A stretch of 64,000 bases of DNA from an uncultured Acidimicrobiales bacterium (GCA_963803875.1 CAWDOA010000016.1:619033-683032), one strand, 5' to 3'; shown: positions 1-64,000, counted from the first letter of the stretch. Notes: generated by a model not told the origin, from the letters alone. Numbers and translations are program-made.

Positions 1-1333
1 GGTCAGCACTGCGCCACCACCGAGCAGAGCGATCCTGCTGGCGGTGCCGGAGATATCACCGAACAAGCCGAACGTTCCGACGGCCACACCGGCTGCCATG
101 ACCAATGCGCCGGTGAGATTCCGGCGGGTGTCGCTGGCCCGGGGGGCGTCGACGCTGTCTTGCATCGCCGCAATCGGCGCCACGCTTGACGCCTTGCGGG
201 CCGGACCAAACGCCGACAACAAGGTGACGCCAACACCCACCGCGAACGCCACCGCGATGGTGCGGGGAGCCAGGATCAGAGGCGAGTCGGGTAGCGAAGC
301 ACCGAGCAGATCGAACATCGCACGCAGGCCGTAGTTGAGTCCGAGCCCGCCGAGGATGCCGAGGCCCGACGCGACCAGACCGACGATCAAGGCTTCTGTC
401 ATGGTGGAACGGCGGACCTGGGTTGGGCTGGCACCGATCGCCCGCAGCAGGGCGAGTTCCTTGGTGCGTTGGCCCAAGACGATGGCGAAGGTGTTGGCGA
501 TGATGAAGATCGAAACGAACAACGCCACGCCGGCAAAGCCGAGCAGGATGTTGTTGAAGATGTTGATGCCTTCGTTGAAGTCGGCCTTGGCGTTGTCGAG
601 TAGCTGATCCTGGCTGATCGCCTCGGCCTGAGCCGGCAGCACGGCGGTGATCGCACTCTGTACCGCGACCGGGTCGGCGCCGTCGCTGTAGGACACCAGG
701 ATCGAGTCGTACTGGTCCGGTCGGTTGAAGAGCTCCTGTGCGGTTTCCACTGGATACTGACTGAGGACCGCGCCGAGCGTGGAGTTCGATTCGCCGAAGC
801 GGCTGATCCCGACCAGTTCCATGTCGACCCGCCCGTTGGGGGTGACGATGCCGTAGGTGTTCCCGATCTCGAAACCGTTGTCGCCGGCGGCGTCCTGATC
901 GAGCGAGAATTCCATTCCGCTCGCCGGGGCGCGACCCTCGACGATCGTGAAGCTGTTCAGAGCCGGATCATCGACCCACGAGAAGCCGATGAGGGGCGGA
1001 CCGAAGGTACTGAGCGGAGTCCCGTCGGCCTTGACCGGTTGGATGTTGTCCGCTTCGACCAGCCCGACCGCATTCTCGACACCGTCGACGTTGCTGACGG
1101 CGACCGCGAGATCCTCAGCCAGCGGCTGGGGTGACCCGAAGTCCGATTGCGGCTGGATTTCGAGTTCGGTGCCGCCGACGATTTCTTCGGAAAGCGACCC
1201 GAAGCTGTTGCGCAGCCCGTCGCCGAGGACGAGCGAGGAGACCACGAAGCTGACGCCGAGAACGACCGCAAACGTGGTGAGGGCCAACCGAATCTTGTTG
1301 GCGTTGAGGGTGCGAAGTGGTGAGGTTGATCAT
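1..1333 (-). CDS. ABC transporter permease, FtsX/MacB type (N-terminal ~440 aa; gene runs off left edge); frame break near codon 6
   Basis: The minus-strand frame is open from 1 to ~1318. It reads LRTLNANKIRLALTTFAVVLGVSFV, a long extracytoplasmic segment, then the FtsX block IIANTFAIVLGQRTKELALLRAIGAS. The only ATG (1333, MINLTT) is offset by one nt and lies 2 nt after the stop of the upstream ATPase. Confidence 0.75.
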
Positions 1334-1334
1334 G

Positions 1335-2126
1335 TCAGTCACCCATCGCAATCATGTGGTTGATGACGCTGTCGGCGGTGGGGGACTCGATCTCGTCGAC
1401 GATCTGCCCGTCGGCCAGGAACACCGCCCGATCGGCGTAGGAGGCGGCGATCGGATCATGGGTGACCATCACGATGGTCTGGCCCATTTCGTTCACGGCT
1501 GACCGCATGAAGCTAAGGATCTCGGCACCGGTGCGGCTGTCGAGGTTGCCGGTGGGTTCGTCGGCGAAGATCACCTTGGGTTGTGAGGCCAGGGCACGAG
1601 CGACCGCGACTCGCTGGCGTTGACCGCCGCTGAGTTCGTCGGGGCGATGGCTCAGCCGGTCACCGAGACCGACTGTGCTGATGACGGTGTCGAGCCAGCT
1701 CTGGTCGGGCTTTGACTTGGCCAGATGCGGTGGGGAGGGTGATGTTCTCTTCCACGGTGAGGGTGGGAATCAGATTGAACGCCTGGAAGACGAAGCCCGA
1801 CCTGATCCCGGCGGAGGCGGGTGAGTTCCTTTTCGTTGAGGTCGCCCAGTTCGATCGCCGCCGACCGACACCGAACCGGAGGTCAGTTGGTCGAGGCCTG
1901 CGACACAGTGCATGAGGGTGGACTTGCCCGAGCCCGACGGGCCCATGATGGCGGTGAAGGCACCCTGGGTGAAGTCGACGCTCACCCCGTCGAGGGCCCG
2001 AACCTCGGTGTCACCGGTGCGGTAGGTCTTCACCGCATTCCGGGCGCTGGCTGCGATCGTTGGCGGAGTGACCGGCAGCTTCGTTGCCGTTGACCCTGTT
2101 GTGGTTTCGATGCTGAGCAGTGACAT
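1335..2126 (-). pseudogene. ABC transporter ATP-binding protein (MacB/LolD-like), three frame breaks as written
   Basis: Walker A GPSGSGKST is in ORF 1770..2126. LSGGQRQRVAVARAL (signature) is read by manual frame-stepping just upstream of ORF 1335..1574. VIFADEPTGNLD (Walker B) is mostly in ORF 1335..1574, which starts at MIFADEPTGNLD. The middle (IELGDLNEKELTRLRRDQVG / FVFQAFNLIPTLTVEENITL / PPHLAKSKPDQSWLDTVISTVGLGDRLSHRPDE) is readable only by stepping +1 near 1858, 1796 and 1734. The net +3 puts the two ends back in one frame. Confidence 0.8.
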
Positions 2127-2423
2127 TTGGAGGTTCCCTCGTGACTAGGCGATGTGGTTACGCCATCACCGTCGTCCCGATCAAGCCCGCTGAACATGCG
2201 GGACAACCCCCAACGTCCCCCGAATGACCCTGAGCGGACCCTGACCCCGAACCCCGACACGCCCTCTAACCCGCCCTGTGTCCCAAATTGCGTCGCCCCA
2301 CCACATCCCTCCCAAGAAGCGTCGCGCCGCCACCCTCCACGTGCTCGCCCGACGCCAGAACGGCCAGATGTCGTGGAGCGACGACAGAACCAGACGCAAC
2401 GTCCCGGTATCCTCTCCGGCCAG

Positions 2424-2496
2424 GCCCTTGTAGCTCAGTGGATAGAGCGTCGGTTTCCTAAACCGTGCGTCGCAAGTTCGATTCTTGCCAAGGGCG
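2424..2496 (+). tRNA. tRNA-Arg (anticodon CCT)
   Basis: 73-nt cloverleaf: acceptor GCCCTTG/CAAGGGC, D arm GCTC-AGTGGATA-GAGC, anticodon loop TTCCTAA (CCT), T arm GCAAG-TTCGATT-CTTGC, discriminator G. CCA is not encoded. Confidence 0.9.
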
Positions 2497-2569
2497 CTCC
2501 GATCTTGGCCGAGTTCAGGTGGCGTGGTCATGTGCTGTGACGCAGTCTCGGCACCCTGGTGCGTTTGTT

Positions 2570-2746
2570 CTACGGCGTCGTGGATAGTGACCCGTATTCT
2601 GTTGGGCGGCTTGTTTGCTGACGCCGAGCATCGCTGCGATCTCGGACCAGCTTTGCCCCTGCGTCCCGTGCAGAGCGCACCGCCGCGACGAGGTCATCAT
2701 CTACCTCGTTGCGTTGTTCGACGAGTTCGGCGGGCCCGATGAACAT
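2570..2746 (-). pseudogene. small helix-turn-helix protein (~58 aa) readable only with two compensating frame steps
   Basis: MFIGPAELVEQRNEVDDDLVAAVRSARDAG continues as QSWSEIAAMLGVSKQAAQQ in the neighbouring frame (step near the GGGG run at 2656-2659). It returns near 2598 to ..YGSLSTTP stop. The HTH-like segment is ORF 2515..2700. Confidence 0.3.
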
Positions 2747-2845
2747 CGTGACTGCGGGGTCCTCTGTTCGAAGGCCCGCCAGTGGTTGCGAATCGCATGC
2801 ATCATGTCGTCGTCGGTCGACAACAAACGACCGGATCGGTAGGCC

Positions 2846-3184
2846 TCACGCACCAGGAATCTGAAAAACGACGACTACGGCGAACATCGCAACGACGATC
2901 GACGCGAGCAGAGGCAGTACCAACAACAGGCCCCGATCACCCTTGCGTATGGCCAGGACCAAGAAGATGAGGGCACCGAACATCGCTACGCCAAGAAACG
3001 GGATCGGCCACAACACCCCGAAAAACACTGCGACGCGTCCTTCAAGAGTCGTCGGCAGAACCGAGCGACCCCACAACGTCCAGCGGGCAGTCTCGGAATC
3101 GGCGGGCTGGTGTTGGTAGGGCTGCTGTTCGTGCTGTACGCCCTCGCCTCGTTTCTTCTCGACCATCTTGGTTCTACGTGTCAT
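2846..3184 (-). CDS. hypothetical membrane protein (2-3 predicted TM segments)
   Basis: ORF with a polar N-terminus, then hydrophobic stretches VAVFFGVLWPIPFLGVAMFGALIFLVLAI and LLLVLPLLASIVVAMFAVVVVF. Start is ATG at 3184 (GTG at 3193 also possible). Confidence 0.45.
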   Translation of the reverse strand: MTRRTKMVEKKRGEGVQHEQQPYQHQPADSETARWTLWGRSVLPTTLEGRVAVFFGVLWPIPFLGVAMFGALIFLVLAIRKGDRGLLLVLPLLASIVVAMFAVVVVFQIPGA

Positions 3185-3445
3185 CGGAACCACCTCTTTC
3201 GGTTTGTGACCACCCGGAAAAATCGGATGTCTCTAGCTTCTTTCTGCCACGTCAGCGTCGCCGCCACCAGAGCCGAATGACCAGATCTTCGGCGAGAGTC
3301 CGTGCTCGGGCCGCCAGACCGGATTGCGGCAGAATGGCCGCCCGACCGAAGAGCTCACCTCGCATATTGATAAACGTTCGATTCGAACGACCCCTCAGCT
3401 TGCAGCGTTTCTGAATATCCCCACTGACGATTCGATCGACTCAGC

Positions 3446-3841
3446 TTGAACGTCGGTACTGATCAGGCCAAGAACTTCAAGGACCTTGCAGCCCCTCTCT
3501 GCGAAGACGCCGAGTCGGCGAAGAAGATCGGCGAGTACAAACAGGCCGTCGAGGCCGAACCCGTTGCACACCAGCTCGGCGAACTCCGTTGCGAACTTGG
3601 AGTCGACGAAGTAGAGCTAGCTGAACGGCTCGGGACGAGCCAGGTCGTTTCGTCGAGACGCATGCTCGCCGATTTGATCGATCTCTTCGGGTGCGAGCGG
3701 TCGTGCGAAGCTGCTCATGTACGTCATGCGTTTCATCCAGACCTCATCCTCCTGATCCCCGGTCCTGCGAGAGACGCTAGTGGAAGGTCGGGCCGCATCG
3801 TCAAGGTGCTGCGGCGTGCACGAGCCAGCTCAACTCGATGA
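3446..3841 (+). CDS. hypothetical protein with XRE-like HTH segment (weak call)
   Basis: The TTG-start ORF contains LGELRCELGVDEVELAERLGTSQVVSS, which resembles an XRE-type HTH. The region looks lower in GC. The C-terminal third looks non-protein-like. Confidence 0.25.
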   Translation: MNVGTDQAKNFKDLAAPLCEDAESAKKIGEYKQAVEAEPVAHQLGELRCELGVDEVELAERLGTSQVVSSRRMLADLIDLFGCERSCEAAHVRHAFHPDLILLIPGPARDASGRSGRIVKVLRRARASSTR

Positions 3842-3912
3842 ACACTTGGCGATCCACGAGTCGGCGTGGGTATCAGTTTGGATGTCCAGAATGGTCCTAG
3901 TCTGGCCACTTC

Positions 3913-4248
3913 ATGGTTCTGGTGGTACTCACGCTTGGTTCGGCAGGAGCCTTTCTGTTCTATGGGTATGAGACGCTGTTTGGGGATCCTCGGCGAGCGG
4001 AGTTCGAGCGCTACGGGATGTCGAGACTGAGAGTCTTTGTCGGATGTATGCAAGTGCTGGGAGCGGTGGGCACTTTGATCGGGCTCGCATCTGCCCCGAT
4101 CGGGGCTGCGGCCGCTGGTGGTTTGACATTGATGATGTTGCTCGGCTTGCTCGTGCGGTACCGGATTCACGATGCGCCTCGGTTGATGGTGCCGGCAGCA
4201 ACGCTCGCTGCGGTCAACGGTGCGCTTCTCTTCCTTCACCTGGGGTGA
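3913..4248 (+). CDS. DoxX-like family small membrane protein
   Basis: 111 aa, about 4 hydrophobic segments, with a pattern typical of DoxX-like proteins (FxxYGxxxxxRxxxGxxxxxGAxGxLxG ... RxHD). Confidence 0.7.
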   Translation: MVLVVLTLGSAGAFLFYGYETLFGDPRRAEFERYGMSRLRVFVGCMQVLGAVGTLIGLASAPIGAAAAGGLTLMMLLGLLVRYRIHDAPRLMVPAATLAAVNGALLFLHLG

Positions 4249-4262
4249 GTCGCGGACACGCA
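4188..4262. repeat. direct repeat copy 1 (3' end of the DoxX-like gene plus 14 nt)
   Basis: 75 nt, about 90% identical to 6953..7027. The first 33 nt are identical (GGTGCCGGCAGCAACGCTCGCTGCGGTCAACGG). Confidence 0.9.
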
Positions 4263-4370
4263 GCGATAGCTTCCATCACGGTGTCGAACTGATCACAGCT
4301 CGGTGAGGCAGTGGTCACACGGCGGCCACTCGACTTAGCACTAAATGCTGAGCGGGTCTTTACTCTGGCC

Positions 4371-5189
4371 ATGTCCTTCGAGAATCTCTATGACTACTCC
4401 TCAACTCAGTTCGAGATAGTACTGAGCGTCTTTACCCTGACGGCCGCAGTGTTTGCTGCGGTGCTCGTGTACTCGCTGGCAACAGCCGGGTCCATTGCCC
4501 CCCGCTATCGCATCACGTCGTATTTGACCGGCGTGGTCATGGTCAGCGCAGTGCTGGAGCTCGGACTGTTGGCCCTCCGATGGTCAGGCTCGTTCTCCTG
4601 GAACGGGGAGAGCTACACCCTCACCGGCGACCTGTTCTCCAACGGTTTCCGCTACATGAACTGGAGCATCGACGTTCCTGTCCTGCTCACACAGCTACTG
4701 GTGGTGGCCGGCATCACCGGAGGTGTGTTCTTCCGCCGGTGGGCCTCCTTCGTCGTGGCCGGTCTCGCAATGATCTGGACCGGCTACGTCGGTCAGTTCG
4801 ACGAAGTCGACGGAGGCGCCCAGTTCTGGATCTGGGGTGCCATCAGCACCGTCTTCTATTTGTGGCTTCTCTATGTCGCCTATCAGACCATCAGCGATGC
4901 CCGTGCGAATGCCTCAGAGTCGGTGAGCCGCCTCTTCGGCATCGTGTGGATCCTCTTCCTCGTCTCCTGGACGATCTACCCCGTTGCATACCTCATGCCC
5001 CAGATCTGGGACACGGCCAACGGTGTGGTTGCACGCAACCTGATCTACAGCTTCGCCGACATCAGCTCCAAGGCTGTGTACGGCATCCTTCTTGCCGTGA
5101 TCGCCCAGAAGGTGAGCGCCGAAAAGGGTTTCAAGCCGGCCATCGAATCGGACTTCTGGTCTGACCGCAAGGCGGAGGTGGCGCCATGA
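4371..5189 (+). CDS. microbial (type I) rhodopsin, NDQ motif = sodium-pumping rhodopsin type
   Basis: Seven hydrophobic segments. Helix C reads RYMNWSIDVPVLLTQ (N/D/Q at the BR D85/T89/D96 positions). The retinal lysine is in FADISSKAVYG. The protein aligns along its length with KR2-type NaR as I recall it (GDLFSNGFRY, WGAIS, IWILFLVSWTIYPVAYLMP). Start is ATG 4371 (MSFENLYDY), with GTG 4311 possible. Confidence 0.9.
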   Translation: MSFENLYDYSSTQFEIVLSVFTLTAAVFAAVLVYSLATAGSIAPRYRITSYLTGVVMVSAVLELGLLALRWSGSFSWNGESYTLTGDLFSNGFRYMNWSIDVPVLLTQLLVVAGITGGVFFRRWASFVVAGLAMIWTGYVGQFDEVDGGAQFWIWGAISTVFYLWLLYVAYQTISDARANASESVSRLFGIVWILFLVSWTIYPVAYLMPQIWDTANGVVARNLIYSFADISSKAVYGILLAVIAQKVSAEKGFKPAIESDFWSDRKAEVAP

Positions 5190-5665
5190 CGACCGTGGCG
5201 ACAACCTCCCCCCTTGACCGGCCCTATCCCGAGCACGAGTCGAAGCCGTTCTTTGCGGAAACGATCACTCTCCTCCGATCGGTCAGGGATCACGATTTCG
5301 ACACGCTGGCTGGATTGTGCGATGACGACTACGGGATCGTCGACATCGCTCCCGACGGGACAAACGTGGCCATCAGGACCCGTGAAGAGTGGGAGGGATG
5401 GTTCCACGGTCTCTTCGGTCAGCTGACCGCAATGGGCGCTGATACCGACAGCGAGATACTGGCCTATGACGCCGTGGGTGCAGAGTCGATGGGCTATTCG
5501 GTACTCGAATTCCGACAGACCTTGAAGGTGGGCGACCTCGTGGCGTCATTCGACTGCATGACCACCATCGTGTGGAAGAAGGCCGACGGCGTCTGGCGCG
5601 AAGCTCGATGGCACGGTTCGGTGTTGTCCAGCGACGTGCCCCCGGGACTGGGAAGCGATTCGTGA
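5186..5665 (+). CDS. NTF2-like / SnoaL-like (DUF4440-type) small protein
   Basis: 159 aa. The ATG overlaps the rhodopsin stop (ATGA, 4-nt overlap). The pattern LLRSVRDHDFDTLAGLCDDDY ... EWEGWF ... TTIVWKKADGVWREARWHGS is typical of the NTF2-like fold. Confidence 0.7.
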   Translation: MTTVATTSPLDRPYPEHESKPFFAETITLLRSVRDHDFDTLAGLCDDDYGIVDIAPDGTNVAIRTREEWEGWFHGLFGQLTAMGADTDSEILAYDAVGAESMGYSVLEFRQTLKVGDLVASFDCMTTIVWKKADGVWREARWHGSVLSSDVPPGLGSDS

Positions 5666-5877
5666 GGTTCAAGAGGAGCCAACAAAGGCATCCACGCTGA
5701 ACAATCTGCCCTATCCCGTGCGAGCCAAACCGCCATTCCGTGTGGCAGGCTTCCTCGCTTTCCTCTTCTCGGTCTACCTCTAGTTCGTGCAGGGCGAGCA
5801 AATGATCGGCATCTTCGTCGGTCTCTGGGTCCGGTCGATCCACTCGCTCGGAACTCTGGTGCTGATCCCCGTTGCAG

Positions 5878-6873
5878 TCAGCTCGAAAGAACTTGCGTGG
5901 GTAGTTCGAGCCCGGCCTCAAACCCCGAGATGTTCTCCATTGTGACCCGGGCAATGGTGGTGAGCGCCGTCTCGGTGAAAAAGGCCTGGTGCCCGGTGAT
6001 CAATACGTTCGGAAACGTCATCAGGCGGGCGAAGGTATCGTCGAGCAACACCTCGGCAGAAAGATCCTCGAAGAACAGTCTTGATTCTTCCTCGTAGACG
6101 TCGAGCCCCAGGTGACCGATCTTGCCCGATTTCAGTCCGTCGATTGCAGCCTCCGCGTCCACGAGCGCACCCCGGCTCGTGTTGATGATCATGACCCCGT
6201 CCTTCATCACAGCCAGCCGTTCTCGATTGACGAGGTGGAAAGTCTCGGGGGTCAGTGGACAGTGGAGCGAGATGATGTCCGAGGCAGCGAGCACGTCATC
6301 GACCGGTGCGTAGGTTCCGCCCAACTCGAGGATCCGCTGGTTCTCGAACGGGTCAGCAGCAAGCAGTACGGTGCCGAACCCTGCCATGATCTCAGCGAAA
6401 CACGCGCCGATTTCGCCGGTGCCGATGATGCCGACCGTGCGACCATGAAGGTCGAAGCCGAGCAACCCGTCGAGGGCGAAGTTGCCATCCCGAACGCGGT
6501 TGTACGCTCGGTGGATCTTGCGGTTGAGGGACAGGATCAGGCCGACGCAGTGCTCGGCGACCGCGTGAGGCGAGTACCGGGGGACTCGCGCCACTGTCAG
6601 CCCCAGCCGGGTGGCAGCGTCGAGATCGACATGGTTGAAGCCGGCCGAGCGGAGTGCTACCAGGTTCGTTCCGCCCTCAGCGAGGACCTCGAGTGTGGTA
6701 GCGCCGAGATCGTCGTTCACGAACGGGCATACCACCTCAGCGCCTGAGGCCAGTCTGGCTGTGCCCGGATTCAGGCGGGTCTCGTAGAAGTGGAGTTCGT
6801 GGCCTGCGGTCGTGTTTGCAGCGCGCAGGAAGTGCTCGTCGTACGACCTCGCGCTGAAGACTGCTACACGCAT
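5878..6873 (-). CDS. ldhA: D-lactate dehydrogenase-like D-isomer 2-hydroxyacid dehydrogenase
   Basis: 331 aa, collinear with E. coli LdhA as recalled ([83 protein letters not shown]). Confidence 0.85.
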
Positions 6874-6952
6874 GGGTTGACGCTACCAAAGCCCGGAGAA
6901 CCAGAGCTAGCCGACGAGCTGGGAACGGTTCTGTCCCATTACGAATCGCGTG

Positions 6953-7027
6953 GGTGCCGGCAGCAACGCTCGCTGCGGTCAACGGAGCGCATCGTTTCCT
7001 TCACCTGAGGTGAGTCGCGCAGACGCA
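6953..7027. repeat. direct repeat copy 2 (orphan relic of the DoxX-like 3' end)
   Basis: Reads VPAATLAAVNGAHRFLHLR-stop, versus VPAATLAAVNGALLFLHLG-stop in the intact gene. No upstream coding part is present. Confidence 0.9.
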
Positions 7028-7031
7028 ATTC

Positions 7032-7418
7032 CTACCGGCCGTCGTGGTTTCCGCCGTTGAGGATCGCCGCTACTGCTGCTCCGGTGAAGACTGAGATGGC
7101 AGGTATGGAGCGCTTGAGGGGATCCTTGACTTTGACGTGCATTCCGATTGCCCCGAGCATCATTGTGGCGAGGCCGATTGATGCTGGCCGAGCGATCTTG
7201 GGGACGAAGAGCCCGATCAGCATCATGATGGCGAGGCTCACCTTCGTGGCTCCGACTACGTACATGGTTCTTTCCGAGAGTCCGTATTCCTCAAACTCTT
7301 CTCGCATGTTCGTTGCGTCACCGCCTCGATATCCGGTGTCTTTGTTGAATCGGTTGAACCAGACGTTGAGGAGCCAGAGTGCGGATGCGGTTTGGGCGAT
7401 CTTGCCGATGATGGTCAT
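7032..7418 (-). CDS. DoxX-like family membrane protein (second, divergent copy)
   Basis: 128 aa with hydrophobic segments. The EEFEEYGLSERTMYVVGATKVSLAIMMLIGL ... MHVKVKD pattern matches the DoxX-like family. Confidence 0.65.
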   Translation of the reverse strand: MTIIGKIAQTASALWLLNVWFNRFNKDTGYRGGDATNMREEFEEYGLSERTMYVVGATKVSLAIMMLIGLFVPKIARPASIGLATMMLGAIGMHVKVKDPLKRSIPAISVFTGAAVAAILNGGNHDGR

Positions 7419-7719
7419 GTCAAAACCCTTCGTTCAGGCCACAGCGGATCTGTGATCACACGTTCCCCACATGTTCGGGGATGAAACCATCGTATGACGT
7501 GCGCTGCGTCACCGGAAACTGAGCAGACGAAGTGTCGTGATCAGCGTGTCGCGGCCGGATCCGGCGTTCTCGGCACCTCGCGGGCTAGACCCGCCGCCAG
7601 GTTTGGAGCCAAACGATGGTCGACATCGAAACCCTCGGCAGTCGCCCGGCTTGCGAGCGGCAATGGCACCGATGTTCCGGTGAGTCGGTCACCCAGGATC
7701 CGGTTGATGTCGAGTTGTC

Positions 7720-8649
7720 TCACGACCTCGCGGGGCCGGACGCGGGGAGTGGTTGGCGGAACAGTCCGTCCGGGATCGGGGCGTTGCAGCGCACTAATGC
7801 GAGTTGCCAGGATGGTGATGCGCCGAGTGCCCATCGGAGTGCGCCCGTAGCGTTCTTTCCGATTCCGGCCGCGCGTTTGCCTGGCTCGACGTCCAGTTGG
7901 GTTCGGATGTCGGAGGGAATCGTGGTCAGGGCGGCTTCGAACAGCAGCCGGTAGCCGATCTTGACCGGCGGGTTCAGCGGAGGGTTGCGGAGAAAGCTGA
8001 TGGCGCTCGCCTGTGCTTTGGTCGCGACGCGATCGGGATGGTTGGTGATCCAGTGAGAGAGTTCTTCCGCTGTTTCGGGAAGCGGATCAGCACCCAAGAG
8101 CTTGCCGATCCGGGTCTGTTCGGCCACAAAACGGTCAGCGTCCGCGACGCTGAGCCGGTCTGGGCCGAACGCCTGGTAGGAAGCAAGGAACGAGTCGGTC
8201 AAGACGTTGTGGACCCATGCCGCCATCTCGGGACGGCTGGCACTGTAGGGGAGGTTCCGTTCAGACAATCCTTTCACGGGACGGTGTGCTCGACGAACAA
8301 CCTGCACGGCGGATTCAACCTCGGGCATCGCCCCATAGGTGGTTTCAGTGACATACACCGAGGTACGCGACAATCGTCCGAGAGGGTCCGAGCGATAGGT
8401 CGAGTGGTCCTCCACCCCGGCTACAACTTCAGCGTGGGCAGACTGGACCACCAGTGCCCGGATCCCTCCCACGAACACCGCAGCATCGCCGAGCACTCGC
8501 CACGACACCGACTCGGGTCCGAGCAGTCCAGGATCGCCGGGGAAGTCCAGAGTGTTCGCCAACGGTGTTGGGCCGTGTGAGAACAGGCCCGTCATCGCCG
8601 ACACAACCGGGTCACGAAGCTTGCGGCTCAAATTGCTCATGGCCAACAC
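7720..8649 (-). CDS. DUF2236 / MpaB-type oxygenase family protein
   Basis: 309-aa ORF. The segment SVSWRVLGDAAVFVGGIRALVVQSAHAEVVAGVEDHS is characteristic of DUF2236. The C-terminal ~40 aa look less protein-like. ATG at 8640 is an alternative start. Confidence 0.65.
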   Translation of the reverse strand: MLAMSNLSRKLRDPVVSAMTGLFSHGPTPLANTLDFPGDPGLLGPESVSWRVLGDAAVFVGGIRALVVQSAHAEVVAGVEDHSTYRSDPLGRLSRTSVYVTETTYGAMPEVESAVQVVRRAHRPVKGLSERNLPYSASRPEMAAWVHNVLTDSFLASYQAFGPDRLSVADADRFVAEQTRIGKLLGADPLPETAEELSHWITNHPDRVATKAQASAISFLRNPPLNPPVKIGYRLLFEAALTTIPSDIRTQLDVEPGKRAAGIGKNATGALRWALGASPSWQLALVRCNAPIPDGLFRQPLPASGPARS

Positions 8650-8805
8650 TGTCGCTCCTCATTGCAGAGGAGCGCCACTCGAAAGAAACTGTCAGCAGGG
8701 TCAACGGACCAACTTCCATCAGCGGCGTTGGTGTGGCCGGCTTCCTCTTCTCGGTCTACCTCTACGTCGTGTGACCTGTTCGGCTGCGTGGTTAGGATCG
8801 AGATC

Positions 8806-9276
8806 GTGCCCGAACTCGAAACGCTCAAGGCCTGGCCCGCAGCGCGTTGGTGGTTTGCAGTCGCGATGGCCTCGGTCAGCGCGCTCGCCATCGGGTTGCC
8901 TACCGACGTGATCCCCAACCCCGTGTTCGGGCGCCAGGGCACGCCGGTTGAGCCGTGGGCTCTGCCGGTGCTGGCGATCACGGCAGTACTCAGCGGTGTA
9001 CTTTTCGCCACGTACTACCAGGACGGCGAAACCGACTCGCGCAGCGAGCTCGACCGATCCAGCCGACTTGGCAGTGTCGGAGGGCTGCTGTCGTTCTTCG
9101 CCGTCGGATGTCCCATCTGCAACAAGTTGGTCGTGATTGCGCTCGGCACCTCCGGCGCGCTCACCTGGTTCGCTCCGGTCCAGCCCTATCTGGGTGTCGT
9201 CGCCCTGGGTCTGCTGGTGTGGGCTCTGCGGGTCCGCTTGCGAGGCGAGGTCGCCTGCACGGTCAAAGCCTGCTGA
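8806..9276 (+). CDS. hypothetical membrane protein with CPxC motif
   Basis: About 4 TM segments, with FFAVGCPICNKLVV inside a TM segment. A GTG at 8806 is the first plausible start, because the upstream part of ORF 8662..9276 is Ser/Thr/Arg-rich junk. Confidence 0.5.
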   Translation: MPELETLKAWPAARWWFAVAMASVSALAIGLPTDVIPNPVFGRQGTPVEPWALPVLAITAVLSGVLFATYYQDGETDSRSELDRSSRLGSVGGLLSFFAVGCPICNKLVVIALGTSGALTWFAPVQPYLGVVALGLLVWALRVRLRGEVACTVKAC

Positions 9277-9403
9277 GCTCGTCCCCTCGCCGGGCCGAAG
9301 GCGCCCGCAACGACGTCGGTACCCATGCCGACCCCGCCCAGTTGGCGGCTCGAATCGCGTTGAGAACTTGGCTATGAGGGTGCTCATGGGCAACGCTGGC
9401 GTG

Positions 9404-10351
9404 ATGACAGAGATTCGCCATGATTGGACCGTCGACGAAGTGCTCGCGGTAATCGAGCGCCCGTTCCACGAACTTCTTGCCGACGCCCACCGGTGTCACG
9501 TCGATCGATTCGAGGCCCAGGTAATCGAGGCGGCCAAGCTACTGTCGATCAAGACTGGCGGATGCCCTGAGGACTGTGCCTACTGCCCTCAGTCCGCTCA
9601 TCACAGCACTGGACTCAAGGCGTCACCGCTCATGGACACCCAGTCGATCGTCGCCGCCGCTGTGGAAGCAAAGGCCGAAGGTGCGACTCGTTTCTGTATG
9701 GGTGCAGCCTGGCGTTCACCCTCCGATTCCCAGGTCGATTCGGTTGCCGAGTCCGTCGAGGCAGTGGCCGAGGTCGGTCTGGAGACGTGCGTGACGCTGG
9801 GCATGTTGACCGAGGCGCAGGCCATCAGGTTGAGCGAGGCCGGCCTGGACTTCTACAACCACAACCTCGATACCTCGGCTGACTTCTACGGCGAAATCAT
9901 CACGACCCGGACCTACGAGGACCGGCTGGATACCCTCGCCAATTGCAGGGAGGCCGGCATTTCGCTGTGTACGGGCGGCATCGTCGGAATGGGCGAAACT
10001 CGTCGCCAGCGAGCTGCGCTTCTCACGCAACTCGCAACGCTACGCCCGCACCCGGAGAGCGTCCCGATCAACCTTCTGATCCAGGTGCCGGGCACACCGC
10101 TTCAAGGTCTGCCCGACTTCCCGCCACTCGAGTTGGTTCGCACGATCGCCGCAACCCGTTTGGTCATGCCGGCATCGGTCGTTCGCCTCTCGGCGGGGCG
10201 AGCCTCGATGTCGGAGGAGCTCCATGCCCTCTGCTTCCATGCGGGAGCGAACAGCATCTTTCTCGGGGAACGCCTACTGACGGCTGGCAACAACGGCAAC
10301 GAGGAAGACCATCGCATCCTGGACCAGATCGATGCAACCCTGAAGGTCTGA
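9404..10351 (+). CDS. bioB: biotin synthase
   Basis: Radical-SAM CPEDCAYC, with SIKTGGCPEDC, RFCMGAAW, YNHNLDTS and GGIVGMGE collinear with BioB. The N-terminus MTEIRHDWTVDEV matches the usual BioB start. The upstream extension of the ORF is Pro/Arg-rich. Confidence 0.9.
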   Translation: MTEIRHDWTVDEVLAVIERPFHELLADAHRCHVDRFEAQVIEAAKLLSIKTGGCPEDCAYCPQSAHHSTGLKASPLMDTQSIVAAAVEAKAEGATRFCMGAAWRSPSDSQVDSVAESVEAVAEVGLETCVTLGMLTEAQAIRLSEAGLDFYNHNLDTSADFYGEIITTRTYEDRLDTLANCREAGISLCTGGIVGMGETRRQRAALLTQLATLRPHPESVPINLLIQVPGTPLQGLPDFPPLELVRTIAATRLVMPASVVRLSAGRASMSEELHALCFHAGANSIFLGERLLTAGNNGNEEDHRILDQIDATLKV

Positions 10352-10526
10352 ACGCGTCGTTTGAGTCGGCGTTCTGTTTCTTTGGTACAAAGCAGTCGTC
10401 CTGGGGTGTTCAGCCAACTCGGAATTGTGCCGTAACAATGGTCCGACGAGGGCGCGACTCCGGGCCCGCCTGGAGCGTCCAATAGGCGTCCAGCAATCAA
10501 GGGGCTCGGCCCCGGAGAGGAAAAAC

Positions 10527-10700
10527 ATGGGAATGTTCGACAAGATCAAGGCTGCCGCCGAGGAACACGGCGACAAGATCGCCGAAGGCGTCGACAAGGC
10601 AACCGACGCCATCGACGACAAGACCGGCGGCAAGTTCTCCGATCATCTCGACAAGGTCGATGACATGGCTGAGGAGCACCTGGGAGACGACGACGCCTAA
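10527..10700 (+). CDS. Rv0909/MT0933-like antitoxin-family small protein
   Basis: MGMFDKIKAAAEEHGDKIAEGVDKATDAIDDKTGGKFSDHLDKVDD matches the family pattern MGFxDKAK...DKAGDxxDxKTGGKY. GGAGAGG lies 7 nt upstream of the ATG. Confidence 0.8.
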   Translation: MGMFDKIKAAAEEHGDKIAEGVDKATDAIDDKTGGKFSDHLDKVDDMAEEHLGDDDA

Positions 10701-10725
10701 CGAGCACCCAACCAGAATCGAATCA

Positions 10726-10750
10726 GCGACCCCGGCAGGTCCGGGGTCGC
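10726..10750 (+). terminator. stem-loop terminator candidate
   Basis: Perfect 10-bp GC-rich stem GCGACCCCGG / CCGGGGTCGC with a 5-nt loop, 26 nt after the stop. There is no U tract, which is common in actinobacteria. Confidence 0.55.
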
Positions 10751-10805
10751 TACGCGCCGCGGCCCGCCTTGCGGACTTTGGGCCCTAGGGACAGAGCGCA
10801 TCGCA

Positions 10806-11237
10806 GTGAACACTGGCCACATGACCGAGCATGAGCAGGGTGTCATCCTCGATGTGACCCCCGGTGATCACGAACACTTCGAACGACGCCTACTGGAAGG
10901 CTCGGGCCATGAGGTTCGGGTGTGTCACGGGCCTGGATCGGCACACTCGTGCCCGCTCATCGAGGAGGGAGTATGCGAGGAGGTCAGCCGAGCCCACGGT
11001 GTGGTCTTCAAGCTTGACCTCGACCGCGAGTACCACCGACGCATCCTCGCCACGTACAAGGCGACTATTCCCGACGACATGCCCATTGCGGCTGCGGTCC
11101 AGCCGGGCCAGGACGAGACCTATGCCGATCTGCTCGATGGCCTGTACGTGTGGAACCATACGCCCAGCGCTGCGGAGTTGGACGGCTTCGCAGCCCTGGT
11201 CGAGGCTGCCGACTACTCCAGGCCCGACAGCAAATAG
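10806..11237 (+). CDS. hypothetical acidic protein with Cys/His cluster
   Basis: 143-aa ORF with natural composition and CHGPGSAHSCPLIEEGVC. I recognise no family. ATG at 10821 is an alternative start. Confidence 0.55.
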   Translation: MNTGHMTEHEQGVILDVTPGDHEHFERRLLEGSGHEVRVCHGPGSAHSCPLIEEGVCEEVSRAHGVVFKLDLDREYHRRILATYKATIPDDMPIAAAVQPGQDETYADLLDGLYVWNHTPSAAELDGFAALVEAADYSRPDSK

Positions 11238-11325
11238 GCCTTTCTGCGCTGGGCGTTGCGTCCGCTCACCGCCGCCGGAAGCGGGGTCATCGTATTCGGC
11301 TACTGGTCTGGTGTCGCCGGGACGA

Positions 11326-11888
11326 CTAGGGCGAGTAGCCCCAGATCCAGGTGATGCCCCTTCCTCCGGTCTCAGCGTTCTGTGCCCAGGTCGCCGGGTC
11401 CGCGTCGATGACCTGATAGGAGCCAGCCGGGAGGGTCAAGTCGAGGTCGACCTCCCAGTAGGCGTCGGGCACCCCGCCTTGTCCTTCCAACGTCCTGGTG
11501 ACGGCCCACGGTCCATACAAGGTCCCGTCCGTTCCTTGCAGCCCGATGGTGCCCGGTGGAGCTCCTTGCCCCAAGTTCCAGTGGTAGGTGCGGAGGCGAG
11601 CCAACGTGACCGGTGTATCGAAGACAGCGTTCGTAGGTGCAGTGGGCAGGTTGCCAACACTGCCGAGGGTGTTCACTTCGAACAGCAGGTCCGGTTCCAG
11701 CAGGAGAGTCGTTGTCGTGGTGGGCTGGGTGGTGGTGGACTGGGTGGTGATGGTCGTGGGGGCCGTATCGGGAGCCGGCTGGCTCGTCGTTGTCGTGGTG
11801 GGTTGGGTGGTGATGGTCGTGGTGACCGTATCGAGAGCCGCCTCTCCTGGGAGGAGGGGGTGCGCGAGGAAATCAACCGTGCCCATGG
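11326..11888 (-). CDS. hypothetical protein: Thr/Pro-rich linker plus ~125-aa C-terminal beta-rich domain; N-terminus uncertain or truncated
   Basis: The C-terminal part of ORF 11326..13008 (NTLGSVGNLPTAPTN ... YWEVDLDLTLPAGSYQVID ... ITWIWGYSP) looks genuine. It is preceded by (TTTITTQPTTTTT)-type linker repeats. No signal peptide was found, and the upstream part is antisense to other sequence. Confidence 0.4.
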
Positions 11889-12228
11889 TGTGGTCTTCAA
11901 GCTCGATCTCGATCGCGACTACCAGTGCGCGGGTGGTCGTTCGCAGCGACATCGCGGCGTTTTCCATTTCTATTCTCCAAGGGTAGAAACCGGGTCCGGG
12001 TGCCCGGTAATCGGTGAGGTTCCACTCTCGCCCGTGGGTGTTTGCCGTGTTTCGGGCCGGATGACGATTGAGGTGTCCCCTGGGCACTCTCGCTATGAGC
12101 CGACATGCGCTAGCATGACCTTCGTCACGGTCGACGCGGGTAACCTTCCCAGCCGGCGCCGGGTCACATACACAACAGAGAGGAAATGCTGTCTGGATCC
12201 ACTGTGGTTCCCGGAGCATTGATTCACC

Positions 12229-13678
12229 ATGACAAGTTGCATAGAACGCCCCAGCATCATTCAGGGTGGGATGGGTGTTGCCATCTCGGGCTGGCCGCTG
12301 GCAAATGCAGTCGCCCGAAGAGGTGAGCTCGGCGTGGTCTCGGGCACGATTCTCGAGGTGGTCATGGCCCGTCGGCTCCAGCTCGGCGATCCAGAAGGGC
12401 ATGTGAGGCGCGCACTCCAACACTTCCCATTCCCGTCCGTAGCCGAGCGCATTCTCGACGCCTATTTTGTTCCGGGTGGGAAGGACCCCAAGAAGCCGTT
12501 CAAGAATGTCCGCACCTTCACTGTCGAGCCCGACCTGGCCCTCCAAGAACTGACTGTCGCCGCGAACTTCGTTGAAGTGTTTCTCGCCAAGGAGGGACAC
12601 GCAGGACCGGTCGGCATCAACTATCTGAGGAAGATCGAGCTCCCGATCCCGTTCTCGGCCTACGGGGCCATGCTGGCGGGGGTTGACTACATCATCGTGG
12701 GGGCGGGGAACCCGAAGGACATGCCGGGCATGATCTCCCGCCTGTCGCGCCACGAGCCCATAACGCTGCCCCTTCGGGTTCAGGGTCTCACCTCGAACGA
12801 CGAGGCCATCGAGGTTCGGTTCCAGCCAACCGATCTCAACGACGGAGCACCTCTCCCGAACCTCGTGCGTCCCGACTTCTTGGCGATCGTAGCTTCGGTC
12901 GATCTGGCCGAGGGACTCGCCGCTCTGCCGGAACCACCTGATGGCTTTGTCGTCGAAGCTTCCAGTGCTGGCGGCCACAACGCTCCACCACACCGGCAGG
13001 AGACTCACCGACGAGCTGGGTCAGCCGGTGTACGACGAGCGCGATGAGGTCGACCTTGTTCGGGTCGCCGAGATCGGCCTGCCGTTCTGGCTGGCCGGAT
13101 CATTCGGAACCCCGGCTGGGCTTGCGAGTGCCAGGGCGCAGGGAGCGGCCGGCATCCAGATGGGGACAGCCTTCGCCTTCTGTGAGGAGTCGGGCCTTAC
13201 CCCTGACCTGAAGGCCAAGATTGTTGCTCAAGTTGCCGACGGTACCGTCGAGGTCCGCTCCGATTGGCGGGCCTCACCGACCGGGTTCCCGTTTCGTATC
13301 GTGCAGGTCGACGGAACGATCTCTGAGGAAAACGTCTTCCAGGACCGGCGCAGGGTATGTGATCTCGGGGCGCTGCGGGTGCCCTTCCTGACCGACAACA
13401 AGAACATCGGATACCGCTGCCCGGCCGAGCCGCTGAAGTCGTACACCGAGGTCAAGGGTGGCCGGGCCGAGAACATCGAGGGACGGGCGTGTTTGTGCAA
13501 CGGCCTGTTGGCCAGCGCCGGTCTTCCCCAGTACCGAGTTGCGGCCGGTGTGGACGAGCCCCCGATCGTCACCGCCGGTTCCGATTTCGCCGGCGTACGT
13601 GAACTCATGGGCCGGGTCTCGGTCAGCACCGCCTTCTACTCGGCATCAGACGTCATCGACTACGTGTCGGGCAAATGA
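12229..13678 (+). pseudogene. nitronate monooxygenase (NMO / 2-nitropropane dioxygenase-like), one frame break as written
   Basis: IIQGGMGVAIS at the N-terminus. ASSAGGHNAPP (ORF 12229..13047) continues as TGRRLTDELGQPVYDERDEV (ORF 12941..13678). The step is near 12990, in CCACCACACC. Confidence 0.8.
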
Positions 13679-13769
13679 ACTAGCCCAGGGTCCCAACGCC
13701 GCAACCCTCGGTGAGGGGTTCCCCACCAATCTCATGGACGCATCGAAGCGGCAGAACTAGCGTCGGTTC

Positions 13770-14540
13770 ATGGCCTCGATCGACGTACACAAGAACCACA
13801 GCATCAGCTGGGTGGATCTCGCCGCCAGTGACCTCGACGCGGCGGTCGAGTGGTACCGCGGACTGTTCGGTTGGTCCACGTTCAACGACGGTGAAACCCC
13901 GTACACAATATTCATGGTGGGCGAAGCACCGGTGGCCGGTGTCCTGCAGATCCGACCCGAGATGGAGGGAATGCCATCGGTCTGGTCCGTCTACGTGGCC
14001 GTTGAGAACGCCGACGCCACGATCGCCAAGACTGCCGAAGCTGGAGGAGCTGTCGTTCGGCAGCCTTTTGACGTCCCCGGCGATGGCAGGATCGCAGTTA
14101 TCGCCGACCCTTCCGGTGCAGCTATTTGCCTCTTCGAGGGAATGGCGCACGAAGGCATGAAACTCATGGATGAGAACGGTGCACCGTGTTGGTTCGACTG
14201 CGTGACCAGAGACACCGAAGCGTCGGGTGCCTTCTATGGCGAGGTATTCGGCTGGACCAGCGAGTTCATGGAGGACATGAACTACACAGTGTTCTCGAAC
14301 GACGGTGAGTGGACCTGTGGAATGCTCGAGATGCCCGCCGAGGTACCTGCGGAGGTGCCATCCCACTGGGTTGTGAACTTCGTGGTCCCCGCTGCTGACG
14401 CGGCCGCCGGTTACGTCACCGCGAACGGCGGAACGGTGACAGTGCCGCCCATGGACACACCGTTCGGGCGGGCGTGCGGTCTCATGGATCCGTGGGGTGC
14501 AGTTCTCACCGTTATTGACCGCAGCACCGCCACCCAGTAG
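13770..14540 (+). CDS. VOC (glyoxalase/bleomycin-resistance) family protein, two tandem domains
   Basis: Two repeats of the pattern WVDLAASDLDAAVEWYRGLFGW ... and WFDCVTRDTEASGAFYGEVFGW ..., each ending with DPxGAxxxxxE-type strands. Confidence 0.8.
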   Translation: MASIDVHKNHSISWVDLAASDLDAAVEWYRGLFGWSTFNDGETPYTIFMVGEAPVAGVLQIRPEMEGMPSVWSVYVAVENADATIAKTAEAGGAVVRQPFDVPGDGRIAVIADPSGAAICLFEGMAHEGMKLMDENGAPCWFDCVTRDTEASGAFYGEVFGWTSEFMEDMNYTVFSNDGEWTCGMLEMPAEVPAEVPSHWVVNFVVPAADAAAGYVTANGGTVTVPPMDTPFGRACGLMDPWGAVLTVIDRSTATQ

Positions 14541-14626
14541 AAGCCGCTGGTTTCGGTCACGCCAACGTCAGAGGTCACATAGGCCCGGCTCGTCATAGCA
14601 GGGCTCGCCGCAGTAGTTCATACTGT

Positions 14627-16320
14627 GTGATGGCCCGAACTCCGCTGATCGATCTCATCAAGCGCTCCATCATCGGCGACGACGAGGTCGTCGACGGACC
14701 CTTCGGTCCCCGTCCGGTTGTGTACGCCGACTACACGGCTTCGGGTCGTTCGTTGTGTTTCATCGAGGACTACATCCGCACCGTCGTCCTGCCCCTGTAC
14801 GCCAACACCCACACCGAGTCCTCCGGCACCGGGCTCCAGACCTCCCGCTTCCGTGAAGATGCACGACAGATCATCGCTGAATGCCTCGGCGCTTCAGATG
14901 AACATGCGGTCCTGTTCTGCGGCAGCGGTTCCACGATTGCGATCGATCGGATGGTCGGGGTGCTCGGGATCCGCATCCCGTCGAACCTCGCCGATCGGTA
15001 TCACTTCGGCGCCCAGATTCCCGAAGACGAGCGGCCGGTGGTCTTCATCGGTCCATACGAACACCATTCCAACGAACTCCCGTGGCGGGAGTCGATCGCA
15101 ACGGTCGTCACCATCGACGAGGACGCCGACGGTCACGTCGACCTCGAGCGGCTCGAAGCCGCATTGGTCGAGTATGCGGATCGGCCATTGAAGATCGGGT
15201 CCTTCTCCGCCGCATCGAACGTGACCGGCATCGTCACCGACACGCGGGCTGTCTCCGGCATGCTGCACAACACGATGCCCTGGCCTTCTGGGACTTCGCA
15301 GCCGCCGCACCCTATGTCGAAATCGACATGGGATCAGTCGACGACGGAGACGGTTACTACGACGCCGTGTTCATCTCACCTCACAAACTGATCGGTGGAC
15401 CCGGAACACCTGGCGTGTTGTGTGCCCGTCGGGAGTTGTTCACCAACCGGGTGCCCGCATGTACCCGGCGGGCGGAACGGTCGCCTACGTCAATCCCGAC
15501 GACCACAGCTATCTCACCGACATCGAACATCGGGAGGAAGGCGGTACTCCGGCAATCGTCGAATCGATCCGGGCCGGCCTGGTTTTCCAGCTCAAAGAAG
15601 CGGTCGGCGTCGACACAATTCGAGAGAATGAAGAACGTTTCGTCCGAACCGGCCATCTCCTCCTGGCACGACGACCCGAACCTCCAGATTCTCGGCAATC
15701 AAGAGGTCGAGCGGCTGTCGATCGTCTCGTTCGTGGTTCGCCACGGCGAGAACGGGTTCCTGCATCACAACTATGTGGTGGCGTTGCTGAACGATCTTTT
15801 CGGCATCCAGTCGCGCGGCGGTTGTTCGTGCGCTGGACCCTACGGACATCGTCTGCTCGGAATCGATCTCGACCAGTCACACGAATTCGAACGGGAGATC
15901 AACCAGGGGTGTGAGGGCATCAAGCCCGGGTGGGTGCGGGTGAACTTCAACTACTTCATCACCGACGCCACCCTCCAATACGTGATCGACGCCGTCCATT
16001 GGGTGGCGGCTCACGGAGCAGCTCTGCTTCCCGAATACCGGTTCGAACCCAGTTCGGGGCTCTGGAAACATCGTGACGCTCCCCGCACCGCACCGATGAG
16101 CCTGCACGACATCAGCTACGACGGAGTGGGGCTGAACCACGCCGATCATCGCCAGCGACTGGGTTCAACCGATCTCTCCGAGTTTCTGGTCGAAGCCGAT
16201 CGGATTCTCAAACACAAACTCGGCGAGGGCATGGCGCCACTGGATCCGCCAGAGACGACCGCAGACTTCGAACACCTGCGTTGGTTCCCCTACCCCAACG
16301 AGGCCCCCGGTGGGAACTAG
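14627..16320 (+). pseudogene. class V aminotransferase / cysteine-desulfurase-like PLP enzyme, three frame breaks as written
   Basis: YADYTASGR, YANTHTE and SFSAASNVTG are in ORF 14627..15391. HDALAFWDFAAAAPY...ISPHKLIGGPGTPG is in ORF 15082..16320. GGTVAYVNPDDHSYLTDIEHREEGGTPAIVESIRAGLVF is in ORF 15420..15914. The sequence then returns to QSRGGCSCAGPYGH. Steps are near 15268, 15457 and 15650. Confidence 0.75.
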
Positions 16321-16329
16321 TTCTTCGTC

Positions 16330-17976
16330 CTAGCCTTTGCGGCGGTCGAGGTACCGAGCGATCAAGGCGTTGGTCGAGGCGTCGTGGCGGTCGGGGTCGG
16401 AACTGCCCGAAGAGAACTCGCTGGTGATCCGGGTGGCGAGAGCCTTGCCGAGCTCCACCCCCCACTGGTCGAACGAGTTGATTCCCCAGATCGTTCCCTG
16501 GACGAACACCTTGTGTTCGTAGAGGGCTACCAGTTGACCCAGGACGCTTGGGGTGAGTCGCTGGGCCATGATCACCGACGACGGACGATTGCCGGCGAAG
16601 GTGCGGTGGGGCACCAAGTCCTTGTCAGACACCTCGACCGAAACCTCCTCTGAGGTTTTGCCGAACGCCAGAGCTTCGGCCTGAGCGAACATGTTGGCCA
16701 TCAGCAGATCGTGCTGATTCCCGATGTCGTCGGAAGCTTCGAAGAAGCCGATGAAGTCACTCGGGATGATCGTGGTCCCTTGGTGGATCAGCTGGTAGAA
16801 CGCGTGCTGACCGTTGGTTCCGGGCTCGCCCCAGATGATCGGACCGGTGTCGTAGTCGACGGCCGCCCCGTCGAGCCTGACCGACTTGCCGTTGCTCTCC
16901 ATGTCGAGTTGTTGCAGGTAGGCCGGGAACCGGTCGAGGTGTTCGCTGTAGGGGAGCACTGCGTAGGTGGGCAAGCGCAAGAAGTTCCGATACCACACCC
17001 CGATGAGCGCAGCGAGAACGGGAACGTTGTGGGCCAGCGGGGTGGTTCGGAAGTGTTGGTCCATCGTGCGGAAACCGCTGAGCATTTCCCTGAAGTTGTC
17101 TGCGCCGATGGCGGTCATGAGGCTCAACCCAATGGCAGCATCGAAGGAGTAACGCCCGCCGACCCAGTCCCAGAACTCGAACATGTTCTCGGTGTCGATC
17201 CCGAACTCGGCCACCTTCTCGGCGTTGGTCGAAACGGCTACGAAGTGCTTGGCCACCGCCGCGGTTTCGCCGTCGAGCCCGGCCAGGAGCCAATCTCGTG
17301 CATGTCGAGCGTTGGTGAGAGTTTCAAGGGTTGTGAACGTCTTCGATGCAACGATGAAGAGCGTTTCTTCAGGATCCAGGTCCTTGGTCGCATCGAACAG
17401 ATTGGCGGGATCCACGTTGGAGACGAAACGAAGCTCGAGATCGGGATGCACATACGGGCTCAGGGCCCGGTAGGCCATCAACGGACCGAGATCCGAGCCT
17501 CCGATACCGATATTCACGATCGAGCGAATTCGGCGACCGGTGTGCCCGACCCACTCGCCGCTTCGGACCCGATCTGTGAACCTGCCCATCTTGTCCAGCA
17601 CGGAGTGAACGTCGGCCACCACGTCCTTGGCGCCCACCTCGAATCGGTCGTCGGGATCGGCCCGTAGCGCAGTGTGCAACACGGGACGGTTTTCGGTGGT
17701 GTTGATCACTTCGCCGCCGAACATGGCTTCGATCCGTTGGGGCACGCCGGTTGCCGATGCCAACTCGACCAGCAGATCGATGGTCTCGGAGGTGATTCGT
17801 TGTTTTGAAAGGTCCACCAACAGATCACCAACTTCGACTGTGAACCGATCGGCCCGCTCGTTGTCGGTAGCGAACAATTCTCGAAGGTGCAGCGCGCCCA
17901 GAGTGGAGGCATGAGCCTCGAGAGCGCTCCATTGAGGAAGCTGTTGGGGACTTCGGTTTGCCATGGTGTCTTCCAA
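16330..17976 (-). CDS. pgi: glucose-6-phosphate isomerase
   Basis: 548 aa, with [37 protein letters not shown] and [11 protein letters not shown] collinear with PGI. Confidence 0.95.
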
Positions 17977-18100
17977 TCTCGGGACGATGTCTTCAGGCTA
18001 GAGGCCTTCTTCACCCCTCCAGCCGCTTGGACCAGCCGGTACCAGGGTCAACGTCCATCGACGAGATTTGGCGGTGTGAGTGGCGTTCGGTCTTTGGGCC

Positions 18101-19729
18101 TCAGCGTGATTGAGGGTGATACAGCTTCGTGTAGTAGCCGTTCAACATCCGCTTCATTGCGAATTCCTCTGACGTGGTGCCGATACTCTCCCGCATCATC
18201 GACTCCCATTTGTCGGGATTGTCGTAGTAGGTGGGGAGGACCTTGTTGAGAACGACCTCGTACAGGGACTCTCGGTCATGGTCGTCGAGCTCCTGATGTG
18301 AATCCGATTCGAAACCGTCACCGATCTGCCATCCGTTCTCGCCGTCGATGCACGCTTCGGGCCACCAGCCATCAAGGATCGAACAGTTGAGGACACCGTT
18401 CATGGCCGCCTTCATGCCGCTCGTACCGCTGGCTTCCTGGGGACGGCGAGGGTTGTTCAACCAGACGTCCGAACCTCGGGTGAGCATCCGTCCGATGTCC
18501 ATGTCGTAGTTCTCGAGGAACACGACCGCATTGGGATAGGACCGCATCATTTGAACGATGTTGGCGACGATCTCCTTGCCGGTGTCGTCGAGTGGGTGGG
18601 CCTTTCCGGAGAAAACGATCTGCAGTTGACCACGTTCGAGGTACGGCTGGATTCTGTCCATGTCGGAGAAGATCAGGTCACTTCGCTTGTACGGCGCGGC
18701 TCGTCGGCTGAAGCCGATCAGGATTCGGTCGACCCGCAGTTGCGAACCGGTCCGCTGCTCGATGAACTCCAGCAATTCGGACTTGATCGTGTTGTGGACC
18801 GGCAGGAGTGGCTCATTCTTCTCGTACGCGTCGGTGATCCGCCGGTCGACCCAGGTTGGAGTGTGAATGCAGTTGGTGATCCCAACGATTTCGCTACGTC
18901 CTGCCACGTGATTCCACATCTTGTTCGCCGTCTCCGCATGAAGCATGGCGACCCCGTTGGAATTGCGGGCCAGCCGGAGGGCGGCGACCGTCATGTTGAA
19001 CGGGTTGCCGCCGATCCGTGTCATCTGCTTCGCGTTCAAACCCAGGAATGCGCCCATGAACTGCATCGTGCGAAGGTCATGGGTCTCGTTTCCCTGGACC
19101 ACCGGTGTATGGGTGGTGAAGACCACCTTTTCTCTGGTGGTCCGCCATGCCTCCTCGAAATCGAGTCCTCTGGACTTCTCCTCCTCGATCAGTTCCAAGG
19201 CTGCAAGGACGGCATGGCCCTCGTTGAAGTGGTACACGTCAACGTCGATCCCCAGCGCTCTCAGCGCTCGGACTCCGCCGACACCGAGCACGATCTCCTG
19301 GGCCAATCGCTCCTCTTTGAACCAGCCATACAGCTGTCCACATATCCACCGATCGTCGCTCTGGTTCTGTTCGATATCGGTGTCGAGAAGATAGAGATCG
19401 GCGTTGCCGTACGCCGTGGTCTTCCAAACCTTCACGTCAACTCGTCGCTCGCGAATTGTCACCGGGACGGTGATGCCGGTGTCCTCGAGATCGTATTTGT
19501 GGTTGGGATAACTGTCGTAGGGGCGGCCATCCTCATCCAGATATTGGTCGGTGTATCCCTGTTTCCACAGAATCCCCAAACCGATGATTGGCAGGTTTTC
19601 GTCACGAGCACCCTTCAGATAGTCCCCGGCGAGGATTCCGAGCCCTCCGGCGTAGAGCTTCAGGTCGCTTTCGAGCCCGTACTCCATGCAGAAATACGCA
19701 ACCGTCGGTGCGTTATCCATCTTTGCCAC
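18101..19729 (-). CDS. glgP: alpha-glucan phosphorylase family protein (GT35, short type)
   Basis: AYFCMEYGL, YAGGLGILAGD, HFNEGHA, FTTHTP, GFSRRAAPYKR and the PLP-site EASGTSGMKAAMNG. Confidence 0.85.
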   Translation of the reverse strand: MAKMDNAPTVAYFCMEYGLESDLKLYAGGLGILAGDYLKGARDENLPIIGLGILWKQGYTDQYLDEDGRPYDSYPNHKYDLEDTGITVPVTIRERRVDVKVWKTTAYGNADLYLLDTDIEQNQSDDRWICGQLYGWFKEERLAQEIVLGVGGVRALRALGIDVDVYHFNEGHAVLAALELIEEEKSRGLDFEEAWRTTREKVVFTTHTPVVQGNETHDLRTMQFMGAFLGLNAKQMTRIGGNPFNMTVAALRLARNSNGVAMLHAETANKMWNHVAGRSEIVGITNCIHTPTWVDRRITDAYEKNEPLLPVHNTIKSELLEFIEQRTGSQLRVDRILIGFSRRAAPYKRSDLIFSDMDRIQPYLERGQLQIVFSGKAHPLDDTGKEIVANIVQMMRSYPNAVVFLENYDMDIGRMLTRGSDVWLNNPRRPQEASGTSGMKAAMNGVLNCSILDGWWPEACIDGENGWQIGDGFESDSHQELDDHDRESLYEVVLNKVLPTYYDNPDKWESMMRESIGTTSEEFAMKRMLNGYYTKLYHPQSR

Positions 19730-19865
19730 TCCTCATCTGAGGCATCCATCGCCTCTAATTCGTCTGAGTGGGCACTCTAGGCCTCCCTTCCGACATGCCG
19801 GTCCATTCCGCGAGGTTGATCGGTTCCCTTCGACGGCGCCAGGCTCATGGGCATACGATCGGCTC

Positions 19866-21056
19866 ATGACAAACCTCGCCTCGGTTGGATCTGATCTCCT
19901 GGACGCTGCGAACAGCCTCCAGGACGCAACGATTGAGCTGCGCCGCGCCATCCACGCCGAACCTGAACTCGGACTGCAACTACCCGAGACTCAGAAGAAG
20001 GTGGTGGAGTCACTCACCGGACTCGGTTTGGACATAACGCTGGGGAAGTCCACTACATCGGTTGTGGCCGATCTCGACACTGGCAAACCGGGCCCCACGG
20101 TCCTGCTTCGGGGTGACATGGACGCCCTCCCGCTCACCGAAGACTTCGTCAGCGACTTCCAATCGACACGCGAGGGCGTGATGCACGCCTGCGGACATGA
20201 CACCCACGTAGCGATGCTGGCCAGTGCCGCCCGGCTGCTGAGTGAGAACAAGAACGAGTTCACCGGCAAAGTGCGGTTCATGTTTCAGCCCGGCGAGGAG
20301 GGTTATCACGGGGCGCGGTACATGATTGAAGAGGGCGTGCTCGACGGGGTTGACCGTGCGTTTGCCATCCATGTGGTGTCCAACGTTCCCAACGGACTCA
20401 TCGCCACAAAGGCCGGTCCGATCCTGGCGAGTTCGGACGAGTTCGAGATCACTGTGAGCGGGAAGGGCGGGCATGCCTCGGCCCCCCACGACTGTGTCGA
20501 CCCAATTCCACCGGCCGCCGCGATGGTGGGCGGCTTCCAGACCATCCTCACGCGTGAGCTCGATCCGTCCCAGTCGGCAGTTCTCACCGTCGGTCACATC
20601 ACGGCTGGCACCACCACCAACATCATTCCACCGTCGGCCTTTCTCGAGGGCACGATTCGAACCTTCGACGAGGATGTGCGGGCCACGATCCACGCCGGCG
20701 TGCATCGGGTGGCTTCGACCACGGCCGAGAGCCATCGCTGTTCCTGCACCACCAACATCATTTCCGGGTATCCGGTGACCAGGAACAACCCCGAGCAGGC
20801 CGAATTGACCGGTGAGGTGACCCGGGCGTTGCTGGGTGCCGAGGGCTTCCTCACGATGCCCGATCCGGCCTTTGCCGCCGAGGACTTCAGCTACGTCTTG
20901 AACGAGGTCCCCGGAGCGATGGCCATGCTCGGGGTGTGTCCCGACGACGTGAGCCCGGCCGACGCTGAGCCAAACCACTCGAACCTGATGCGAGTGAACG
21001 AATCAGCGCTCTACTACGGCGTCGGGCTCTATGCCGCTATGGCCATGGTCGGATAG
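19866..21056 (+). CDS. M20 family amidohydrolase (N-acyl-amino-acid / hippurate hydrolase type)
   Basis: LRRAIHAEPELG, LLRGDMDALP, MHACGHDTH, FMFQPGEE, GKGGHASAPH. ATG at 19866 follows non-coding-looking upstream ORF sequence. Confidence 0.85.
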   Translation: MTNLASVGSDLLDAANSLQDATIELRRAIHAEPELGLQLPETQKKVVESLTGLGLDITLGKSTTSVVADLDTGKPGPTVLLRGDMDALPLTEDFVSDFQSTREGVMHACGHDTHVAMLASAARLLSENKNEFTGKVRFMFQPGEEGYHGARYMIEEGVLDGVDRAFAIHVVSNVPNGLIATKAGPILASSDEFEITVSGKGGHASAPHDCVDPIPPAAAMVGGFQTILTRELDPSQSAVLTVGHITAGTTTNIIPPSAFLEGTIRTFDEDVRATIHAGVHRVASTTAESHRCSCTTNIISGYPVTRNNPEQAELTGEVTRALLGAEGFLTMPDPAFAAEDFSYVLNEVPGAMAMLGVCPDDVSPADAEPNHSNLMRVNESALYYGVGLYAAMAMVG

Positions 21057-21064
21057 AGGTCGGA

Positions 21065-21583
21065 GTGAGCGAACCGGACCACACGCCGGCGTTCGACGGA
21101 AGTCAAGGTCGAATCTCCATCGACAACGCGCTACGGACCGCGCAACAGAACACCTTGCAGCTGAGCGCCATGGCCGATCAGAAAGCGAGCGTCGTGCTCG
21201 GTGCCGCGTTCGTGATGGCGACGATCGTGGTCGGGGACCTTGACGGAACCAACGACCTCGTGCAGTTGATGTTGCTGATCACGGCGATCGGATCGGGGGC
21301 AGCAGCCGGTCTGGCGCTGATGCCGGGCTCACAATCCAGAGCAGCGAAGGGTCATCCCAACCCGCTGTTCTTCAACGGTGTCGTGAAGATGACCGAAGCC
21401 GAGTATTTCAGCGAGATGCGGCGGGTCACCAAAGACGATGCGGCGTTGTATCAGGCGATCTGTACCGATCTGTACTTGTCCTCCATCGCTTTGGGGAAAC
21501 GGAAGTTCCCGCTGCTGAGATTCAGTTATCAGTTTTTGATCCTCGGCATGCTGGTGACCTTGGCGACGGCCGTAGTCACCTGA
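21065..21583 (+). CDS. 3-TM protein resembling the DUF5706 / Pycsar-effector domain (tentative)
   Basis: 172 aa. It has N-terminal AMADQKASVVLGAAFVMATIVVG (TM1), a second TM, then NPLFFNGVVKMTEAEYFSEMRRV...LSSIALGKRKFPLLRFSYQFLILGMLV (TM3). The family is assigned from a remembered pattern only. Confidence 0.5.
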   Translation: MSEPDHTPAFDGSQGRISIDNALRTAQQNTLQLSAMADQKASVVLGAAFVMATIVVGDLDGTNDLVQLMLLITAIGSGAAAGLALMPGSQSRAAKGHPNPLFFNGVVKMTEAEYFSEMRRVTKDDAALYQAICTDLYLSSIALGKRKFPLLRFSYQFLILGMLVTLATAVVT

Positions 21584-21625
21584 TCGACATCTTGGGGCAG
21601 ACCGGCGCAGATTTGTGGAGGTGGA

Positions 21626-22738
21626 TTGATCCCCCGCTACTTTCAGCCAATGAGGCGTTCGACACTCGTACTCGCTCTGGTCGTGCTGACCGCGTGCTCC
21701 GGCGGGTCGGATGCATCGGAGCCAACAACAACTACCCGGCCAGCAAGTGCCACGACTTCCACCACCTCGACGTCGGCACCGGCATCGAGCACCACAACGA
21801 CCACCGAGCCAACAACGACGTCCACCGCGGAGGGGCCCTTTGCTTTGCCCGATGATGCTCAGGCCCAGGTGGACATCGTGCAGCTCGATGTGGCGTCGTT
21901 TGGGCCCGGCTATGTCGAGGGTGAGGACGACGACGATGGTGAGCCCCTCTGTGAGGGTGTTGAGGGTCTGCTGACTGCGTTCCCGTCCCAGGCCGAGAGT
22001 GAACTGTCGATCGAAGGTGATCACCTCTTCTTCTCCAACATCGCGGTGTATGCAACGGCCGAAGAGGCCGTGGAGGCATTCCAATATCTGGACGGTGCGT
22101 ACAAGACATGTGATGGTCGGACTCGCACGCAAGACGACACCGAGATCCTGCTCACCGCCATCCCGTTCACCCCACCATCAATTCTGGGAACCGACCGACT
22201 TGCTGGGCTCGCCCTCGAGCAGACCACACCCGAGCTGTCTCTTCTGGTGCAAACCAGAATCATTGCGGCCGACCGCTTGCTGATGTTTGTCGGGGGCACG
22301 GATCCCGATGTTGTGCAGGAGATGGCTGACGTTCTGGTGAGCCGAACCAGGCTGCCAGCCGAACCGGTGACGTTCGAACCCGTGGGTGGCGTGGCCATCG
22401 GCCCCGGTTACACCAATCCCTTCTACTACTCCTTCGACGCCGGCCCCGGCGAGTTGCGGTCGCTCAGCCTTAGCGATGGCGCGCTCCGATGGTTGAACGA
22501 AAACAGCGACGACCGCGTAGACGAAGTCGCCAGCACCACCTGTGTCATCACCCAAGAACTCAATCCTGGCGACTCAGCCGAGGCCGTGGACGCCGCCTTG
22601 CTGGGTGCGTTCAGCGACTCCGATCGCACCACATTCGCGCCCGAAGAACTCGGCGAGGTGTACGGCGCGGCCAACGCCATCTACTGTCCGGGCCTGAGCG
22701 AGTATCTGGTCGAGGTTCTCAACGCCATCCCTGGGTAG
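21626..22738 (+). CDS. lipoprotein with Thr/Ser-rich linker, function unknown
   Basis: Signal peptide MRRSTLVLALVVLTAC with lipobox LTAC, then TTTRPASATTSTTSTSAPASSTTTTTEPTTTST, then a ~300-aa domain. Confidence 0.7.
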   Translation: MIPRYFQPMRRSTLVLALVVLTACSGGSDASEPTTTTRPASATTSTTSTSAPASSTTTTTEPTTTSTAEGPFALPDDAQAQVDIVQLDVASFGPGYVEGEDDDDGEPLCEGVEGLLTAFPSQAESELSIEGDHLFFSNIAVYATAEEAVEAFQYLDGAYKTCDGRTRTQDDTEILLTAIPFTPPSILGTDRLAGLALEQTTPELSLLVQTRIIAADRLLMFVGGTDPDVVQEMADVLVSRTRLPAEPVTFEPVGGVAIGPGYTNPFYYSFDAGPGELRSLSLSDGALRWLNENSDDRVDEVASTTCVITQELNPGDSAEAVDAALLGAFSDSDRTTFAPEELGEVYGAANAIYCPGLSEYLVEVLNAIPG

Positions 22739-22750
22739 CTCCGCTATAGG

Positions 22751-23278
22751 GTGAGGTTCGTGGCCACACCTCCCCCCGAATCCGAACGTGAGATTCTCGA
22801 CTGGGCAACCTACGGGGTGGCGATACGGGAACTGGCTCAGACCGTGGCCGACGACGGATTCGCTCCCGACATGATTCTTGCAATCGCCCGGGGCGGTCTG
22901 TTCGCCGCTGGCTCCCTCGGCTACGCACTGTCGGTGAAGAATCTGTACGTGATGAATCTCGAGTTCTACGCCGGCGTCGACGAGCGGCTGGACATGCCGG
23001 TCATGTTGCCTCCGTACATGGACAAGGTCGACCTCACGGGAGCCAAAGTGCTGGTGGCCGACGACGTCGCCGACACCGGCCATACCTTGAAGGCGGTTCA
23101 CGAGTTCAGTCAGGATGTCGTCGCCGAGTCGAGAACTGCGGTTCTGTACGAAAAGCCGCACTCGCTCGTGAAATGTGACTACGTGTGGAAACGAACCGAC
23201 CGCTGGATCAACTTCCCGTGGTCCACCGAGCCCCCCGTCGCGGAACCGAGCGTCGGTGGCGTCGTCTTCGATGCCTGA
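22751..23278 (+). CDS. phosphoribosyltransferase (purine PRT-like)
   Basis: PRPP-binding motif VLVADDVADTGHTL and RGGLFAAGSLGY. 175 aa with a GTG start. Confidence 0.8.
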   Translation: MRFVATPPPESEREILDWATYGVAIRELAQTVADDGFAPDMILAIARGGLFAAGSLGYALSVKNLYVMNLEFYAGVDERLDMPVMLPPYMDKVDLTGAKVLVADDVADTGHTLKAVHEFSQDVVAESRTAVLYEKPHSLVKCDYVWKRTDRWINFPWSTEPPVAEPSVGGVVFDA

Positions 23279-23281
23279 GCC

Positions 23282-24085
23282 ATGGTGCTAGGACAGCTGA
23301 ACACCAGCTCAACCGAACTGGGAATACCAGTTCTCATCGCCAGCCTGGTCCTGGTAGCGCTCTCGGTCGGTCTGGCCCGGTGGCTCAGGCTCGGGGTCAC
23401 AAGGGAGATCGTGATCTCAGCGGTGCGGGCGGCGGTGCAGCTGCTCGCAGTTGGTTTCATCCTCACGAGCCTGTTCTCGTCGTCGGCGGCAACACTTGCC
23501 GCTCTCGGATGGATAGTGGTGATGGTCGCTATCGCTGCGTTCGTCATCGGACGGCGAGCCAAGGCGCCAAGCCGCAGCCTCTATGTGGTGGCGGGTTCGA
23601 TGGTCGGGTTCACAACGCTCCTCAGTTTGGTGGTGGTGTTCGTCAGCGGGGTGTTCGAGTGGTCACCCGTCGCAGGGGTGGTGATGGCGGGGATCACTAT
23701 CGGAAACGCGATGCCGTCGGCTGTCCTGGGAGTGAACCTGGCGGTGCAGGCGCATCGCGACGGGCGGGGCGAGTTGGAGGCACTGCTGTCGCTGGGGATG
23801 AACCGATCCCAGATCGTGCGCTTCATGGCGCCAACCCCGGCGCGCAACGCCCTGGTACCTCAGATCGAACGAACCAAGGTCGTTGGTCTCATCGCTCTTC
23901 CCGGAGCGATGACAGGGCTGCTGCTCGCCGGCGTCGATCCGGTAGATGCTGTGCTGATCCAAATCCTCGTGATGTATCTCGTGCTCGGCGCTACCGCCCT
24001 GTGCGCCATCACCACCGTCTCAGCGGTGAGCCGGAGCGCCATAACCGACACGCTCGTGGTCGCTCCCTGGGTCACTGAGGACTGA
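23282..24085 (+). CDS. ABC-type permease of the FetB/YbbM (UPF0014) family
   Basis: 267 aa, about 7 TM segments, with AVRAAVQLLAVGFIL and ALPGAMTGLLLAG. No cognate ATPase gene is adjacent. Confidence 0.7.
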   Translation: MVLGQLNTSSTELGIPVLIASLVLVALSVGLARWLRLGVTREIVISAVRAAVQLLAVGFILTSLFSSSAATLAALGWIVVMVAIAAFVIGRRAKAPSRSLYVVAGSMVGFTTLLSLVVVFVSGVFEWSPVAGVVMAGITIGNAMPSAVLGVNLAVQAHRDGRGELEALLSLGMNRSQIVRFMAPTPARNALVPQIERTKVVGLIALPGAMTGLLLAGVDPVDAVLIQILVMYLVLGATALCAITTVSAVSRSAITDTLVVAPWVTED

Positions 24086-24105
24086 GTTCGACGTTTGAAA
24101 ACGAG

Positions 24106-24135
24106 CTGGGCCCCTCCCGTTCGGGAGGGGCCCAG
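24106..24135. terminator. bidirectional stem-loop terminator between convergent genes
   Basis: Perfect 13-bp stem CTGGGCCCCTCCC / GGGAGGGGCCCAG with loop GTTC. Confidence 0.7.
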
Positions 24136-24159
24136 TGAGGCTTCCTATCGGGGCGAGAT

Positions 24160-24498
24160 CTAGTCTTCGTCTTGCAGCTCAGTGGCTGCCAGACCTTTGT
24201 CGATGACCCGCTGCCGTTCGGCCTCGCGCTCTTTGCGGGCTGCGGTGCGCCGCTTCCACGCTTTCACCTTCCAGTGTTTCTTCTTCTTTTTCTTGGGGGC
24301 GGTCCTGGGCGGATGGTCGAACTTGGGAACACTGAACACTGCGTCTTCGGGATCCTCCACGCTGTGTAGCTCCTCATGGAGCTGGTGCCGTACCTTCCGG
24401 TGCTCCTTGACCCGGATCGACTTGTCCGGCCGAAGGTCTGCCTCATCGGCTTTCGCAGGGGCTAGGAGGCTTCCGTCCTTACGGTGGCGTGCACTCAC
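24160..24498 (-). CDS. hypothetical highly basic protein (Lys/Arg-rich, KKKKKK run)
   Basis: 112-aa ORF with a GTG start and GGAG 10 nt upstream. Composition suggests nucleic-acid binding. No family recognised. Confidence 0.5.
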   Translation of the reverse strand: MSARHRKDGSLLAPAKADEADLRPDKSIRVKEHRKVRHQLHEELHSVEDPEDAVFSVPKFDHPPRTAPKKKKKKHWKVKAWKRRTAARKEREAERQRVIDKGLAATELQDED

Positions 24499-24734
24499 GT
24501 TTCATGGCTCCTTTCTCATCCGGGCAGCGCCGGACACTCAGGTCCTGGCTCTGGCATTCAGGGCCAGGAAACACCACGAGCTAGCTATCGCTAGCCCGTA
24601 GCCCACCTTCCCACACCGGAGGACCCCTGTCCATGAGGCTCACGAACCAATTCCGAACTAGAGGCAGAAGTCCTGATCAGCTTGTTGAAGGATGAGAAGC
24701 TGCAACTGCGTACGTGGATTCGCGTGAGTGGAGC

Positions 24735-25640
24735 TCAGCCGAGGTGCTGCGACCGCACCTTTTGGGTCGTCTCAACGGTCAACTGTCCGCCCTCCAGATC
24801 GAGAATCTTGATGGCTGGATGGATCCTGAGCAGCGACCGGACTCGCTCCAGGTTCACTGCCACCTGCGATCTGGTGGCTTGACACACGGGGCAAACACCG
24901 AGTCGGCGGCGCCAGGGTGACTGTTGACCCGAGTATCGGGTGACCCGCGAACCACACACCAGGCAGCGGCGTCGATCGTTGGGCAGAATCCAGTGCTCGG
25001 CCCGCACACGCGACTGCCCGGTTGTTCGTTGGGGTCCGAGGTGGGCGTTGGTTCGGATCAGCGCAGCACCCACTGCAACAACCCGTTCGAGATCGGTGAT
25101 CGATTCCACCGGCTGGAATGGGCTGATTCCGCAAATGAAGGGAGTCTCGACCGCGTAGATGTTGCCGAAGCCGGCAATAAGTCGCTGATCGAGTAGCGCT
25201 TCGCCCAAAGGCCGGGTTCGGGCGGTACCCAATCGCTTCACGGCCTCGGGGTGGTTGTAGTCTCCGCACAGGTCAGGTCCGAGGTGGGCCACTGCGCGTT
25301 GTTCATCCCTGGTCTTGACGATCTCCACTTTGGGAACGTCGATGCCGGTGATCGCTCCGGTCTGCAGTTCGATCTCGAATCGCCGCCGCCATTCAGGAAC
25401 GTCGTTGGCCCGCCCGAACCGAACTCGGCCCTGCATCAGCATGTGGGCATGCAGCGTGCGGCCGTCACTGAAACGGATGAGCAGGTGCTTGCCCCGAGCA
25501 TCGGCGCTGTCGATGATCGTGTCGGCGAGGTTGGTGAGAGCGAGGGAAGGGTGACGAAAGACGCTGGCCTGGACCTGCTGGCCTACGAATCGGTGCTCGA
25601 TGGCGTTTGCCATTCGCCGAATTGTGTCGCCCTCAGGCAT
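24735..25640 (-). CDS. nei: Fpg/Nei family DNA glycosylase (endonuclease VIII-like)
   Basis: N-terminal MPEGDT, H2TH LLDQRLIAGFGNIYAVE and zinc finger CLVCG...CPVCQ. There is a ~45-aa C-terminal extension. Confidence 0.8.
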   Translation of the reverse strand: MPEGDTIRRMANAIEHRFVGQQVQASVFRHPSLALTNLADTIIDSADARGKHLLIRFSDGRTLHAHMLMQGRVRFGRANDVPEWRRRFEIELQTGAITGIDVPKVEIVKTRDEQRAVAHLGPDLCGDYNHPEAVKRLGTARTRPLGEALLDQRLIAGFGNIYAVETPFICGISPFQPVESITDLERVVAVGAALIRTNAHLGPQRTTGQSRVRAEHWILPNDRRRCLVCGSRVTRYSGQQSPWRRRLGVCPVCQATRSQVAVNLERVRSLLRIHPAIKILDLEGGQLTVETTQKVRSQHLG

Positions 25641-25642
25641 CG

Positions 25643-26482
25643 CTACACATGAGCTGCCACCGAGAGCGCACGGGGGACGACCTCCACCGTCACAGGCCCG
25701 GTGCGGGGCAGCTTTTCCCCATCGGCCCACCACGCCGCCTCGGTTTCGATATCCACACGGTGGAACCGAAGCTGGTGGACCTTTCGGCTTCGTACATGCT
25801 GGCCCACAAAGGCCGCCGGCAGCACGGCGGCGAGGTGGATTGGGCCCACCGGGTCAACGACGATGATCTCGCCTACGCCGTCGGTGGGATCGGCGGTGGG
25901 ACAGATGGCCATGCCGCCACCGAAGAACCGCGTGTTTCCGATGGCCAGAAGCGAGAACCGTTCGTGATCTGAAAGCCCGGAAACCGAAGCGCTGCCCAGA
26001 TGTGGGAGGCAGCGAAGGGTTGCCACCGTGTATTTCAGTTGGCCCCCAGCCCACCCAATCGTATTGGCGATCTCGTTGACGGTCCCCGAAAACCCTGCCG
26101 TCAGCACACTGACTACGAACGACTCTCCGTGGTCATCAGAGATCCTGATGAGGTCCATGGGGGTCGGATCCTCGAGCGAGCGGCGTACTGCCTTGTGAAT
26201 TGATCGTGGGACGTTGAGGGCCCGAGCGATGTCGTTGCCGGTTCCAGCCGGAATGATCCCGAATGCAACGGTGGTCATGGCGATCGACTGGACCGCATGA
26301 TGGATCATCCCGTCCCCACCAGAGACGATCAGACGTTCGATATCGTCGCGGTCGAGCAATTCAGCCACATGGTGCGACGAGTCTGATACCAGTGGTTCCA
26401 CATCGCAGCCCGATTCGGTGAGCAGGGTGATGGTTCGGTCGATCTTGGGATGCTGGCGCTTGTGGAGGAGGTGAACTCGCAT
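25643..26482 (-). CDS. diacylglycerol/lipid kinase family protein (YegS/BmrU-like)
   Basis: VSGGDGMIHHAV and GIIPAGTGNDIARAL. Confidence 0.85.
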   Translation of the reverse strand: MRVHLLHKRQHPKIDRTITLLTESGCDVEPLVSDSSHHVAELLDRDDIERLIVSGGDGMIHHAVQSIAMTTVAFGIIPAGTGNDIARALNVPRSIHKAVRRSLEDPTPMDLIRISDDHGESFVVSVLTAGFSGTVNEIANTIGWAGGQLKYTVATLRCLPHLGSASVSGLSDHERFSLLAIGNTRFFGGGMAICPTADPTDGVGEIIVVDPVGPIHLAAVLPAAFVGQHVRSRKVHQLRFHRVDIETEAAWWADGEKLPRTGPVTVEVVPRALSVAAHV

Positions 26483-26889
26483 CAGTCGCGATCGGCCCGA
26501 TAGTTGCGTTCAGCCTTGCGCTGAGATCGTTCTCGTTTGGCCCGAAGGCGCCGCTCCTTGGCCCCTCGTCCCGGTTTGGTGGGAGTCCTTTTCGGTTGAG
26601 GACGAAGCGCCCGTGCGGCTCGTTCGGCCAGTCGGTCCAGAGCAATCTCTCGGTTTCGAGCCTGAGAACGGGTGTCGTCGGCGGCCACCCGAATTCGTGG
26701 TCCGAACTCCCGTTCCAGTGCGCTCCGCTGGGGACCGCTCAATACCGCACTGGTAGCAATCTCGAACACAACCTCGGCCCGGGTGTTGGCCGTGTTGGCA
26801 TGTTGGCCACCGGGTCCGCCCGAGGGACCGAATCGCCAGATCAGCTCGGTATCCGGGATGGACAACCGATCGTTGATGTTCAGCGGCAT
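26482..26889 (-). CDS. arfB: alternative ribosome-rescue factor ArfB (class I release-factor domain protein)
   Basis: SGGPGGQHANT (GGQ motif) and a basic C-terminal tail KRTPTKPGRGAKERRLRAKRERSQRK. Confidence 0.85.
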   Translation of the reverse strand: MPLNINDRLSIPDTELIWRFGPSGGPGGQHANTANTRAEVVFEIATSAVLSGPQRSALEREFGPRIRVAADDTRSQARNREIALDRLAERAARALRPQPKRTPTKPGRGAKERRLRAKRERSQRKAERNYRADRD

Positions 26890-26935
26890 CGCGCGACTTC
26901 GAACTTTGTGCGGAGGCACCGTCGATCGGGTCGGT

Positions 26936-27589
26936 TCAGCTCAGCTTCCATGGCTCATCGCCTCCGAAGATCAGGTCGACGTCGGCGTCGGGATCGGGGC
27001 GTGTTGGGCGAGGTTCGGCCAGGAGCCTTGAGGCCACGACACCGGCGACGAAGCCGGAAAGGTGACCTTCCCACGACACCGAATCCTGGGGAACAAGACC
27101 CACGATCACCGTTGTGGTGTACATCACCAACGCCACGAGGGCCGGCGCAAACGCCGCCGGGCGTCGTTCGAAGAAGGCCGCACCGAACAGTGCACCGAAG
27201 TAGGTGAACACGATGCCGCTGGCCCCGATGTGGTTGCCCGTACCGCCGATCAGCCAGGTGAGCAGACCGCCGAGGAACATCCCGATCAGAGTGATGGTGA
27301 CCCAACGCTGGAACCCCCGCAGCATGATCAGCCCCGACAGGATCAGGAACGGGAACGTGTTCGACATCAGGTGCCCGAAGTCGCTGTGAAGGAATGGTGA
27401 CCACAGAATTCCGTCGAAGCCCCGGGTTTGTCGGGGGACGATTCCATTGCTCTGGAGCCTGTCGTCGAGGAGATATGTGTCGAGGATCTCGATCGCCCAC
27501 CACAGCGCGACGATTGCAACCAAGCTGATGACCGCCGTGGCAACGGTTGATGACCAGCGGCTTCTCTTCTGATGCGACTCGGTATTCAT
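26936..27589 (-). CDS. rhomboid family intramembrane serine protease
   Basis: WSPFLHSDFGHLMSN, GASGIVF (catalytic Ser) and HLSGFVAG (catalytic His). 6 TM segments. Confidence 0.85.
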   Translation of the reverse strand: MNTESHQKRSRWSSTVATAVISLVAIVALWWAIEILDTYLLDDRLQSNGIVPRQTRGFDGILWSPFLHSDFGHLMSNTFPFLILSGLIMLRGFQRWVTITLIGMFLGGLLTWLIGGTGNHIGASGIVFTYFGALFGAAFFERRPAAFAPALVALVMYTTTVIVGLVPQDSVSWEGHLSGFVAGVVASRLLAEPRPTRPDPDADVDLIFGGDEPWKLS

Positions 27590-27851
27590 TTCAAGGTCAA
27601 GGGTAGGGCACGGCGTGGCCTACCCGAATGCGCCATCGTCACGAGCCATTGTCCGCCGTGAATGGGCCGAATTGCACTCGCATCGTGTGCTCCGTGGTGG
27701 TCATCTACCTGTCGCGTCGATCAAGTGGCTGAAGTCACATGGTGTCAAGCTGAGCGGATCGCTCAGGGAGAGTTCGTGGCAACCGCCAACAAAAACGGGC
27801 ATTCTGAAGGTTGAAACCACAAGGACAAGGCGACGCCATGGAGGTGAAACG

Positions 27852-28328
27852 ATGAGCGGGTTCCGACGAACCGAAGTATTCGTTGTCTTCCTGGTCGCCG
27901 TGCTTGCCGTCGGCCTTCTGCTGGTTGGCCTCAATCGCGATCGGACCGTCGTCGATGCGAAACCGGAGCGCACACCTTCGACCAGTTCCGCCTCGTTGTC
28001 ATCGACGACCAACACAACCCCGGCACTGATCACCGCCCCGACCACCGCTGCGTCAGTGGCCCGACAACCAACCGCTGCGCCCACAACAACTGCGCCCACA
28101 ACCGCGGCGCCCACAACCGCTGCGCCCACAACCGCTGCGCCCACAACCGCGGCGCCCACAACCGCGGCGCCCACAACCGCTGCGCCCACAACCGCTGCGC
28201 CGACGACACAGAGGAAGCGGACGACTACCACTAGGCGGCGCCCGCCCACCACCAGGCCGCCCACCACCGCCCCGCCCACGCAGCCGCCGCGGACGTTCCC
28301 CCCTCCAACCTGGACGGTGGCACCCTAG
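27852..28328 (+). CDS. membrane-anchored Pro/Thr/Ala-rich repeat protein
   Basis: GGAGGTG upstream of the ATG. N-terminal TM VFVVFLVAVLAVGLLLVGL, then (APTTA)n and a Pro/Thr/Arg tail. Confidence 0.6.
   Translation: MSGFRRTEVFVVFLVAVLAVGLLLVGLNRDRTVVDAKPERTPSTSSASLSSTTNTTPALITAPTTAASVARQPTAAPTTTAPTTAAPTTAAPTTAAPTTAAPTTAAPTTAAPTTAAPTTQRKRTTTTRRRPPTTRPPTTAPPTQPPRTFPPPTWTVAP
28077..28211 (+). repeat. 15-bp in-frame tandem repeat (~9 units) encoding APTTA
   Basis: GCGCCCACAACCGC(T/G) iterated. The first and last units are degenerate. Confidence 0.9.
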
Positions 28329-28337
28329 GGGAGCGCT

Positions 28338-29096
28338 CTAGCTGAGATCGTCGTCGGCAATGCAGGTGACGCTGCCATCACCAACCGACATCTCCACGCC
28401 ATCACCCATGTAGATGGGCTCGGGGTCGGAAAAGGTCGGGTCGCCATCGATCCGCACGCTCAATTGAGCCGGGTCAGCACCCTGGTCGATGAACTGCTGT
28501 CGGTAGGCGTTCGTGATCAAGCCCTGGGTCACGGTGTATGCCGTCCTCATACAGGAACTCGAGCCGATGACGTTCTGGCTATAGGCGTACGCTGTCGGAG
28601 TCAGTCCCAGGTCGTCGCTCACCCACGGGAACACGTCCGTGGCCTTGCCCAGCAGCCCCTTGGACACAGTGACCGAAGCTGCCGTTTCCACCGTGTTCAC
28701 ACGGGGTCGGACAAACTTGATCGACTCGGCAGGAATGACGATTTCGGTCGTTCCATCGGATCGGCGGAGCACCTTGGCCGAACCCCCATCGACACAGGTA
28801 TCCACATCGCCGATGGCCACCATGTCGATGGTGTCCGTGCGATAGACCTGGTCGAACAGTGCGTGTTCGCGCCGCCCCGAAATGGGGACTTCGGCGTGAA
28901 CCCGGGCTCGGCAGTCCAACATGATCGGCTCGACATCCACGATCCGAGCCTCGCTGGGAAGGATGAGCTCAACCTGCACTTCGTTCACCTCTGGGATGAT
29001 GTTCCACGGCCAGGTGAAGGACAGCGAATCGGTTGTGGCGATCAACACAACCACGCCGATGATCCCGACGGCCACCCCCGCAAGCACTCGCTTCAT
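28338..29096 (-). CDS. hypothetical membrane-anchored (N-terminal TM) protein
   Basis: 252-aa ORF with MKRVLAGVAVGIIGVVVLIATT, then a soluble domain. No family recognised. Confidence 0.6.
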   Translation of the reverse strand: MKRVLAGVAVGIIGVVVLIATTDSLSFTWPWNIIPEVNEVQVELILPSEARIVDVEPIMLDCRARVHAEVPISGRREHALFDQVYRTDTIDMVAIGDVDTCVDGGSAKVLRRSDGTTEIVIPAESIKFVRPRVNTVETAASVTVSKGLLGKATDVFPWVSDDLGLTPTAYAYSQNVIGSSSCMRTAYTVTQGLITNAYRQQFIDQGADPAQLSVRIDGDPTFSDPEPIYMGDGVEMSVGDGSVTCIADDDLS

Positions 29097-29208
29097 AGTT
29101 CATTCATCCTTGTTCATCTTTCAGACGGCCATATCGGCAGAAAGTCGCGTTGCGCCTTAGTGGAGTTCTCCGATCTTGGCACGGTCGATACCCTGTCGTT
29201 CGGTCACC

Positions 29209-30003
29209 ATGGCAACAATCACCACCCTCACAACCGACGAGCAGCGTCAGGCGTTGCTCGACGCACTCGCCCCCGAGGACTGCACCGACAGTCTGTGGGA
29301 GTTCTGCGATTCCGGTCTTGCCGACGTGGTCGTACCCGAGCTCACGGCGCTGAAGTTGGAGCAAGATCCGATCCACAAACACAAAGACGTGCTGGCCCAC
29401 ACCATCGCCGTCACGAGCAAGACTCCCGCAGATCCTGTCATTCGGCTGGCAGCGCTGTTCCACGACATCGGCAAGCCGGCCACCCGTTCCTTTGATCATG
29501 GGGGGGTTACGTTCAGACACCATGAAGCGGTTGGGGCCAAGATCACCAAGAGGCGGCTGCGGGCACTCGAATTCGAACGGCCCATCGTCAAGGATGTTGC
29601 CGAGCTCGTGCGGTTGTCCGGTCGGTTCAAGGGGTACGCCGACGGTTGGAGCGATTCGGCGGTGCGGCGGTACGCCCGCGATGCCGGACATCTGCTGGGT
29701 CAACTCAACCGGTTGATTCGTTGCGACTGCACCACGAGGAACCGGGCCAAAGAGGCCCGGCTGATGGCCCACATCGACGAACTGGAACAGCGGATCCTCG
29801 AGCTGGCTCGAGCCGACGCCAAAGCCAAGGAACGGCCCCAGATGGACGGGAACGCCGTAATGGACTACCTCGGCCTGTCGGGTGGTCCGATGGTGGGTAG
29901 GGCGCTCACGTTCCTGCTGGAAGTGAAACGAACCGAAGGCGAACTGTCGCAACGGGAACTGGAGCATCGGCTCGACGCGTGGTGGGCCAAGAACAAGCCG
30001 TGA
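29209..30003 (+). CDS. HD-domain protein corresponding to the C-terminal half of an actinobacterial CCA-adding-type enzyme (no nucleotidyltransferase head)
   Basis: HKHKDVLAHTIAV, LAALFHDIGKPAT, FRHHEAVGA, WSDSAVRRYARDAG, LIRCDCTTRNRAKEARL, PQMDGNAVMDYLGLSGGPMVG. The gene starts 113 nt after a divergent gene, so no room remains for a PolyA_pol head. Confidence 0.7.
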   Translation: MATITTLTTDEQRQALLDALAPEDCTDSLWEFCDSGLADVVVPELTALKLEQDPIHKHKDVLAHTIAVTSKTPADPVIRLAALFHDIGKPATRSFDHGGVTFRHHEAVGAKITKRRLRALEFERPIVKDVAELVRLSGRFKGYADGWSDSAVRRYARDAGHLLGQLNRLIRCDCTTRNRAKEARLMAHIDELEQRILELARADAKAKERPQMDGNAVMDYLGLSGGPMVGRALTFLLEVKRTEGELSQRELEHRLDAWWAKNKP

Positions 30004-30284
30004 CCGCCGGCCGATTCGAAGACGAAGTCCGCCGGGTGCTCGGCGAGACCGAGCCGGGAGACGTTCTGACCTACGGGGAGGTGGCGTCCGAAGCCGGATT
30101 CCCCGGCGCAGCGCGGGCGGTGGGCAACCTCCTCCGGGTGGGAGAGGGGATGCCGTGGTGGCGGGTTGTGGCCGCATCGGGTCGCCTGAATCCCAGCGGG
30201 CCAGACGAACATGCCGAGCGTCTTCGGGCCGAGGGGCATCGCGTAGAGCCCAGCGCCGCTGGTCACCTGAGAATCTGTCAGTAA
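30000..30284 (+). CDS. MGMT-family DNA-binding protein lacking the active-site Cys (alkyltransferase-like, ATL)
   Basis: TYGEVASEAGFPGAARAVGNLL ... MPWWRVV stands in place of PCHRV. The GTG overlaps the upstream stop (GTGA). Confidence 0.7.
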   Translation: MTAGRFEDEVRRVLGETEPGDVLTYGEVASEAGFPGAARAVGNLLRVGEGMPWWRVVAASGRLNPSGPDEHAERLRAEGHRVEPSAAGHLRICQ

Positions 30285-31225
30285 CCGAAGCGCTGCCTGG
30301 TGCCAGCGGTCAGCGCGCTCACCAGCCGACGTTGTGCGGAGGGCATCTCGGTCTTCCAGCGGTCGTCGAGCCGTAGCCGCACGCTGGCGCTGCCGAAACG
30401 CATCGGGTTGCCGGCGGCGGAATGCATCTGAGTTGACAGCACACCGTGCGAGCCGTCGAACACGCCGGCGGGAAGGGTGGGCGGGTCGATGCCGGCGAAG
30501 GCTGCGACCTGTTCCAAACTTCCCACCGAATCGGCGAGGAAGTCCTCGTACCGCAACCGCAGGGTCGGGATTCCGAGCCGCTCGAGCAGCGCAAAGCCAG
30601 CGTTGTCGGTGACCCAACGACCGGCGGTGCGGGCCGGGGAGTAGCGAGGCATATGGGCCGGGGTGCCGCCGGTTGCTTCCGGACGGCTGATCTCTTTGGT
30701 CGATGAATACGCCACTCCCCGGGGATCGCGGATCACGTGGAGAACACGAACCTCGAGGCGCTCATCGAGGGAATACAGCACGGCCGAGCTCAAGTGTTTC
30801 GACGAGTCGAGCACGATGTCGGCACCGGTTCGTTCCTTGGCGACAACCCCGGCAGAGGCGATCACAGAGCCGATCAGTTGGAGGTACTCCCGATACGCCG
30901 CCGGGACGATTCCGGTTCGATGGGCTCGGATCATTTGAGGCAAGCGCCGGGAACGATCGATGTCCCACCGTTGTTCGATCACCTGCGCGGTGTCGACCGC
31001 TGACCAGTCGCCAAACGCCCTTCGCCCGACCTCTGACCAGTAGTCGCAGTGATGGAACGGCTCACCGCAGCCGCACAGTTCGTTGTTGCGGAGACCCCGC
31101 TCCCAGATGTGGACACTCTCGCCGATGGCAAAGGTCTGGGGGTACTCGTTCAGAAGGCGCTCGATCAGGGTGCTTCCCGACCGTCCCAGGCCTCCGATGA
31201 ACAACACTCGCTGCTTCACAGCCAT
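30278..31225 (-). CDS. sulfotransferase family protein
   Basis: PAPS 5'-phosphosulfate loop FIGGLGRSGSTLIERLL. 315 aa. Confidence 0.75.
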   Translation of the reverse strand: MAVKQRVLFIGGLGRSGSTLIERLLNEYPQTFAIGESVHIWERGLRNNELCGCGEPFHHCDYWSEVGRRAFGDWSAVDTAQVIEQRWDIDRSRRLPQMIRAHRTGIVPAAYREYLQLIGSVIASAGVVAKERTGADIVLDSSKHLSSAVLYSLDERLEVRVLHVIRDPRGVAYSSTKEISRPEATGGTPAHMPRYSPARTAGRWVTDNAGFALLERLGIPTLRLRYEDFLADSVGSLEQVAAFAGIDPPTLPAGVFDGSHGVLSTQMHSAAGNPMRFGSASVRLRLDDRWKTEMPSAQRRLVSALTAGTRQRFGY

Positions 31226-32148
31226 CCCATCGATCGGCCGAGCAGCCCTTCGGTGGCTTCGACACTCGGGGTGAGGGCCTCGACAAGGCGAGGGCGTTGG
31301 GCGGCCGGTTGCGATGAGTCAGCCCGCTTGTTCCATGCCTCGAACTCGTCGAGGGAGAACGGTTCGATCTCCAGGAAGTCAGTCACCTGGCGGTAGATCC
31401 TGGCCGGTTCCTCATACATGTCTTCGCTGCGCAGGATCAGGAGCTGGTGGGCTGGCCAGTGGTGGATCCATCGGGCCAGACCGCGCTCATAACGACCCTG
31501 ATCGACGTAGCTGTAGTGCTGATGGGCGAAGCTCACATAGCCGGGTTCTGTGATGATCCGCTCTTCCTCACCGGCGATTCGTTCGGCTTCGGCATCGAGT
31601 GCGGCGGAGAAGGAGAGCCACTCAACTCTGTTGCGAGTGCGCTCTCCCCAATGGCCAAAGGCCCGGTCGACCGGGTTGCGAAGCAGAGCAATCACCTTGG
31701 CTGTGGGCGCGTGGGCCCGGGCCCGTATTGGGGCGAGCGGGTGGTGGAGGTAGTACGGAGCCGCTTCACCAACGATCTGAGAGCTGGCCTTCAACGACGC
31801 CGCCAAGGGAAAGTGCGACGCGTACCAGTCGCTCCCGCGCTCATAGTTGACGTCGAAGTAGTAGGTGCCCTTTCGCGTCTCCCGCTCCGGGTACAGCGGG
31901 GACACTTCCGGATGTTCGAGTATCCATCGAGCCAGCGATGTGCTCCCGCCCCGCTTGGTGCCGATGATGAGGTAGTCGGGTTTGGCCCGCAGCGAGCTGG
32001 TGGCCGAACCAAACGTGCGGGCGCCGCCCAGCATTCGCCCCCGCAGTTGGTCAGTCAGTCCAACCCGCTCGCGTTCAGGACCTCCGTACGGGCTCAAACG
32101 GGGGAGCGGGTGAGGCGGTTGGGGGCCGGCGAAGCCAGGCCTGGTCAT
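31216..32148 (-). CDS. sulfotransferase domain protein
   Basis: IIGTKRGGSTSLARWI (PSB loop) and ALLRNPVDRAFGHW (3'-PB-like). Overlaps the downstream gene by 10 nt. Confidence 0.75.
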   Translation of the reverse strand: MTRPGFAGPQPPHPLPRLSPYGGPERERVGLTDQLRGRMLGGARTFGSATSSLRAKPDYLIIGTKRGGSTSLARWILEHPEVSPLYPERETRKGTYYFDVNYERGSDWYASHFPLAASLKASSQIVGEAAPYYLHHPLAPIRARAHAPTAKVIALLRNPVDRAFGHWGERTRNRVEWLSFSAALDAEAERIAGEEERIITEPGYVSFAHQHYSYVDQGRYERGLARWIHHWPAHQLLILRSEDMYEEPARIYRQVTDFLEIEPFSLDEFEAWNKRADSSQPAAQRPRLVEALTPSVEATEGLLGRSMGWL

Positions 32149-33125
32149 GCGTGGATCGGTCCGTCGTGCGCAGAGAGCGACGCCGGGGGTCGACCTCGAC
32201 GCACCGCCAGGAATTCTGCGGCCATCGCCACCGCAGTCTCGGCCGGTGAGCGGGAACCGAGGTCGAGGCCCAGGGGACCGTGAATTCTCGACCGGTCGGT
32301 ATAGCCGAGGGCCTCCAACTGTTCACCCCGTCGGCGCTGGGTGTTTCGTGAACCCATCGCTCCGATGTAGCCGACCACCCCGTCGAGTCCCGCAGCCAGA
32401 ACGGCAACGTCAACAGCGGGATCGTGGCTCAACACCAGTAGCGCGTCGGCCGGCGTTGCGGCAGTGCAGAACTCAGTCGCAGTTGCTACGTCTTCGACGA
32501 AAGCAATCTCCCACCCCATCAGTTCCCCCTGGGCTCGAAACGCTTCGGCCATCGGCCCACCGCCAACCACAATGGCTTTGGTGGTGGGAACCGCTGCGGA
32601 CAACAACACCGACCGTCCCTCGATCTCCACGATTTCGGTGTTCGACTGGCCCTGTCTCAGCAGTTGGCGGGCGTGTGTGATGGCGGCGTCAGTAGCCTCG
32701 GTATTCCACAGGTTGCCGGCCACGCCAACCGGGCCGACGGCGAGGTCGGTGCCCGACCCGTCAGCGGCGGCAGCGACAACGACAGGTTCTGCGCTGGCGA
32801 ACCAGGCGCCGATCTCCCCGGGAAGATCGGCGACAGGGCTGAGCATCAGGGTGGCCGTGCCTCCGCACAACAATCCTGCTGCCACGGCGTCCGCCTCGGC
32901 GATCGGGACCTCGATCACCTTCCGTCCGCTTCCAGCGTCGAGAATGTGCCGGTCGACGATGCCCCCGAGTACCGAACCCTCTATCGTCGCGGCCCCGCCG
33001 GCGCCGGGGATGACAACGGCACCATCGGTGCTGTCTCGGACTCCGATTCCCCTGATGTGGACCACACGAACCAGCGTTCCGGCCTCAGCTCGTAGTGAAC
33101 GAAGAGTTTCTCGTACCCGTTCCAT
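32145..33125 (-). CDS. XdhC/CoxI family accessory protein
   Basis: N-terminal XdhC_CoxI-like LVRVVHIRGIG...GGTATLMLSP and a C-terminal Rossmann VVGGGPMAEA ... YIGAMGSRNT ... IHGPLGLDLGSRSPAETAVA. ATG at 33125. The stop overlaps the next gene (ATGA). Confidence 0.8.
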   Translation of the reverse strand: MERVRETLRSLRAEAGTLVRVVHIRGIGVRDSTDGAVVIPGAGGAATIEGSVLGGIVDRHILDAGSGRKVIEVPIAEADAVAAGLLCGGTATLMLSPVADLPGEIGAWFASAEPVVVAAAADGSGTDLAVGPVGVAGNLWNTEATDAAITHARQLLRQGQSNTEIVEIEGRSVLLSAAVPTTKAIVVGGGPMAEAFRAQGELMGWEIAFVEDVATATEFCTAATPADALLVLSHDPAVDVAVLAAGLDGVVGYIGAMGSRNTQRRRGEQLEALGYTDRSRIHGPLGLDLGSRSPAETAVAMAAEFLAVRRGRPPASLSAHDGPIHA

Positions 33126-33140
33126 CAACACAGGATGCCA

Positions 33141-33715
33141 ATGGGCGATACTCTTTGCGCCGTGGGTTTGATATGCAGCCGTATCGGGTGCCGGGAAAAG
33201 CAGCCGCAAGTCTTCAGTTCGACGTCGAACGTTCAACTGCGACCCTCATCGACCTCACCCACGCACGAAACGGCATGCCCCTGTGCGAACGACATGCGTC
33301 ATCGCGGACCGCGCCGATCGGTTGGCAGCTTGTCGACCACCGGACCGGGGCACGGCAGATGGACATCTGGTCGACCGAGGACGAGGATCGACCCGCCCCT
33401 GCCTTCGCTCCACCGACCGATCGACCTGCGGCCCGGCGGCCGGTAGATCCGGTCAGCACCGAAGAGAACCCCGGGGCACACACCGAGGCCGCTTCCGCCC
33501 CGACGGCTCCTCCCATCGACCGTCCTGCGGCTCGCCGTCCTGAGCCCGAGCCAGTCCCTGAGCCCGAGCCGGTCGACGAAGTCGAAGAAGCTCCGGCCGA
33601 GAGCGGATTTCACTGGCCAAAACAAGGTGACGAGCACGATGCGGCCGAGGATAAGAAAGAGGGCCTTGCCGCCGAAAGCCCGCTACTTTCACGAGCCTTC
33701 CGGGCTGCCAAATAG
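33141..33715 (+). pseudogene. DUF3499-like protein with Pro/Arg-rich tail, one frame break as written
   Basis: CSRIGCREK (frame of ORF 33135..33446) continues as AAASLQFDVERSTATLIDL...PLCERHASSRTAPIGWQLVD (ORF 33095..33715). The step is in the A run at 33195-33198. The start is uncertain (33135-33168). Confidence 0.55.
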
Positions 33716-33743
33716 CCTCGGAACGCGAGTGGAGGCCAACTGG

Positions 33744-36555
33744 TCAGTCGGCAAATGCCTCCAGCGGCGGGCATGAACACTGGAGGTTTCTGTCGCCGTG
33801 CGCGTTGTCGATCCGGCCCACCGGCGGGAAGTACTTGTCGCGCTCCATTCCCGGCAGCGGAAACGCCGCCTGCGCTCGGCTATAGGGTCGGCTCCACTCG
33901 TCGCTGAGAACATCGGCAGCGGTGTGAGGGGAATGGCGCAGCACGCTCTCATCGATGTCGACATCGCCGGAGGCGATCGCGCCGATTTCGTTGGCGATAC
34001 CGATCATGGCATCGCAGAAGCGGTCGAGTTCGGCCAGGCTCTCGCTCTCGGTCGGCTCGATCATCAACGTCCCCGCAACCGGGAAGCTCATTGTCGGGGC
34101 GTGGAATCCGTAGTCCGCCAGTCGCTTGGCAATGTCGTCGACGTCGATGCCTGTGCTCTCGTGGAGCGGGCGGATGTCGATGATGCACTCATGAGCAACA
34201 AGACCTCCCGGCCCGGTGTAGAGGATCGGGTAGTGCTCACGGAGTCGTGACGCGATGTAGTTGGCGGCCAGAACTGCGCCTTCGGTAGCTCGGCGTAGTC
34301 CCTCGGGGCCCATCATTCGGATGTACATCCACGAGATCGGAAGGATCCCCGCTGATCCGTAGGCGGCTCCTGAGACTCGACGTTGGCGTTCGCCAAGGTC
34401 GGCCAATTCAACCTGGGGCAGGAACGGAATCAGGTGTTCTCCAACCCCGATGGGGCCAACGCCGGGGCCGCCGCCACCATGGGGGATGCAGAATGTCTTG
34501 TGAAGATTGAGGTGGCTCACGTCGGACCCGAATGATCCGGGCTGGGCCACCCCGACCAGCGCGTTCAGATTGGCGCCATCGGTGTAGACCTGGCCGCCGG
34601 CGTCGTGAACCATCTGGCATACCTCCGCCACGGTGTGTTCATAGACACCGTGGGTGCTCGGGTAGGTGATCATCAGGGCTGCAAGTTCGTTGCCGTGGGT
34701 CGTGATCTTGGCCCGCAGGTCATCGAGGTCGATGTCGCCGCGATCATTGCAGGCGACGACGACGACTTTCAAGCCAGCCATAACCGCAGATGCGGCGTTG
34801 GTGCCGTGGGCGCTCTGAGGGATGAGGCACACGGTTCGGTGGCCTTCGCCGCGAGCGTCCTGCCAACCCTTGATGGCGAGCAGCCCTGCGTATTCACCTT
34901 GACTTCCGGCGTTGGGCTGCAAGCTGATGGCGTCGTACCCGGTGATCGCCGCTAGATCGGCTTCGAGATCGCCAATCAGCTGCAGATACCCGGCGGTTTG
35001 CTCAGCGGGAGCGAACGGATGAATGCCGGCGAACTCGGGCCAGGTGATGGGCTCCATCTCGGCGGCTGCATTCAGCTTCATGGTGCACGACCCCAACGGG
35101 ATCATCGTGCGGTCGAGAGCCAGATCTCGGTCGGCAAGCCGTCGCAGCCAACGCAGCATCTCGTGTTCGCTCTGAAAACGGTGGAACCTGTCGTCGGTGA
35201 GGAACGAAGAGCTTCGCGACAGCGACGTCGGTATTCCCGAACCTTCTTCCGACAGGTAATCGACTCCAAATGCGTCGAGCAGGTTGCGCACGGTCTGGCC
35301 AGTGGTGGTCTCGTCGAAGCTCACCGAGATGTGGGTGTCGCTGAACCTCCGTGATGTTGATTCCTTTTGCGGCTGCGGCGGCGACCATCGTGTCGGCGTC
35401 ACCCGCAATGGTCACGGTGTCGAAGAACGTTTCGGAGCACTCATGACCGGCCGCAGCCATGGACGACCGAAACGTCGATGTCAGACCGTTGATGCGCTCG
35501 GCAATGGCAGTGAGTCCGTCGGGCCCGTGCCAGCACGCATAGGATGCCGCAACGTTGGCCAGCAGCGCTTGGGCAGTGCAAATGTTGGATGTGGCCTTGT
35601 CCCTGCGGATGTGTTGTTCCCTTGTCTGAAGGGCAAGGCGATAGGCGGGGTGGCCGTGGCTGTCGATACTGACACCGACCAGACGGCCCGGAAGGGACCG
35701 GGCGTGTTTCTCCTTGGTCGCCATGAAGCCGGCGTGAGGGCCACCGAAACCCATGGGTACCCCGAAGCGTTGAGCGCTGCCGACCACAACGTCGGCGCCC
35801 GCTTCGCCAGGGGGAGTGCCGAGCGTGCAGTAGAACAGGTCGGTGGTAACAGCTGCCGTCGCCTGGGCATCGTGAAGTGATCGAATGATCGGGCCGAGGT
35901 CGGAGATGGCCCCGGACGATCCGGGCTGAGCAAGCAATGCGCCGTACACCTCATCGGGAACGAGATCGGTGGCGGGGTCACCGATGGTGACGTCGATCCC
36001 GAGCGGTTCGGCTCGGGTGAGGCAGACTGCGATGGTCTGCGGATGACAGTCCTGGTCTACGAAGAACCCGTTCCGTTTGGTTCGGTCGAGGCGGCGGAGC
36101 ATGGTCATCGCTTCGGCCGATGCGGTCGATTCGTCCAGCAACGATGCGTTTGCTAATTCACAGCCGGTGAGGTCGGCGATCATGGTTTGGAACACCAAAA
36201 GCATTTCCAGTCGGCCCTGACTGATCTCGGGCTGATATGGCGTGTAGGCCGTGTACCACGCCGGGTTTTCGATCATGTTGCGACGAATGACCGCTGGTGT
36301 GATGGTGTCGTTCCAGCCTTGACCGATCAGTGAAGTGAAGACCTGATTCTGGTCGGCGTAGGCCCGAAGGGCGGCGATCGCCTCGGTCTCCGAGAGGGCC
36401 GAGGGTACCCCCAACGGCCCATCGATCTGGATGTCATCGGGCACTGCGTCTCCCAGCAGATCCGATGCTGACCCGTAGCCGAGACCGGCCAGCATCTTGG
36501 CCCGATCGTCGTCGGTGAGGCTTATGTGGCGATCGGCGAATGAGTGGTGGGACAT
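33744..36555 (-). pseudogene. gcvP: glycine dehydrogenase (decarboxylating), single-chain P-protein; one frame break as written
   Basis: ORF 35002..36603 carries the N-terminal half (AWYTAYTPYQPEISQGRLE, GFGGPHAGFMA, REQHIRRDKATSNICT). ORF 33744..35408 carries the C-terminal half ([25 protein letters not shown]). The junction GINI|[14 protein letters not shown] is near 35350. The ATG at 36555 abuts the gcvT stop. Confidence 0.9.
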
Positions 36556-36556
36556 G

Positions 36557-37666
36557 TCAAGCTCCTCGGTGGAAACGGTGGGGGGTGAAGGGCAGGGATG
36601 CAACGGTGCAGACGACGTCGTTCCCGCGCACGTCGGCGATCAGTTCGGTTCCGATGGCGGCCAGTTGCGGTGGGACATAACCCATCGCAACCGGAGCTTG
36701 GACGGTAGGACCGAAGCCGCCACTGGACACCACGCCGCAAGGCTGAGTCCCTCCGGCAACTCTCAATTCAGCGCCATCCCGGACCGGTCGTCGACCACGG
36801 GGCGCCAGCCCAACCCGGACACGGGAAGGCCCTTCGGCCCACTCCCGCAGAACTCGCTCAGCACCGGGAAAGTCTGCGGCATCGCGACGCCGTTTGGGGA
36901 TGGTCCATTTCAGGTCGGCCTCGACCGGGGATGTGGTTGTGTCGAGATCGTTGCCGTAGAGGCAGAGACCAGCTTCGAGGCGCAGGGTGTCGCGTGCTCC
37001 GAGGCCAGCCGGTCGAACCCGATCGTCGGCCAGCAGCAATCGGGCGAGTGCCTCGGCGTTGTTTGTATCGACCGCGATTTCGAAGCCGTCCTCGCCGGTG
37101 TAACCGGCCCGGAATGCTGCTGCCGGAATCCCGCCCAGTTCTGTGGCACGGGCGTCGAGAAACACCGTGTCGGCCAGTCCGGCATCGTGGGCGATTACTA
37201 CATCGGCTGCTGCCGGGCCCTGGAGGGCGATGAGGGCGATCCCCGGCTTTGGACGTACCTCGATGCCGGTGAGCCGTTCGGTGAGGTGAGGAATGTCCAC
37301 ATGGGCTCGCGCCGCGTTGACCACCAGCGTGAAGTGTTGGCCCCAGTTGATCGCCATGAAGTCGTCGATCACCCCGCCATCGTCGTTGGTGAGGAGGCCA
37401 TATCGCTGCCGACCCTCGCCGAGGTTCGCGAAACCGGCCGGTGAGACCGTTTCGAGTGCCGTTCCGGGGTCAGCGCCCCACAGTTCAACCACTGCCATAT
37501 GGGCCACGTCGAAAAGGGCTGCGCTGGTGCGGCACCAGTTGTGCTCGGCCACAACTCCCTCGTACTGGATGGGCATCTCCCACCCTGCGAACGGCACAAG
37601 CCGTGCGCCCAGTTCCTGGTGAAGTTGGTGCAGCGGGGTTGTTTTCAAAGAGTCTGGACTTGACAC
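36557..37666 (-). CDS. gcvT: glycine cleavage system aminomethyltransferase T-protein
   Basis: PLHQLHQELGARLVPFAGWEMPIQY, SAALFDVAHM, GYTGEDGFEI, ARDTLRLEAGL. The start is set at GTG 37666 (GAGG 9 nt upstream), because the longer ORF start at 37726 lies inside the riboswitch. Confidence 0.9.
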   Translation of the reverse strand: MSSPDSLKTTPLHQLHQELGARLVPFAGWEMPIQYEGVVAEHNWCRTSAALFDVAHMAVVELWGADPGTALETVSPAGFANLGEGRQRYGLLTNDDGGVIDDFMAINWGQHFTLVVNAARAHVDIPHLTERLTGIEVRPKPGIALIALQGPAAADVVIAHDAGLADTVFLDARATELGGIPAAAFRAGYTGEDGFEIAVDTNNAEALARLLLADDRVRPAGLGARDTLRLEAGLCLYGNDLDTTTSPVEADLKWTIPKRRRDAADFPGAERVLREWAEGPSRVRVGLAPRGRRPVRDGAELRVAGGTQPCGVVSSGGFGPTVQAPVAMGYVPPQLAAIGTELIADVRGNDVVCTVASLPFTPHRFHRGA

Positions 37667-37699
37667 GGTGGGTACCTCATCGCGGTGGACGGTGGTCAC

Positions 37700-37880
37700 C
37701 CCCTCTGTCAGTGTGCCTGAGAGCATTTGCCCCTTCGGCGGTCGGCCTCACCAATCCCCAGGTGACCAACTCTCTCCAGAGGAGCCGGAGTGCAGATGCG
37801 GTACGGGGGCCTGAGAGATTCCGGGGTGGTTGCTCCTTCGGCGACCGGGATTGGACCGGTGCTCTCCCACACTGCTGTGC
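37700..37880 (-). promoter_or_regulatory. tandem glycine riboswitch (two aptamers)
   Basis: The minus strand reads GGGAGAGCACC...CGCCGAAGGAGCAAC...CTCTCAGGC, then CTCTGGAGAGAG...CCGCCGAAGGGGCAAATGCTCTCAGGCAC...ACAGAGGG. These match the two conserved aptamer cores, directly upstream of gcvT. Confidence 0.85.
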
Positions 37881-37932
37881 GGCTCACGGTCGAAGGTAGC
37901 ACTGTTCGCATCGAGGGAGTTCACTGAACCGA

Positions 37933-38805
37933 ATGACAATTGTGGTTGATGCCGGCGGTCCTGACGAGGTTTGGATGAGCGAGTTGGAACGTCTGCTTCC
38001 CGACGAAGCGTTCGTCGGGAAGGACGCCCCGGTCGACCCCGCCGATGTGGAATTCGTTGTTCACTGGCAGCATCCGACGGAGAAGATCCTCGGTTATCGG
38101 AATCTTCGGGGCCTGGTGTTGTCGAGCGCCGGATTCGATCACGTGCCGCCCGAGATTCGCACTGCGGTGCCGGTGGTTCGTTTGATCGACCCTGCCATGG
38201 CGGTTGACATCGCTCACTTCTGCTTGAGCTGGATCATTCATTTCCAACGAAACTTCGACCGGTTCGCCGATCAGCAGGTTCGTTTCGAGTGGCGCAAACT
38301 CGAGCCGATCTTTCCTCGCGACTACACCGTTGGTGTGCTCGGTCGAGGTCAGATCGGAACGGTGGTGCTCGACGCAATCGCCGATCAGGGATTCACGGTG
38401 GTTGGTTGGTCCCGATCGAACAACGATCGAAGTCTGAACCAGTTTTTCGCCGATTGTGACGCCGTCGTCAACCTGTTGCCGAACAATGAGGGGACCCGTC
38501 GTCTCATCTCAACCGATCTCCTGTCGGCGCTCGGCAATGGAGTCCTGATCAACGTCGGGCGTGGCCCAACCGTTGACTCCGACGCCTTGCTGGGGGCACT
38601 TGACGGTCCGCTTCGGGCGGCGGTGCTCGATGTGTTTGACACCGAACCCCTGCCGGCCGACAGCCCGCTCTGGGCGCACCCCAAGATCCGGATCACGCCC
38701 CACATCGCCGGGAGGACCGATCCCTACACCGCAGCAGCAGTGGTCGCCGACAACATTGGGGACCTGCGAGCCGGTCGTGAACCGGCTGGCTTGGTGCGGT
38801 TCTAG
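37933..38805 (+). CDS. D-isomer 2-hydroxyacid dehydrogenase (glyoxylate/hydroxypyruvate reductase A-like)
   Basis: VGVLGRGQIG, INVGRGPTVD, LDVFDTEPLP, ITPHIAGRT. Confidence 0.8.
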   Translation: MTIVVDAGGPDEVWMSELERLLPDEAFVGKDAPVDPADVEFVVHWQHPTEKILGYRNLRGLVLSSAGFDHVPPEIRTAVPVVRLIDPAMAVDIAHFCLSWIIHFQRNFDRFADQQVRFEWRKLEPIFPRDYTVGVLGRGQIGTVVLDAIADQGFTVVGWSRSNNDRSLNQFFADCDAVVNLLPNNEGTRRLISTDLLSALGNGVLINVGRGPTVDSDALLGALDGPLRAAVLDVFDTEPLPADSPLWAHPKIRITPHIAGRTDPYTAAAVVADNIGDLRAGREPAGLVRF

Positions 38806-38830
38806 AGCTGTACCCCTTTTCGTTTCCCAT

Positions 38831-38933
38831 ATTCCGTTCGACAACCACATCCGGCCGAAATTCCGTTCGGAGCGCACAGCAGATGTGGTCCTGGAACGGG
38901 AGAAGTGAGTTATGTGGTGCCCGAACGGAATTT
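38831..38933. repeat. intergenic nested repeat element (three copies of an ATTCCGTTCG core, one inverted)
   Basis: AAATTCCGTTCGG (38858-38870) is the exact reverse complement of CCGAACGGAATTT (38921-38933). A partial direct copy ATTCCGTTCGA lies at 38831-38841. A second pair, CCACATC 38845-38851 / GATGTGG 38882-38888, interleaves with these. Confidence 0.6.
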
Positions 38934-38941
38934 GGCGGTGG

Positions 38942-39985
38942 TTATGCGAGGGCGGAGGCGAACAGTTCCAGCATGTTGGGTGGCCCCGACAGAATGAACG
39001 TGGTGATGCAACTCTTGCGCCACTCGGTGAGTTCCTCCTGGATCTTGCCGATCGGCCCAACCAGAGCAACGTCTTCCACCATCTTCAACGGAATGGAAGC
39101 GATCGCTTCGTCCTTGCGTCCCTCGAGGTAGAGCTGCTGAACCTTGGTGGCAACGTCTTCGTATCCCATCCGGACGAAGACATCGAAATGGAAATTGGCC
39201 CCTTTGGCTCCCATGCCGCCGGCGTAGAGTGCCAGGACGGGGCGGATCCGATCGGCGGCCTTCTCGACGTCGTCGTCGGGGGAGACCCACAGGGGAGAAC
39301 ACACTTCGAACCGCTCGGACTTGTCTGCATCGCCGGACGCGTCGAACCCGATCTTCAGCCGCTCCCGGTACCACGCGTCTTCTTTGGGTGTGAAAAACAG
39401 CGGCAACCAGCCGTCGCAGATCTCTGCCGACAACGACACGTTCTTGGGTCCTTCGGCGGCGAGGTAGATCGGGATGTCCGGCCGATACGGATGCAGTGTG
39501 GACTTCAGCGGCTTGCCCAGGTTCATGCCTCCGTCGAAGGGAAGCTGGTAGTGGTTCCCGTTGAATTCCACCGGTGCCTGTCGGGCGAAGACGTCCCGCA
39601 TGATGCTGACGTACTCACGGGTGCGAGCGAGCGGTTTGGGGTACGGCTGGCCATACCAGCCCTCCACGACCTGTGGTCCGGACGCACCGATCCCGAGAAT
39701 CATGCGGCCACCCGACAGATGGTCCATGGTCATGGCCGCCATGGCGGTGGCGGTTGGGGTTCGAGCTGACATCTGGGCGATCCCGGTGCCGAGCCGCACG
39801 TTGTTGGTGTTGGCCCCCCACCATGCCAACGGAGTGAAACAGTCCGACCCGTAGGCCTCGGCCGTCCACACTGAATCGAACCCCAGCCGGTCCGCCTCCA
39901 TGACCCCTTCGAGTGCGCCGTCAGGGGGTCCAGCGCTCCAGTACCCGACCGAGTAGGCCAGCTTTATCGTCTTGTCCGTGGTCAT
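38942..39985 (-). CDS. LLM-class (luciferase-like) F420-dependent oxidoreductase
   Basis: FDSVWTAEAYGSD, RLGTGIAQMSARTP, GRMILGIGASGPQVVEGWYG, typical of the LLM family. ATG at 39985 (MTTDKTIKL). Confidence 0.8.
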   Translation of the reverse strand: MTTDKTIKLAYSVGYWSAGPPDGALEGVMEADRLGFDSVWTAEAYGSDCFTPLAWWGANTNNVRLGTGIAQMSARTPTATAMAAMTMDHLSGGRMILGIGASGPQVVEGWYGQPYPKPLARTREYVSIMRDVFARQAPVEFNGNHYQLPFDGGMNLGKPLKSTLHPYRPDIPIYLAAEGPKNVSLSAEICDGWLPLFFTPKEDAWYRERLKIGFDASGDADKSERFEVCSPLWVSPDDDVEKAADRIRPVLALYAGGMGAKGANFHFDVFVRMGYEDVATKVQQLYLEGRKDEAIASIPLKMVEDVALVGPIGKIQEELTEWRKSCITTFILSGPPNMLELFASALA

Positions 39986-40058
39986 CTTGGGGACCCTAGA
40001 CCGCTGTATGGCGAACGACATAGTCTCGGTTGCCTCGGATTGCCTTAGGGTGACCGGC

Positions 40059-40898
40059 ATGGCAAACCGCCCCCAAATTCTGGTGACCAACGACGACGGA
40101 ATCGACTCGCTCGGGTTGTATGCGCTGGCCCGGGCAGTCTCTGAACATGGCGACGTCATGGTGGTTGCGCCCGATCAAGAGTTCAGCGGTGCCAGTTCGG
40201 CCATCGGTTCGATCGCCGACATGAAACCGCAGGCCCACCGGCGGCAAACCCCCCACCTGCCCGACGAGATCAAGGTGTGGGCCGTGACGGGCCCCCCGGC
40301 ACTGTGTGTGCTGTTCGTGCGAATGGGCGCCTTCGATTTCGAACCCGACATCGTCGTGAGCGGGATCAATCCCGGAGCCAACATCGGCCGCTCGGTGTAT
40401 CACTCGGGCACGGTCGGAGCGTGCCTCACCGGCCGAAACGGCGGAGTATCCGGCGTCGCAGTCAGTCAGGCCCTGCAAGAGTGGAATACCAACGGTCAGT
40501 CGTGGGACGAAGCGATCGCCAGTATCGATTGGTCCACGGCGGCGACGTTAGGAGCGGCAGCCGCCAAAGCGATATTGGACTCACCGTTGGCCGAGCCCCA
40601 GGTGCTCAACATCAACGTGCCCGACAAGCCGCTGGCCGAGATCGATCGCTGGTCGTGGACCAACGTGTCCGAGAAGCCTCCCAGTGAAACGACCGCCGCA
40701 AGGATGGAATCCATCGCAGGCCATACCAACTCCTTTGACATCAAGGTCGATTGGGGTAGCAAATGGGACGGCGAAGAAGGCAGCGATGTACACGCCATCA
40801 GTCAAGGCGAACTGTCACTGTCCTGGATCGGAAAGATGACCGCACACCCCGACAACGGCTCGGGCGTCGGGGTTGCACTCGATCAGCTACTGGGCTGA
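40059..40898 (+). CDS. surE: 5'/3'-nucleotidase SurE
   Basis: ILVTNDDGIDSLG, VVAPDQEFSGAS, SGINPGANIG, YHSGTVGA. Confidence 0.85.
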   Translation: MANRPQILVTNDDGIDSLGLYALARAVSEHGDVMVVAPDQEFSGASSAIGSIADMKPQAHRRQTPHLPDEIKVWAVTGPPALCVLFVRMGAFDFEPDIVVSGINPGANIGRSVYHSGTVGACLTGRNGGVSGVAVSQALQEWNTNGQSWDEAIASIDWSTAATLGAAAAKAILDSPLAEPQVLNINVPDKPLAEIDRWSWTNVSEKPPSETTAARMESIAGHTNSFDIKVDWGSKWDGEEGSDVHAISQGELSLSWIGKMTAHPDNGSGVGVALDQLLG

Positions 40899-42020
40899 TT
40901 TCATTCCCTCGGCCAACTCGATGGCCTTACCGGCCAGCGAATCGATCTGCACTCGAAACGTCTCGAGATCGACCTCGTTGTCCAGTGCACCTTTCATGTA
41001 GCGGCTGAGCACTCCCTCCACGATTGCGCCCAGTCGCCAGAACTGGAACGCCCGGTAATAGTCGGGGTTCTCCACCTCGAAACCGGTCTTGTCGACATAG
41101 CGGTCTATGAGTTCGGCTCGGCTCATGAACCCTCCGTCGGCCGTGGGAAAGTCCGTCGCTCCGGCCACCTGGTCGGCTTCGCCGGGCTCCACCCAGTTGT
41201 TGAGCAGATAGCCGAGGTCGGCGAGCGGATCGCCCAGGGTGCACAGCTCCCAGTCGAGCACCGCCACGACCTTCCCGGTCTCGGGGGTGATCAGCATGTT
41301 TCCCAGCCGGTAGTCGCCGTGAACAACGGTGTTGTACTTCTCCTCTGGCTGCGCCTCGAGGAGCAGCTGGTAGGTGCGATCCATCGCAGGGAGTTCGCGG
41401 GTTTTGGTCTTCTCCCACTGACCTTGCCACCGTCTGAGCTGCCGCTCCAGGTAACCCGAACGTCGACCGAGATCGCCGAGGCCGATCTCATCAGGATCGG
41501 CACTGTGAAGAGCCGCCAGCGTGTCGATCACAGATCGGCTGAGGTTGATTCTCTGGTCGGTGGGAACGGTCTCGGCGGTGATCGCTCGATCGTGCAAGAC
41601 CACTCCTTCCACGAAGTCCATCACGTAGAACGGGGCATCGTTCACGCTCTCGTCAGTACACAATCCCAGTGTGGCCGGGCATGCCACTGGAGTAGGTCCG
41701 AATGCGCTGATCACCCGGTACTCGCGAACCATGTCGTGGGCCGTGGCGAGAACAGCCGCCAGCGGCGGTCGCCTCAGCACCAGTTTGCGTCCGGCGCCAT
41801 CGGCCACTTCGAAGGTGAGGTTGCTGTGACCGCCCGCGATCGGGCTGAACGTGAACGGGGCTTCGACGTCGTCGATGTGTTCGATCAGCCATTCGGTCAC
41901 TCGGTCGAGGTTGATTCCAGCAGTGCTCACCGGCACGACGTTACTCCTTTCGTACAACCAGGGGCCAAGGCTGGCCTGGACGGTTGCTCGAGGACCCCAA
42001 AACGCGAGTGCGGAGGTCAC
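40887..42020 (-). CDS. phosphotransferase (APH / acyl-CoA-dehydrogenase-associated kinase) family protein
   Basis: IAGGHSNLTF, VLRRPP, VVHGDYRLGNML (catalytic loop), AVLDWELCTLGDPLADLG. The true start is probably downstream of 42020. Confidence 0.8.
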   Translation of the reverse strand: MTSALAFWGPRATVQASLGPWLYERSNVVPVSTAGINLDRVTEWLIEHIDDVEAPFTFSPIAGGHSNLTFEVADGAGRKLVLRRPPLAAVLATAHDMVREYRVISAFGPTPVACPATLGLCTDESVNDAPFYVMDFVEGVVLHDRAITAETVPTDQRINLSRSVIDTLAALHSADPDEIGLGDLGRRSGYLERQLRRWQGQWEKTKTRELPAMDRTYQLLLEAQPEEKYNTVVHGDYRLGNMLITPETGKVVAVLDWELCTLGDPLADLGYLLNNWVEPGEADQVAGATDFPTADGGFMSRAELIDRYVDKTGFEVENPDYYRAFQFWRLGAIVEGVLSRYMKGALDNEVDLETFRVQIDSLAGKAIELAEGMKSAQ

Positions 42021-42150
42021 GTCACGATCGAACCGACCTCAACCGGTGAACGAGGACATTCGCCCTGCTGAGGTGGGCAGATTTGGTCAGCCGGAGGTCT
42101 TCAACGTTTGTGGTCAACCGCAGTCGGTTTTCGGCCGATTCAAGTAGCGA

Positions 42151-45100
42151 ATGACTCATAACGAGGGAAAATGGGAAGGACGTCCTGTTGTCGCAGGGAT
42201 CCTGCGCGTTCTCATCACCCTCGCGCCCATCGCCATCTCTATCATCCTCGTCACGGTCGCAAGCAGAGTTGTTCCGCGACCCGATGGCTGGCTCAAAACG
42301 ATCAGCTGGTGGGTTGTCCTCTCCATCTTCGCCACCATCGTCTTGTTGGTGTTCGATCGACTCTTCCGGCGACTGATGCCGATCGTCGCCATGTTCAAGC
42401 TGTCGCTGATCTTCCCTGACCGAGCCCCAACGCGCTTCCGGGCGGCCCTTCGGAGCGGCACGGTCCGGCAGTTGCAGCGCAAGATGGAGTCGGGCGAGTT
42501 CAGCAGGGCGGCGCCGCAGGAAGCCGCCGAAGCCCTGATCGCACTCGCAAGCACGTTGAACGCGCATGACCGGCTGACGCGGGGCCACACCGAGCGGGTC
42601 CGGGCCTATTCGGTGATGATCGGACAGGAGATGGGCCTCGACGACCACGAACTTGAACTCCTCAACTGGTCCGGGCTGGTCCACGACATCGGCAAACTCA
42701 CGGTGCCAGCGGAGATTCTCAACAAGGACGGAAGGCCGACCGACCAGGAGTGGCAGATCCTTCGGCAACATCCTGCGAAAGCCGATGCCCTCGTCGAGCC
42801 GCTGCGGACCTGGCTGGGCGAATGGGCCGAGTCGGCCACTCAACATCACGAGTACTATCGACGGCAACGGCTATCCGCATGGGCTTGCCGGTCGGGAAAT
42901 ATCGCTCGCGGGGCGGATCGTTGCGGTCGCCGATGCGTACGACGTGATGACCTCGGCCCGCTCCTACAAGCAACCGATGCCAGCTTCGGAGGCTCGTCGA
43001 GAGCTAGCGGCCAACGCCGGCACCCAGTTCGATCCCCAGGTCGTTCGAGCCTTCCTCGGTGTCAACGTCGGCCGACTGCGATTGGTTGCGGGCCCTCTCG
43101 GATCGCTCGCGCAGCTGCCCGCCGGTTCGGCAACGATCGGTTCGGTGGCGACGACCGGGGCAAGCGTGGTCGCCACCATGGCGGTTGGAGCGTTCACCGG
43201 TCTCTACGGCCCGCAGGTCGAGGTGGCGGCTCCCACCGTCCCTGAAACGGTCGCCCTCGTGGCAGAAGCTCCCGATTACACGGTTTGGGGGGCCGAGGAC
43301 CAGACGCTCGAAGCCGATCTCAGCGAACTCGTCACCGACCTGGGGGTTCAGGTAAGTCTCCTCGACGAGCCCGAGAACGGCACTGCCGAAGTCTCGTCCT
43401 CCGGGCGAGTGTCGTTCTCGCCCGACCCGAACTTCAACGGCACTGTGATCCTGCCCTACTCGGCTTGTATCGAGGATGGAGCGTGCGATTTCGGGTCGCT
43501 CACGTTCGTCGTCGAAGCGGTGAATGACCGGCCGACCGCGGCCGACGACTCGGCGACCGTCATCGAGAACACACCATTGGCTATCGCGGTGTTGGACAAC
43601 GACGAGGATCTCGATGGTGATCCCCTCACGGTCAGCTCGGTGACAGCAGTGACGGGCGGTTCTGCGTTCAGCGACGGGTCGACCGTCACCTTCGTCCCCA
43701 CCCCGCGCTCCACCGGCCCCGCCAGCTTCACGTACTCGATCATCGATGGCAAGGGCGGCTCGGCTTCGGCTCAGGTTGCCCTGACGGTCGTCGACGACCC
43801 GGATCGTCCTTTGCTCGTGGCCGACTCGGTGACATCGCCCGAGGACCAGACTGTCGTGATCGACGTGCTCGGCAACGACAGTAGCGATGCGCCGCTCGAC
43901 CCGTCCGAACTGGCAGTCGTGCGCCCGCCGAGTTCGGGCACCGCCACGGTGGTGAGCGGTGCCGTCACCTACGTCCCGGCCGCGAACTGGTTCGGCGTGG
44001 ACACCTTCGACTACTTCGTCTGTGACGTCGAGGAGTTCTGTGACGTTGAGACAGCGACTGTCTCGGTCGGTTCGGTCAACGACCCGCCGACGTTCGTCGG
44101 GGGCGGACCGCCGGTCGTGCTCGAGGACTCCGGCGCACACGTTCTTGTGAACTGGGCGACCGCAATCGATCCGGGATCCGACGAGGTCGGGCAATCGGGA
44201 ACGTTCACCGTGGCGACGGACAACCCCGACCTGTTCGACGTGCAGCCCACGGTCTCGCCAACGGGGGACCTGTCGTTCACGCCTGCACCCGACGCCAATG
44301 GAACGTCGACGATCTCGGTCACGCTTCGCGATTCGGGCGGAGCCGCGGCGGGCGGTTCCGATACGAGCTCACCGTTCGAAACCCAGATCGTCGTGATCGC
44401 CGTGAACGACCTGCCATCTTTCAGCCCGGGACCGGCGTACACGATGACCGAGGACTTTGGCCCGACCGTGATCCCGGGCTGGGCAACAGGATTCAGTCCG
44501 GGGCCGGCCGATGAGACGGGTCAGGAACTGTCCTTCACCGTCGTCGCCGATGACCCGTCGCTCTTCGGTACTCAGCCCGCGATCTCGCCGGCGGGAGATC
44601 TGTCCTTCGCTCCGGCGGTCGACGCAAACGGTGCAGCGAACTTCACCATTCGGTTGGTCGACGACGGAGGAACGGAGTTCGGTGGCGTCGACACGAGCCC
44701 TGCTGCCACAGCAACGCTCACGATCGAACCGGTGAACGATCCGCCCAGCTTTGTCGCCGGGCCTGACGTCGTAGTGCTCGAGGATGCAGGTGGCCAAACG
44801 ATCGCCGGATGGGCGACCGCCATCTCGCCCGGTCCCCCCGATGAGATCGGTCAGACCGTTGCCTTCGCCGTGGTGGCGGACGATCCGTCGCTGTTTGCGG
44901 TGCAGCCGGCACTCTCGTCTTCGGGGGATCTGACCTTCACACCACAACCGGACACCGCCGGTTCGGCGATCATCACGATTACCACTTCCGATGACGGCGG
45001 AACCGCCCTCGGCGGCATCGACACCGGCCCACCGGTCACGGCGGCGGTCACGATCGACCCCGTCGACGACGCGCCCGAAGCATACGACGATGCAACCGCC

Positions 45101-48088
45101 ACGAGCGGGCCGGGGTTGACAAACATCGCGGTACTCGGCAACGACATCGACCTCGACGGAGACCTCGATCCCGCCTCCGTCTCGATCGTTGTCACTCCGG
45201 TCAAGGGCACTGCCGTACCGAATCCCGACGGCACGATCGGCTATACGCCGACCCCCGGGCAAACCGGACACCGACTCGTTCGTCTATCAGGTCTGTGACC
45301 TGGCGTCTGCATGCGACACCGCCACGGTGACCGTCGGGATCATGGGGCCGAATGCGGCCGACGACAGCGCCACCACCGACGAAGATGCACCACCGATCAC
45401 CATAGATGCGTTGGCCAACGACACGGACCCAACCCCTGATCTCGATCCGACGTCGGCCGTCGTCGTCACCGCACCGGCAAACGGGTTGGCGACGGCAAAC
45501 GGCGACGGGACCTTCGACTACGTATCGGACCCCCACTACTTCGGGATCGATTCGTTCGAGTACCGGGTGTGCGATCTCGCCGGTTCATGCGCCGAGGCCA
45601 CCGTCGACGATCGATGTCGCCACCGTCCCCGATGCACCGGGCGGTCAGGCCGATGCATTCGTGACCGATCGCGACGCCCCCATAGCGGTTGGCGCTCCGG
45701 GTGTGCTCGCCAACGACCACGACTACGACGATGATCCACTCACGGCAGTACTCGACACCGGGCCCGGTTCCGGCGCGGTCACGCTCGACCCGGATGGGTC
45801 GTTCACGTACACGCCGAACGCCGGCTTCACCGGTTCGGACAGCTTCACCTACACCGCCTTCGACGGAGCGATTGTCATCGACCCCGACGACCGTCGTCGA
45901 TCACCGTCGACTCGGGCGTCGCGGCCGAAGGGTTGGTTCCTCGGCGACAGTGGAGCCACCGCGGACGACTTCGACCTCGTGGCGACGCCTCCGACCCCCG
46001 GCGATCCGGATCCCGACGGAGATCTCGATCCCGGATTGACGATCCTGAGGAGCGATGGGTCTCAGACCGATCCCGATCCGCTGAACTACCACCACTGGAT
46101 CCTGAATCCTGGCGCATCGGCTCTCGATCTCAACGGTCCCGTGACGCTCAAGCTCTGGAGCACGCTGGCCGGGTTCGAACTCGGTGCTGACGTCGACTGT
46201 CGGCGTGGCTGTACGACTGCGATGCTGTCACCCTCGGTTCGTGCTCACCCGCCTTGTTGAGCCTACGAGAACGCCCACACCAACAACTGGAACGATGGGG
46301 TTGCGGACTTCGCGTATCGCGAGATCACTCTCGGAAGCCTGACCCACACGGTTGCACCGGGTCGCGTGCTCAAACTTGCGGATGATGTTCGGGCATGAGG
46401 ACATGTGGGTCGCCATGGACTCCGCCCACCCCTCCGAGCTGGAACTCACTCTCGCCAACGCGAGCCCCAATGCCGTCGACGATTCGTATCCGATGGGCTC
46501 GCCGGTTCTGGAAGGTGGCCCGCTCGTCAACCTCGATGTGTTGTCCAACGACATCGACGACGACCTCGATCCGACGAGCCTCTCCATCGAGCCGGCACCA
46601 ACGCCGGCAGGCGCGCTGGTTGTCAAAGGTGACAACACCCTCGACTACACGCCTTCGCCGGACTTCGTCGGAATCGACACGTTCGACTACCGGGTCTGCG
46701 ATCTCGGTGGTCTCTGCAGCGTCGCGACCGTCACGGTCACCGTTACGCCGGTCAACGATGCTCCTTCCTTCGTGAAGGGTTCGGACCAGACTGTCCCCGC
46801 AGATTCGGGCGCCCAGTCCCGGGTTGGATGGGCGACGTCGCTCAGCCGAGGCCCTGCCGACGAAGCAGGCCAGACGCTGACCTTCAACATCACTGCCAAC
46901 ACCAACCCCGGCTTGTTCTCCGCCCAACCGCAGGTCTCGTCGACCGGAACGTTGCTGTTCACACCGGCAGCCGGGCAGGACGGCTCGGCCACTATCACCA
47001 TCGAACTGCAGGACGATGGGGGAGTGGTCGACGGCGGCATCGATACTTCTCCTCCACAGACATTCGAGATCATCGTTGACGATCACGGGATCGTCGTGTC
47101 GGAGTTCCGACCGGCCGGACCGGGCGGCGGCAACGACGAGTTCGTCGAGCTCTTCAACGCTGGAGTTGTGCCAGAGGATCTGACCGGATGGCGACTGCAC
47201 ATCACGAGCGCACTCGATTTCGATTTCTACACCTTCCCGGCAGTGACGCTCCTCCCGGGTCAGCACTATCTCGTGACCCATCCGGGATCACCGCAAGCAG
47301 GCTTTGCCGACGACACCTGGAGCGGGCTGATCTACGGCTCAGGGTTCGGTGATGTGCAGGTTCTCACCTCGACCGGAACCCAGGTCGACGCGTTCCACTA
47401 CGGCTCGGGCCCGACGGTCGGCGAGGGAGCCGCCCTTCCGTCGTGGAACAACCCCGCCGGCCTCGACGGCAGCTGGGAGCGACTGTTCGGCGGAGCGTAC
47501 GGGAACTGTGTCGACAGCGACGACAACCGGACCGACTTCGTGCGCAACTACGGCAAGAGCACACTCCAGAACATGTCGTCACCGTTCACGCCCTGCGGCA
47601 GTCCAACCACCGCCGACAGCGTGATCATCAGTGAGGTTCGGCCGAATGGACCGGCAGGCATCGGCGATGAGTTCATCGAAGTCGTCAACGCGACGAGCTC
47701 CATGGTCGACATCGGCGGGTGGGCGATCGAGATTCCCCAAACCCTCCACACCTTCGCACCGGGCACGTTGTTGGCACCGGGAGAGACCTATGTGATCGGG
47801 TCACCCTCGGGGTACAGCGGCTTCGCCGACGCCGATTACAACGGGGCCGTTGCGTTCCCGTATCTCGGGAACGACCACTACGTAGCGCTGATGAACGGCA
47901 CCACGGTGATCGACGCCATCGCCTGGGGTTCGGGAACTGCCGAGGGCACACCGATGCCTTCCTACGACGGTGTTGCCTTCAATGACGTCAGCTATGAGCG
48001 CGGCCACGGCGGGTGCTCGGACTTCGACGACAACCTCGGTGACTTCGTGCTGTCCTTCGCCAGCACCCCTGGAACCGCCGGCTGCTGA
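42151..48088 (+). pseudogene. giant membrane protein: TM + HD-GYP domain + TM + cadherin-like/VCBS-like repeat array + two lamin-tail-like (LTD) domains; ~9 frame breaks as written
   Basis: N-terminal TMs. HD-GYP: HTERV, LVHDIGK, QHHEY|IDGNGYP (step ~42855), DAYDVMTS. A hydrophobic segment VATTGASVVATMAVGAF follows. Next come repeated ~100-aa modules with VNDxP, DxDGD and FxYxVCD motifs through ORFs 42653..45298, 45189..45734, 45406..46260 and 46352..48088. The C-terminus has two SE(F/V)RP..G..DEF(V/I)E(L/V)(F/V)N modules. Confidence 0.75.
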
Positions 48089-48114
48089 GGCCCCAGGCCG
48101 AGGTTTTCCCAGTG

Positions 48115-48879
48115 TCAGAGTGAACGACCGATGGGTGTGCGGCTGAGCACAACGAGTGACCAGGGCGGGTCGTTGCGTTGCTCAACGACCCGAAATCCGG
48201 CGTAGGAGGAGACAGCTCGATCGATCTGTTCCTGACCCTGGAGTCCGGTTGCGATGATCGTTGCCGTCGGGGATGCCAGTTTGGTGATTGCGGCCCCTTC
48301 GGCTTCGTGGGTTCCAACGAGGGCATTGATGACGACCACGTCGAACCCGTTCGATCCTGCCAGCCAGCCCGGCGTTGCCAGCTGCGTCGGGGAGGCGGTC
48401 ACGAAGCTGGTGTGGGTCTCCACGTTGTTGCGCTTGGCGTTTCGAACCGCAATTGCCACCGCTGCGGGCTCGATGTCGCATCCGGTCGCACGAAATCCCA
48501 GGCGGGCGGCAGCGATGCTGAGCACGCCGGTGCCGGTGCCAACATCGAGCAGTGGTCGATGGTGTCCCGGGCCGATCGAATGGAGCGCATCCAGAGCCAG
48601 TGCGGTGGTTGCGTGGGACCCATGACCAAAGGCTGTTCCCACCTCCAACTCGATGGTTCCCGATGTCAGAGCGACCCTGGACAGCTCATCCTGACCCCAC
48701 GATCCGGCCGCTTCAACCGACCCACCGTGGGCGTCGGCGAACACCCGTGCCGACGCATGATCAGCGAAGCCGACGATCATGCATTCAGCCGTTTCAGCGA
48801 TTCCGGTGGCATCGGCCAGGCTTGCTGCGATTTCAATGGCGTCCGGATCAGCACCCTCGATCCGGACAACCCAACTCAT
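48115..48879 (-). CDS. SAM-dependent methyltransferase, ribosomal protein L11 methyltransferase (PrmA)-like
   Basis: FGHGSHATT, LLDVGTGTGVLSIAAARLG, GCDIEPAAV. ATG at 48879. The upstream part of ORF 48115..49413 is antisense-type junk that overlaps the neighbouring gene. Confidence 0.7.
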   Translation of the reverse strand: MSWVVRIEGADPDAIEIAASLADATGIAETAECMIVGFADHASARVFADAHGGSVEAAGSWGQDELSRVALTSGTIELEVGTAFGHGSHATTALALDALHSIGPGHHRPLLDVGTGTGVLSIAAARLGFRATGCDIEPAAVAIAVRNAKRNNVETHTSFVTASPTQLATPGWLAGSNGFDVVVINALVGTHEAEGAAITKLASPTATIIATGLQGQEQIDRAVSSYAGFRVVEQRNDPPWSLVVLSRTPIGRSL

Positions 48880-48887
48880 CGTGGGCC

Positions 48888-50528
48888 TTAGCGCTGCGTT
48901 GTGATTCCAGCACGGACGAGCTGTACGAATGTTTCGCCCGGGGTCAACAGAATTGGTTCGGGCCCGGCCCGCAGCGTGAACGGTTGGCTGACGTCGAAAC
49001 GTTGCCAGGTCCCCACGATGTGTTTGCCGTCGGTGTACACGTGCGCCAGCCCGATGCCGGTGCTCACCGCTTCGGGGGTGTCGGCGTCGGCGGGGGACTG
49101 ACGGTGTTCCATCTCGAGCACCACAACATTGTCGGGAGCGATCACGGTGCCGTCGTCGAGCTTGTGGGTTTGACCGGCCTGAGTACGTTGCCAACCGAGC
49201 AGCGCCTGATTCCACTGGTATTCGACCCTGGTGCGTCCGTAGTCGATCCTCACGCCATCGGTCGAATCTCCCAGGGCGCTGGGGATTCCCGCCTCCCGAT
49301 ACTGGAATATCGCCTGGGGAGCGATTCCCTCCGGTGCGGAAGCCATGATCTGGCTGCTGTTGACATACAGGTTGTGCGGAGCCGGTCGGCTGGTGTCGCG
49401 AGAGTAGGCCCACGGTGTTGATGCACGATCTCGGTTCACCAGGGCCACTCCGTCGAATTCGTTGAGAATTTGGAGCACTGTTGGGTTCCCCCCGGAGGCG
49501 GCCAGCACCGGCAGGTTGAACGCCCCGAGGATCCCGAAGTCGGTGGTTCGGGCCGATCGAACCGGCCCGATGGTGGTTGGGAATTCGCTGTGGAACATGG
49601 CGAGGAATCGGCTGATCCCGAACTCGACCTCTTCTTCGAAGACGATGTCGGCGTCGTGAAGGGCCCGTTGCGGGACTGCGCCCTGGTTGTTGTCGATCTT
49701 CACCACCAGTGCTCGACCGGGGTTGATCGTCTCGGATCGTTCGCCGGTGAGCGGGTGTTTCACCGGGTAGAGCCGTGCCATCCGATTGCGGTATTCAGGC
49801 TGGCCCAAAAATCCTGCGATGACACCGGTGTAGGCGCCTCCATCCCGGATGACTCCGGTCCAGTAGTTGAGCCCGTTGGGTTCGGGCGCTCGACCCAACA
49901 TGCCCGCGTACAACATGGTGGCTTTCACGATCGGGTCCATGTCGCGAATGTTCTCCACGCTCTCGCTGAACCCGAGCATCACGGCGCCGCGGCTGGTGCC
50001 GGCTGCCATCCGGTCCAGCCAATACGCTCGTCCGGCCGCGTCCGATGCCCGGCCGAGGACGTTTTGGTACACGAGCTCGATGAACTCGGTGTCGCTGAGT
50101 GAGCCGTAGGTGTTCTGGAACTCGGCGGACTTGGCGAACTCGTTGGAAACTGCCAGGGTCGAGAATCCGACTTCGAGTTGGCTGGCCCAGAACTTCAACC
50201 CAACGATGTCGGGGGAGCGGCGGAAGTAGGCGTAGTACAGCCGCACGACGGGGGCGATGCGGCCCTCGAACTCCGGTGAGGTGGCCATGGCGTTGATGAC
50301 CTCTGATCCTGAGGAGCCGGATCGGAGCCTCCCGATCCAGAAGTCGAGGCCGGCGGCATCGGGCTCACGGCCCAAGAAATCTCGGTACTGTTGGGTGATG
50401 AACCATCCTTCGGTGGAGAACGGGCTGACATTGTCGCTTTCCGCCGATGCCGGACCGGCAGACATGATCGAGCCGACCAAGGCCATCGCCATGAGGAGGG
50501 GGAGAAGGATTCGCCGTTTCAATCGCAT
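48888..50528 (-). CDS. secreted protein: three DUF4214-like repeats plus a DUF3048-like C-terminal domain
   Basis: Signal peptide MRLKRRILLPLLMAMALVGSIMSAGPASA. There are three repeats of the type FI..QYRDFLGREPDAAGLDFW. The C-terminal half carries ALVVKIDN...GISRFLAMFHS. Confidence 0.7.
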   Translation of the reverse strand: MRLKRRILLPLLMAMALVGSIMSAGPASAESDNVSPFSTEGWFITQQYRDFLGREPDAAGLDFWIGRLRSGSSGSEVINAMATSPEFEGRIAPVVRLYYAYFRRSPDIVGLKFWASQLEVGFSTLAVSNEFAKSAEFQNTYGSLSDTEFIELVYQNVLGRASDAAGRAYWLDRMAAGTSRGAVMLGFSESVENIRDMDPIVKATMLYAGMLGRAPEPNGLNYWTGVIRDGGAYTGVIAGFLGQPEYRNRMARLYPVKHPLTGERSETINPGRALVVKIDNNQGAVPQRALHDADIVFEEEVEFGISRFLAMFHSEFPTTIGPVRSARTTDFGILGAFNLPVLAASGGNPTVLQILNEFDGVALVNRDRASTPWAYSRDTSRPAPHNLYVNSSQIMASAPEGIAPQAIFQYREAGIPSALGDSTDGVRIDYGRTRVEYQWNQALLGWQRTQAGQTHKLDDGTVIAPDNVVVLEMEHRQSPADADTPEAVSTGIGLAHVYTDGKHIVGTWQRFDVSQPFTLRAGPEPILLTPGETFVQLVRAGITTQR

Positions 50529-50540
50529 TCGGGTTCGCTC

Positions 50541-52109
50541 TCAGTAGGCCGCCGGTTCAAGCGCAGAGGGTAGCGAAACCTTCACCGATTGTCCGAGCGC
50601 GGCTGAGAGGAGGCTGACACGTTCATTGGCAGCATGGACCTCGATGGAGAGATCTTGTTCGGGGTCGCTGGGGACCGGCTCGATGCTGACGCCGTCGCGG
50701 GTGAGGACGCGGACCGAGGCGACCGTGGATCGATGGCGACGATCCAGTCCGATGGCGATCCGCAAGATGCCGGCCAGCACTCTGACTCGGTCGCGATCCT
50801 TGGCGCTGAGGCCCATGAACTCGGCATGGCCTTTGCTGGGGTGGGACTTGCGGTGATACCGGGCGATCTGTGCGATCAGCTCGATTTCGTTGTCGCTGAA
50901 GCCGGTGAGCTGCTCGGAGTTCCTGATGACGTAGTAGCTGTGTTTGTGATGTCCGCTATGGCTGATGAAGAGTCCGACGTTGTGGAGCAGCCCGGCCATT
51001 TCGAGCAGTTCGCGTCCGTGGGGGCCGAGGCCGTGGAGGTCGTCGGTGCGATCGAACAGTTGTAGTGCCAGGTTGGTGCAGTGTTCGGCGTGCTCGATGT
51101 CGGGGTCGAGAGCTCGGGCCAGACGAATCACATTGGTCCGGCGAAGGTCGTCGAGGTGCTCGGCGGCGGCACCGGGCATGCGGTCGAGCAGAACCCCCTC
51201 CCGCAGGGCAAACGAGCTGAACGTGAAGCCGTCGAGAGCGGACAGTTCAACGACCTGCTCGGCCAGGATCGCACCGCCGATGATGATGTCGGACCGCTTC
51301 TCGTCGAGCCCTGGAATTCGGGCCCGTTTGTTCGGCTTGGTTTCGACGATCAGGTCCACGAGTTCGCTCAGTTGGGTCTTCGTCACCTGGGTGCCGTTGA
51401 GACTGGCGGGGATTCCCCCCGTGGTTGCACACGCCATGGTTGCCAGGGTTCCCGCCGTTCCCGACGAGCCGATGAGCACCTGGGGGCGGTGACCGACGAA
51501 TTCGATCTCCACGCCAGCGAGCGCCTGTTGTACGTAGCGACGGCAGTCCTCGACCGCCGTTGCATTCGGAACTGCACCACCCGGGAAGAACCGTTCGGTG
51601 AGCCTGATAGCGCCGAGTCGGAACGATCGAGCGGCAAGAAGGTCCGAACCCTGGCCCACCACGATTTCGGTGCTCCCACCGCCGATGTCGAAACCCATGA
51701 TCCGCTGATCGAAGACGGGTAGCGCCTTGAGCAGACCGAGATGGATGAGCCTGGCTTCCTCGAAGCCGCTGATCACCTGAACATCGACGCCGGCTTCGTC
51801 TCGGGCTCGGTCGAGAAACGCAGACTTGTTCTTGGCCTCTCTGACGGCGCTGGTGGCAACCGCGGTGACGTCGGCACCGAGGCTCTCGGCCACCTCGCGC
51901 ATTCTGGTGAGGGCCGCAATGCCACGCTCGATCGCATCGGGTGCGAGCGTCTTCATATCGCCCGAACCAGAGCCGAGGCGGACCACTTCCTTCTGGGTAG
52001 TGACGACTTCGAAACCCGACTCGGGCGCTATGCGAGCGACGACGAGGTGGAACGAGTTGGTACCGATGTCGATGGCGGCAATGAGGTCGTTGGCGGGGAG
52101 GTCGTTCAC
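50541..52109 (-). CDS. Ppx/GppA family phosphatase with C-terminal HD domain (exopolyphosphatase-like)
   Basis: AAIDIGTNSFHLVV, GFDIGGGSTE, then LLHNVGLFISHSGHHKHSYY. Confidence 0.85.
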   Translation of the reverse strand: MNDLPANDLIAAIDIGTNSFHLVVARIAPESGFEVVTTQKEVVRLGSGSGDMKTLAPDAIERGIAALTRMREVAESLGADVTAVATSAVREAKNKSAFLDRARDEAGVDVQVISGFEEARLIHLGLLKALPVFDQRIMGFDIGGGSTEIVVGQGSDLLAARSFRLGAIRLTERFFPGGAVPNATAVEDCRRYVQQALAGVEIEFVGHRPQVLIGSSGTAGTLATMACATTGGIPASLNGTQVTKTQLSELVDLIVETKPNKRARIPGLDEKRSDIIIGGAILAEQVVELSALDGFTFSSFALREGVLLDRMPGAAAEHLDDLRRTNVIRLARALDPDIEHAEHCTNLALQLFDRTDDLHGLGPHGRELLEMAGLLHNVGLFISHSGHHKHSYYVIRNSEQLTGFSDNEIELIAQIARYHRKSHPSKGHAEFMGLSAKDRDRVRVLAGILRIAIGLDRRHRSTVASVRVLTRDGVSIEPVPSDPEQDLSIEVHAANERVSLLSAALGQSVKVSLPSALEPAAY

Positions 52110-52552
52110 GAGCGATCCAGTGTGAGTGTGAGGGTGGTGCCGCCCCAGCCGCTGCGCTGATCGCGACCTTCGATGATGACCTGCTCGACGCTCTCGGGAA
52201 TCTCGATTCCTGATTGTGATCGGGTGAAGGGCTGTTCGTTGGCGTGATCGTGGCTGAGGAACCGCTCACCGTACACGGTGCCGTCGCTGGCTCGAACCCG
52301 CCACGAGTCCGCATATCGCTCCCGGCTGTCGTAGGGCGAGGACAGCGTCACTGAGAAGGTCCAAACTCCGGGTTCATCCCGGGTGGCGACCGCGGCGACG
52401 ACATCGGGAAACAGCGGTTCACCCGGCGGTGCGGGTTCGAGGGTGGTAGGAGCGTTGTCCGAAGGTTCAGACGAGCTGGGTTGAATGGCTGGTTCCTCCG
52501 CTGCCGAGGTGCAGGATGTGAGCACCAGAACCGCAGCGATGAGGAACCTCAT
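52106..52552 (-). CDS. small lipoprotein, function unknown
   Basis: MRFLIAAVLVLTSC lipobox. The ATG overlaps the upstream stop, and its own stop overlaps the ppx-like start. Confidence 0.6.
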   Translation of the reverse strand: MRFLIAAVLVLTSCTSAAEEPAIQPSSSEPSDNAPTTLEPAPPGEPLFPDVVAAVATRDEPGVWTFSVTLSSPYDSRERYADSWRVRASDGTVYGERFLSHDHANEQPFTRSQSGIEIPESVEQVIIEGRDQRSGWGGTTLTLTLDRS

Positions 52553-53454
52553 CACCACAGTGAAGCCCGGGTCTCCGCTGGGTCCAACTCGATCAGTGAC
52601 CACTCGTCGTTGGTTTCGACCGCCACGAGGGTGCTGGCACCGAGATGACGATGGGAAGTCGTGGTACCGAACGCCTCGTCGAGGCACACCGACTGGGCAA
52701 CGAGGTATTCGGTATGATCGGGCCCACGGAGGCTGAGCAAGAGATCGTTCGCGACGTCAACCGATACCAGTTGTGGATCGGTGGTCAGAGCACCGTGGAC
52801 CCCGTGATACACGGCCACTCCGTCGGCGATCCGTTTGTTGGACAGGTCGGTTTCGATGGTGATGTGGTCGACCTGTTCGTCGAGGGACCAGGCCGGGGCC
52901 GGTTGGACGTTGGTCATCGAAGGCGACGATTCGCTGAACAAAGCCTCCAGCGAAAACCCCATGGCGGTGAAACACAGCGCCACGTCCTCATCGATCATTG
53001 GCAACAACCGGCGGTCGCGGCCCGCGCGCCCGAACAGTGAATCCCACCGTTGGTCGAGGAGGTGATTCCTTTGGCGGACCTTGCGGAGGTCGACCCCCTC
53101 GGTGAACTGCAGCAGGGGGCGATGGCCGATCCGCATGCCGCCACCTTCGGCAATCGTGAGTCCGGTGATCTCCACGGCGCCGAAGATTTCCACCTTGGTG
53201 CCGGTCCGGGCGACGATCACGCGATCGCCGGGCAATGGGAGGGACCCGGTGGGGAACAGGTTTGGTTCGAGCCCATGGCCGACGTCGGCCAGGGAGAGGA
53301 TTCCTCCGAATTCGATCGCCGTGGACAATGGTGTCTCCACCCAGTTCGGGGGAATGCCATCGACCGGGGTCAGCAGGGGACCGGGATCCATCGATGGTGT
53401 GAGTTTGGCCAGCCAGAGGGCCGAGGGAAGACTGATGGCGATCGATTCGGACAT
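52552..53454 (-). CDS. hypothetical protein (300 aa)
   Basis: ORF with protein-like composition. ATG at 53454 avoids overlap with the divergent ridA. No family recognised. Confidence 0.55.
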   Translation of the reverse strand: MSESIAISLPSALWLAKLTPSMDPGPLLTPVDGIPPNWVETPLSTAIEFGGILSLADVGHGLEPNLFPTGSLPLPGDRVIVARTGTKVEIFGAVEITGLTIAEGGGMRIGHRPLLQFTEGVDLRKVRQRNHLLDQRWDSLFGRAGRDRRLLPMIDEDVALCFTAMGFSLEALFSESSPSMTNVQPAPAWSLDEQVDHITIETDLSNKRIADGVAVYHGVHGALTTDPQLVSVDVANDLLLSLRGPDHTEYLVAQSVCLDEAFGTTTSHRHLGASTLVAVETNDEWSLIELDPAETRASLW

Positions 53455-53497
53455 GGTTTCAGCATGACGCGGGGGTGTGACAGTGATAGAAACAGGT

Positions 53498-53872
53498 ATG
53501 CGCAACGCCATCACCAGCCCAAACGCTTCTTCAGTTGGTCCATACAGCCACGCCATCGATGCCGGCGGTTTGGTATTCCTCAGCGGTCAGACACCGCTCG
53601 ATTCGGCCACCGGAACGCTGATCGAGGGCAGCATGGCCGACCGCACCCAGAAGTGCTTCGACAACCTCATGGATGTGCTGGCCGCGGCCGGGCTCACCTC
53701 TGATCATGTCGTCAAGGTGAACGTATTCCTCACCGACATGGCTGACTTCGCAGAGATGAATGAGGTGTACAAACAGCAGTTCAGCCAGCCGTACCCAGCC
53801 CGCAGCACCGTGGCGGTCGCCGAACTCCCGCTCGGTTCCGACATCGAGATCGAACTGGTGGCACAGCGATAG
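53498..53872 (+). CDS. ridA: RidA/YjgF family reactive-intermediate deaminase
   Basis: VGPYSHAIDAGGLVFLSGQ, VKVNVFLTDMADFAEMNEVY, PARSTVAVAELPLGSDIEIE. Confidence 0.85.
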   Translation: MRNAITSPNASSVGPYSHAIDAGGLVFLSGQTPLDSATGTLIEGSMADRTQKCFDNLMDVLAAAGLTSDHVVKVNVFLTDMADFAEMNEVYKQQFSQPYPARSTVAVAELPLGSDIEIELVAQR

Positions 53873-53983
53873 CTGCGAGTTTCAGCGATAGCTGCGAGTT
53901 TCAGCGATAGCTGCGAGTTTCAGCGATAGCTGCGAGTTTCAGCGATAGCTGCGAGTTTCAGCGATAGCTGCGAGTTCCAGCGG
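53864..53983. repeat. 19-bp tandem direct repeat, 6 full units plus a partial
   Basis: CAGCGATAGCTGCGAGTTT appears x5 exactly, the sixth unit has one mismatch, then CAGCGG. Unit 1 contains the ridA stop codon (TAG 53870-53872). Confidence 0.95.
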
Positions 53984-54007
53984 ACCGATTGGGCGCCCGC
54001 AGCGGCT

Positions 54008-54631
54008 TCAGTCTCCTGCGATGTCAGCCCGGTAGACCTCCTCGAGGGCGAGGCGCATCTCAGTTGCATCGGTGTCCTTGAACTGACAGGCGTAGATGTC
54101 GGCCAGGTCGGGTGCGTGTTGCAGCGCGGTCCAGGACGTGGGATCCCACAGCCCCGAACGTCGCAGTGCCTTGGCGCAGTGACCGAATACCTCGTCGGTC
54201 CGGATCACGAGGGCGAGTTTCGGAGTTCTGAGCTCCTTGGTGAACGAGCCCAGAAGGGCGGGTTCGGTTGACAAGTGGGCCGCACCGTTGATTCGAACCG
54301 TCTCTTCTTTGCCCGGGATCAGCAGAAGAAGGCCGGCCTGACCGCTTTCGATGATGTTCTTGAAACTGTCGAGCCGGTTGTTGCCACCGAGATCTGGCAG
54401 GGCCACGTGGGTCTGGTCGACAACCCGAACAAAGCCAGGCGGACCACCCCGCGGTGAGGCGTCAACGTGGCCCTTCTCACCCGCCGTACTGAGAACGGCG
54501 AACGGGCACAGGCTGATGAATCGGGCGGTCTGGGTATCGATCGACGAGGTGACCTTGCCCGCCGCCCGTTTCGAGGGCTCCCGGTACAGCTCCCGCAACC
54601 GCTGCATCGAGGTGATGTGATGCTCACTCAT
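54008..54631 (-). CDS. pyridoxamine 5'-phosphate oxidase-fold (FMN/F420-binding split-barrel) family protein
   Basis: CPFAVLSTAGEKGHVDASPRGGPPGFV, GNNRLDSFKNI, VRINGAA. The ATG at 54631 overlaps the upstream stop. Confidence 0.75.
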   Translation of the reverse strand: MSEHHITSMQRLRELYREPSKRAAGKVTSSIDTQTARFISLCPFAVLSTAGEKGHVDASPRGGPPGFVRVVDQTHVALPDLGGNNRLDSFKNIIESGQAGLLLLIPGKEETVRINGAAHLSTEPALLGSFTKELRTPKLALVIRTDEVFGHCAKALRRSGLWDPTSWTALQHAPDLADIYACQFKDTDATEMRLALEEVYRADIAGD

Positions 54632-56037
54632 TCCACCACCTTCCATTCGAGGGTTCTTGCGGTCGTGTCGACCGAGGCCAACTGAACCCGAAGTGACTCG
54701 CCCAGCTTGCGACCTTTGACGGCGACGGACGATTCGATCGCCGGATCGAGAATCTGAATGTAGGCCAGGCCACGCTTTTCGTTGAGTCCTACGACAGCCG
54801 CATCGAAAACCTGCCCCGTCGAGGACTGGAGCACGACCGTTTCGGCGTAGTCGACCATGGCCCGTTCGAAGGCGGACTCTCGGCTGCGGGCCCGGCCCAT
54901 CAGACTCGGCATCTCGGTGAGATCGGCGATCACCTGTTCGGATGGTTCTCGGCCGGCGAAGAGGGCCAAGAGCACCTCGTTGCCGAAGCGGTCCACCAGT
55001 CGACGAAGCGGCGCCGTGACGTGGGCATAGTGCGAGGCGATGGCGCCGTGTTCGGACACGGTTGGCAATTCGCCATCGAACCAGACATATCCAGCCCCTC
55101 GAAATGATCGGGCGGCCTGGAGGAGGAAGGCGCTCTTGTGGGGTGCGTCGGGTTCGACAGTCCGGATCATCTCGGCATAACTCAGTGACTCATCCCACCG
55201 GATCCCAAGGACCTTCGCCTCCCGCCGAAGCCGGCGGAGATCCTGTCTTCGGGGCGGTGGAAGTGTTCGAAGGATTCCTACCCCGGCGTCGACCATTTTG
55301 GTACCTGCCACGATCCCGGTCAGTAGGGATATCTGAGCATTCCATCCCTCGACGGGGATCGATGTGTCATAACGCAGGCGGTAGGTGCCGTTGAACTCTT
55401 CGACCTCCTGACTTGGGAGGTTGAGGCTGATACCGCCCCTCGCCAGCTCCTGCCGTTGACGGAGTTCGCCGATCTCCTGAAGAATCCGGAGCTTGTCTCC
55501 CGCATCGATTCGGTGCTGGGCTTCCTCATAGGAGATGGCTTCGGTGACGCGAACCAACGATCGGATGAGCGATGCGTCAACGGGCCGACCCTTCGGGTCG
55601 AGATCGATGGTCCACAGCAGACACGGTTTGTCGGTCCCCGCCAACAGGCTGGCCCGATCTTCGGACAGGATCGGTGGGTGCAGCGGTGTGCGCATGTCGG
55701 GGGAGTAGTAGGTGGTGCCCCGGTCGCGAGCTTCGATGTCGATCGGATCTCCGCTCACCACGAACGCGCCAACGTCGGCGATGGCGTAGAACACGCGGTA
55801 GCCGTCTTCCAGCCGCTCGGCATGGAACGCCTGGTCGAGATCTCTCGCTCCCGGCGGGTCGATGGCCACCAGGGGAACGTGGCGGTCGTCTCGTCTGGCA
55901 TCCAGGAATCGGTCCGAGGCAGCTTCGGCAGCCTCGAGAACCTCGTCCGGGAACTCTCGGGGGATATCGAGCTCGTCGCGGATGGCCTGGAAGCCACTCT
56001 CGAATGCTCGCGGTGCGATTATCTTGCGCGGTCTCAT
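54628..56037 (-). CDS. RNB-domain exoribonuclease (RNase II/R family, short actinobacterial type)
   Basis: VAIDPPGARDLDQAFHAE, YYSPDMRTPLHPP, HYAHVTAPLRRLVDR. Confidence 0.8.
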   Translation of the reverse strand: MRPRKIIAPRAFESGFQAIRDELDIPREFPDEVLEAAEAASDRFLDARRDDRHVPLVAIDPPGARDLDQAFHAERLEDGYRVFYAIADVGAFVVSGDPIDIEARDRGTTYYSPDMRTPLHPPILSEDRASLLAGTDKPCLLWTIDLDPKGRPVDASLIRSLVRVTEAISYEEAQHRIDAGDKLRILQEIGELRQRQELARGGISLNLPSQEVEEFNGTYRLRYDTSIPVEGWNAQISLLTGIVAGTKMVDAGVGILRTLPPPRRQDLRRLRREAKVLGIRWDESLSYAEMIRTVEPDAPHKSAFLLQAARSFRGAGYVWFDGELPTVSEHGAIASHYAHVTAPLRRLVDRFGNEVLLALFAGREPSEQVIADLTEMPSLMGRARSRESAFERAMVDYAETVVLQSSTGQVFDAAVVGLNEKRGLAYIQILDPAIESSVAVKGRKLGESLRVQLASVDTTARTLEWKVVE

Positions 56038-56046
56038 CGGACGTGA

Positions 56047-56493
56047 TCAGCTCGTGAACTGTGCGACAGACTTCCACACCCTGGAGAATGCCGGAAGATC
56101 TTGATCTGCGATGTGGTCCATCAGATGGCTTCGAACATCACCCACGTGGGTCTTGGCCGCTTCGGACAGCAGTTGCAGTCCCGGGTCGGTGAGTTGGGCG
56201 TAGAGACCTCTGCCGTCAGCGTCGACTTCACGCCGAACCACCAGGCCCTGCTCAACCAATCGATCAACCCTGTACGTGAGACGGCTGCGGGACACCAGCA
56301 CATGGTCGGCGATTTCTGACATGCGAAGCTGACCGTTGTCGGACTCGGAGAGAAACACCAGGATCTCGTAGTCGGTGAGTGGAATCCCGTGGTTCTCTTG
56401 AAGGCTGTGATCGAGGTGTTCCAACAGCCGGTTGACACCGAAGAGGAAGTCTCGCCACACCATCTGTTCGTCGTCGTCGAGCCATCGGGTCAC
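56047..56493 (-). CDS. MarR family transcriptional regulator
   Basis: 148 aa. Winged HTH LTDYEILVFLSESDNGQLRMSEIADHVLVSRSRLTYRVDRLVEQGLV. Confidence 0.85.
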   Translation of the reverse strand: MTRWLDDDEQMVWRDFLFGVNRLLEHLDHSLQENHGIPLTDYEILVFLSESDNGQLRMSEIADHVLVSRSRLTYRVDRLVEQGLVVRREVDADGRGLYAQLTDPGLQLLSEAAKTHVGDVRSHLMDHIADQDLPAFSRVWKSVAQFTS

Positions 56494-56514
56494 CCTCGAA
56501 AACGTACTCCGAAC

Positions 56515-57330
56515 TCAGCGGCGCTGGCACCTTCCGCACCACACAGTGGTGCGAGCGTCAATCACCGCACTCTTCAGGACGGTTCCGCACCTGATGCACG
56601 GCAACCCTGCCCGGCCGTAGGCAACGAGGGAGTATTGGTTCTGGCCCGTGCCCCCGTCAACATTGCGGTAATCCCGAAGGGTGGTACCGCCATTGATCAC
56701 CCCTTGCTGGAGAACAGAGCGGAGTTCGTCCAGAAGCCGGGCCGCCCGTGCCATACCGAGCCGAGTGACGTTCGGATTGATCTCCGCCGCCCATAGCGCT
56801 TCGTCGGCGTAGATGTTGCCGACGCCGGCGACTGGCCGCTGCGACAACAACTGGGTCTTGATGGCTCGTCTGCTTCGCCGAATCAGCGAGTGGAAAAGCT
56901 CGGGGGTGAGCGCGGGATCCCACGGTTCGGGGCCAGCGTTCGCCAATGTGGGGATCGACCGATAGTCGCCGGCGGGCACGACCCGAATTCGGCCGAAGCG
57001 TCGAACATCGCGGAACAGCATGACCGAACGGTGAAACCCTGCGCCCTCGTCGAACTGCCACCAGGCCCGCAGATAGGGGTCGTCGTCCACTTCGTCGGCA
57101 AAGGAGATCGTCCCGGTCATCCCGAGATGGAGTACCAACTCCCGACCGTCGGCGAGGGGTAGGAGCAGGAACTTCCCTCTGCGTCCAGCCCCGGTGATGG
57201 TGGCGCCGATGGTCTCGGTGGCCGGCGAGAACTTCGACGACCAGTGCGAACCGGCCTCGGTAATGGTTCGCCCGCTGACCCTCGGTTCCAGTTCCCGCCG
57301 TACGGTTTCGACCTCGGGTAGCTCAGGCAT
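56515..57330 (-). CDS. mutM: formamidopyrimidine-DNA glycosylase
   Basis: MPELPEVETVRREL, LLSQRPVAGVGNIYADEAL and zinc finger CIRCG...CGRCQ. Confidence 0.9.
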   Translation of the reverse strand: MPELPEVETVRRELEPRVSGRTITEAGSHWSSKFSPATETIGATITGAGRRGKFLLLPLADGRELVLHLGMTGTISFADEVDDDPYLRAWWQFDEGAGFHRSVMLFRDVRRFGRIRVVPAGDYRSIPTLANAGPEPWDPALTPELFHSLIRRSRRAIKTQLLSQRPVAGVGNIYADEALWAAEINPNVTRLGMARAARLLDELRSVLQQGVINGGTTLRDYRNVDGGTGQNQYSLVAYGRAGLPCIRCGTVLKSAVIDARTTVWCGRCQRR

Positions 57331-58545
57331 CTATGCGCTCATGACCGCCCGAGCCGCCAGCTGGCCGCTTTCCATCGCTCCGTTGATGCTGGCATCTCGC
57401 CGATGGTCACCACACACGACGATCCCACTTTCCAGCGTTGTAGCCGGACGATGGTCATATCCTGGCAGCTGAATTGGTTGAGCCTGAGGGATTCGATCGA
57501 CCCGCAGGGTTTCCCAATCTCGGGTCTGGGCTCCGAGCAGATCCTCGAGTTGGGACCGCATGGCATCTTCGGTGCCGTGCGCCACGGTGGGCGCCGATGC
57601 TACGACGGTGCTGGAACCTGGCGGGGCGTACGCCGGTGAGACCGAGCTCATGGTGACTACCGAATTCAATGGTCGTTTGCCGGTGCCGTTCAGCACGATC
57701 AGCGGCGCTGTCTCGGGCGGGGTGGGGGCGGAGAACCACATGCTGGTGACCCCGCGCCACCCGGGATCTGGAACGTCGGTGAGTCGGGCGGCTTCGGTGG
57801 CTCCGGTGGCCACGATGACCGCATCGGCGTCGATGGTCTCGCCGCTTGTGAGCGTCACGGTGCGCGCCGTGGTCTTTGCCACCTTGCGATTGAGATGCAG
57901 TGTGCCCTCTTCGAGTCGAGCAGCCAGTTGCGTACTGATCTCACCCATTCCGTGGCGGGGAACCGCGGCGTCGCCCTGGGCGAGCATTCGGAATACGAAA
58001 TCGACCACTCGGCTGGATCCGCCGAGATCAGCATCGAGTGTGATCCCGGCGAACAGCGGCTGAAGAAAACGTTCGATCATCGTGGGGCTGAACCCCAGTT
58101 CACGAAACCGGGTTCGGGCCGTGACGTCTTCACGGTCCCAGAGTTCCTCGAGTGTTCCCCGGGTGACCATCAGGCGGTACCGGAGGATTCGCGCCTTGTC
58201 GAACAGAGATCCGACGCCGGCTTTGATCGTTGGTAGCAACTGATCGGGTTTGCGGAACGGGTCGCCAACGAGTGCGGTTTGACCACCGCCCAGGAGAACC
58301 TTGGCGCCGGGGTCGAAGGTCTGAAGGTCGAGGGCGTCGAAGTCGAGTACGTCGCCGGCTGTGGGGTAGGCGGTGAGAAGGATCTGGAAACCTCGATCGC
58401 ACAGGTGGCCGTTCACCGTGTCGGTTCGGACCCGTCCGCCCGGCCCGTCCGATGATTCGAAAACTGCAACCGCGTGACCGTTCGCTGTCAGTTCGCTTGC
58501 GGCGGTGAGCCCAGCTAGTCCGGCGCCTACTACGACGATGTCCAC
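57331..58545 (-). CDS. NAD(P)/FAD-dependent oxidoreductase (amine-oxidase / phytoene-desaturase superfamily)
   Basis: Dinucleotide fold [16 protein letters not shown]...[11 protein letters not shown]. 404 aa. Substrate not inferable. Confidence 0.75.
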
Positions 58546-58600
58546 CGTGCCGGTCTAGCACGATTAGAGGTGAGTTCCTTGCCTCGCTACCCTCTCGGCC

Positions 58601-60331
58601 ATGACTATGCCCTCCGTCACAGATCTCGTTGCTCTCTTCAAGCAGCAGTGGGACGAACTCACCGGCCCGGGGGCCAAGTACGCCATGACCGAGGCCGAGG
58701 TCAACGGCGTCGAGATGCGAGTACTGGAGGGCGCTCCTGGCAATATGCGCGATATCTGGGCGTTCACGGCGGCGTACGGCGACGCCCGCTACCTGGTGTA
58801 CGAGGACGAATATCTCACCTACAACCAGGCACACGCGATCGTTCGTTCGCTCGCCGCTGAACTGGTAGCGGCCGGAGTTGGACGGGGTGACCGGGTTGGG
58901 GTTGCGATGCGCAACTATCCCGAGTGGGTCCTCAGCTACTGGGCCATCATCAGCACCGGAGCAGCCTGTGTGGGAATGAATGCCTGGTGGACCACTCACG
59001 AGATGGACTATGCGCTCACCGACTCAGAGCCCAGGATTCTCATCTGCGACGATGAACGACTCGAACGGGTTTTGCCGGTTCACGACGCTCTGCAGGACTC
59101 GTTCGGCATGACCGTGATCTCGGTCCGGTCCGAGCGCCAACTGCCAAAGGGTGGGCGCCGGTGGACAGACGTGGTCGACCCCGAGACAGCTCCCGACTCG
59201 CTGCCAGCGGTGGAGATCGATCCCGATGACGACATGTGTATCTTCTACACCTCGGGCACTACCGGCTTTCCCAAGGGTGCCCAGCTCACCCATCGGGGTT
59301 CGGTCCACAACCTTCTTCACATTGCATTCATGCAGGACATCCCCAAAGGTATGGCCGCCGCTCAGGGAGTCGACGTGGAGGCTATGGCCGCAGCTGGGCC
59401 GCAGCCGTGTGTGATGGCACCCACACCGTTGTTCCACGTGACCGCCAACAACTGCCTGCTCCATCCGGCAACGGCCATCGGTGGAGCAGTCGTGCTGATG
59501 CGGAAATGGGATCCGGCCCGGGCGCTCGAGCTGATCGAGCGGGAGAAGGTCACCAGCCTCAGTGGCGTGCCGACGATGTCTCGTGAGCTCGTGAATCACC
59601 CGGACTGGAAGACCCGTGACACGTCGTCGATGCAGTCGATGGGCGGCGGCGGCGCTGCGTTCCAGCCCGACCTCGTGGAGAAGATCGGTGACTCCCTCGA
59701 GACCGGCGTTCCATCCACCGGGTACGGACTGACCGAAACTCACGGGATCGTTGCCGCCAATAACAGTGCCATGTACCTGGCAAAACCCGCCTCGTGCGGG
59801 CCGGTGGTTCCTACATGTGATGCGGTTGTTCGGGACCAGCTGGACAACGACCTTCCCCGGGGAGAGACCGGTGTGTTGTGGGTGAAGGGACCGATCATCA
59901 TCAAGGGCTACTTGAACAAACCCGAGGCAACGGCCCACGCCATCCAAGATGGCTGGTTCAACACCGGCGACATCGCATACATCGACGGGGACGGCTTCGT
60001 GTTCATCGTCGATCGGGCCAAGGACATGGTGCTCCGAGGCGGGGAGAACGTCTACTGCTCCGATGTGGAGTCTGCGATCTATGAACACCCAGCCGTCGCC
60101 GAGGCAGCAGTGTTCGGCGTGCCCGATGAACGGCTCGGCGAAGAGGTCGGAATCGCCGTGGTCCTACAGGATGGGGCTTCGCTCGATGAAGACGAGGCTC
60201 GTTCGTTTCTGGCAGAACGAATAGCGGCCTACAAGATCCCCCGCTACTTCTGGTTTCTCGCGGACCACCTACCCCGCAACGCCAACGGCAAGTTCGTGAA
60301 GCGCACTCTCAAAGACCAGCTTCTTCAATGA
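58601..60331 (+). CDS. AMP-dependent synthetase/ligase (acyl-CoA synthetase family)
   Basis: IFYTSGTTGFPKGA, TGYGLTETHG, FNTGDIAYIDGDGF, RAKDMVLRGGENVY, PRNANGKFVKR. Confidence 0.85.
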   Translation: MTMPSVTDLVALFKQQWDELTGPGAKYAMTEAEVNGVEMRVLEGAPGNMRDIWAFTAAYGDARYLVYEDEYLTYNQAHAIVRSLAAELVAAGVGRGDRVGVAMRNYPEWVLSYWAIISTGAACVGMNAWWTTHEMDYALTDSEPRILICDDERLERVLPVHDALQDSFGMTVISVRSERQLPKGGRRWTDVVDPETAPDSLPAVEIDPDDDMCIFYTSGTTGFPKGAQLTHRGSVHNLLHIAFMQDIPKGMAAAQGVDVEAMAAAGPQPCVMAPTPLFHVTANNCLLHPATAIGGAVVLMRKWDPARALELIEREKVTSLSGVPTMSRELVNHPDWKTRDTSSMQSMGGGGAAFQPDLVEKIGDSLETGVPSTGYGLTETHGIVAANNSAMYLAKPASCGPVVPTCDAVVRDQLDNDLPRGETGVLWVKGPIIIKGYLNKPEATAHAIQDGWFNTGDIAYIDGDGFVFIVDRAKDMVLRGGENVYCSDVESAIYEHPAVAEAAVFGVPDERLGEEVGIAVVLQDGASLDEDEARSFLAERIAAYKIPRYFWFLADHLPRNANGKFVKRTLKDQLLQ

Positions 60332-60505
60332 TTCCCTCCGGGGGCCTCTCGCTCGCCTGCGGGGCCTCTTCGGTCCATGTTCTCGCTGCGGGCCTGGCGG
60401 CCCTTGCTACATGGACACGGCGCCTCCGGGTCGCTCCGGAATATGGCTCCTTCGCTCGTACCTCGCAAAGAAACCGTTTGATTCCCACAGGACTAGGATT
60501 CGCTG

Positions 60506-61414
60506 ATGACAGAGGCTCGGAGCGAGCGCAGGGTGGAGATCCCTGAACGGATCGATCTCAACTACACCATCAAAGGAGCAAAGAACCCGGTGATGGTCGG
60601 ACCGAGCGCAAATCTCTGGTCCACCCGCACCCCGATCGGGATCGCCACGCTGTATTTGAAGCGCAGCGGGAACCACGCCGAAGGGACCGCGTGGGGTGAA
60701 GGAGCTGAATGGATGCTCGAGCAGATGCCTTCGTTGCTGGGTTTGCGGGACAATCTCAGCGGCTTTGAACCCGACGGCAAGGTGGCGCGTGCATTCGCAC
60801 GACGCCCGTTCCGACTGAGTCGCACCGACCGTCCGTGGGATGCGCTCATCGGGGCGATTCTGGGCCAAAAGGTGCAGGTGACAAAGGCGGTTCAGTCTCG
60901 CCGGGCGATCGCCCGCCGCTTCGGAGAACCGGCACCGGGACCAGACATTCCCGGTAGGAAACGAGGCACCGTGTTGCCATCACCGGCAACGATCGGATCG
61001 CTGGGGTACAGCGATCTCCACACCTGTGGAGTCGAACGCAAGCGGGCCGAGGTGCTCATCCGCACCGCTCGCGAGCTGCGTCGGCTCGACTCGCTGTGGA
61101 CCCGGGAGCCCGCCCAGATCAGGGCAGGGCTGGAGAGGATCCGAGGCATCGGTCCGTGGACCTCGAACATGGTCACCGCGGTCGCCTTTGGCGACCCCGA
61201 TGCCGTGCCGGTGGGTGACTATCACATCCCCAACAACGTCGCATGGTGGTTGGCTGAAGAGGACCGAGCCACCGACGACCGGATGCTCGAACTCCTCGAG
61301 CCGTATCGAGGCCATCGCTGGCGGGTGGTTCGTATGGCCAAGACCAACGGCCCGGCACCCCGCTACGGAGCCCGCCTCAGCCTGACCTCAGACGGAATGA
61401 CACGGGCCCGCTGA
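60506..61414 (+). CDS. DNA-3-methyladenine glycosylase II family (AlkA-like, HhH-GPD)
   Basis: LIGAILGQKVQVTKA and IRGIGPWTSNMV...PVGDY (HhH-GPD with catalytic Asp). Confidence 0.8.
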   Translation: MTEARSERRVEIPERIDLNYTIKGAKNPVMVGPSANLWSTRTPIGIATLYLKRSGNHAEGTAWGEGAEWMLEQMPSLLGLRDNLSGFEPDGKVARAFARRPFRLSRTDRPWDALIGAILGQKVQVTKAVQSRRAIARRFGEPAPGPDIPGRKRGTVLPSPATIGSLGYSDLHTCGVERKRAEVLIRTARELRRLDSLWTREPAQIRAGLERIRGIGPWTSNMVTAVAFGDPDAVPVGDYHIPNNVAWWLAEEDRATDDRMLELLEPYRGHRWRVVRMAKTNGPAPRYGARLSLTSDGMTRAR

Positions 61415-61446
61415 AGGCAGAGAAGGTGCCCGTTTCCTCACGTTGG

Positions 61447-62403
61447 CTAGTCGAGGTTCGTGATGGCGAGCGCGGTTTCGATCGAGAAACGTGCGGCGGC
61501 AGCCTGGTTGAGGTGGGTGTAGTCCACGAAGTCGCTGTTGGTGTAGGAGCCCGACGTCCTGACGAGAGGCACATCCAGTTCGCGGGCGAGCGCATCGAGC
61601 GCCGAATCGACCATTGCCGCCTGATCCGGACCGCCGGGGTACAGCTCTTCGAATCGGGGCGGCACCGGCAGTTGCACCAAGATGACCTCGACACCCCCAG
61701 TTCGCAGCTGCTGCACCGATCGAACGATCGCCGCCAGATCGTCGCGGTCCAGAGCGAAGGGCGTGATTCTGCCCCGCACCTCAGCAGCCCGGGCCGGGGT
61801 CACCGCGGTCTGAAACTCGATGCGCTCGCCCCGTTCACCGGTTGCTGCCAGTGCATCGGCTCGCGAATTTCGGCGGGCGGTCGCCTTTCGTCCGAGCAGT
61901 TCGCTGGGATCGCGCAGCACGGTCCGGTTGCGCACCAGGCTGGAGATCGCGGCTGTGGCGCGTTCGGCTGTTGCTGGGACGCCCTCCTTGGTGGCCAGAG
62001 CTCTCTCGTAGGCGTTGAGGGTGGCGTTGCCGTACGTGGCGGAGATGTCGAGCGGTCCCAACCCCCACAGAACGCGGTCGGGCTCGATCCGTGGGGTTAC
62101 CTGGTCGCGCAACCACTGCTCGGCCACAACCGGCACACCACCATTGAGGCCGGCGTTGTATGAGCTGCCAAGCCAGGCTTCGAGATCCCGGGGAACAAGG
62201 GCTTGCTGGGCCATGGACGTCCCAACGATCACGGTGGAGACATGGTCGAGCTCGTCCATTTGTTCGATCTTCAGCTCCGCACTGTGGTCGTGCCATCGGA
62301 GCGCCGGGGCGTCCGAAGCAGCCACCAAAGTTCGGCCGGTGAGTTCTGCCACCGCGAGCACGACCAATCCTGCGAACACGAACCGAACGATCCTTCCGCT
62401 CAT
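61447..62403 (-). CDS. membrane-anchored protein, DltD/SGNH-like (tentative)
   Basis: N-terminal TM IVRFVFAGLVVLAVA. The C-terminal DFVDYTHLNQAAAARF resembles the catalytic-His block of SGNH/DltD-type proteins. ATG at 62403 overlaps the upstream stop. Confidence 0.55.
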   Translation of the reverse strand: MSGRIVRFVFAGLVVLAVAELTGRTLVAASDAPALRWHDHSAELKIEQMDELDHVSTVIVGTSMAQQALVPRDLEAWLGSSYNAGLNGGVPVVAEQWLRDQVTPRIEPDRVLWGLGPLDISATYGNATLNAYERALATKEGVPATAERATAAISSLVRNRTVLRDPSELLGRKATARRNSRADALAATGERGERIEFQTAVTPARAAEVRGRITPFALDRDDLAAIVRSVQQLRTGGVEVILVQLPVPPRFEELYPGGPDQAAMVDSALDALARELDVPLVRTSGSYTNSDFVDYTHLNQAAAARFSIETALAITNLD

Positions 62404-63914
62404 CCCGTGATACCTCGTGTGGCCATTTCGTCGGCGATTTGTCGGGTGAACGCCGTGGCGCCGTTGGATCTGAGGTGGGTGAGGTCCCGCCACAGCCCCG
62501 GATCATCGAATCCGCCGGAGAGATCGATGAACTGGGCGCCAGCCGCCGTCACTTCGGTTCCGAGCTGCGACATCGCATCTGCGATCGTGGAAGCCCCGCC
62601 CGGGACCAGTTCCACCGCCTCCGGGTTGATCGGCATGCCGGCGATGACGACTTCCGCACCCCATTCGCGGAGCTGGTCGATCACTTCCAGGGTGACGGCG
62701 ATCCGATCCGAACACACCGAAGGATCGGCGAACTGATTCGTGTAGTCGGGAACCTGGGCAGCGATCCCCTCGGCATTGCGGGCCGATGCCTTGGGAGCAT
62801 TCCCCATGTTGAGGTTCGGCTGGTCCGGGACCGGACCCAGCGCCAGCGCAATCGGATCGGTGGTTGAGAACCAGCCGGAGCTGGCGAAGAGGTTCTCTCG
62901 GTTGGCCAGCCGGTCCACGAACTGCTCGGCCCGTCCCGGCACAATGCAGGTGCCGATCAGATCGACGGGCCCCATGGGCCAAACGATGATCTTGGGAGTT
63001 GCATAACGGAACACCTCGTGAATCCAGTACTGCTGGACCTCGGCCAGTGAGCCCGGGAGGAATGCATTCCCCACCACCATTCCAGTTCGAGACGAGAGCA
63101 CCGGAACGTCGATTCCGTCGCCGGCTTGGGAACTCCCGATAACCACCAGTTGGGGCGGCGCGACCGGGTTGCGCAGCCATACATAGGCGGGGAGGGCGGA
63201 GTAGAAATGGAAGAGTCGAGTCATCACCGAGCCGGCAAGGAGACGGTCGGTCTCGGCAACTGCGGCTGACACGTCGGCGGTGAGCGTGAGCAGTTCGGCC
63301 ATTCTCGGATCATCAGTACTGATCGGCAACGCTCCGGGCGCAGCGCACTGCGGCTGGATCAGCAACTGTTCGAACAGCGAGCGGCCCAACGCGCGGGCCG
63401 GCGGTGATGCAACGTAGTCGGCGTACTCGTCGGCTTGAATTCGATCGTTCAGCGAGCGGGCTGTGGTGCCGGCATTGCGCAAGGCCGTGGTCCAGCGCTC
63501 GAGGTCCACGCCACAGGATGAAGCGAGCTCGGCGGCGATCGAATCGAACGACACGAGGTCGTCACGTAGGCCTTCGGGCGCGGCTTCGGCAAGCGGTTGA
63601 AGAACAAACCCCGGCAGTGGGTCGGTGAAGGCGAGCAGCTGGTCGGCGTTGATCGGGTCGCCTTCCTGCAACCCATCGGCCGGCACCGTGGCCGGGGGAG
63701 CATCGTCGGGGCACACGATCGATTCGGTCTCGAATCCGTACTCGTCGATCGTCACGGTGCGTTCGCATCCCGAGTCGAATACCGCAACACGTTCCTGAGG
63801 AGCACCCACGGCCTGGATCACACGGTCGGCAACGTCGTAGCCGGCCTGCTCACCGCTGGAGCAAGCGGCAACGATGAGGGCGAAGGCTGCGGTGGCGAGA
63901 GCGAGGCGGCGCAT
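62400..63914 (-). CDS. lipoprotein, C-terminal region paralogous to the downstream gene (SGNH/DltD-like, tentative)
   Basis: MRRLALATAAFALIVAAC lipobox. The C-terminal WRDLTHLRSNGATAFTRQI parallels DYTHLNQAAAARF of 61447..62403. Confidence 0.6.
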   Translation of the reverse strand: MRRLALATAAFALIVAACSSGEQAGYDVADRVIQAVGAPQERVAVFDSGCERTVTIDEYGFETESIVCPDDAPPATVPADGLQEGDPINADQLLAFTDPLPGFVLQPLAEAAPEGLRDDLVSFDSIAAELASSCGVDLERWTTALRNAGTTARSLNDRIQADEYADYVASPPARALGRSLFEQLLIQPQCAAPGALPISTDDPRMAELLTLTADVSAAVAETDRLLAGSVMTRLFHFYSALPAYVWLRNPVAPPQLVVIGSSQAGDGIDVPVLSSRTGMVVGNAFLPGSLAEVQQYWIHEVFRYATPKIIVWPMGPVDLIGTCIVPGRAEQFVDRLANRENLFASSGWFSTTDPIALALGPVPDQPNLNMGNAPKASARNAEGIAAQVPDYTNQFADPSVCSDRIAVTLEVIDQLREWGAEVVIAGMPINPEAVELVPGGASTIADAMSQLGTEVTAAGAQFIDLSGGFDDPGLWRDLTHLRSNGATAFTRQIADEMATRGITG

Positions 63915-64000
63915 CAGAACTGGAAGTACACGAACGGTCGAGGCAGACCGCCCGAGAAGACGAGTACGGACACGAGAGCGAGAGATACCAACGCGCCGGC
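63914..64000 (-). CDS. 3' end of a membrane protein gene (partial; possibly MBOAT-type, unproven)
   Basis: The minus frame reads ...AGALVSLALVSVLVFSGGLPRPFVYFQF-stop. The stop overlaps the next ATG (ATGA). Confidence 0.4.
   Translation of the reverse strand, partial: AGALVSLALVSVLVFSGGLPRPFVYFQF

Follow-up and report, generated by a model that had tools for sequence, protein, structure and literature searches.

Whether a c-di-GMP-hydrolysing enzyme and a giant surface repeat array can share one polypeptide is the question raised by a frame-broken locus of an uncultured Acidimicrobiales bacterium, at positions 42151-48088 on the plus strand of the 64,000-nucleotide stretch of DNA analysed here (the window). 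As recorded, the locus consists of five long ORF pieces in differing frames. Dropping eight inserted bases and filling one missing base yields a conceptual protein of 1976 residues without internal stop, from an ATG at 42151 to a stop codon at 48086-48088, in keeping with the single protein of ~1950 residues originally predicted. It comprises a hairpin of two transmembrane (TM) segments, a juxtamembrane helical region, an HD-GYP domain, a third hydrophobic segment and an array of eleven Big_9/cadherin-like Ig modules, one 183-residue jelly-roll domain (D10) and two lamin-tail domains (LTDs). The array accounts for ~1620 of the 1976 residues, somewhat more than the ~1500 first estimated.

Five pieces in different frames could signify two or more genes, a mis-assembly in the repeats, or else programmed frameshifting or phase variation, and the original prediction had itself cautioned against the first two. 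However, intact single-ORF copies exist in related uncultured Acidimicrobiales. One orthologue, from an Illumina/SPAdes MAG (L004:10001-15940; 1979 residues), and a second (L005; ~1974 residues counted from its ATG) are each one uninterrupted ORF holding HD-GYP, repeat array and two LTDs in the same Pfam order, with no stop and restart between the HD-GYP and repeat parts. Aligned to the former over 1976 residues, the corrected window protein shows 83.2% identity with 0 gaps; to the latter its identity is 80.7%, and the window is fully colinear with both, the length differences being 1-nt events only. In each of three partial orthologues (L001, L002 and L003) the frame stays open across sites that are broken in the window, and L003 confirms the C-terminal end with its stop. 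No tandem or near-identical direct DNA repeats were found in the gene (the copies encoding modules D4-D6, spaced 330 nt apart, are just 66-77% alike), the breaks lie in neither homopolymers, simple repeats nor any repeat tract, and recoding at nine sites is implausible. Colinearity with the orthologues and the lack of near-identical repeats thus rule out both earlier caveats, and the wider group of explanations, recoding and phase variation included, is exceedingly improbable. Comparison with the intact copies shows the region to be a single gene, predicted to encode a membrane-bound HD-GYP enzyme and a surface repeat array in one polypeptide.

The breaks themselves could be real mutations, in which case this copy would be a pseudogene, because the first of them already costs the enzyme its GYP and its last metal-binding Asp. 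A three-way DNA alignment of the window with the two intact orthologues called exactly nine 1-nt indels, eight insertions (42857, 45264, 45606, 45871, 45899, 45923, 46262 and 46375) and one deletion (46196); eight of the nine lie within 45264-46375 (1.1 kb), matching the earlier count of about nine with eight in 45.2-46.4 kb. It is possible that the protein was recently lost in this strain and kept in its relatives, as large surface proteins are frequently lost in individual strains. Indeed, the breaks concentrate in this gene: the flanking SurE, APH, LLM oxidoreductase, PrmA-like, DUF3048 and Ppx genes are intact, five adjacent same-strand ORF pairs that were checked are all separate intact genes, and across the window's other 58 kb frameshifts are sparse, gcvP being the one gene found broken, so that a uniform error rate fails to explain nine events in one gene. 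However, substitutions unique to the window lineage are distributed over the three codon positions as 108/60/226, a bias equal to that of the intact orthologue L004 (106/59/196), and purifying selection is therefore still visible; the indel cluster shows no substitution excess, and there is no nonsense substitution among 1976 codons. Bacterial gene decay is deletion-biased, whereas eight of the nine events are insertions, and eight of the nine fall in 19% of the gene (binomial ~1e-5, for an interval picked post hoc). Moreover, the housekeeping gene gcvP carries a +1 insertion of the same kind at ~35351, and in L005, from a related long-contig MAG, the APH gene is itself frameshifted. Since the codon-position bias persists and gcvP bears the same +1 lesion, we favour assembly artefacts over recent pseudogenisation with reasonable, if incomplete, assurance; the most likely source of the indels is faulty consensus calling in a long-read metagenome assembly, evolutionary decay being less likely. 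A genuine recent pseudogene we hold to be rather unlikely.

Read through its break, the HD-GYP domain (residues 134-297; 42550-43042) appears catalytically complete by its residues and is a predicted c-di-GMP phosphodiesterase. The insertion at 42857 splits the raw domain between HHEY in frame 1 and (F/I)DGNGYP in frame 2; the two pieces match HD_5 with 54.7 bits (frame 1, profile 5-109) and 56.8 bits (frame 2, profile 107-170) against a cut-off of 27.2 bits, and the L004 orthologue scores 122.1 bits over profile positions 5-170 of 170. Matches in the PDB are 5Z7C (V-cGAP3; 6e-35), 4MCW (PmGH; 4e-30) and 4R8Z (PA4781; 1.5e-26), which share the catalytic domain with the window protein. The motifs GHTERV, HDIGK, QHP, HHE and DAYD align with the metal ligands of all three, as do the H, HD, H, HH, D, GYP, the Lys of K(P/D)G and RSYK with their counterparts, and the motifs named in the original prediction (HDIGK, HHEY(I/F)DGNGYP once the base at 42857 is removed, and DAYDVMTS) are all present. 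The catalytic residues are conserved throughout: H146, H178, D179, H232, H233 and D261 are invariant across 110 relatives and H207 is kept in at least 90%, while HHE..DG.GYP is retained in 116/120 homologues. The window protein has both RSYK and NKDG, RxY[KR] being kept in 113/120 homologues; in the published motif assignments, c-di-GMP specificity goes with RxY[K/R] together with the KPG Lys (doi 10.1101/2021.11.05.467447). The position of PmGH E185, a third-metal ligand for which Glu or Asp would denote a trinuclear enzyme, is Leu in the window protein and L/M/I in 74 of 83 scorable family sequences, never D or E, which places the domain in the binuclear subclass; the ligand is likewise absent from PA4781 and V-cGAP3. 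Given the binuclear subclass and the retained RxYK, the substrate would be expected to be c-di-GMP and the main product is likely pGpG.

How this domain might sit in the membrane can be read from the segments around it. Two or three N-terminal TM segments had been proposed; Kyte-Doolittle analysis supports two, TM1 (residues 20-38) and TM2 (residues 50-68), with 19-residue means of 2.49 and 2.33, but no third. They form a helical hairpin (42208-42354) with a loop of only 11 residues, and the AF2 model of an orthologue (P0001) has helices at 12-40 and 47-73 with pLDDT 89-96. A strongly basic stretch follows TM2, and a conserved juxtamembrane helical region (residues 69-133; 42355-42549) leads from TM2 to the HD-GYP domain. 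This region had no family match in a Pfam search, and P77, L86, F88, P89, D90, A92, P93, R95, A99 and L108 are near-invariant in the family alignment (A2). The further hydrophobic segment noted after HD-GYP is also there: a predicted TM3 (residues ~328-350; 43133-43201), rich in Ala, Gly and Val and preceded by a GRLRLVxGP segment that is highly conserved across the family. Its hydrophobicity is moderate in the window protein (Kyte-Doolittle mean 1.44; family median 1.68), it reaches at least 1.3 in 98% of 125 relatives, and AF2 places a helix at 340-352 with low confidence (pLDDT ~40). Since this conserved segment is followed by acidic sequence, and all 16 Cys, arranged as eight close pairs, lie downstream of it, TM3 would place the remainder of the protein outside the cell, and the array is predicted to be extracytoplasmic.

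The domain content of the array suggests a role as an adhesin. Every raw piece has Big_9, Cadherin_4 or Cadherin_5 matches in Pfam, one piece reaching 192 bits for Big_9 in five stretches, and the NCBIfam tandem-95 repeat NF012211 is matched at 184.5 bits (cut-off 90). The modules, initially reported as cadherin-like/VCBS-like, are of Big_9/cadherin-like type; the Pfam search of the modules returned no match to the VCBS family. Three Big_9/cadherin-like modules open the array (D1-D3, residues 354-641; 43211-44074; E-values 2.4e-8, 2.1e-20 and 5.8e-16), with paired Cys at 439/445 and 624/630. They are followed by three ~110-residue Big_9-like variants of the pattern VNDxPxF...GWA...GPxDExGQ...DDGG (D4-D6; 44075-45061; 3.6e-6, 0.0043 and 0.0024), of which D4 alone passes the gathering score, and by three further Big_9 modules (D7-D9, residues 971-1250; 45062-45905; D7 6.7e-17) holding the insertions at 45264, 45606, 45871 and 45899. 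Beyond D10 come a Big_9 module, D11, and a 110-residue variant, D12 (together 46457-47074; D12 3.3e-5). As foreseen, two LTDs (residues 1640-1816 and 1817-1976; 47075-48085) end the protein just before the stop codon; PF00932 scores 99.9 bits in two stretches against a cut-off of 34.3, with 3.4e-13 for the first LTD by itself and 99 and 106 bits in the orthologues.

D10 (residues 1251-1433; 45906-46456) is the beta-rich region previously placed at 46190-46440; the region is real, its extent considerably larger. It contains the indels at 45923, 46196, 46262 and 46375 and is modelled as an all-beta jelly-roll (AF2, pLDDT 95.3). As a Pfam query it had no family match, and it matches 341 representative proteins at E<=1e-3. 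Among PDB folds it comes closest to the beta domain at the C-terminus of the CocE/NonD and X-Pro dipeptidyl peptidase hydrolases (TMq 0.62-0.69, E 5e-8), and at 10-13% identity we regard this likeness as no more than a fold resemblance.

The characterised HD-GYP phosphodiesterases PmGH, PA4781 and V-cGAP3 are soluble and carry N-terminal REC/GAF-type domains, whereas here the domain lies near the N-terminus, has TM segments on either side and precedes ~1620 predicted extracytoplasmic residues. One-component sensor HD-GYPs, in which the periplasmic domain is of dCache, PBPb or CHASE2 type, such as T. maritima TM1170 and TM1682 (doi 10.1101/2021.11.05.467447), are, like the window protein, membrane proteins that join an extracytoplasmic part to a cytoplasmic HD-GYP. 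In contrast to these, the order in the window protein is inverted: N-terminal to HD-GYP there is only the 11-residue loop between TM1 and TM2, and the predicted ectodomain, C-terminal to HD-GYP, is a giant Ig-like/LTD array in place of a small domain for ligand binding. The LapD/LapG/LapA system also ties c-di-GMP to a very large surface repeat adhesin, but does so in diderms through three separate proteins, with a degenerate receptor, a protease and inside-out signalling, whereas the window protein is one polypeptide with intact hydrolase residues from a monoderm lineage. Tandem-95/Big_9 surface proteins have the same repeat chemistry, and bacterial LTD proteins (e.g. the ExeM nuclease, PMC6085458) bear the LTD on an extracytoplasmic protein, as predicted here, but neither type has a signalling enzyme as its membrane anchor.

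The explanation that we consider probable, if modestly so, combines a single fusion gene and artefactual indels with an N-in topology and signalling from the ectodomain to HD-GYP. The HD-GYP domain would be cytoplasmic and tethered to the membrane at both ends, with TM3 acting as a signal-anchor that exports the array. Ca2+-type DxDxDG loops and the eight Cys pairs may stiffen the array, which would cross the wall of the monoderm cell and carry the jelly-roll and LTD modules at its far end. If a ligand of surface, glycan or matrix type were bound, or the stalk came under tension, the signal would pass via TM3 and the GRLRLVxGP segment to change HD-GYP activity, and local c-di-GMP would fall or rise. 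We infer that the function is to couple contact or ligand sensing to c-di-GMP hydrolysis. More tentatively, such proteins could be c-di-GMP phosphodiesterases of an as yet undescribed class that senses contact, tension or glycans, in which HD-GYP is gated directly by a wall-spanning adhesin stalk. If so, attachment and second-messenger turnover would be united in one polypeptide, and sensor and output would stand in the reverse order to that of every HD-GYP architecture catalogued.

Perhaps the array is simply a structural or adhesive stalk that is co-localised with a core that is constitutive or otherwise regulated, no signal passing through TM3. The HD-GYP core is indeed found with ectodomains ranging from nearly 0 to ~1700 residues and of unrelated types (pentapeptide repeats, DUF11, LTD), and AF2 shows no confident contact of TM3 with the remainder of the protein. 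Since family members almost without ectodomain (~380-420 residues) exist, the core may work alone. However, conservation of both the GRLRLVxGP segment and the juxtamembrane region is more in line with an element that transmits a signal than with a passive linker, and fusions lasting over such divergence would usually imply functional coupling; a mere anchor thus seems unlikely. A signal in the opposite direction, with HD-GYP acting mainly as a c-di-GMP receptor whose occupancy alters how the adhesin is displayed or what conformation it takes, would have a precedent in the Lap system, in which c-di-GMP controls giant adhesins, and some HD-GYP proteins do work by binding or protein interactions. 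Yet known receptor-type domains are usually degenerate, whereas here no catalytic or metal-binding residue is lost and all are invariant across the family, making a LapD-like role improbable. The neighbouring genes in the window are housekeeping genes and offer no functional clue from context.

A published description of an HD-GYP/surface-array fusion was not found in the literature, as had been anticipated, and the HD-GYP census, in which the domain is typically C-terminal to N-terminal sensors, leaves cadherin, Ig-like and Big_ domains unmentioned (doi 10.1101/2021.11.05.467447). The fusion is nevertheless no one-off, being common in metagenomic Acidimicrobiia: HD_5 and Big_9 occur together in 62 of 119 top homologues, and 31 of the best 150 (of 341) D10 matches have an N-terminal HD-GYP, these representative clusters (669-2051 residues) combining HD-GYP, Big_9 and the jelly-roll domain. 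Longer D10-bearing relatives (P0243, 2051 residues; P0244, 1800 residues) have DUF11 or Big_9 at their end where the window protein has LTDs. Shorter Acidimicrobiia proteins (P0004, 609 residues; P0112, 801; P0185, 944) share the 2TM-HD-GYP-TM3 core at 42-60% identity and continue into Big_9, with one to few modules as opposed to 14 in the window protein and mostly without D10 and LTD. These shorter relatives carry the automatic names 'HD-GYP domain-containing protein', 'Ig-like domain-containing protein' and 'tandem-95 repeat protein'.

The gene running from the ATG at 42151 to the stop codon at 48088 on the forward strand is broken up in the window, where its five long ORF pieces are spread over three frames. 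Pfam matches HD_5/HD across pieces 1 and 2, with the cut at profile position ~107-109, finds Big_9, Cadherin_4 and Cadherin_5 in all five pieces and places two lamin-tail domains (LTDs) in the last, while NCBIfam recognizes the array as a tandem-95 repeat protein. The DNA of the first junction reads cat cac gag tac T atc gac ggc aac ggc tat ccg, that is HHEY, one surplus base and IDGNGYP. A scan of GTDB genomes yielded two intact orthologue loci: L004, from the SPAdes/Illumina MAG 'Acidimicrobiales bacterium Ww552' (ORF 10001-15940, 1979 aa), and L005, on an 845-kb contig of MAG MFD03551.bin.2.2 (~1974 aa counted from its ATG). Each is a single ORF that matches HD_5 over the full profile, Big_9 in seven scored stretches and the LTD twice. 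In a three-way DNA alignment the window departs from both by eight 1-nt insertions (42857, 45264, 45606, 45871, 45899, 45923, 46262 and 46375) and one 1-nt deletion (46196), and the only other length differences are a 3-nt indel in L005 and 9 nt at the L004 C-terminus. Three shorter metagenomic contigs, carrying the N-terminal 729 aa in synteny with SurE and APH (L001), the counterpart of window 45.3-47.6 kb (L002) and the C-terminus including the stop codon (L003), are uninterrupted at every break site they cover. With eight bases taken out and one gap filled, the ORF runs for 1976 codons without an internal stop, and its product is 83.2% identical to that of L004 over 1976 residues with zero gaps. 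The original prediction had counted and placed the frame breaks exactly, eight of the nine falling within 1.1 kb, and was right to put the HD-GYP and repeat parts in one polypeptide, since L004 and L005 show no stop and restart between them. The same single ORFs rule out its caveat of more than one gene. Another of its caveats, mis-assembly in the repeats, is removed together with repeat collapse by the lack of tandem repeats, by direct repeats that are at most 77% alike and by the full colinearity of the gene with its orthologues.

The window copy is thus frameshifted, probably by assembly error. Our favored explanation, held with reasonable though not firm confidence, is that the nine indels reflect a local consensus error, for example where reads from mixed strains cover a variable gene for a surface protein. 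Substitutions in the window lineage fall on codon positions 1/2/3 as 108/60/226, indistinguishable from the 106/59/196 of the L004 lineage, the indel-dense bins hold no surplus substitutions and retain the third-position bias, and the corrected gene has zero nonsense codons. A long-standing pseudogene is excluded by the codon-position pattern together with the missing nonsense codons, and both also weigh against a very recent, genuine inactivation of this gene copy, which we regard as rather unlikely. That alternative draws on the concentration of the breaks in one gene, which a uniform error rate does not account for, and on five further pairs of neighboring ORFs in the window that had looked suspicious but turned out to be separate intact genes, indicating that the error rate is not uniformly high. 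It is harder to reconcile with the housekeeping gene gcvP (glycine dehydrogenase P protein, window ~33744-36603, reverse strand), the sole other frameshifted gene found within the window. One +1 insertion at ~35351 divides gcvP in two relative to L005, where the gene is uninterrupted. This insertion is the exception in the ~16 kb of flanks syntenic with L005, as the other non-3n gaps are almost all paired within a few bases or intergenic. L005 has a frameshift of its own near the N-terminus of the APH/phosphotransferase gene (L005:9700-9960, reverse strand), at a place where neither the window nor L001 is broken; sporadic indels thus seem to be a common trait of these long-contig MAG assemblies. 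A uniformly error-prone assembly is nevertheless partly supported at most, gcvP being broken but the five other ORF pairs intact. An artefact also fits the excess of insertions (eight of nine) and the packing of eight events into 1.1 kb. None of the nine sites lies in a homopolymer or repeat context, which eliminates phase variation and programmed frameshifting. A GC3 phase plot was too noisy to be used for frameshift detection. L004 and L005, not the window copy, are the proper reference for the gene.

The corrected protein begins with two transmembrane helices (TM1, aa 20-38; TM2, aa 50-68) with hydropathies of 2.5 and 2.3, modeled by AF2 with pLDDT ~90-96 in P0001, the orthologue on L001. 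They are followed by a strongly basic, helical juxtamembrane region that is highly conserved across the family (aa 69-133), the complete HD-GYP catalytic domain (aa 134-297), a conserved GRLRLVxGP motif and a predicted third transmembrane segment (TM3, aa ~328-350), which is Ala/Gly/Val-rich, precedes an acidic sequence and is modeled by AF2 with low confidence. The KD value of TM3 is 1.44, against a family median of 1.68, and is at least 1.3 in 98% of 125 relatives. Beyond it lie the modules D1-D3 (Big_9, aa 354-641), D4-D6 (110-aa Big_9-like variants, aa 642-970, D4 alone passing the Pfam cut-off), D7-D9 (Big_9, aa 971-1250), D10 (aa 1251-1433), which belongs to no Pfam family, D11 (Big_9, aa 1434-1531) and D12 (a 110-aa variant, aa 1532-1639), and finally LTD1 and LTD2 (aa 1640-1816 and 1817-1976). 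Domain HMMs thus recovered the HD_5, Big_9/cadherin-like and LTD modules of the original prediction but not its VCBS modules, a family without a Pfam match in the corrected protein or the ORF pieces. All 16 cysteines are located C-terminal to TM3, as eight close pairs, and from this placement and the charge distribution we infer an N-in topology with a cytoplasmic HD-GYP domain and an extracytoplasmic array. The four ~110-aa modules (window 44075-45061 and 46751-47074) share the pattern VNDxPxF...GWA...GPxDExGQ...NPxLF...DDGG...GGxDTS but have low Big_9 scores, three lying near or under the gathering score, and seem to form an Ig-like repeat subtype of their own.

The HD-GYP domain aligns with V-cGAP3 (5Z7C, 6e-35), PmGH (4MCW, 4e-30) and PA4781 (4R8Z, 1.5e-26), and retains every metal ligand, GYP, the Lys of K(P)G and RSYK. 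The conservation of its catalytic residues is borne out across 110 relatives, in which they are invariant or nearly so. In a census of HD-GYP proteins, RxY[K/R] with Lys marks a preference for c-di-GMP over cGAMP, and the lack of an acidic residue at the E185 equivalent marks a binuclear subclass that often halts at pGpG (doi 10.1101/2021.11.05.467447). That position is Leu in the window protein and L/M/I in 74 of the 83 scorable family sequences.

D10 (window 45906-46456; proteins P0242-P0390) is a recurrent ~180-aa, presumably extracellular jelly-roll domain without a Pfam model. A word-index protein search with D10 gave 2 matches, and an exhaustive HMMER search 341 representative proteins at E<=1e-3. 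Of the 150 best, 31 have an N-terminal HD-GYP domain, and these 31 measure 669-2051 aa. The six HD-GYP/D10 proteins checked hold HD_5 and 4-12 Big_9 modules, one of them ending in DUF11. In HD-GYP-Big_9 proteins D10 is often C-terminal; it takes that position in repeat proteins of other kinds too, and also occurs in proteins of ~230 aa. Its AF2 model, from a 38-sequence alignment, is all-beta (pLDDT 95.3), and the best PDB matches are the C-terminal jelly-rolls of CocE/NonD and X-Pro dipeptidyl peptidase hydrolases (TMq 0.62-0.69, E ~5e-8, identity 10-13%). D10 has a conserved PDxDGDGxPG loop and a Cys pair. It is a putative binding module, possibly for a glycan.

The N-terminal core has more than 2000 homologue clusters at 90% identity, those with names being MAG proteins of Acidimicrobiales, Ilumatobacteraceae, Actinomycetota or Gaiellaceae. 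HD_5 and Big_9 occur together in 62 of the top 119; in a few close homologues (P0068, P0082, P0108) pentapeptide repeats replace Big_9, and some end shortly after TM3, at ~380-420 aa. Such varied ectodomains on a shared core indicate that the conserved unit is 2TM-HD-GYP-TM3. Among the longest of the range are the window protein and its orthologues, the ones observed in this analysis to end in LTDs. The word-index database lists no protein above ~1006 aa and so could not reveal full-length relatives, which came from genome contigs and the representative library. In the census, where Acidimicrobiia do not appear and neither do cadherin, Ig-like or Big_ domains, HD-GYP domains are typically C-terminal and joined to N-terminal sensor or receiver domains (doi 10.1101/2021.11.05.467447). 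A full-text literature search returned nothing for HD-GYP with Big_9 or with lamin tail domain, and an unrelated match only for HD-GYP with Acidimicrobiia; according to the literature, bacterial LTDs still have no established role. Predicted HD-GYP phosphodiesterases of this inverted order, with a giant ectodomain at the C-terminus, are widespread in metagenomes and apparently undescribed.

The switch between attached and free-living states is controlled by c-di-GMP, and the step that signals touch is poorly understood. To our knowledge, adhesin and c-di-GMP enzyme or receptor are always separate proteins in known systems, whereas in this family a predicted HD-GYP hydrolase with intact catalytic residues would itself anchor a giant surface array in the membrane. 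In one polypeptide, the enzyme, its catalytic site intact, is followed by a conserved hydrophobic segment and a disulfide-rich Ig-like array with a distal jelly-roll and two LTDs. Our leading proposal is that TM3 acts as a signal-anchor for export of the array, which would cross the monoderm cell wall and bind a component of the matrix or of a surface. Occupancy or tension could then be relayed via TM3 and the conserved flanking segments to the HD-GYP domain, pinned to the membrane at both ends, and alter c-di-GMP hydrolysis. It is conceivable, though we think it unlikely, that the array is a mere anchor for a locally acting phosphodiesterase. LapD-like inside-out control is disfavored by the intact catalytic residues and seems quite improbable. 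That such an architecture exists is confirmed and will surprise the field; the hosts are uncultured and the sensing role is a proposal. With this widespread family, the coupling of adhesin and c-di-GMP would become directly testable, and c-di-GMP biology would extend into the Acidimicrobiia, an abundant, barely studied lineage of soil and water.

The genes adjoining the fusion gene give no clue to function, and promoter and terminator scans found nothing above chance. L004 matches the window in the gene alone (9926-15937), its flanks being non-syntenic, and L005 is syntenic with the window over 32.4 to 54.0 kb; either the gene moved or its neighborhood was rearranged in the L004 lineage. P0001, 85% identical, has an apparent stop 7 nt before the contig end (L001:5070-5092) and its last ~15 nt differ from the window, so that its end is probably a contig-end artefact and not that of a genuine 729-aa protein. 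At 48115-49413 (reverse strand) a mechanical 432-aa ORF is over-long at its N-terminus, the actual gene being a ~258-aa PrmA-like methyltransferase (48115-48891); after it come a secreted-type protein with three DUF4214 and a DUF3048 (48888-50528) and a Ppx/GppA phosphatase (50544-52265). Elsewhere in the window, the forward strand carries an ORF with a strong bacteriorhodopsin-like match (4293-5186; PF01036, 118 bits), then a SnoaL-like protein (5165-5662), and, directly downstream of an M20 peptidase gene, a 204-aa ORF that matches the Pycsar effector transmembrane domain PycTM (20969-21580; PF18967, 51 bits), while two neighboring sulfotransferase-family genes lie on the reverse strand (30281-32322). 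On a 4.7-Mb contig (L007:1-13941), the 646-aa family member P0083 adjoins glycosyltransferase and UDP-glucose dehydrogenase genes, a two-component system and an EAL-GAF protein, so that some relatives may have the family linked to loci for exopolysaccharide and c-di-GMP.
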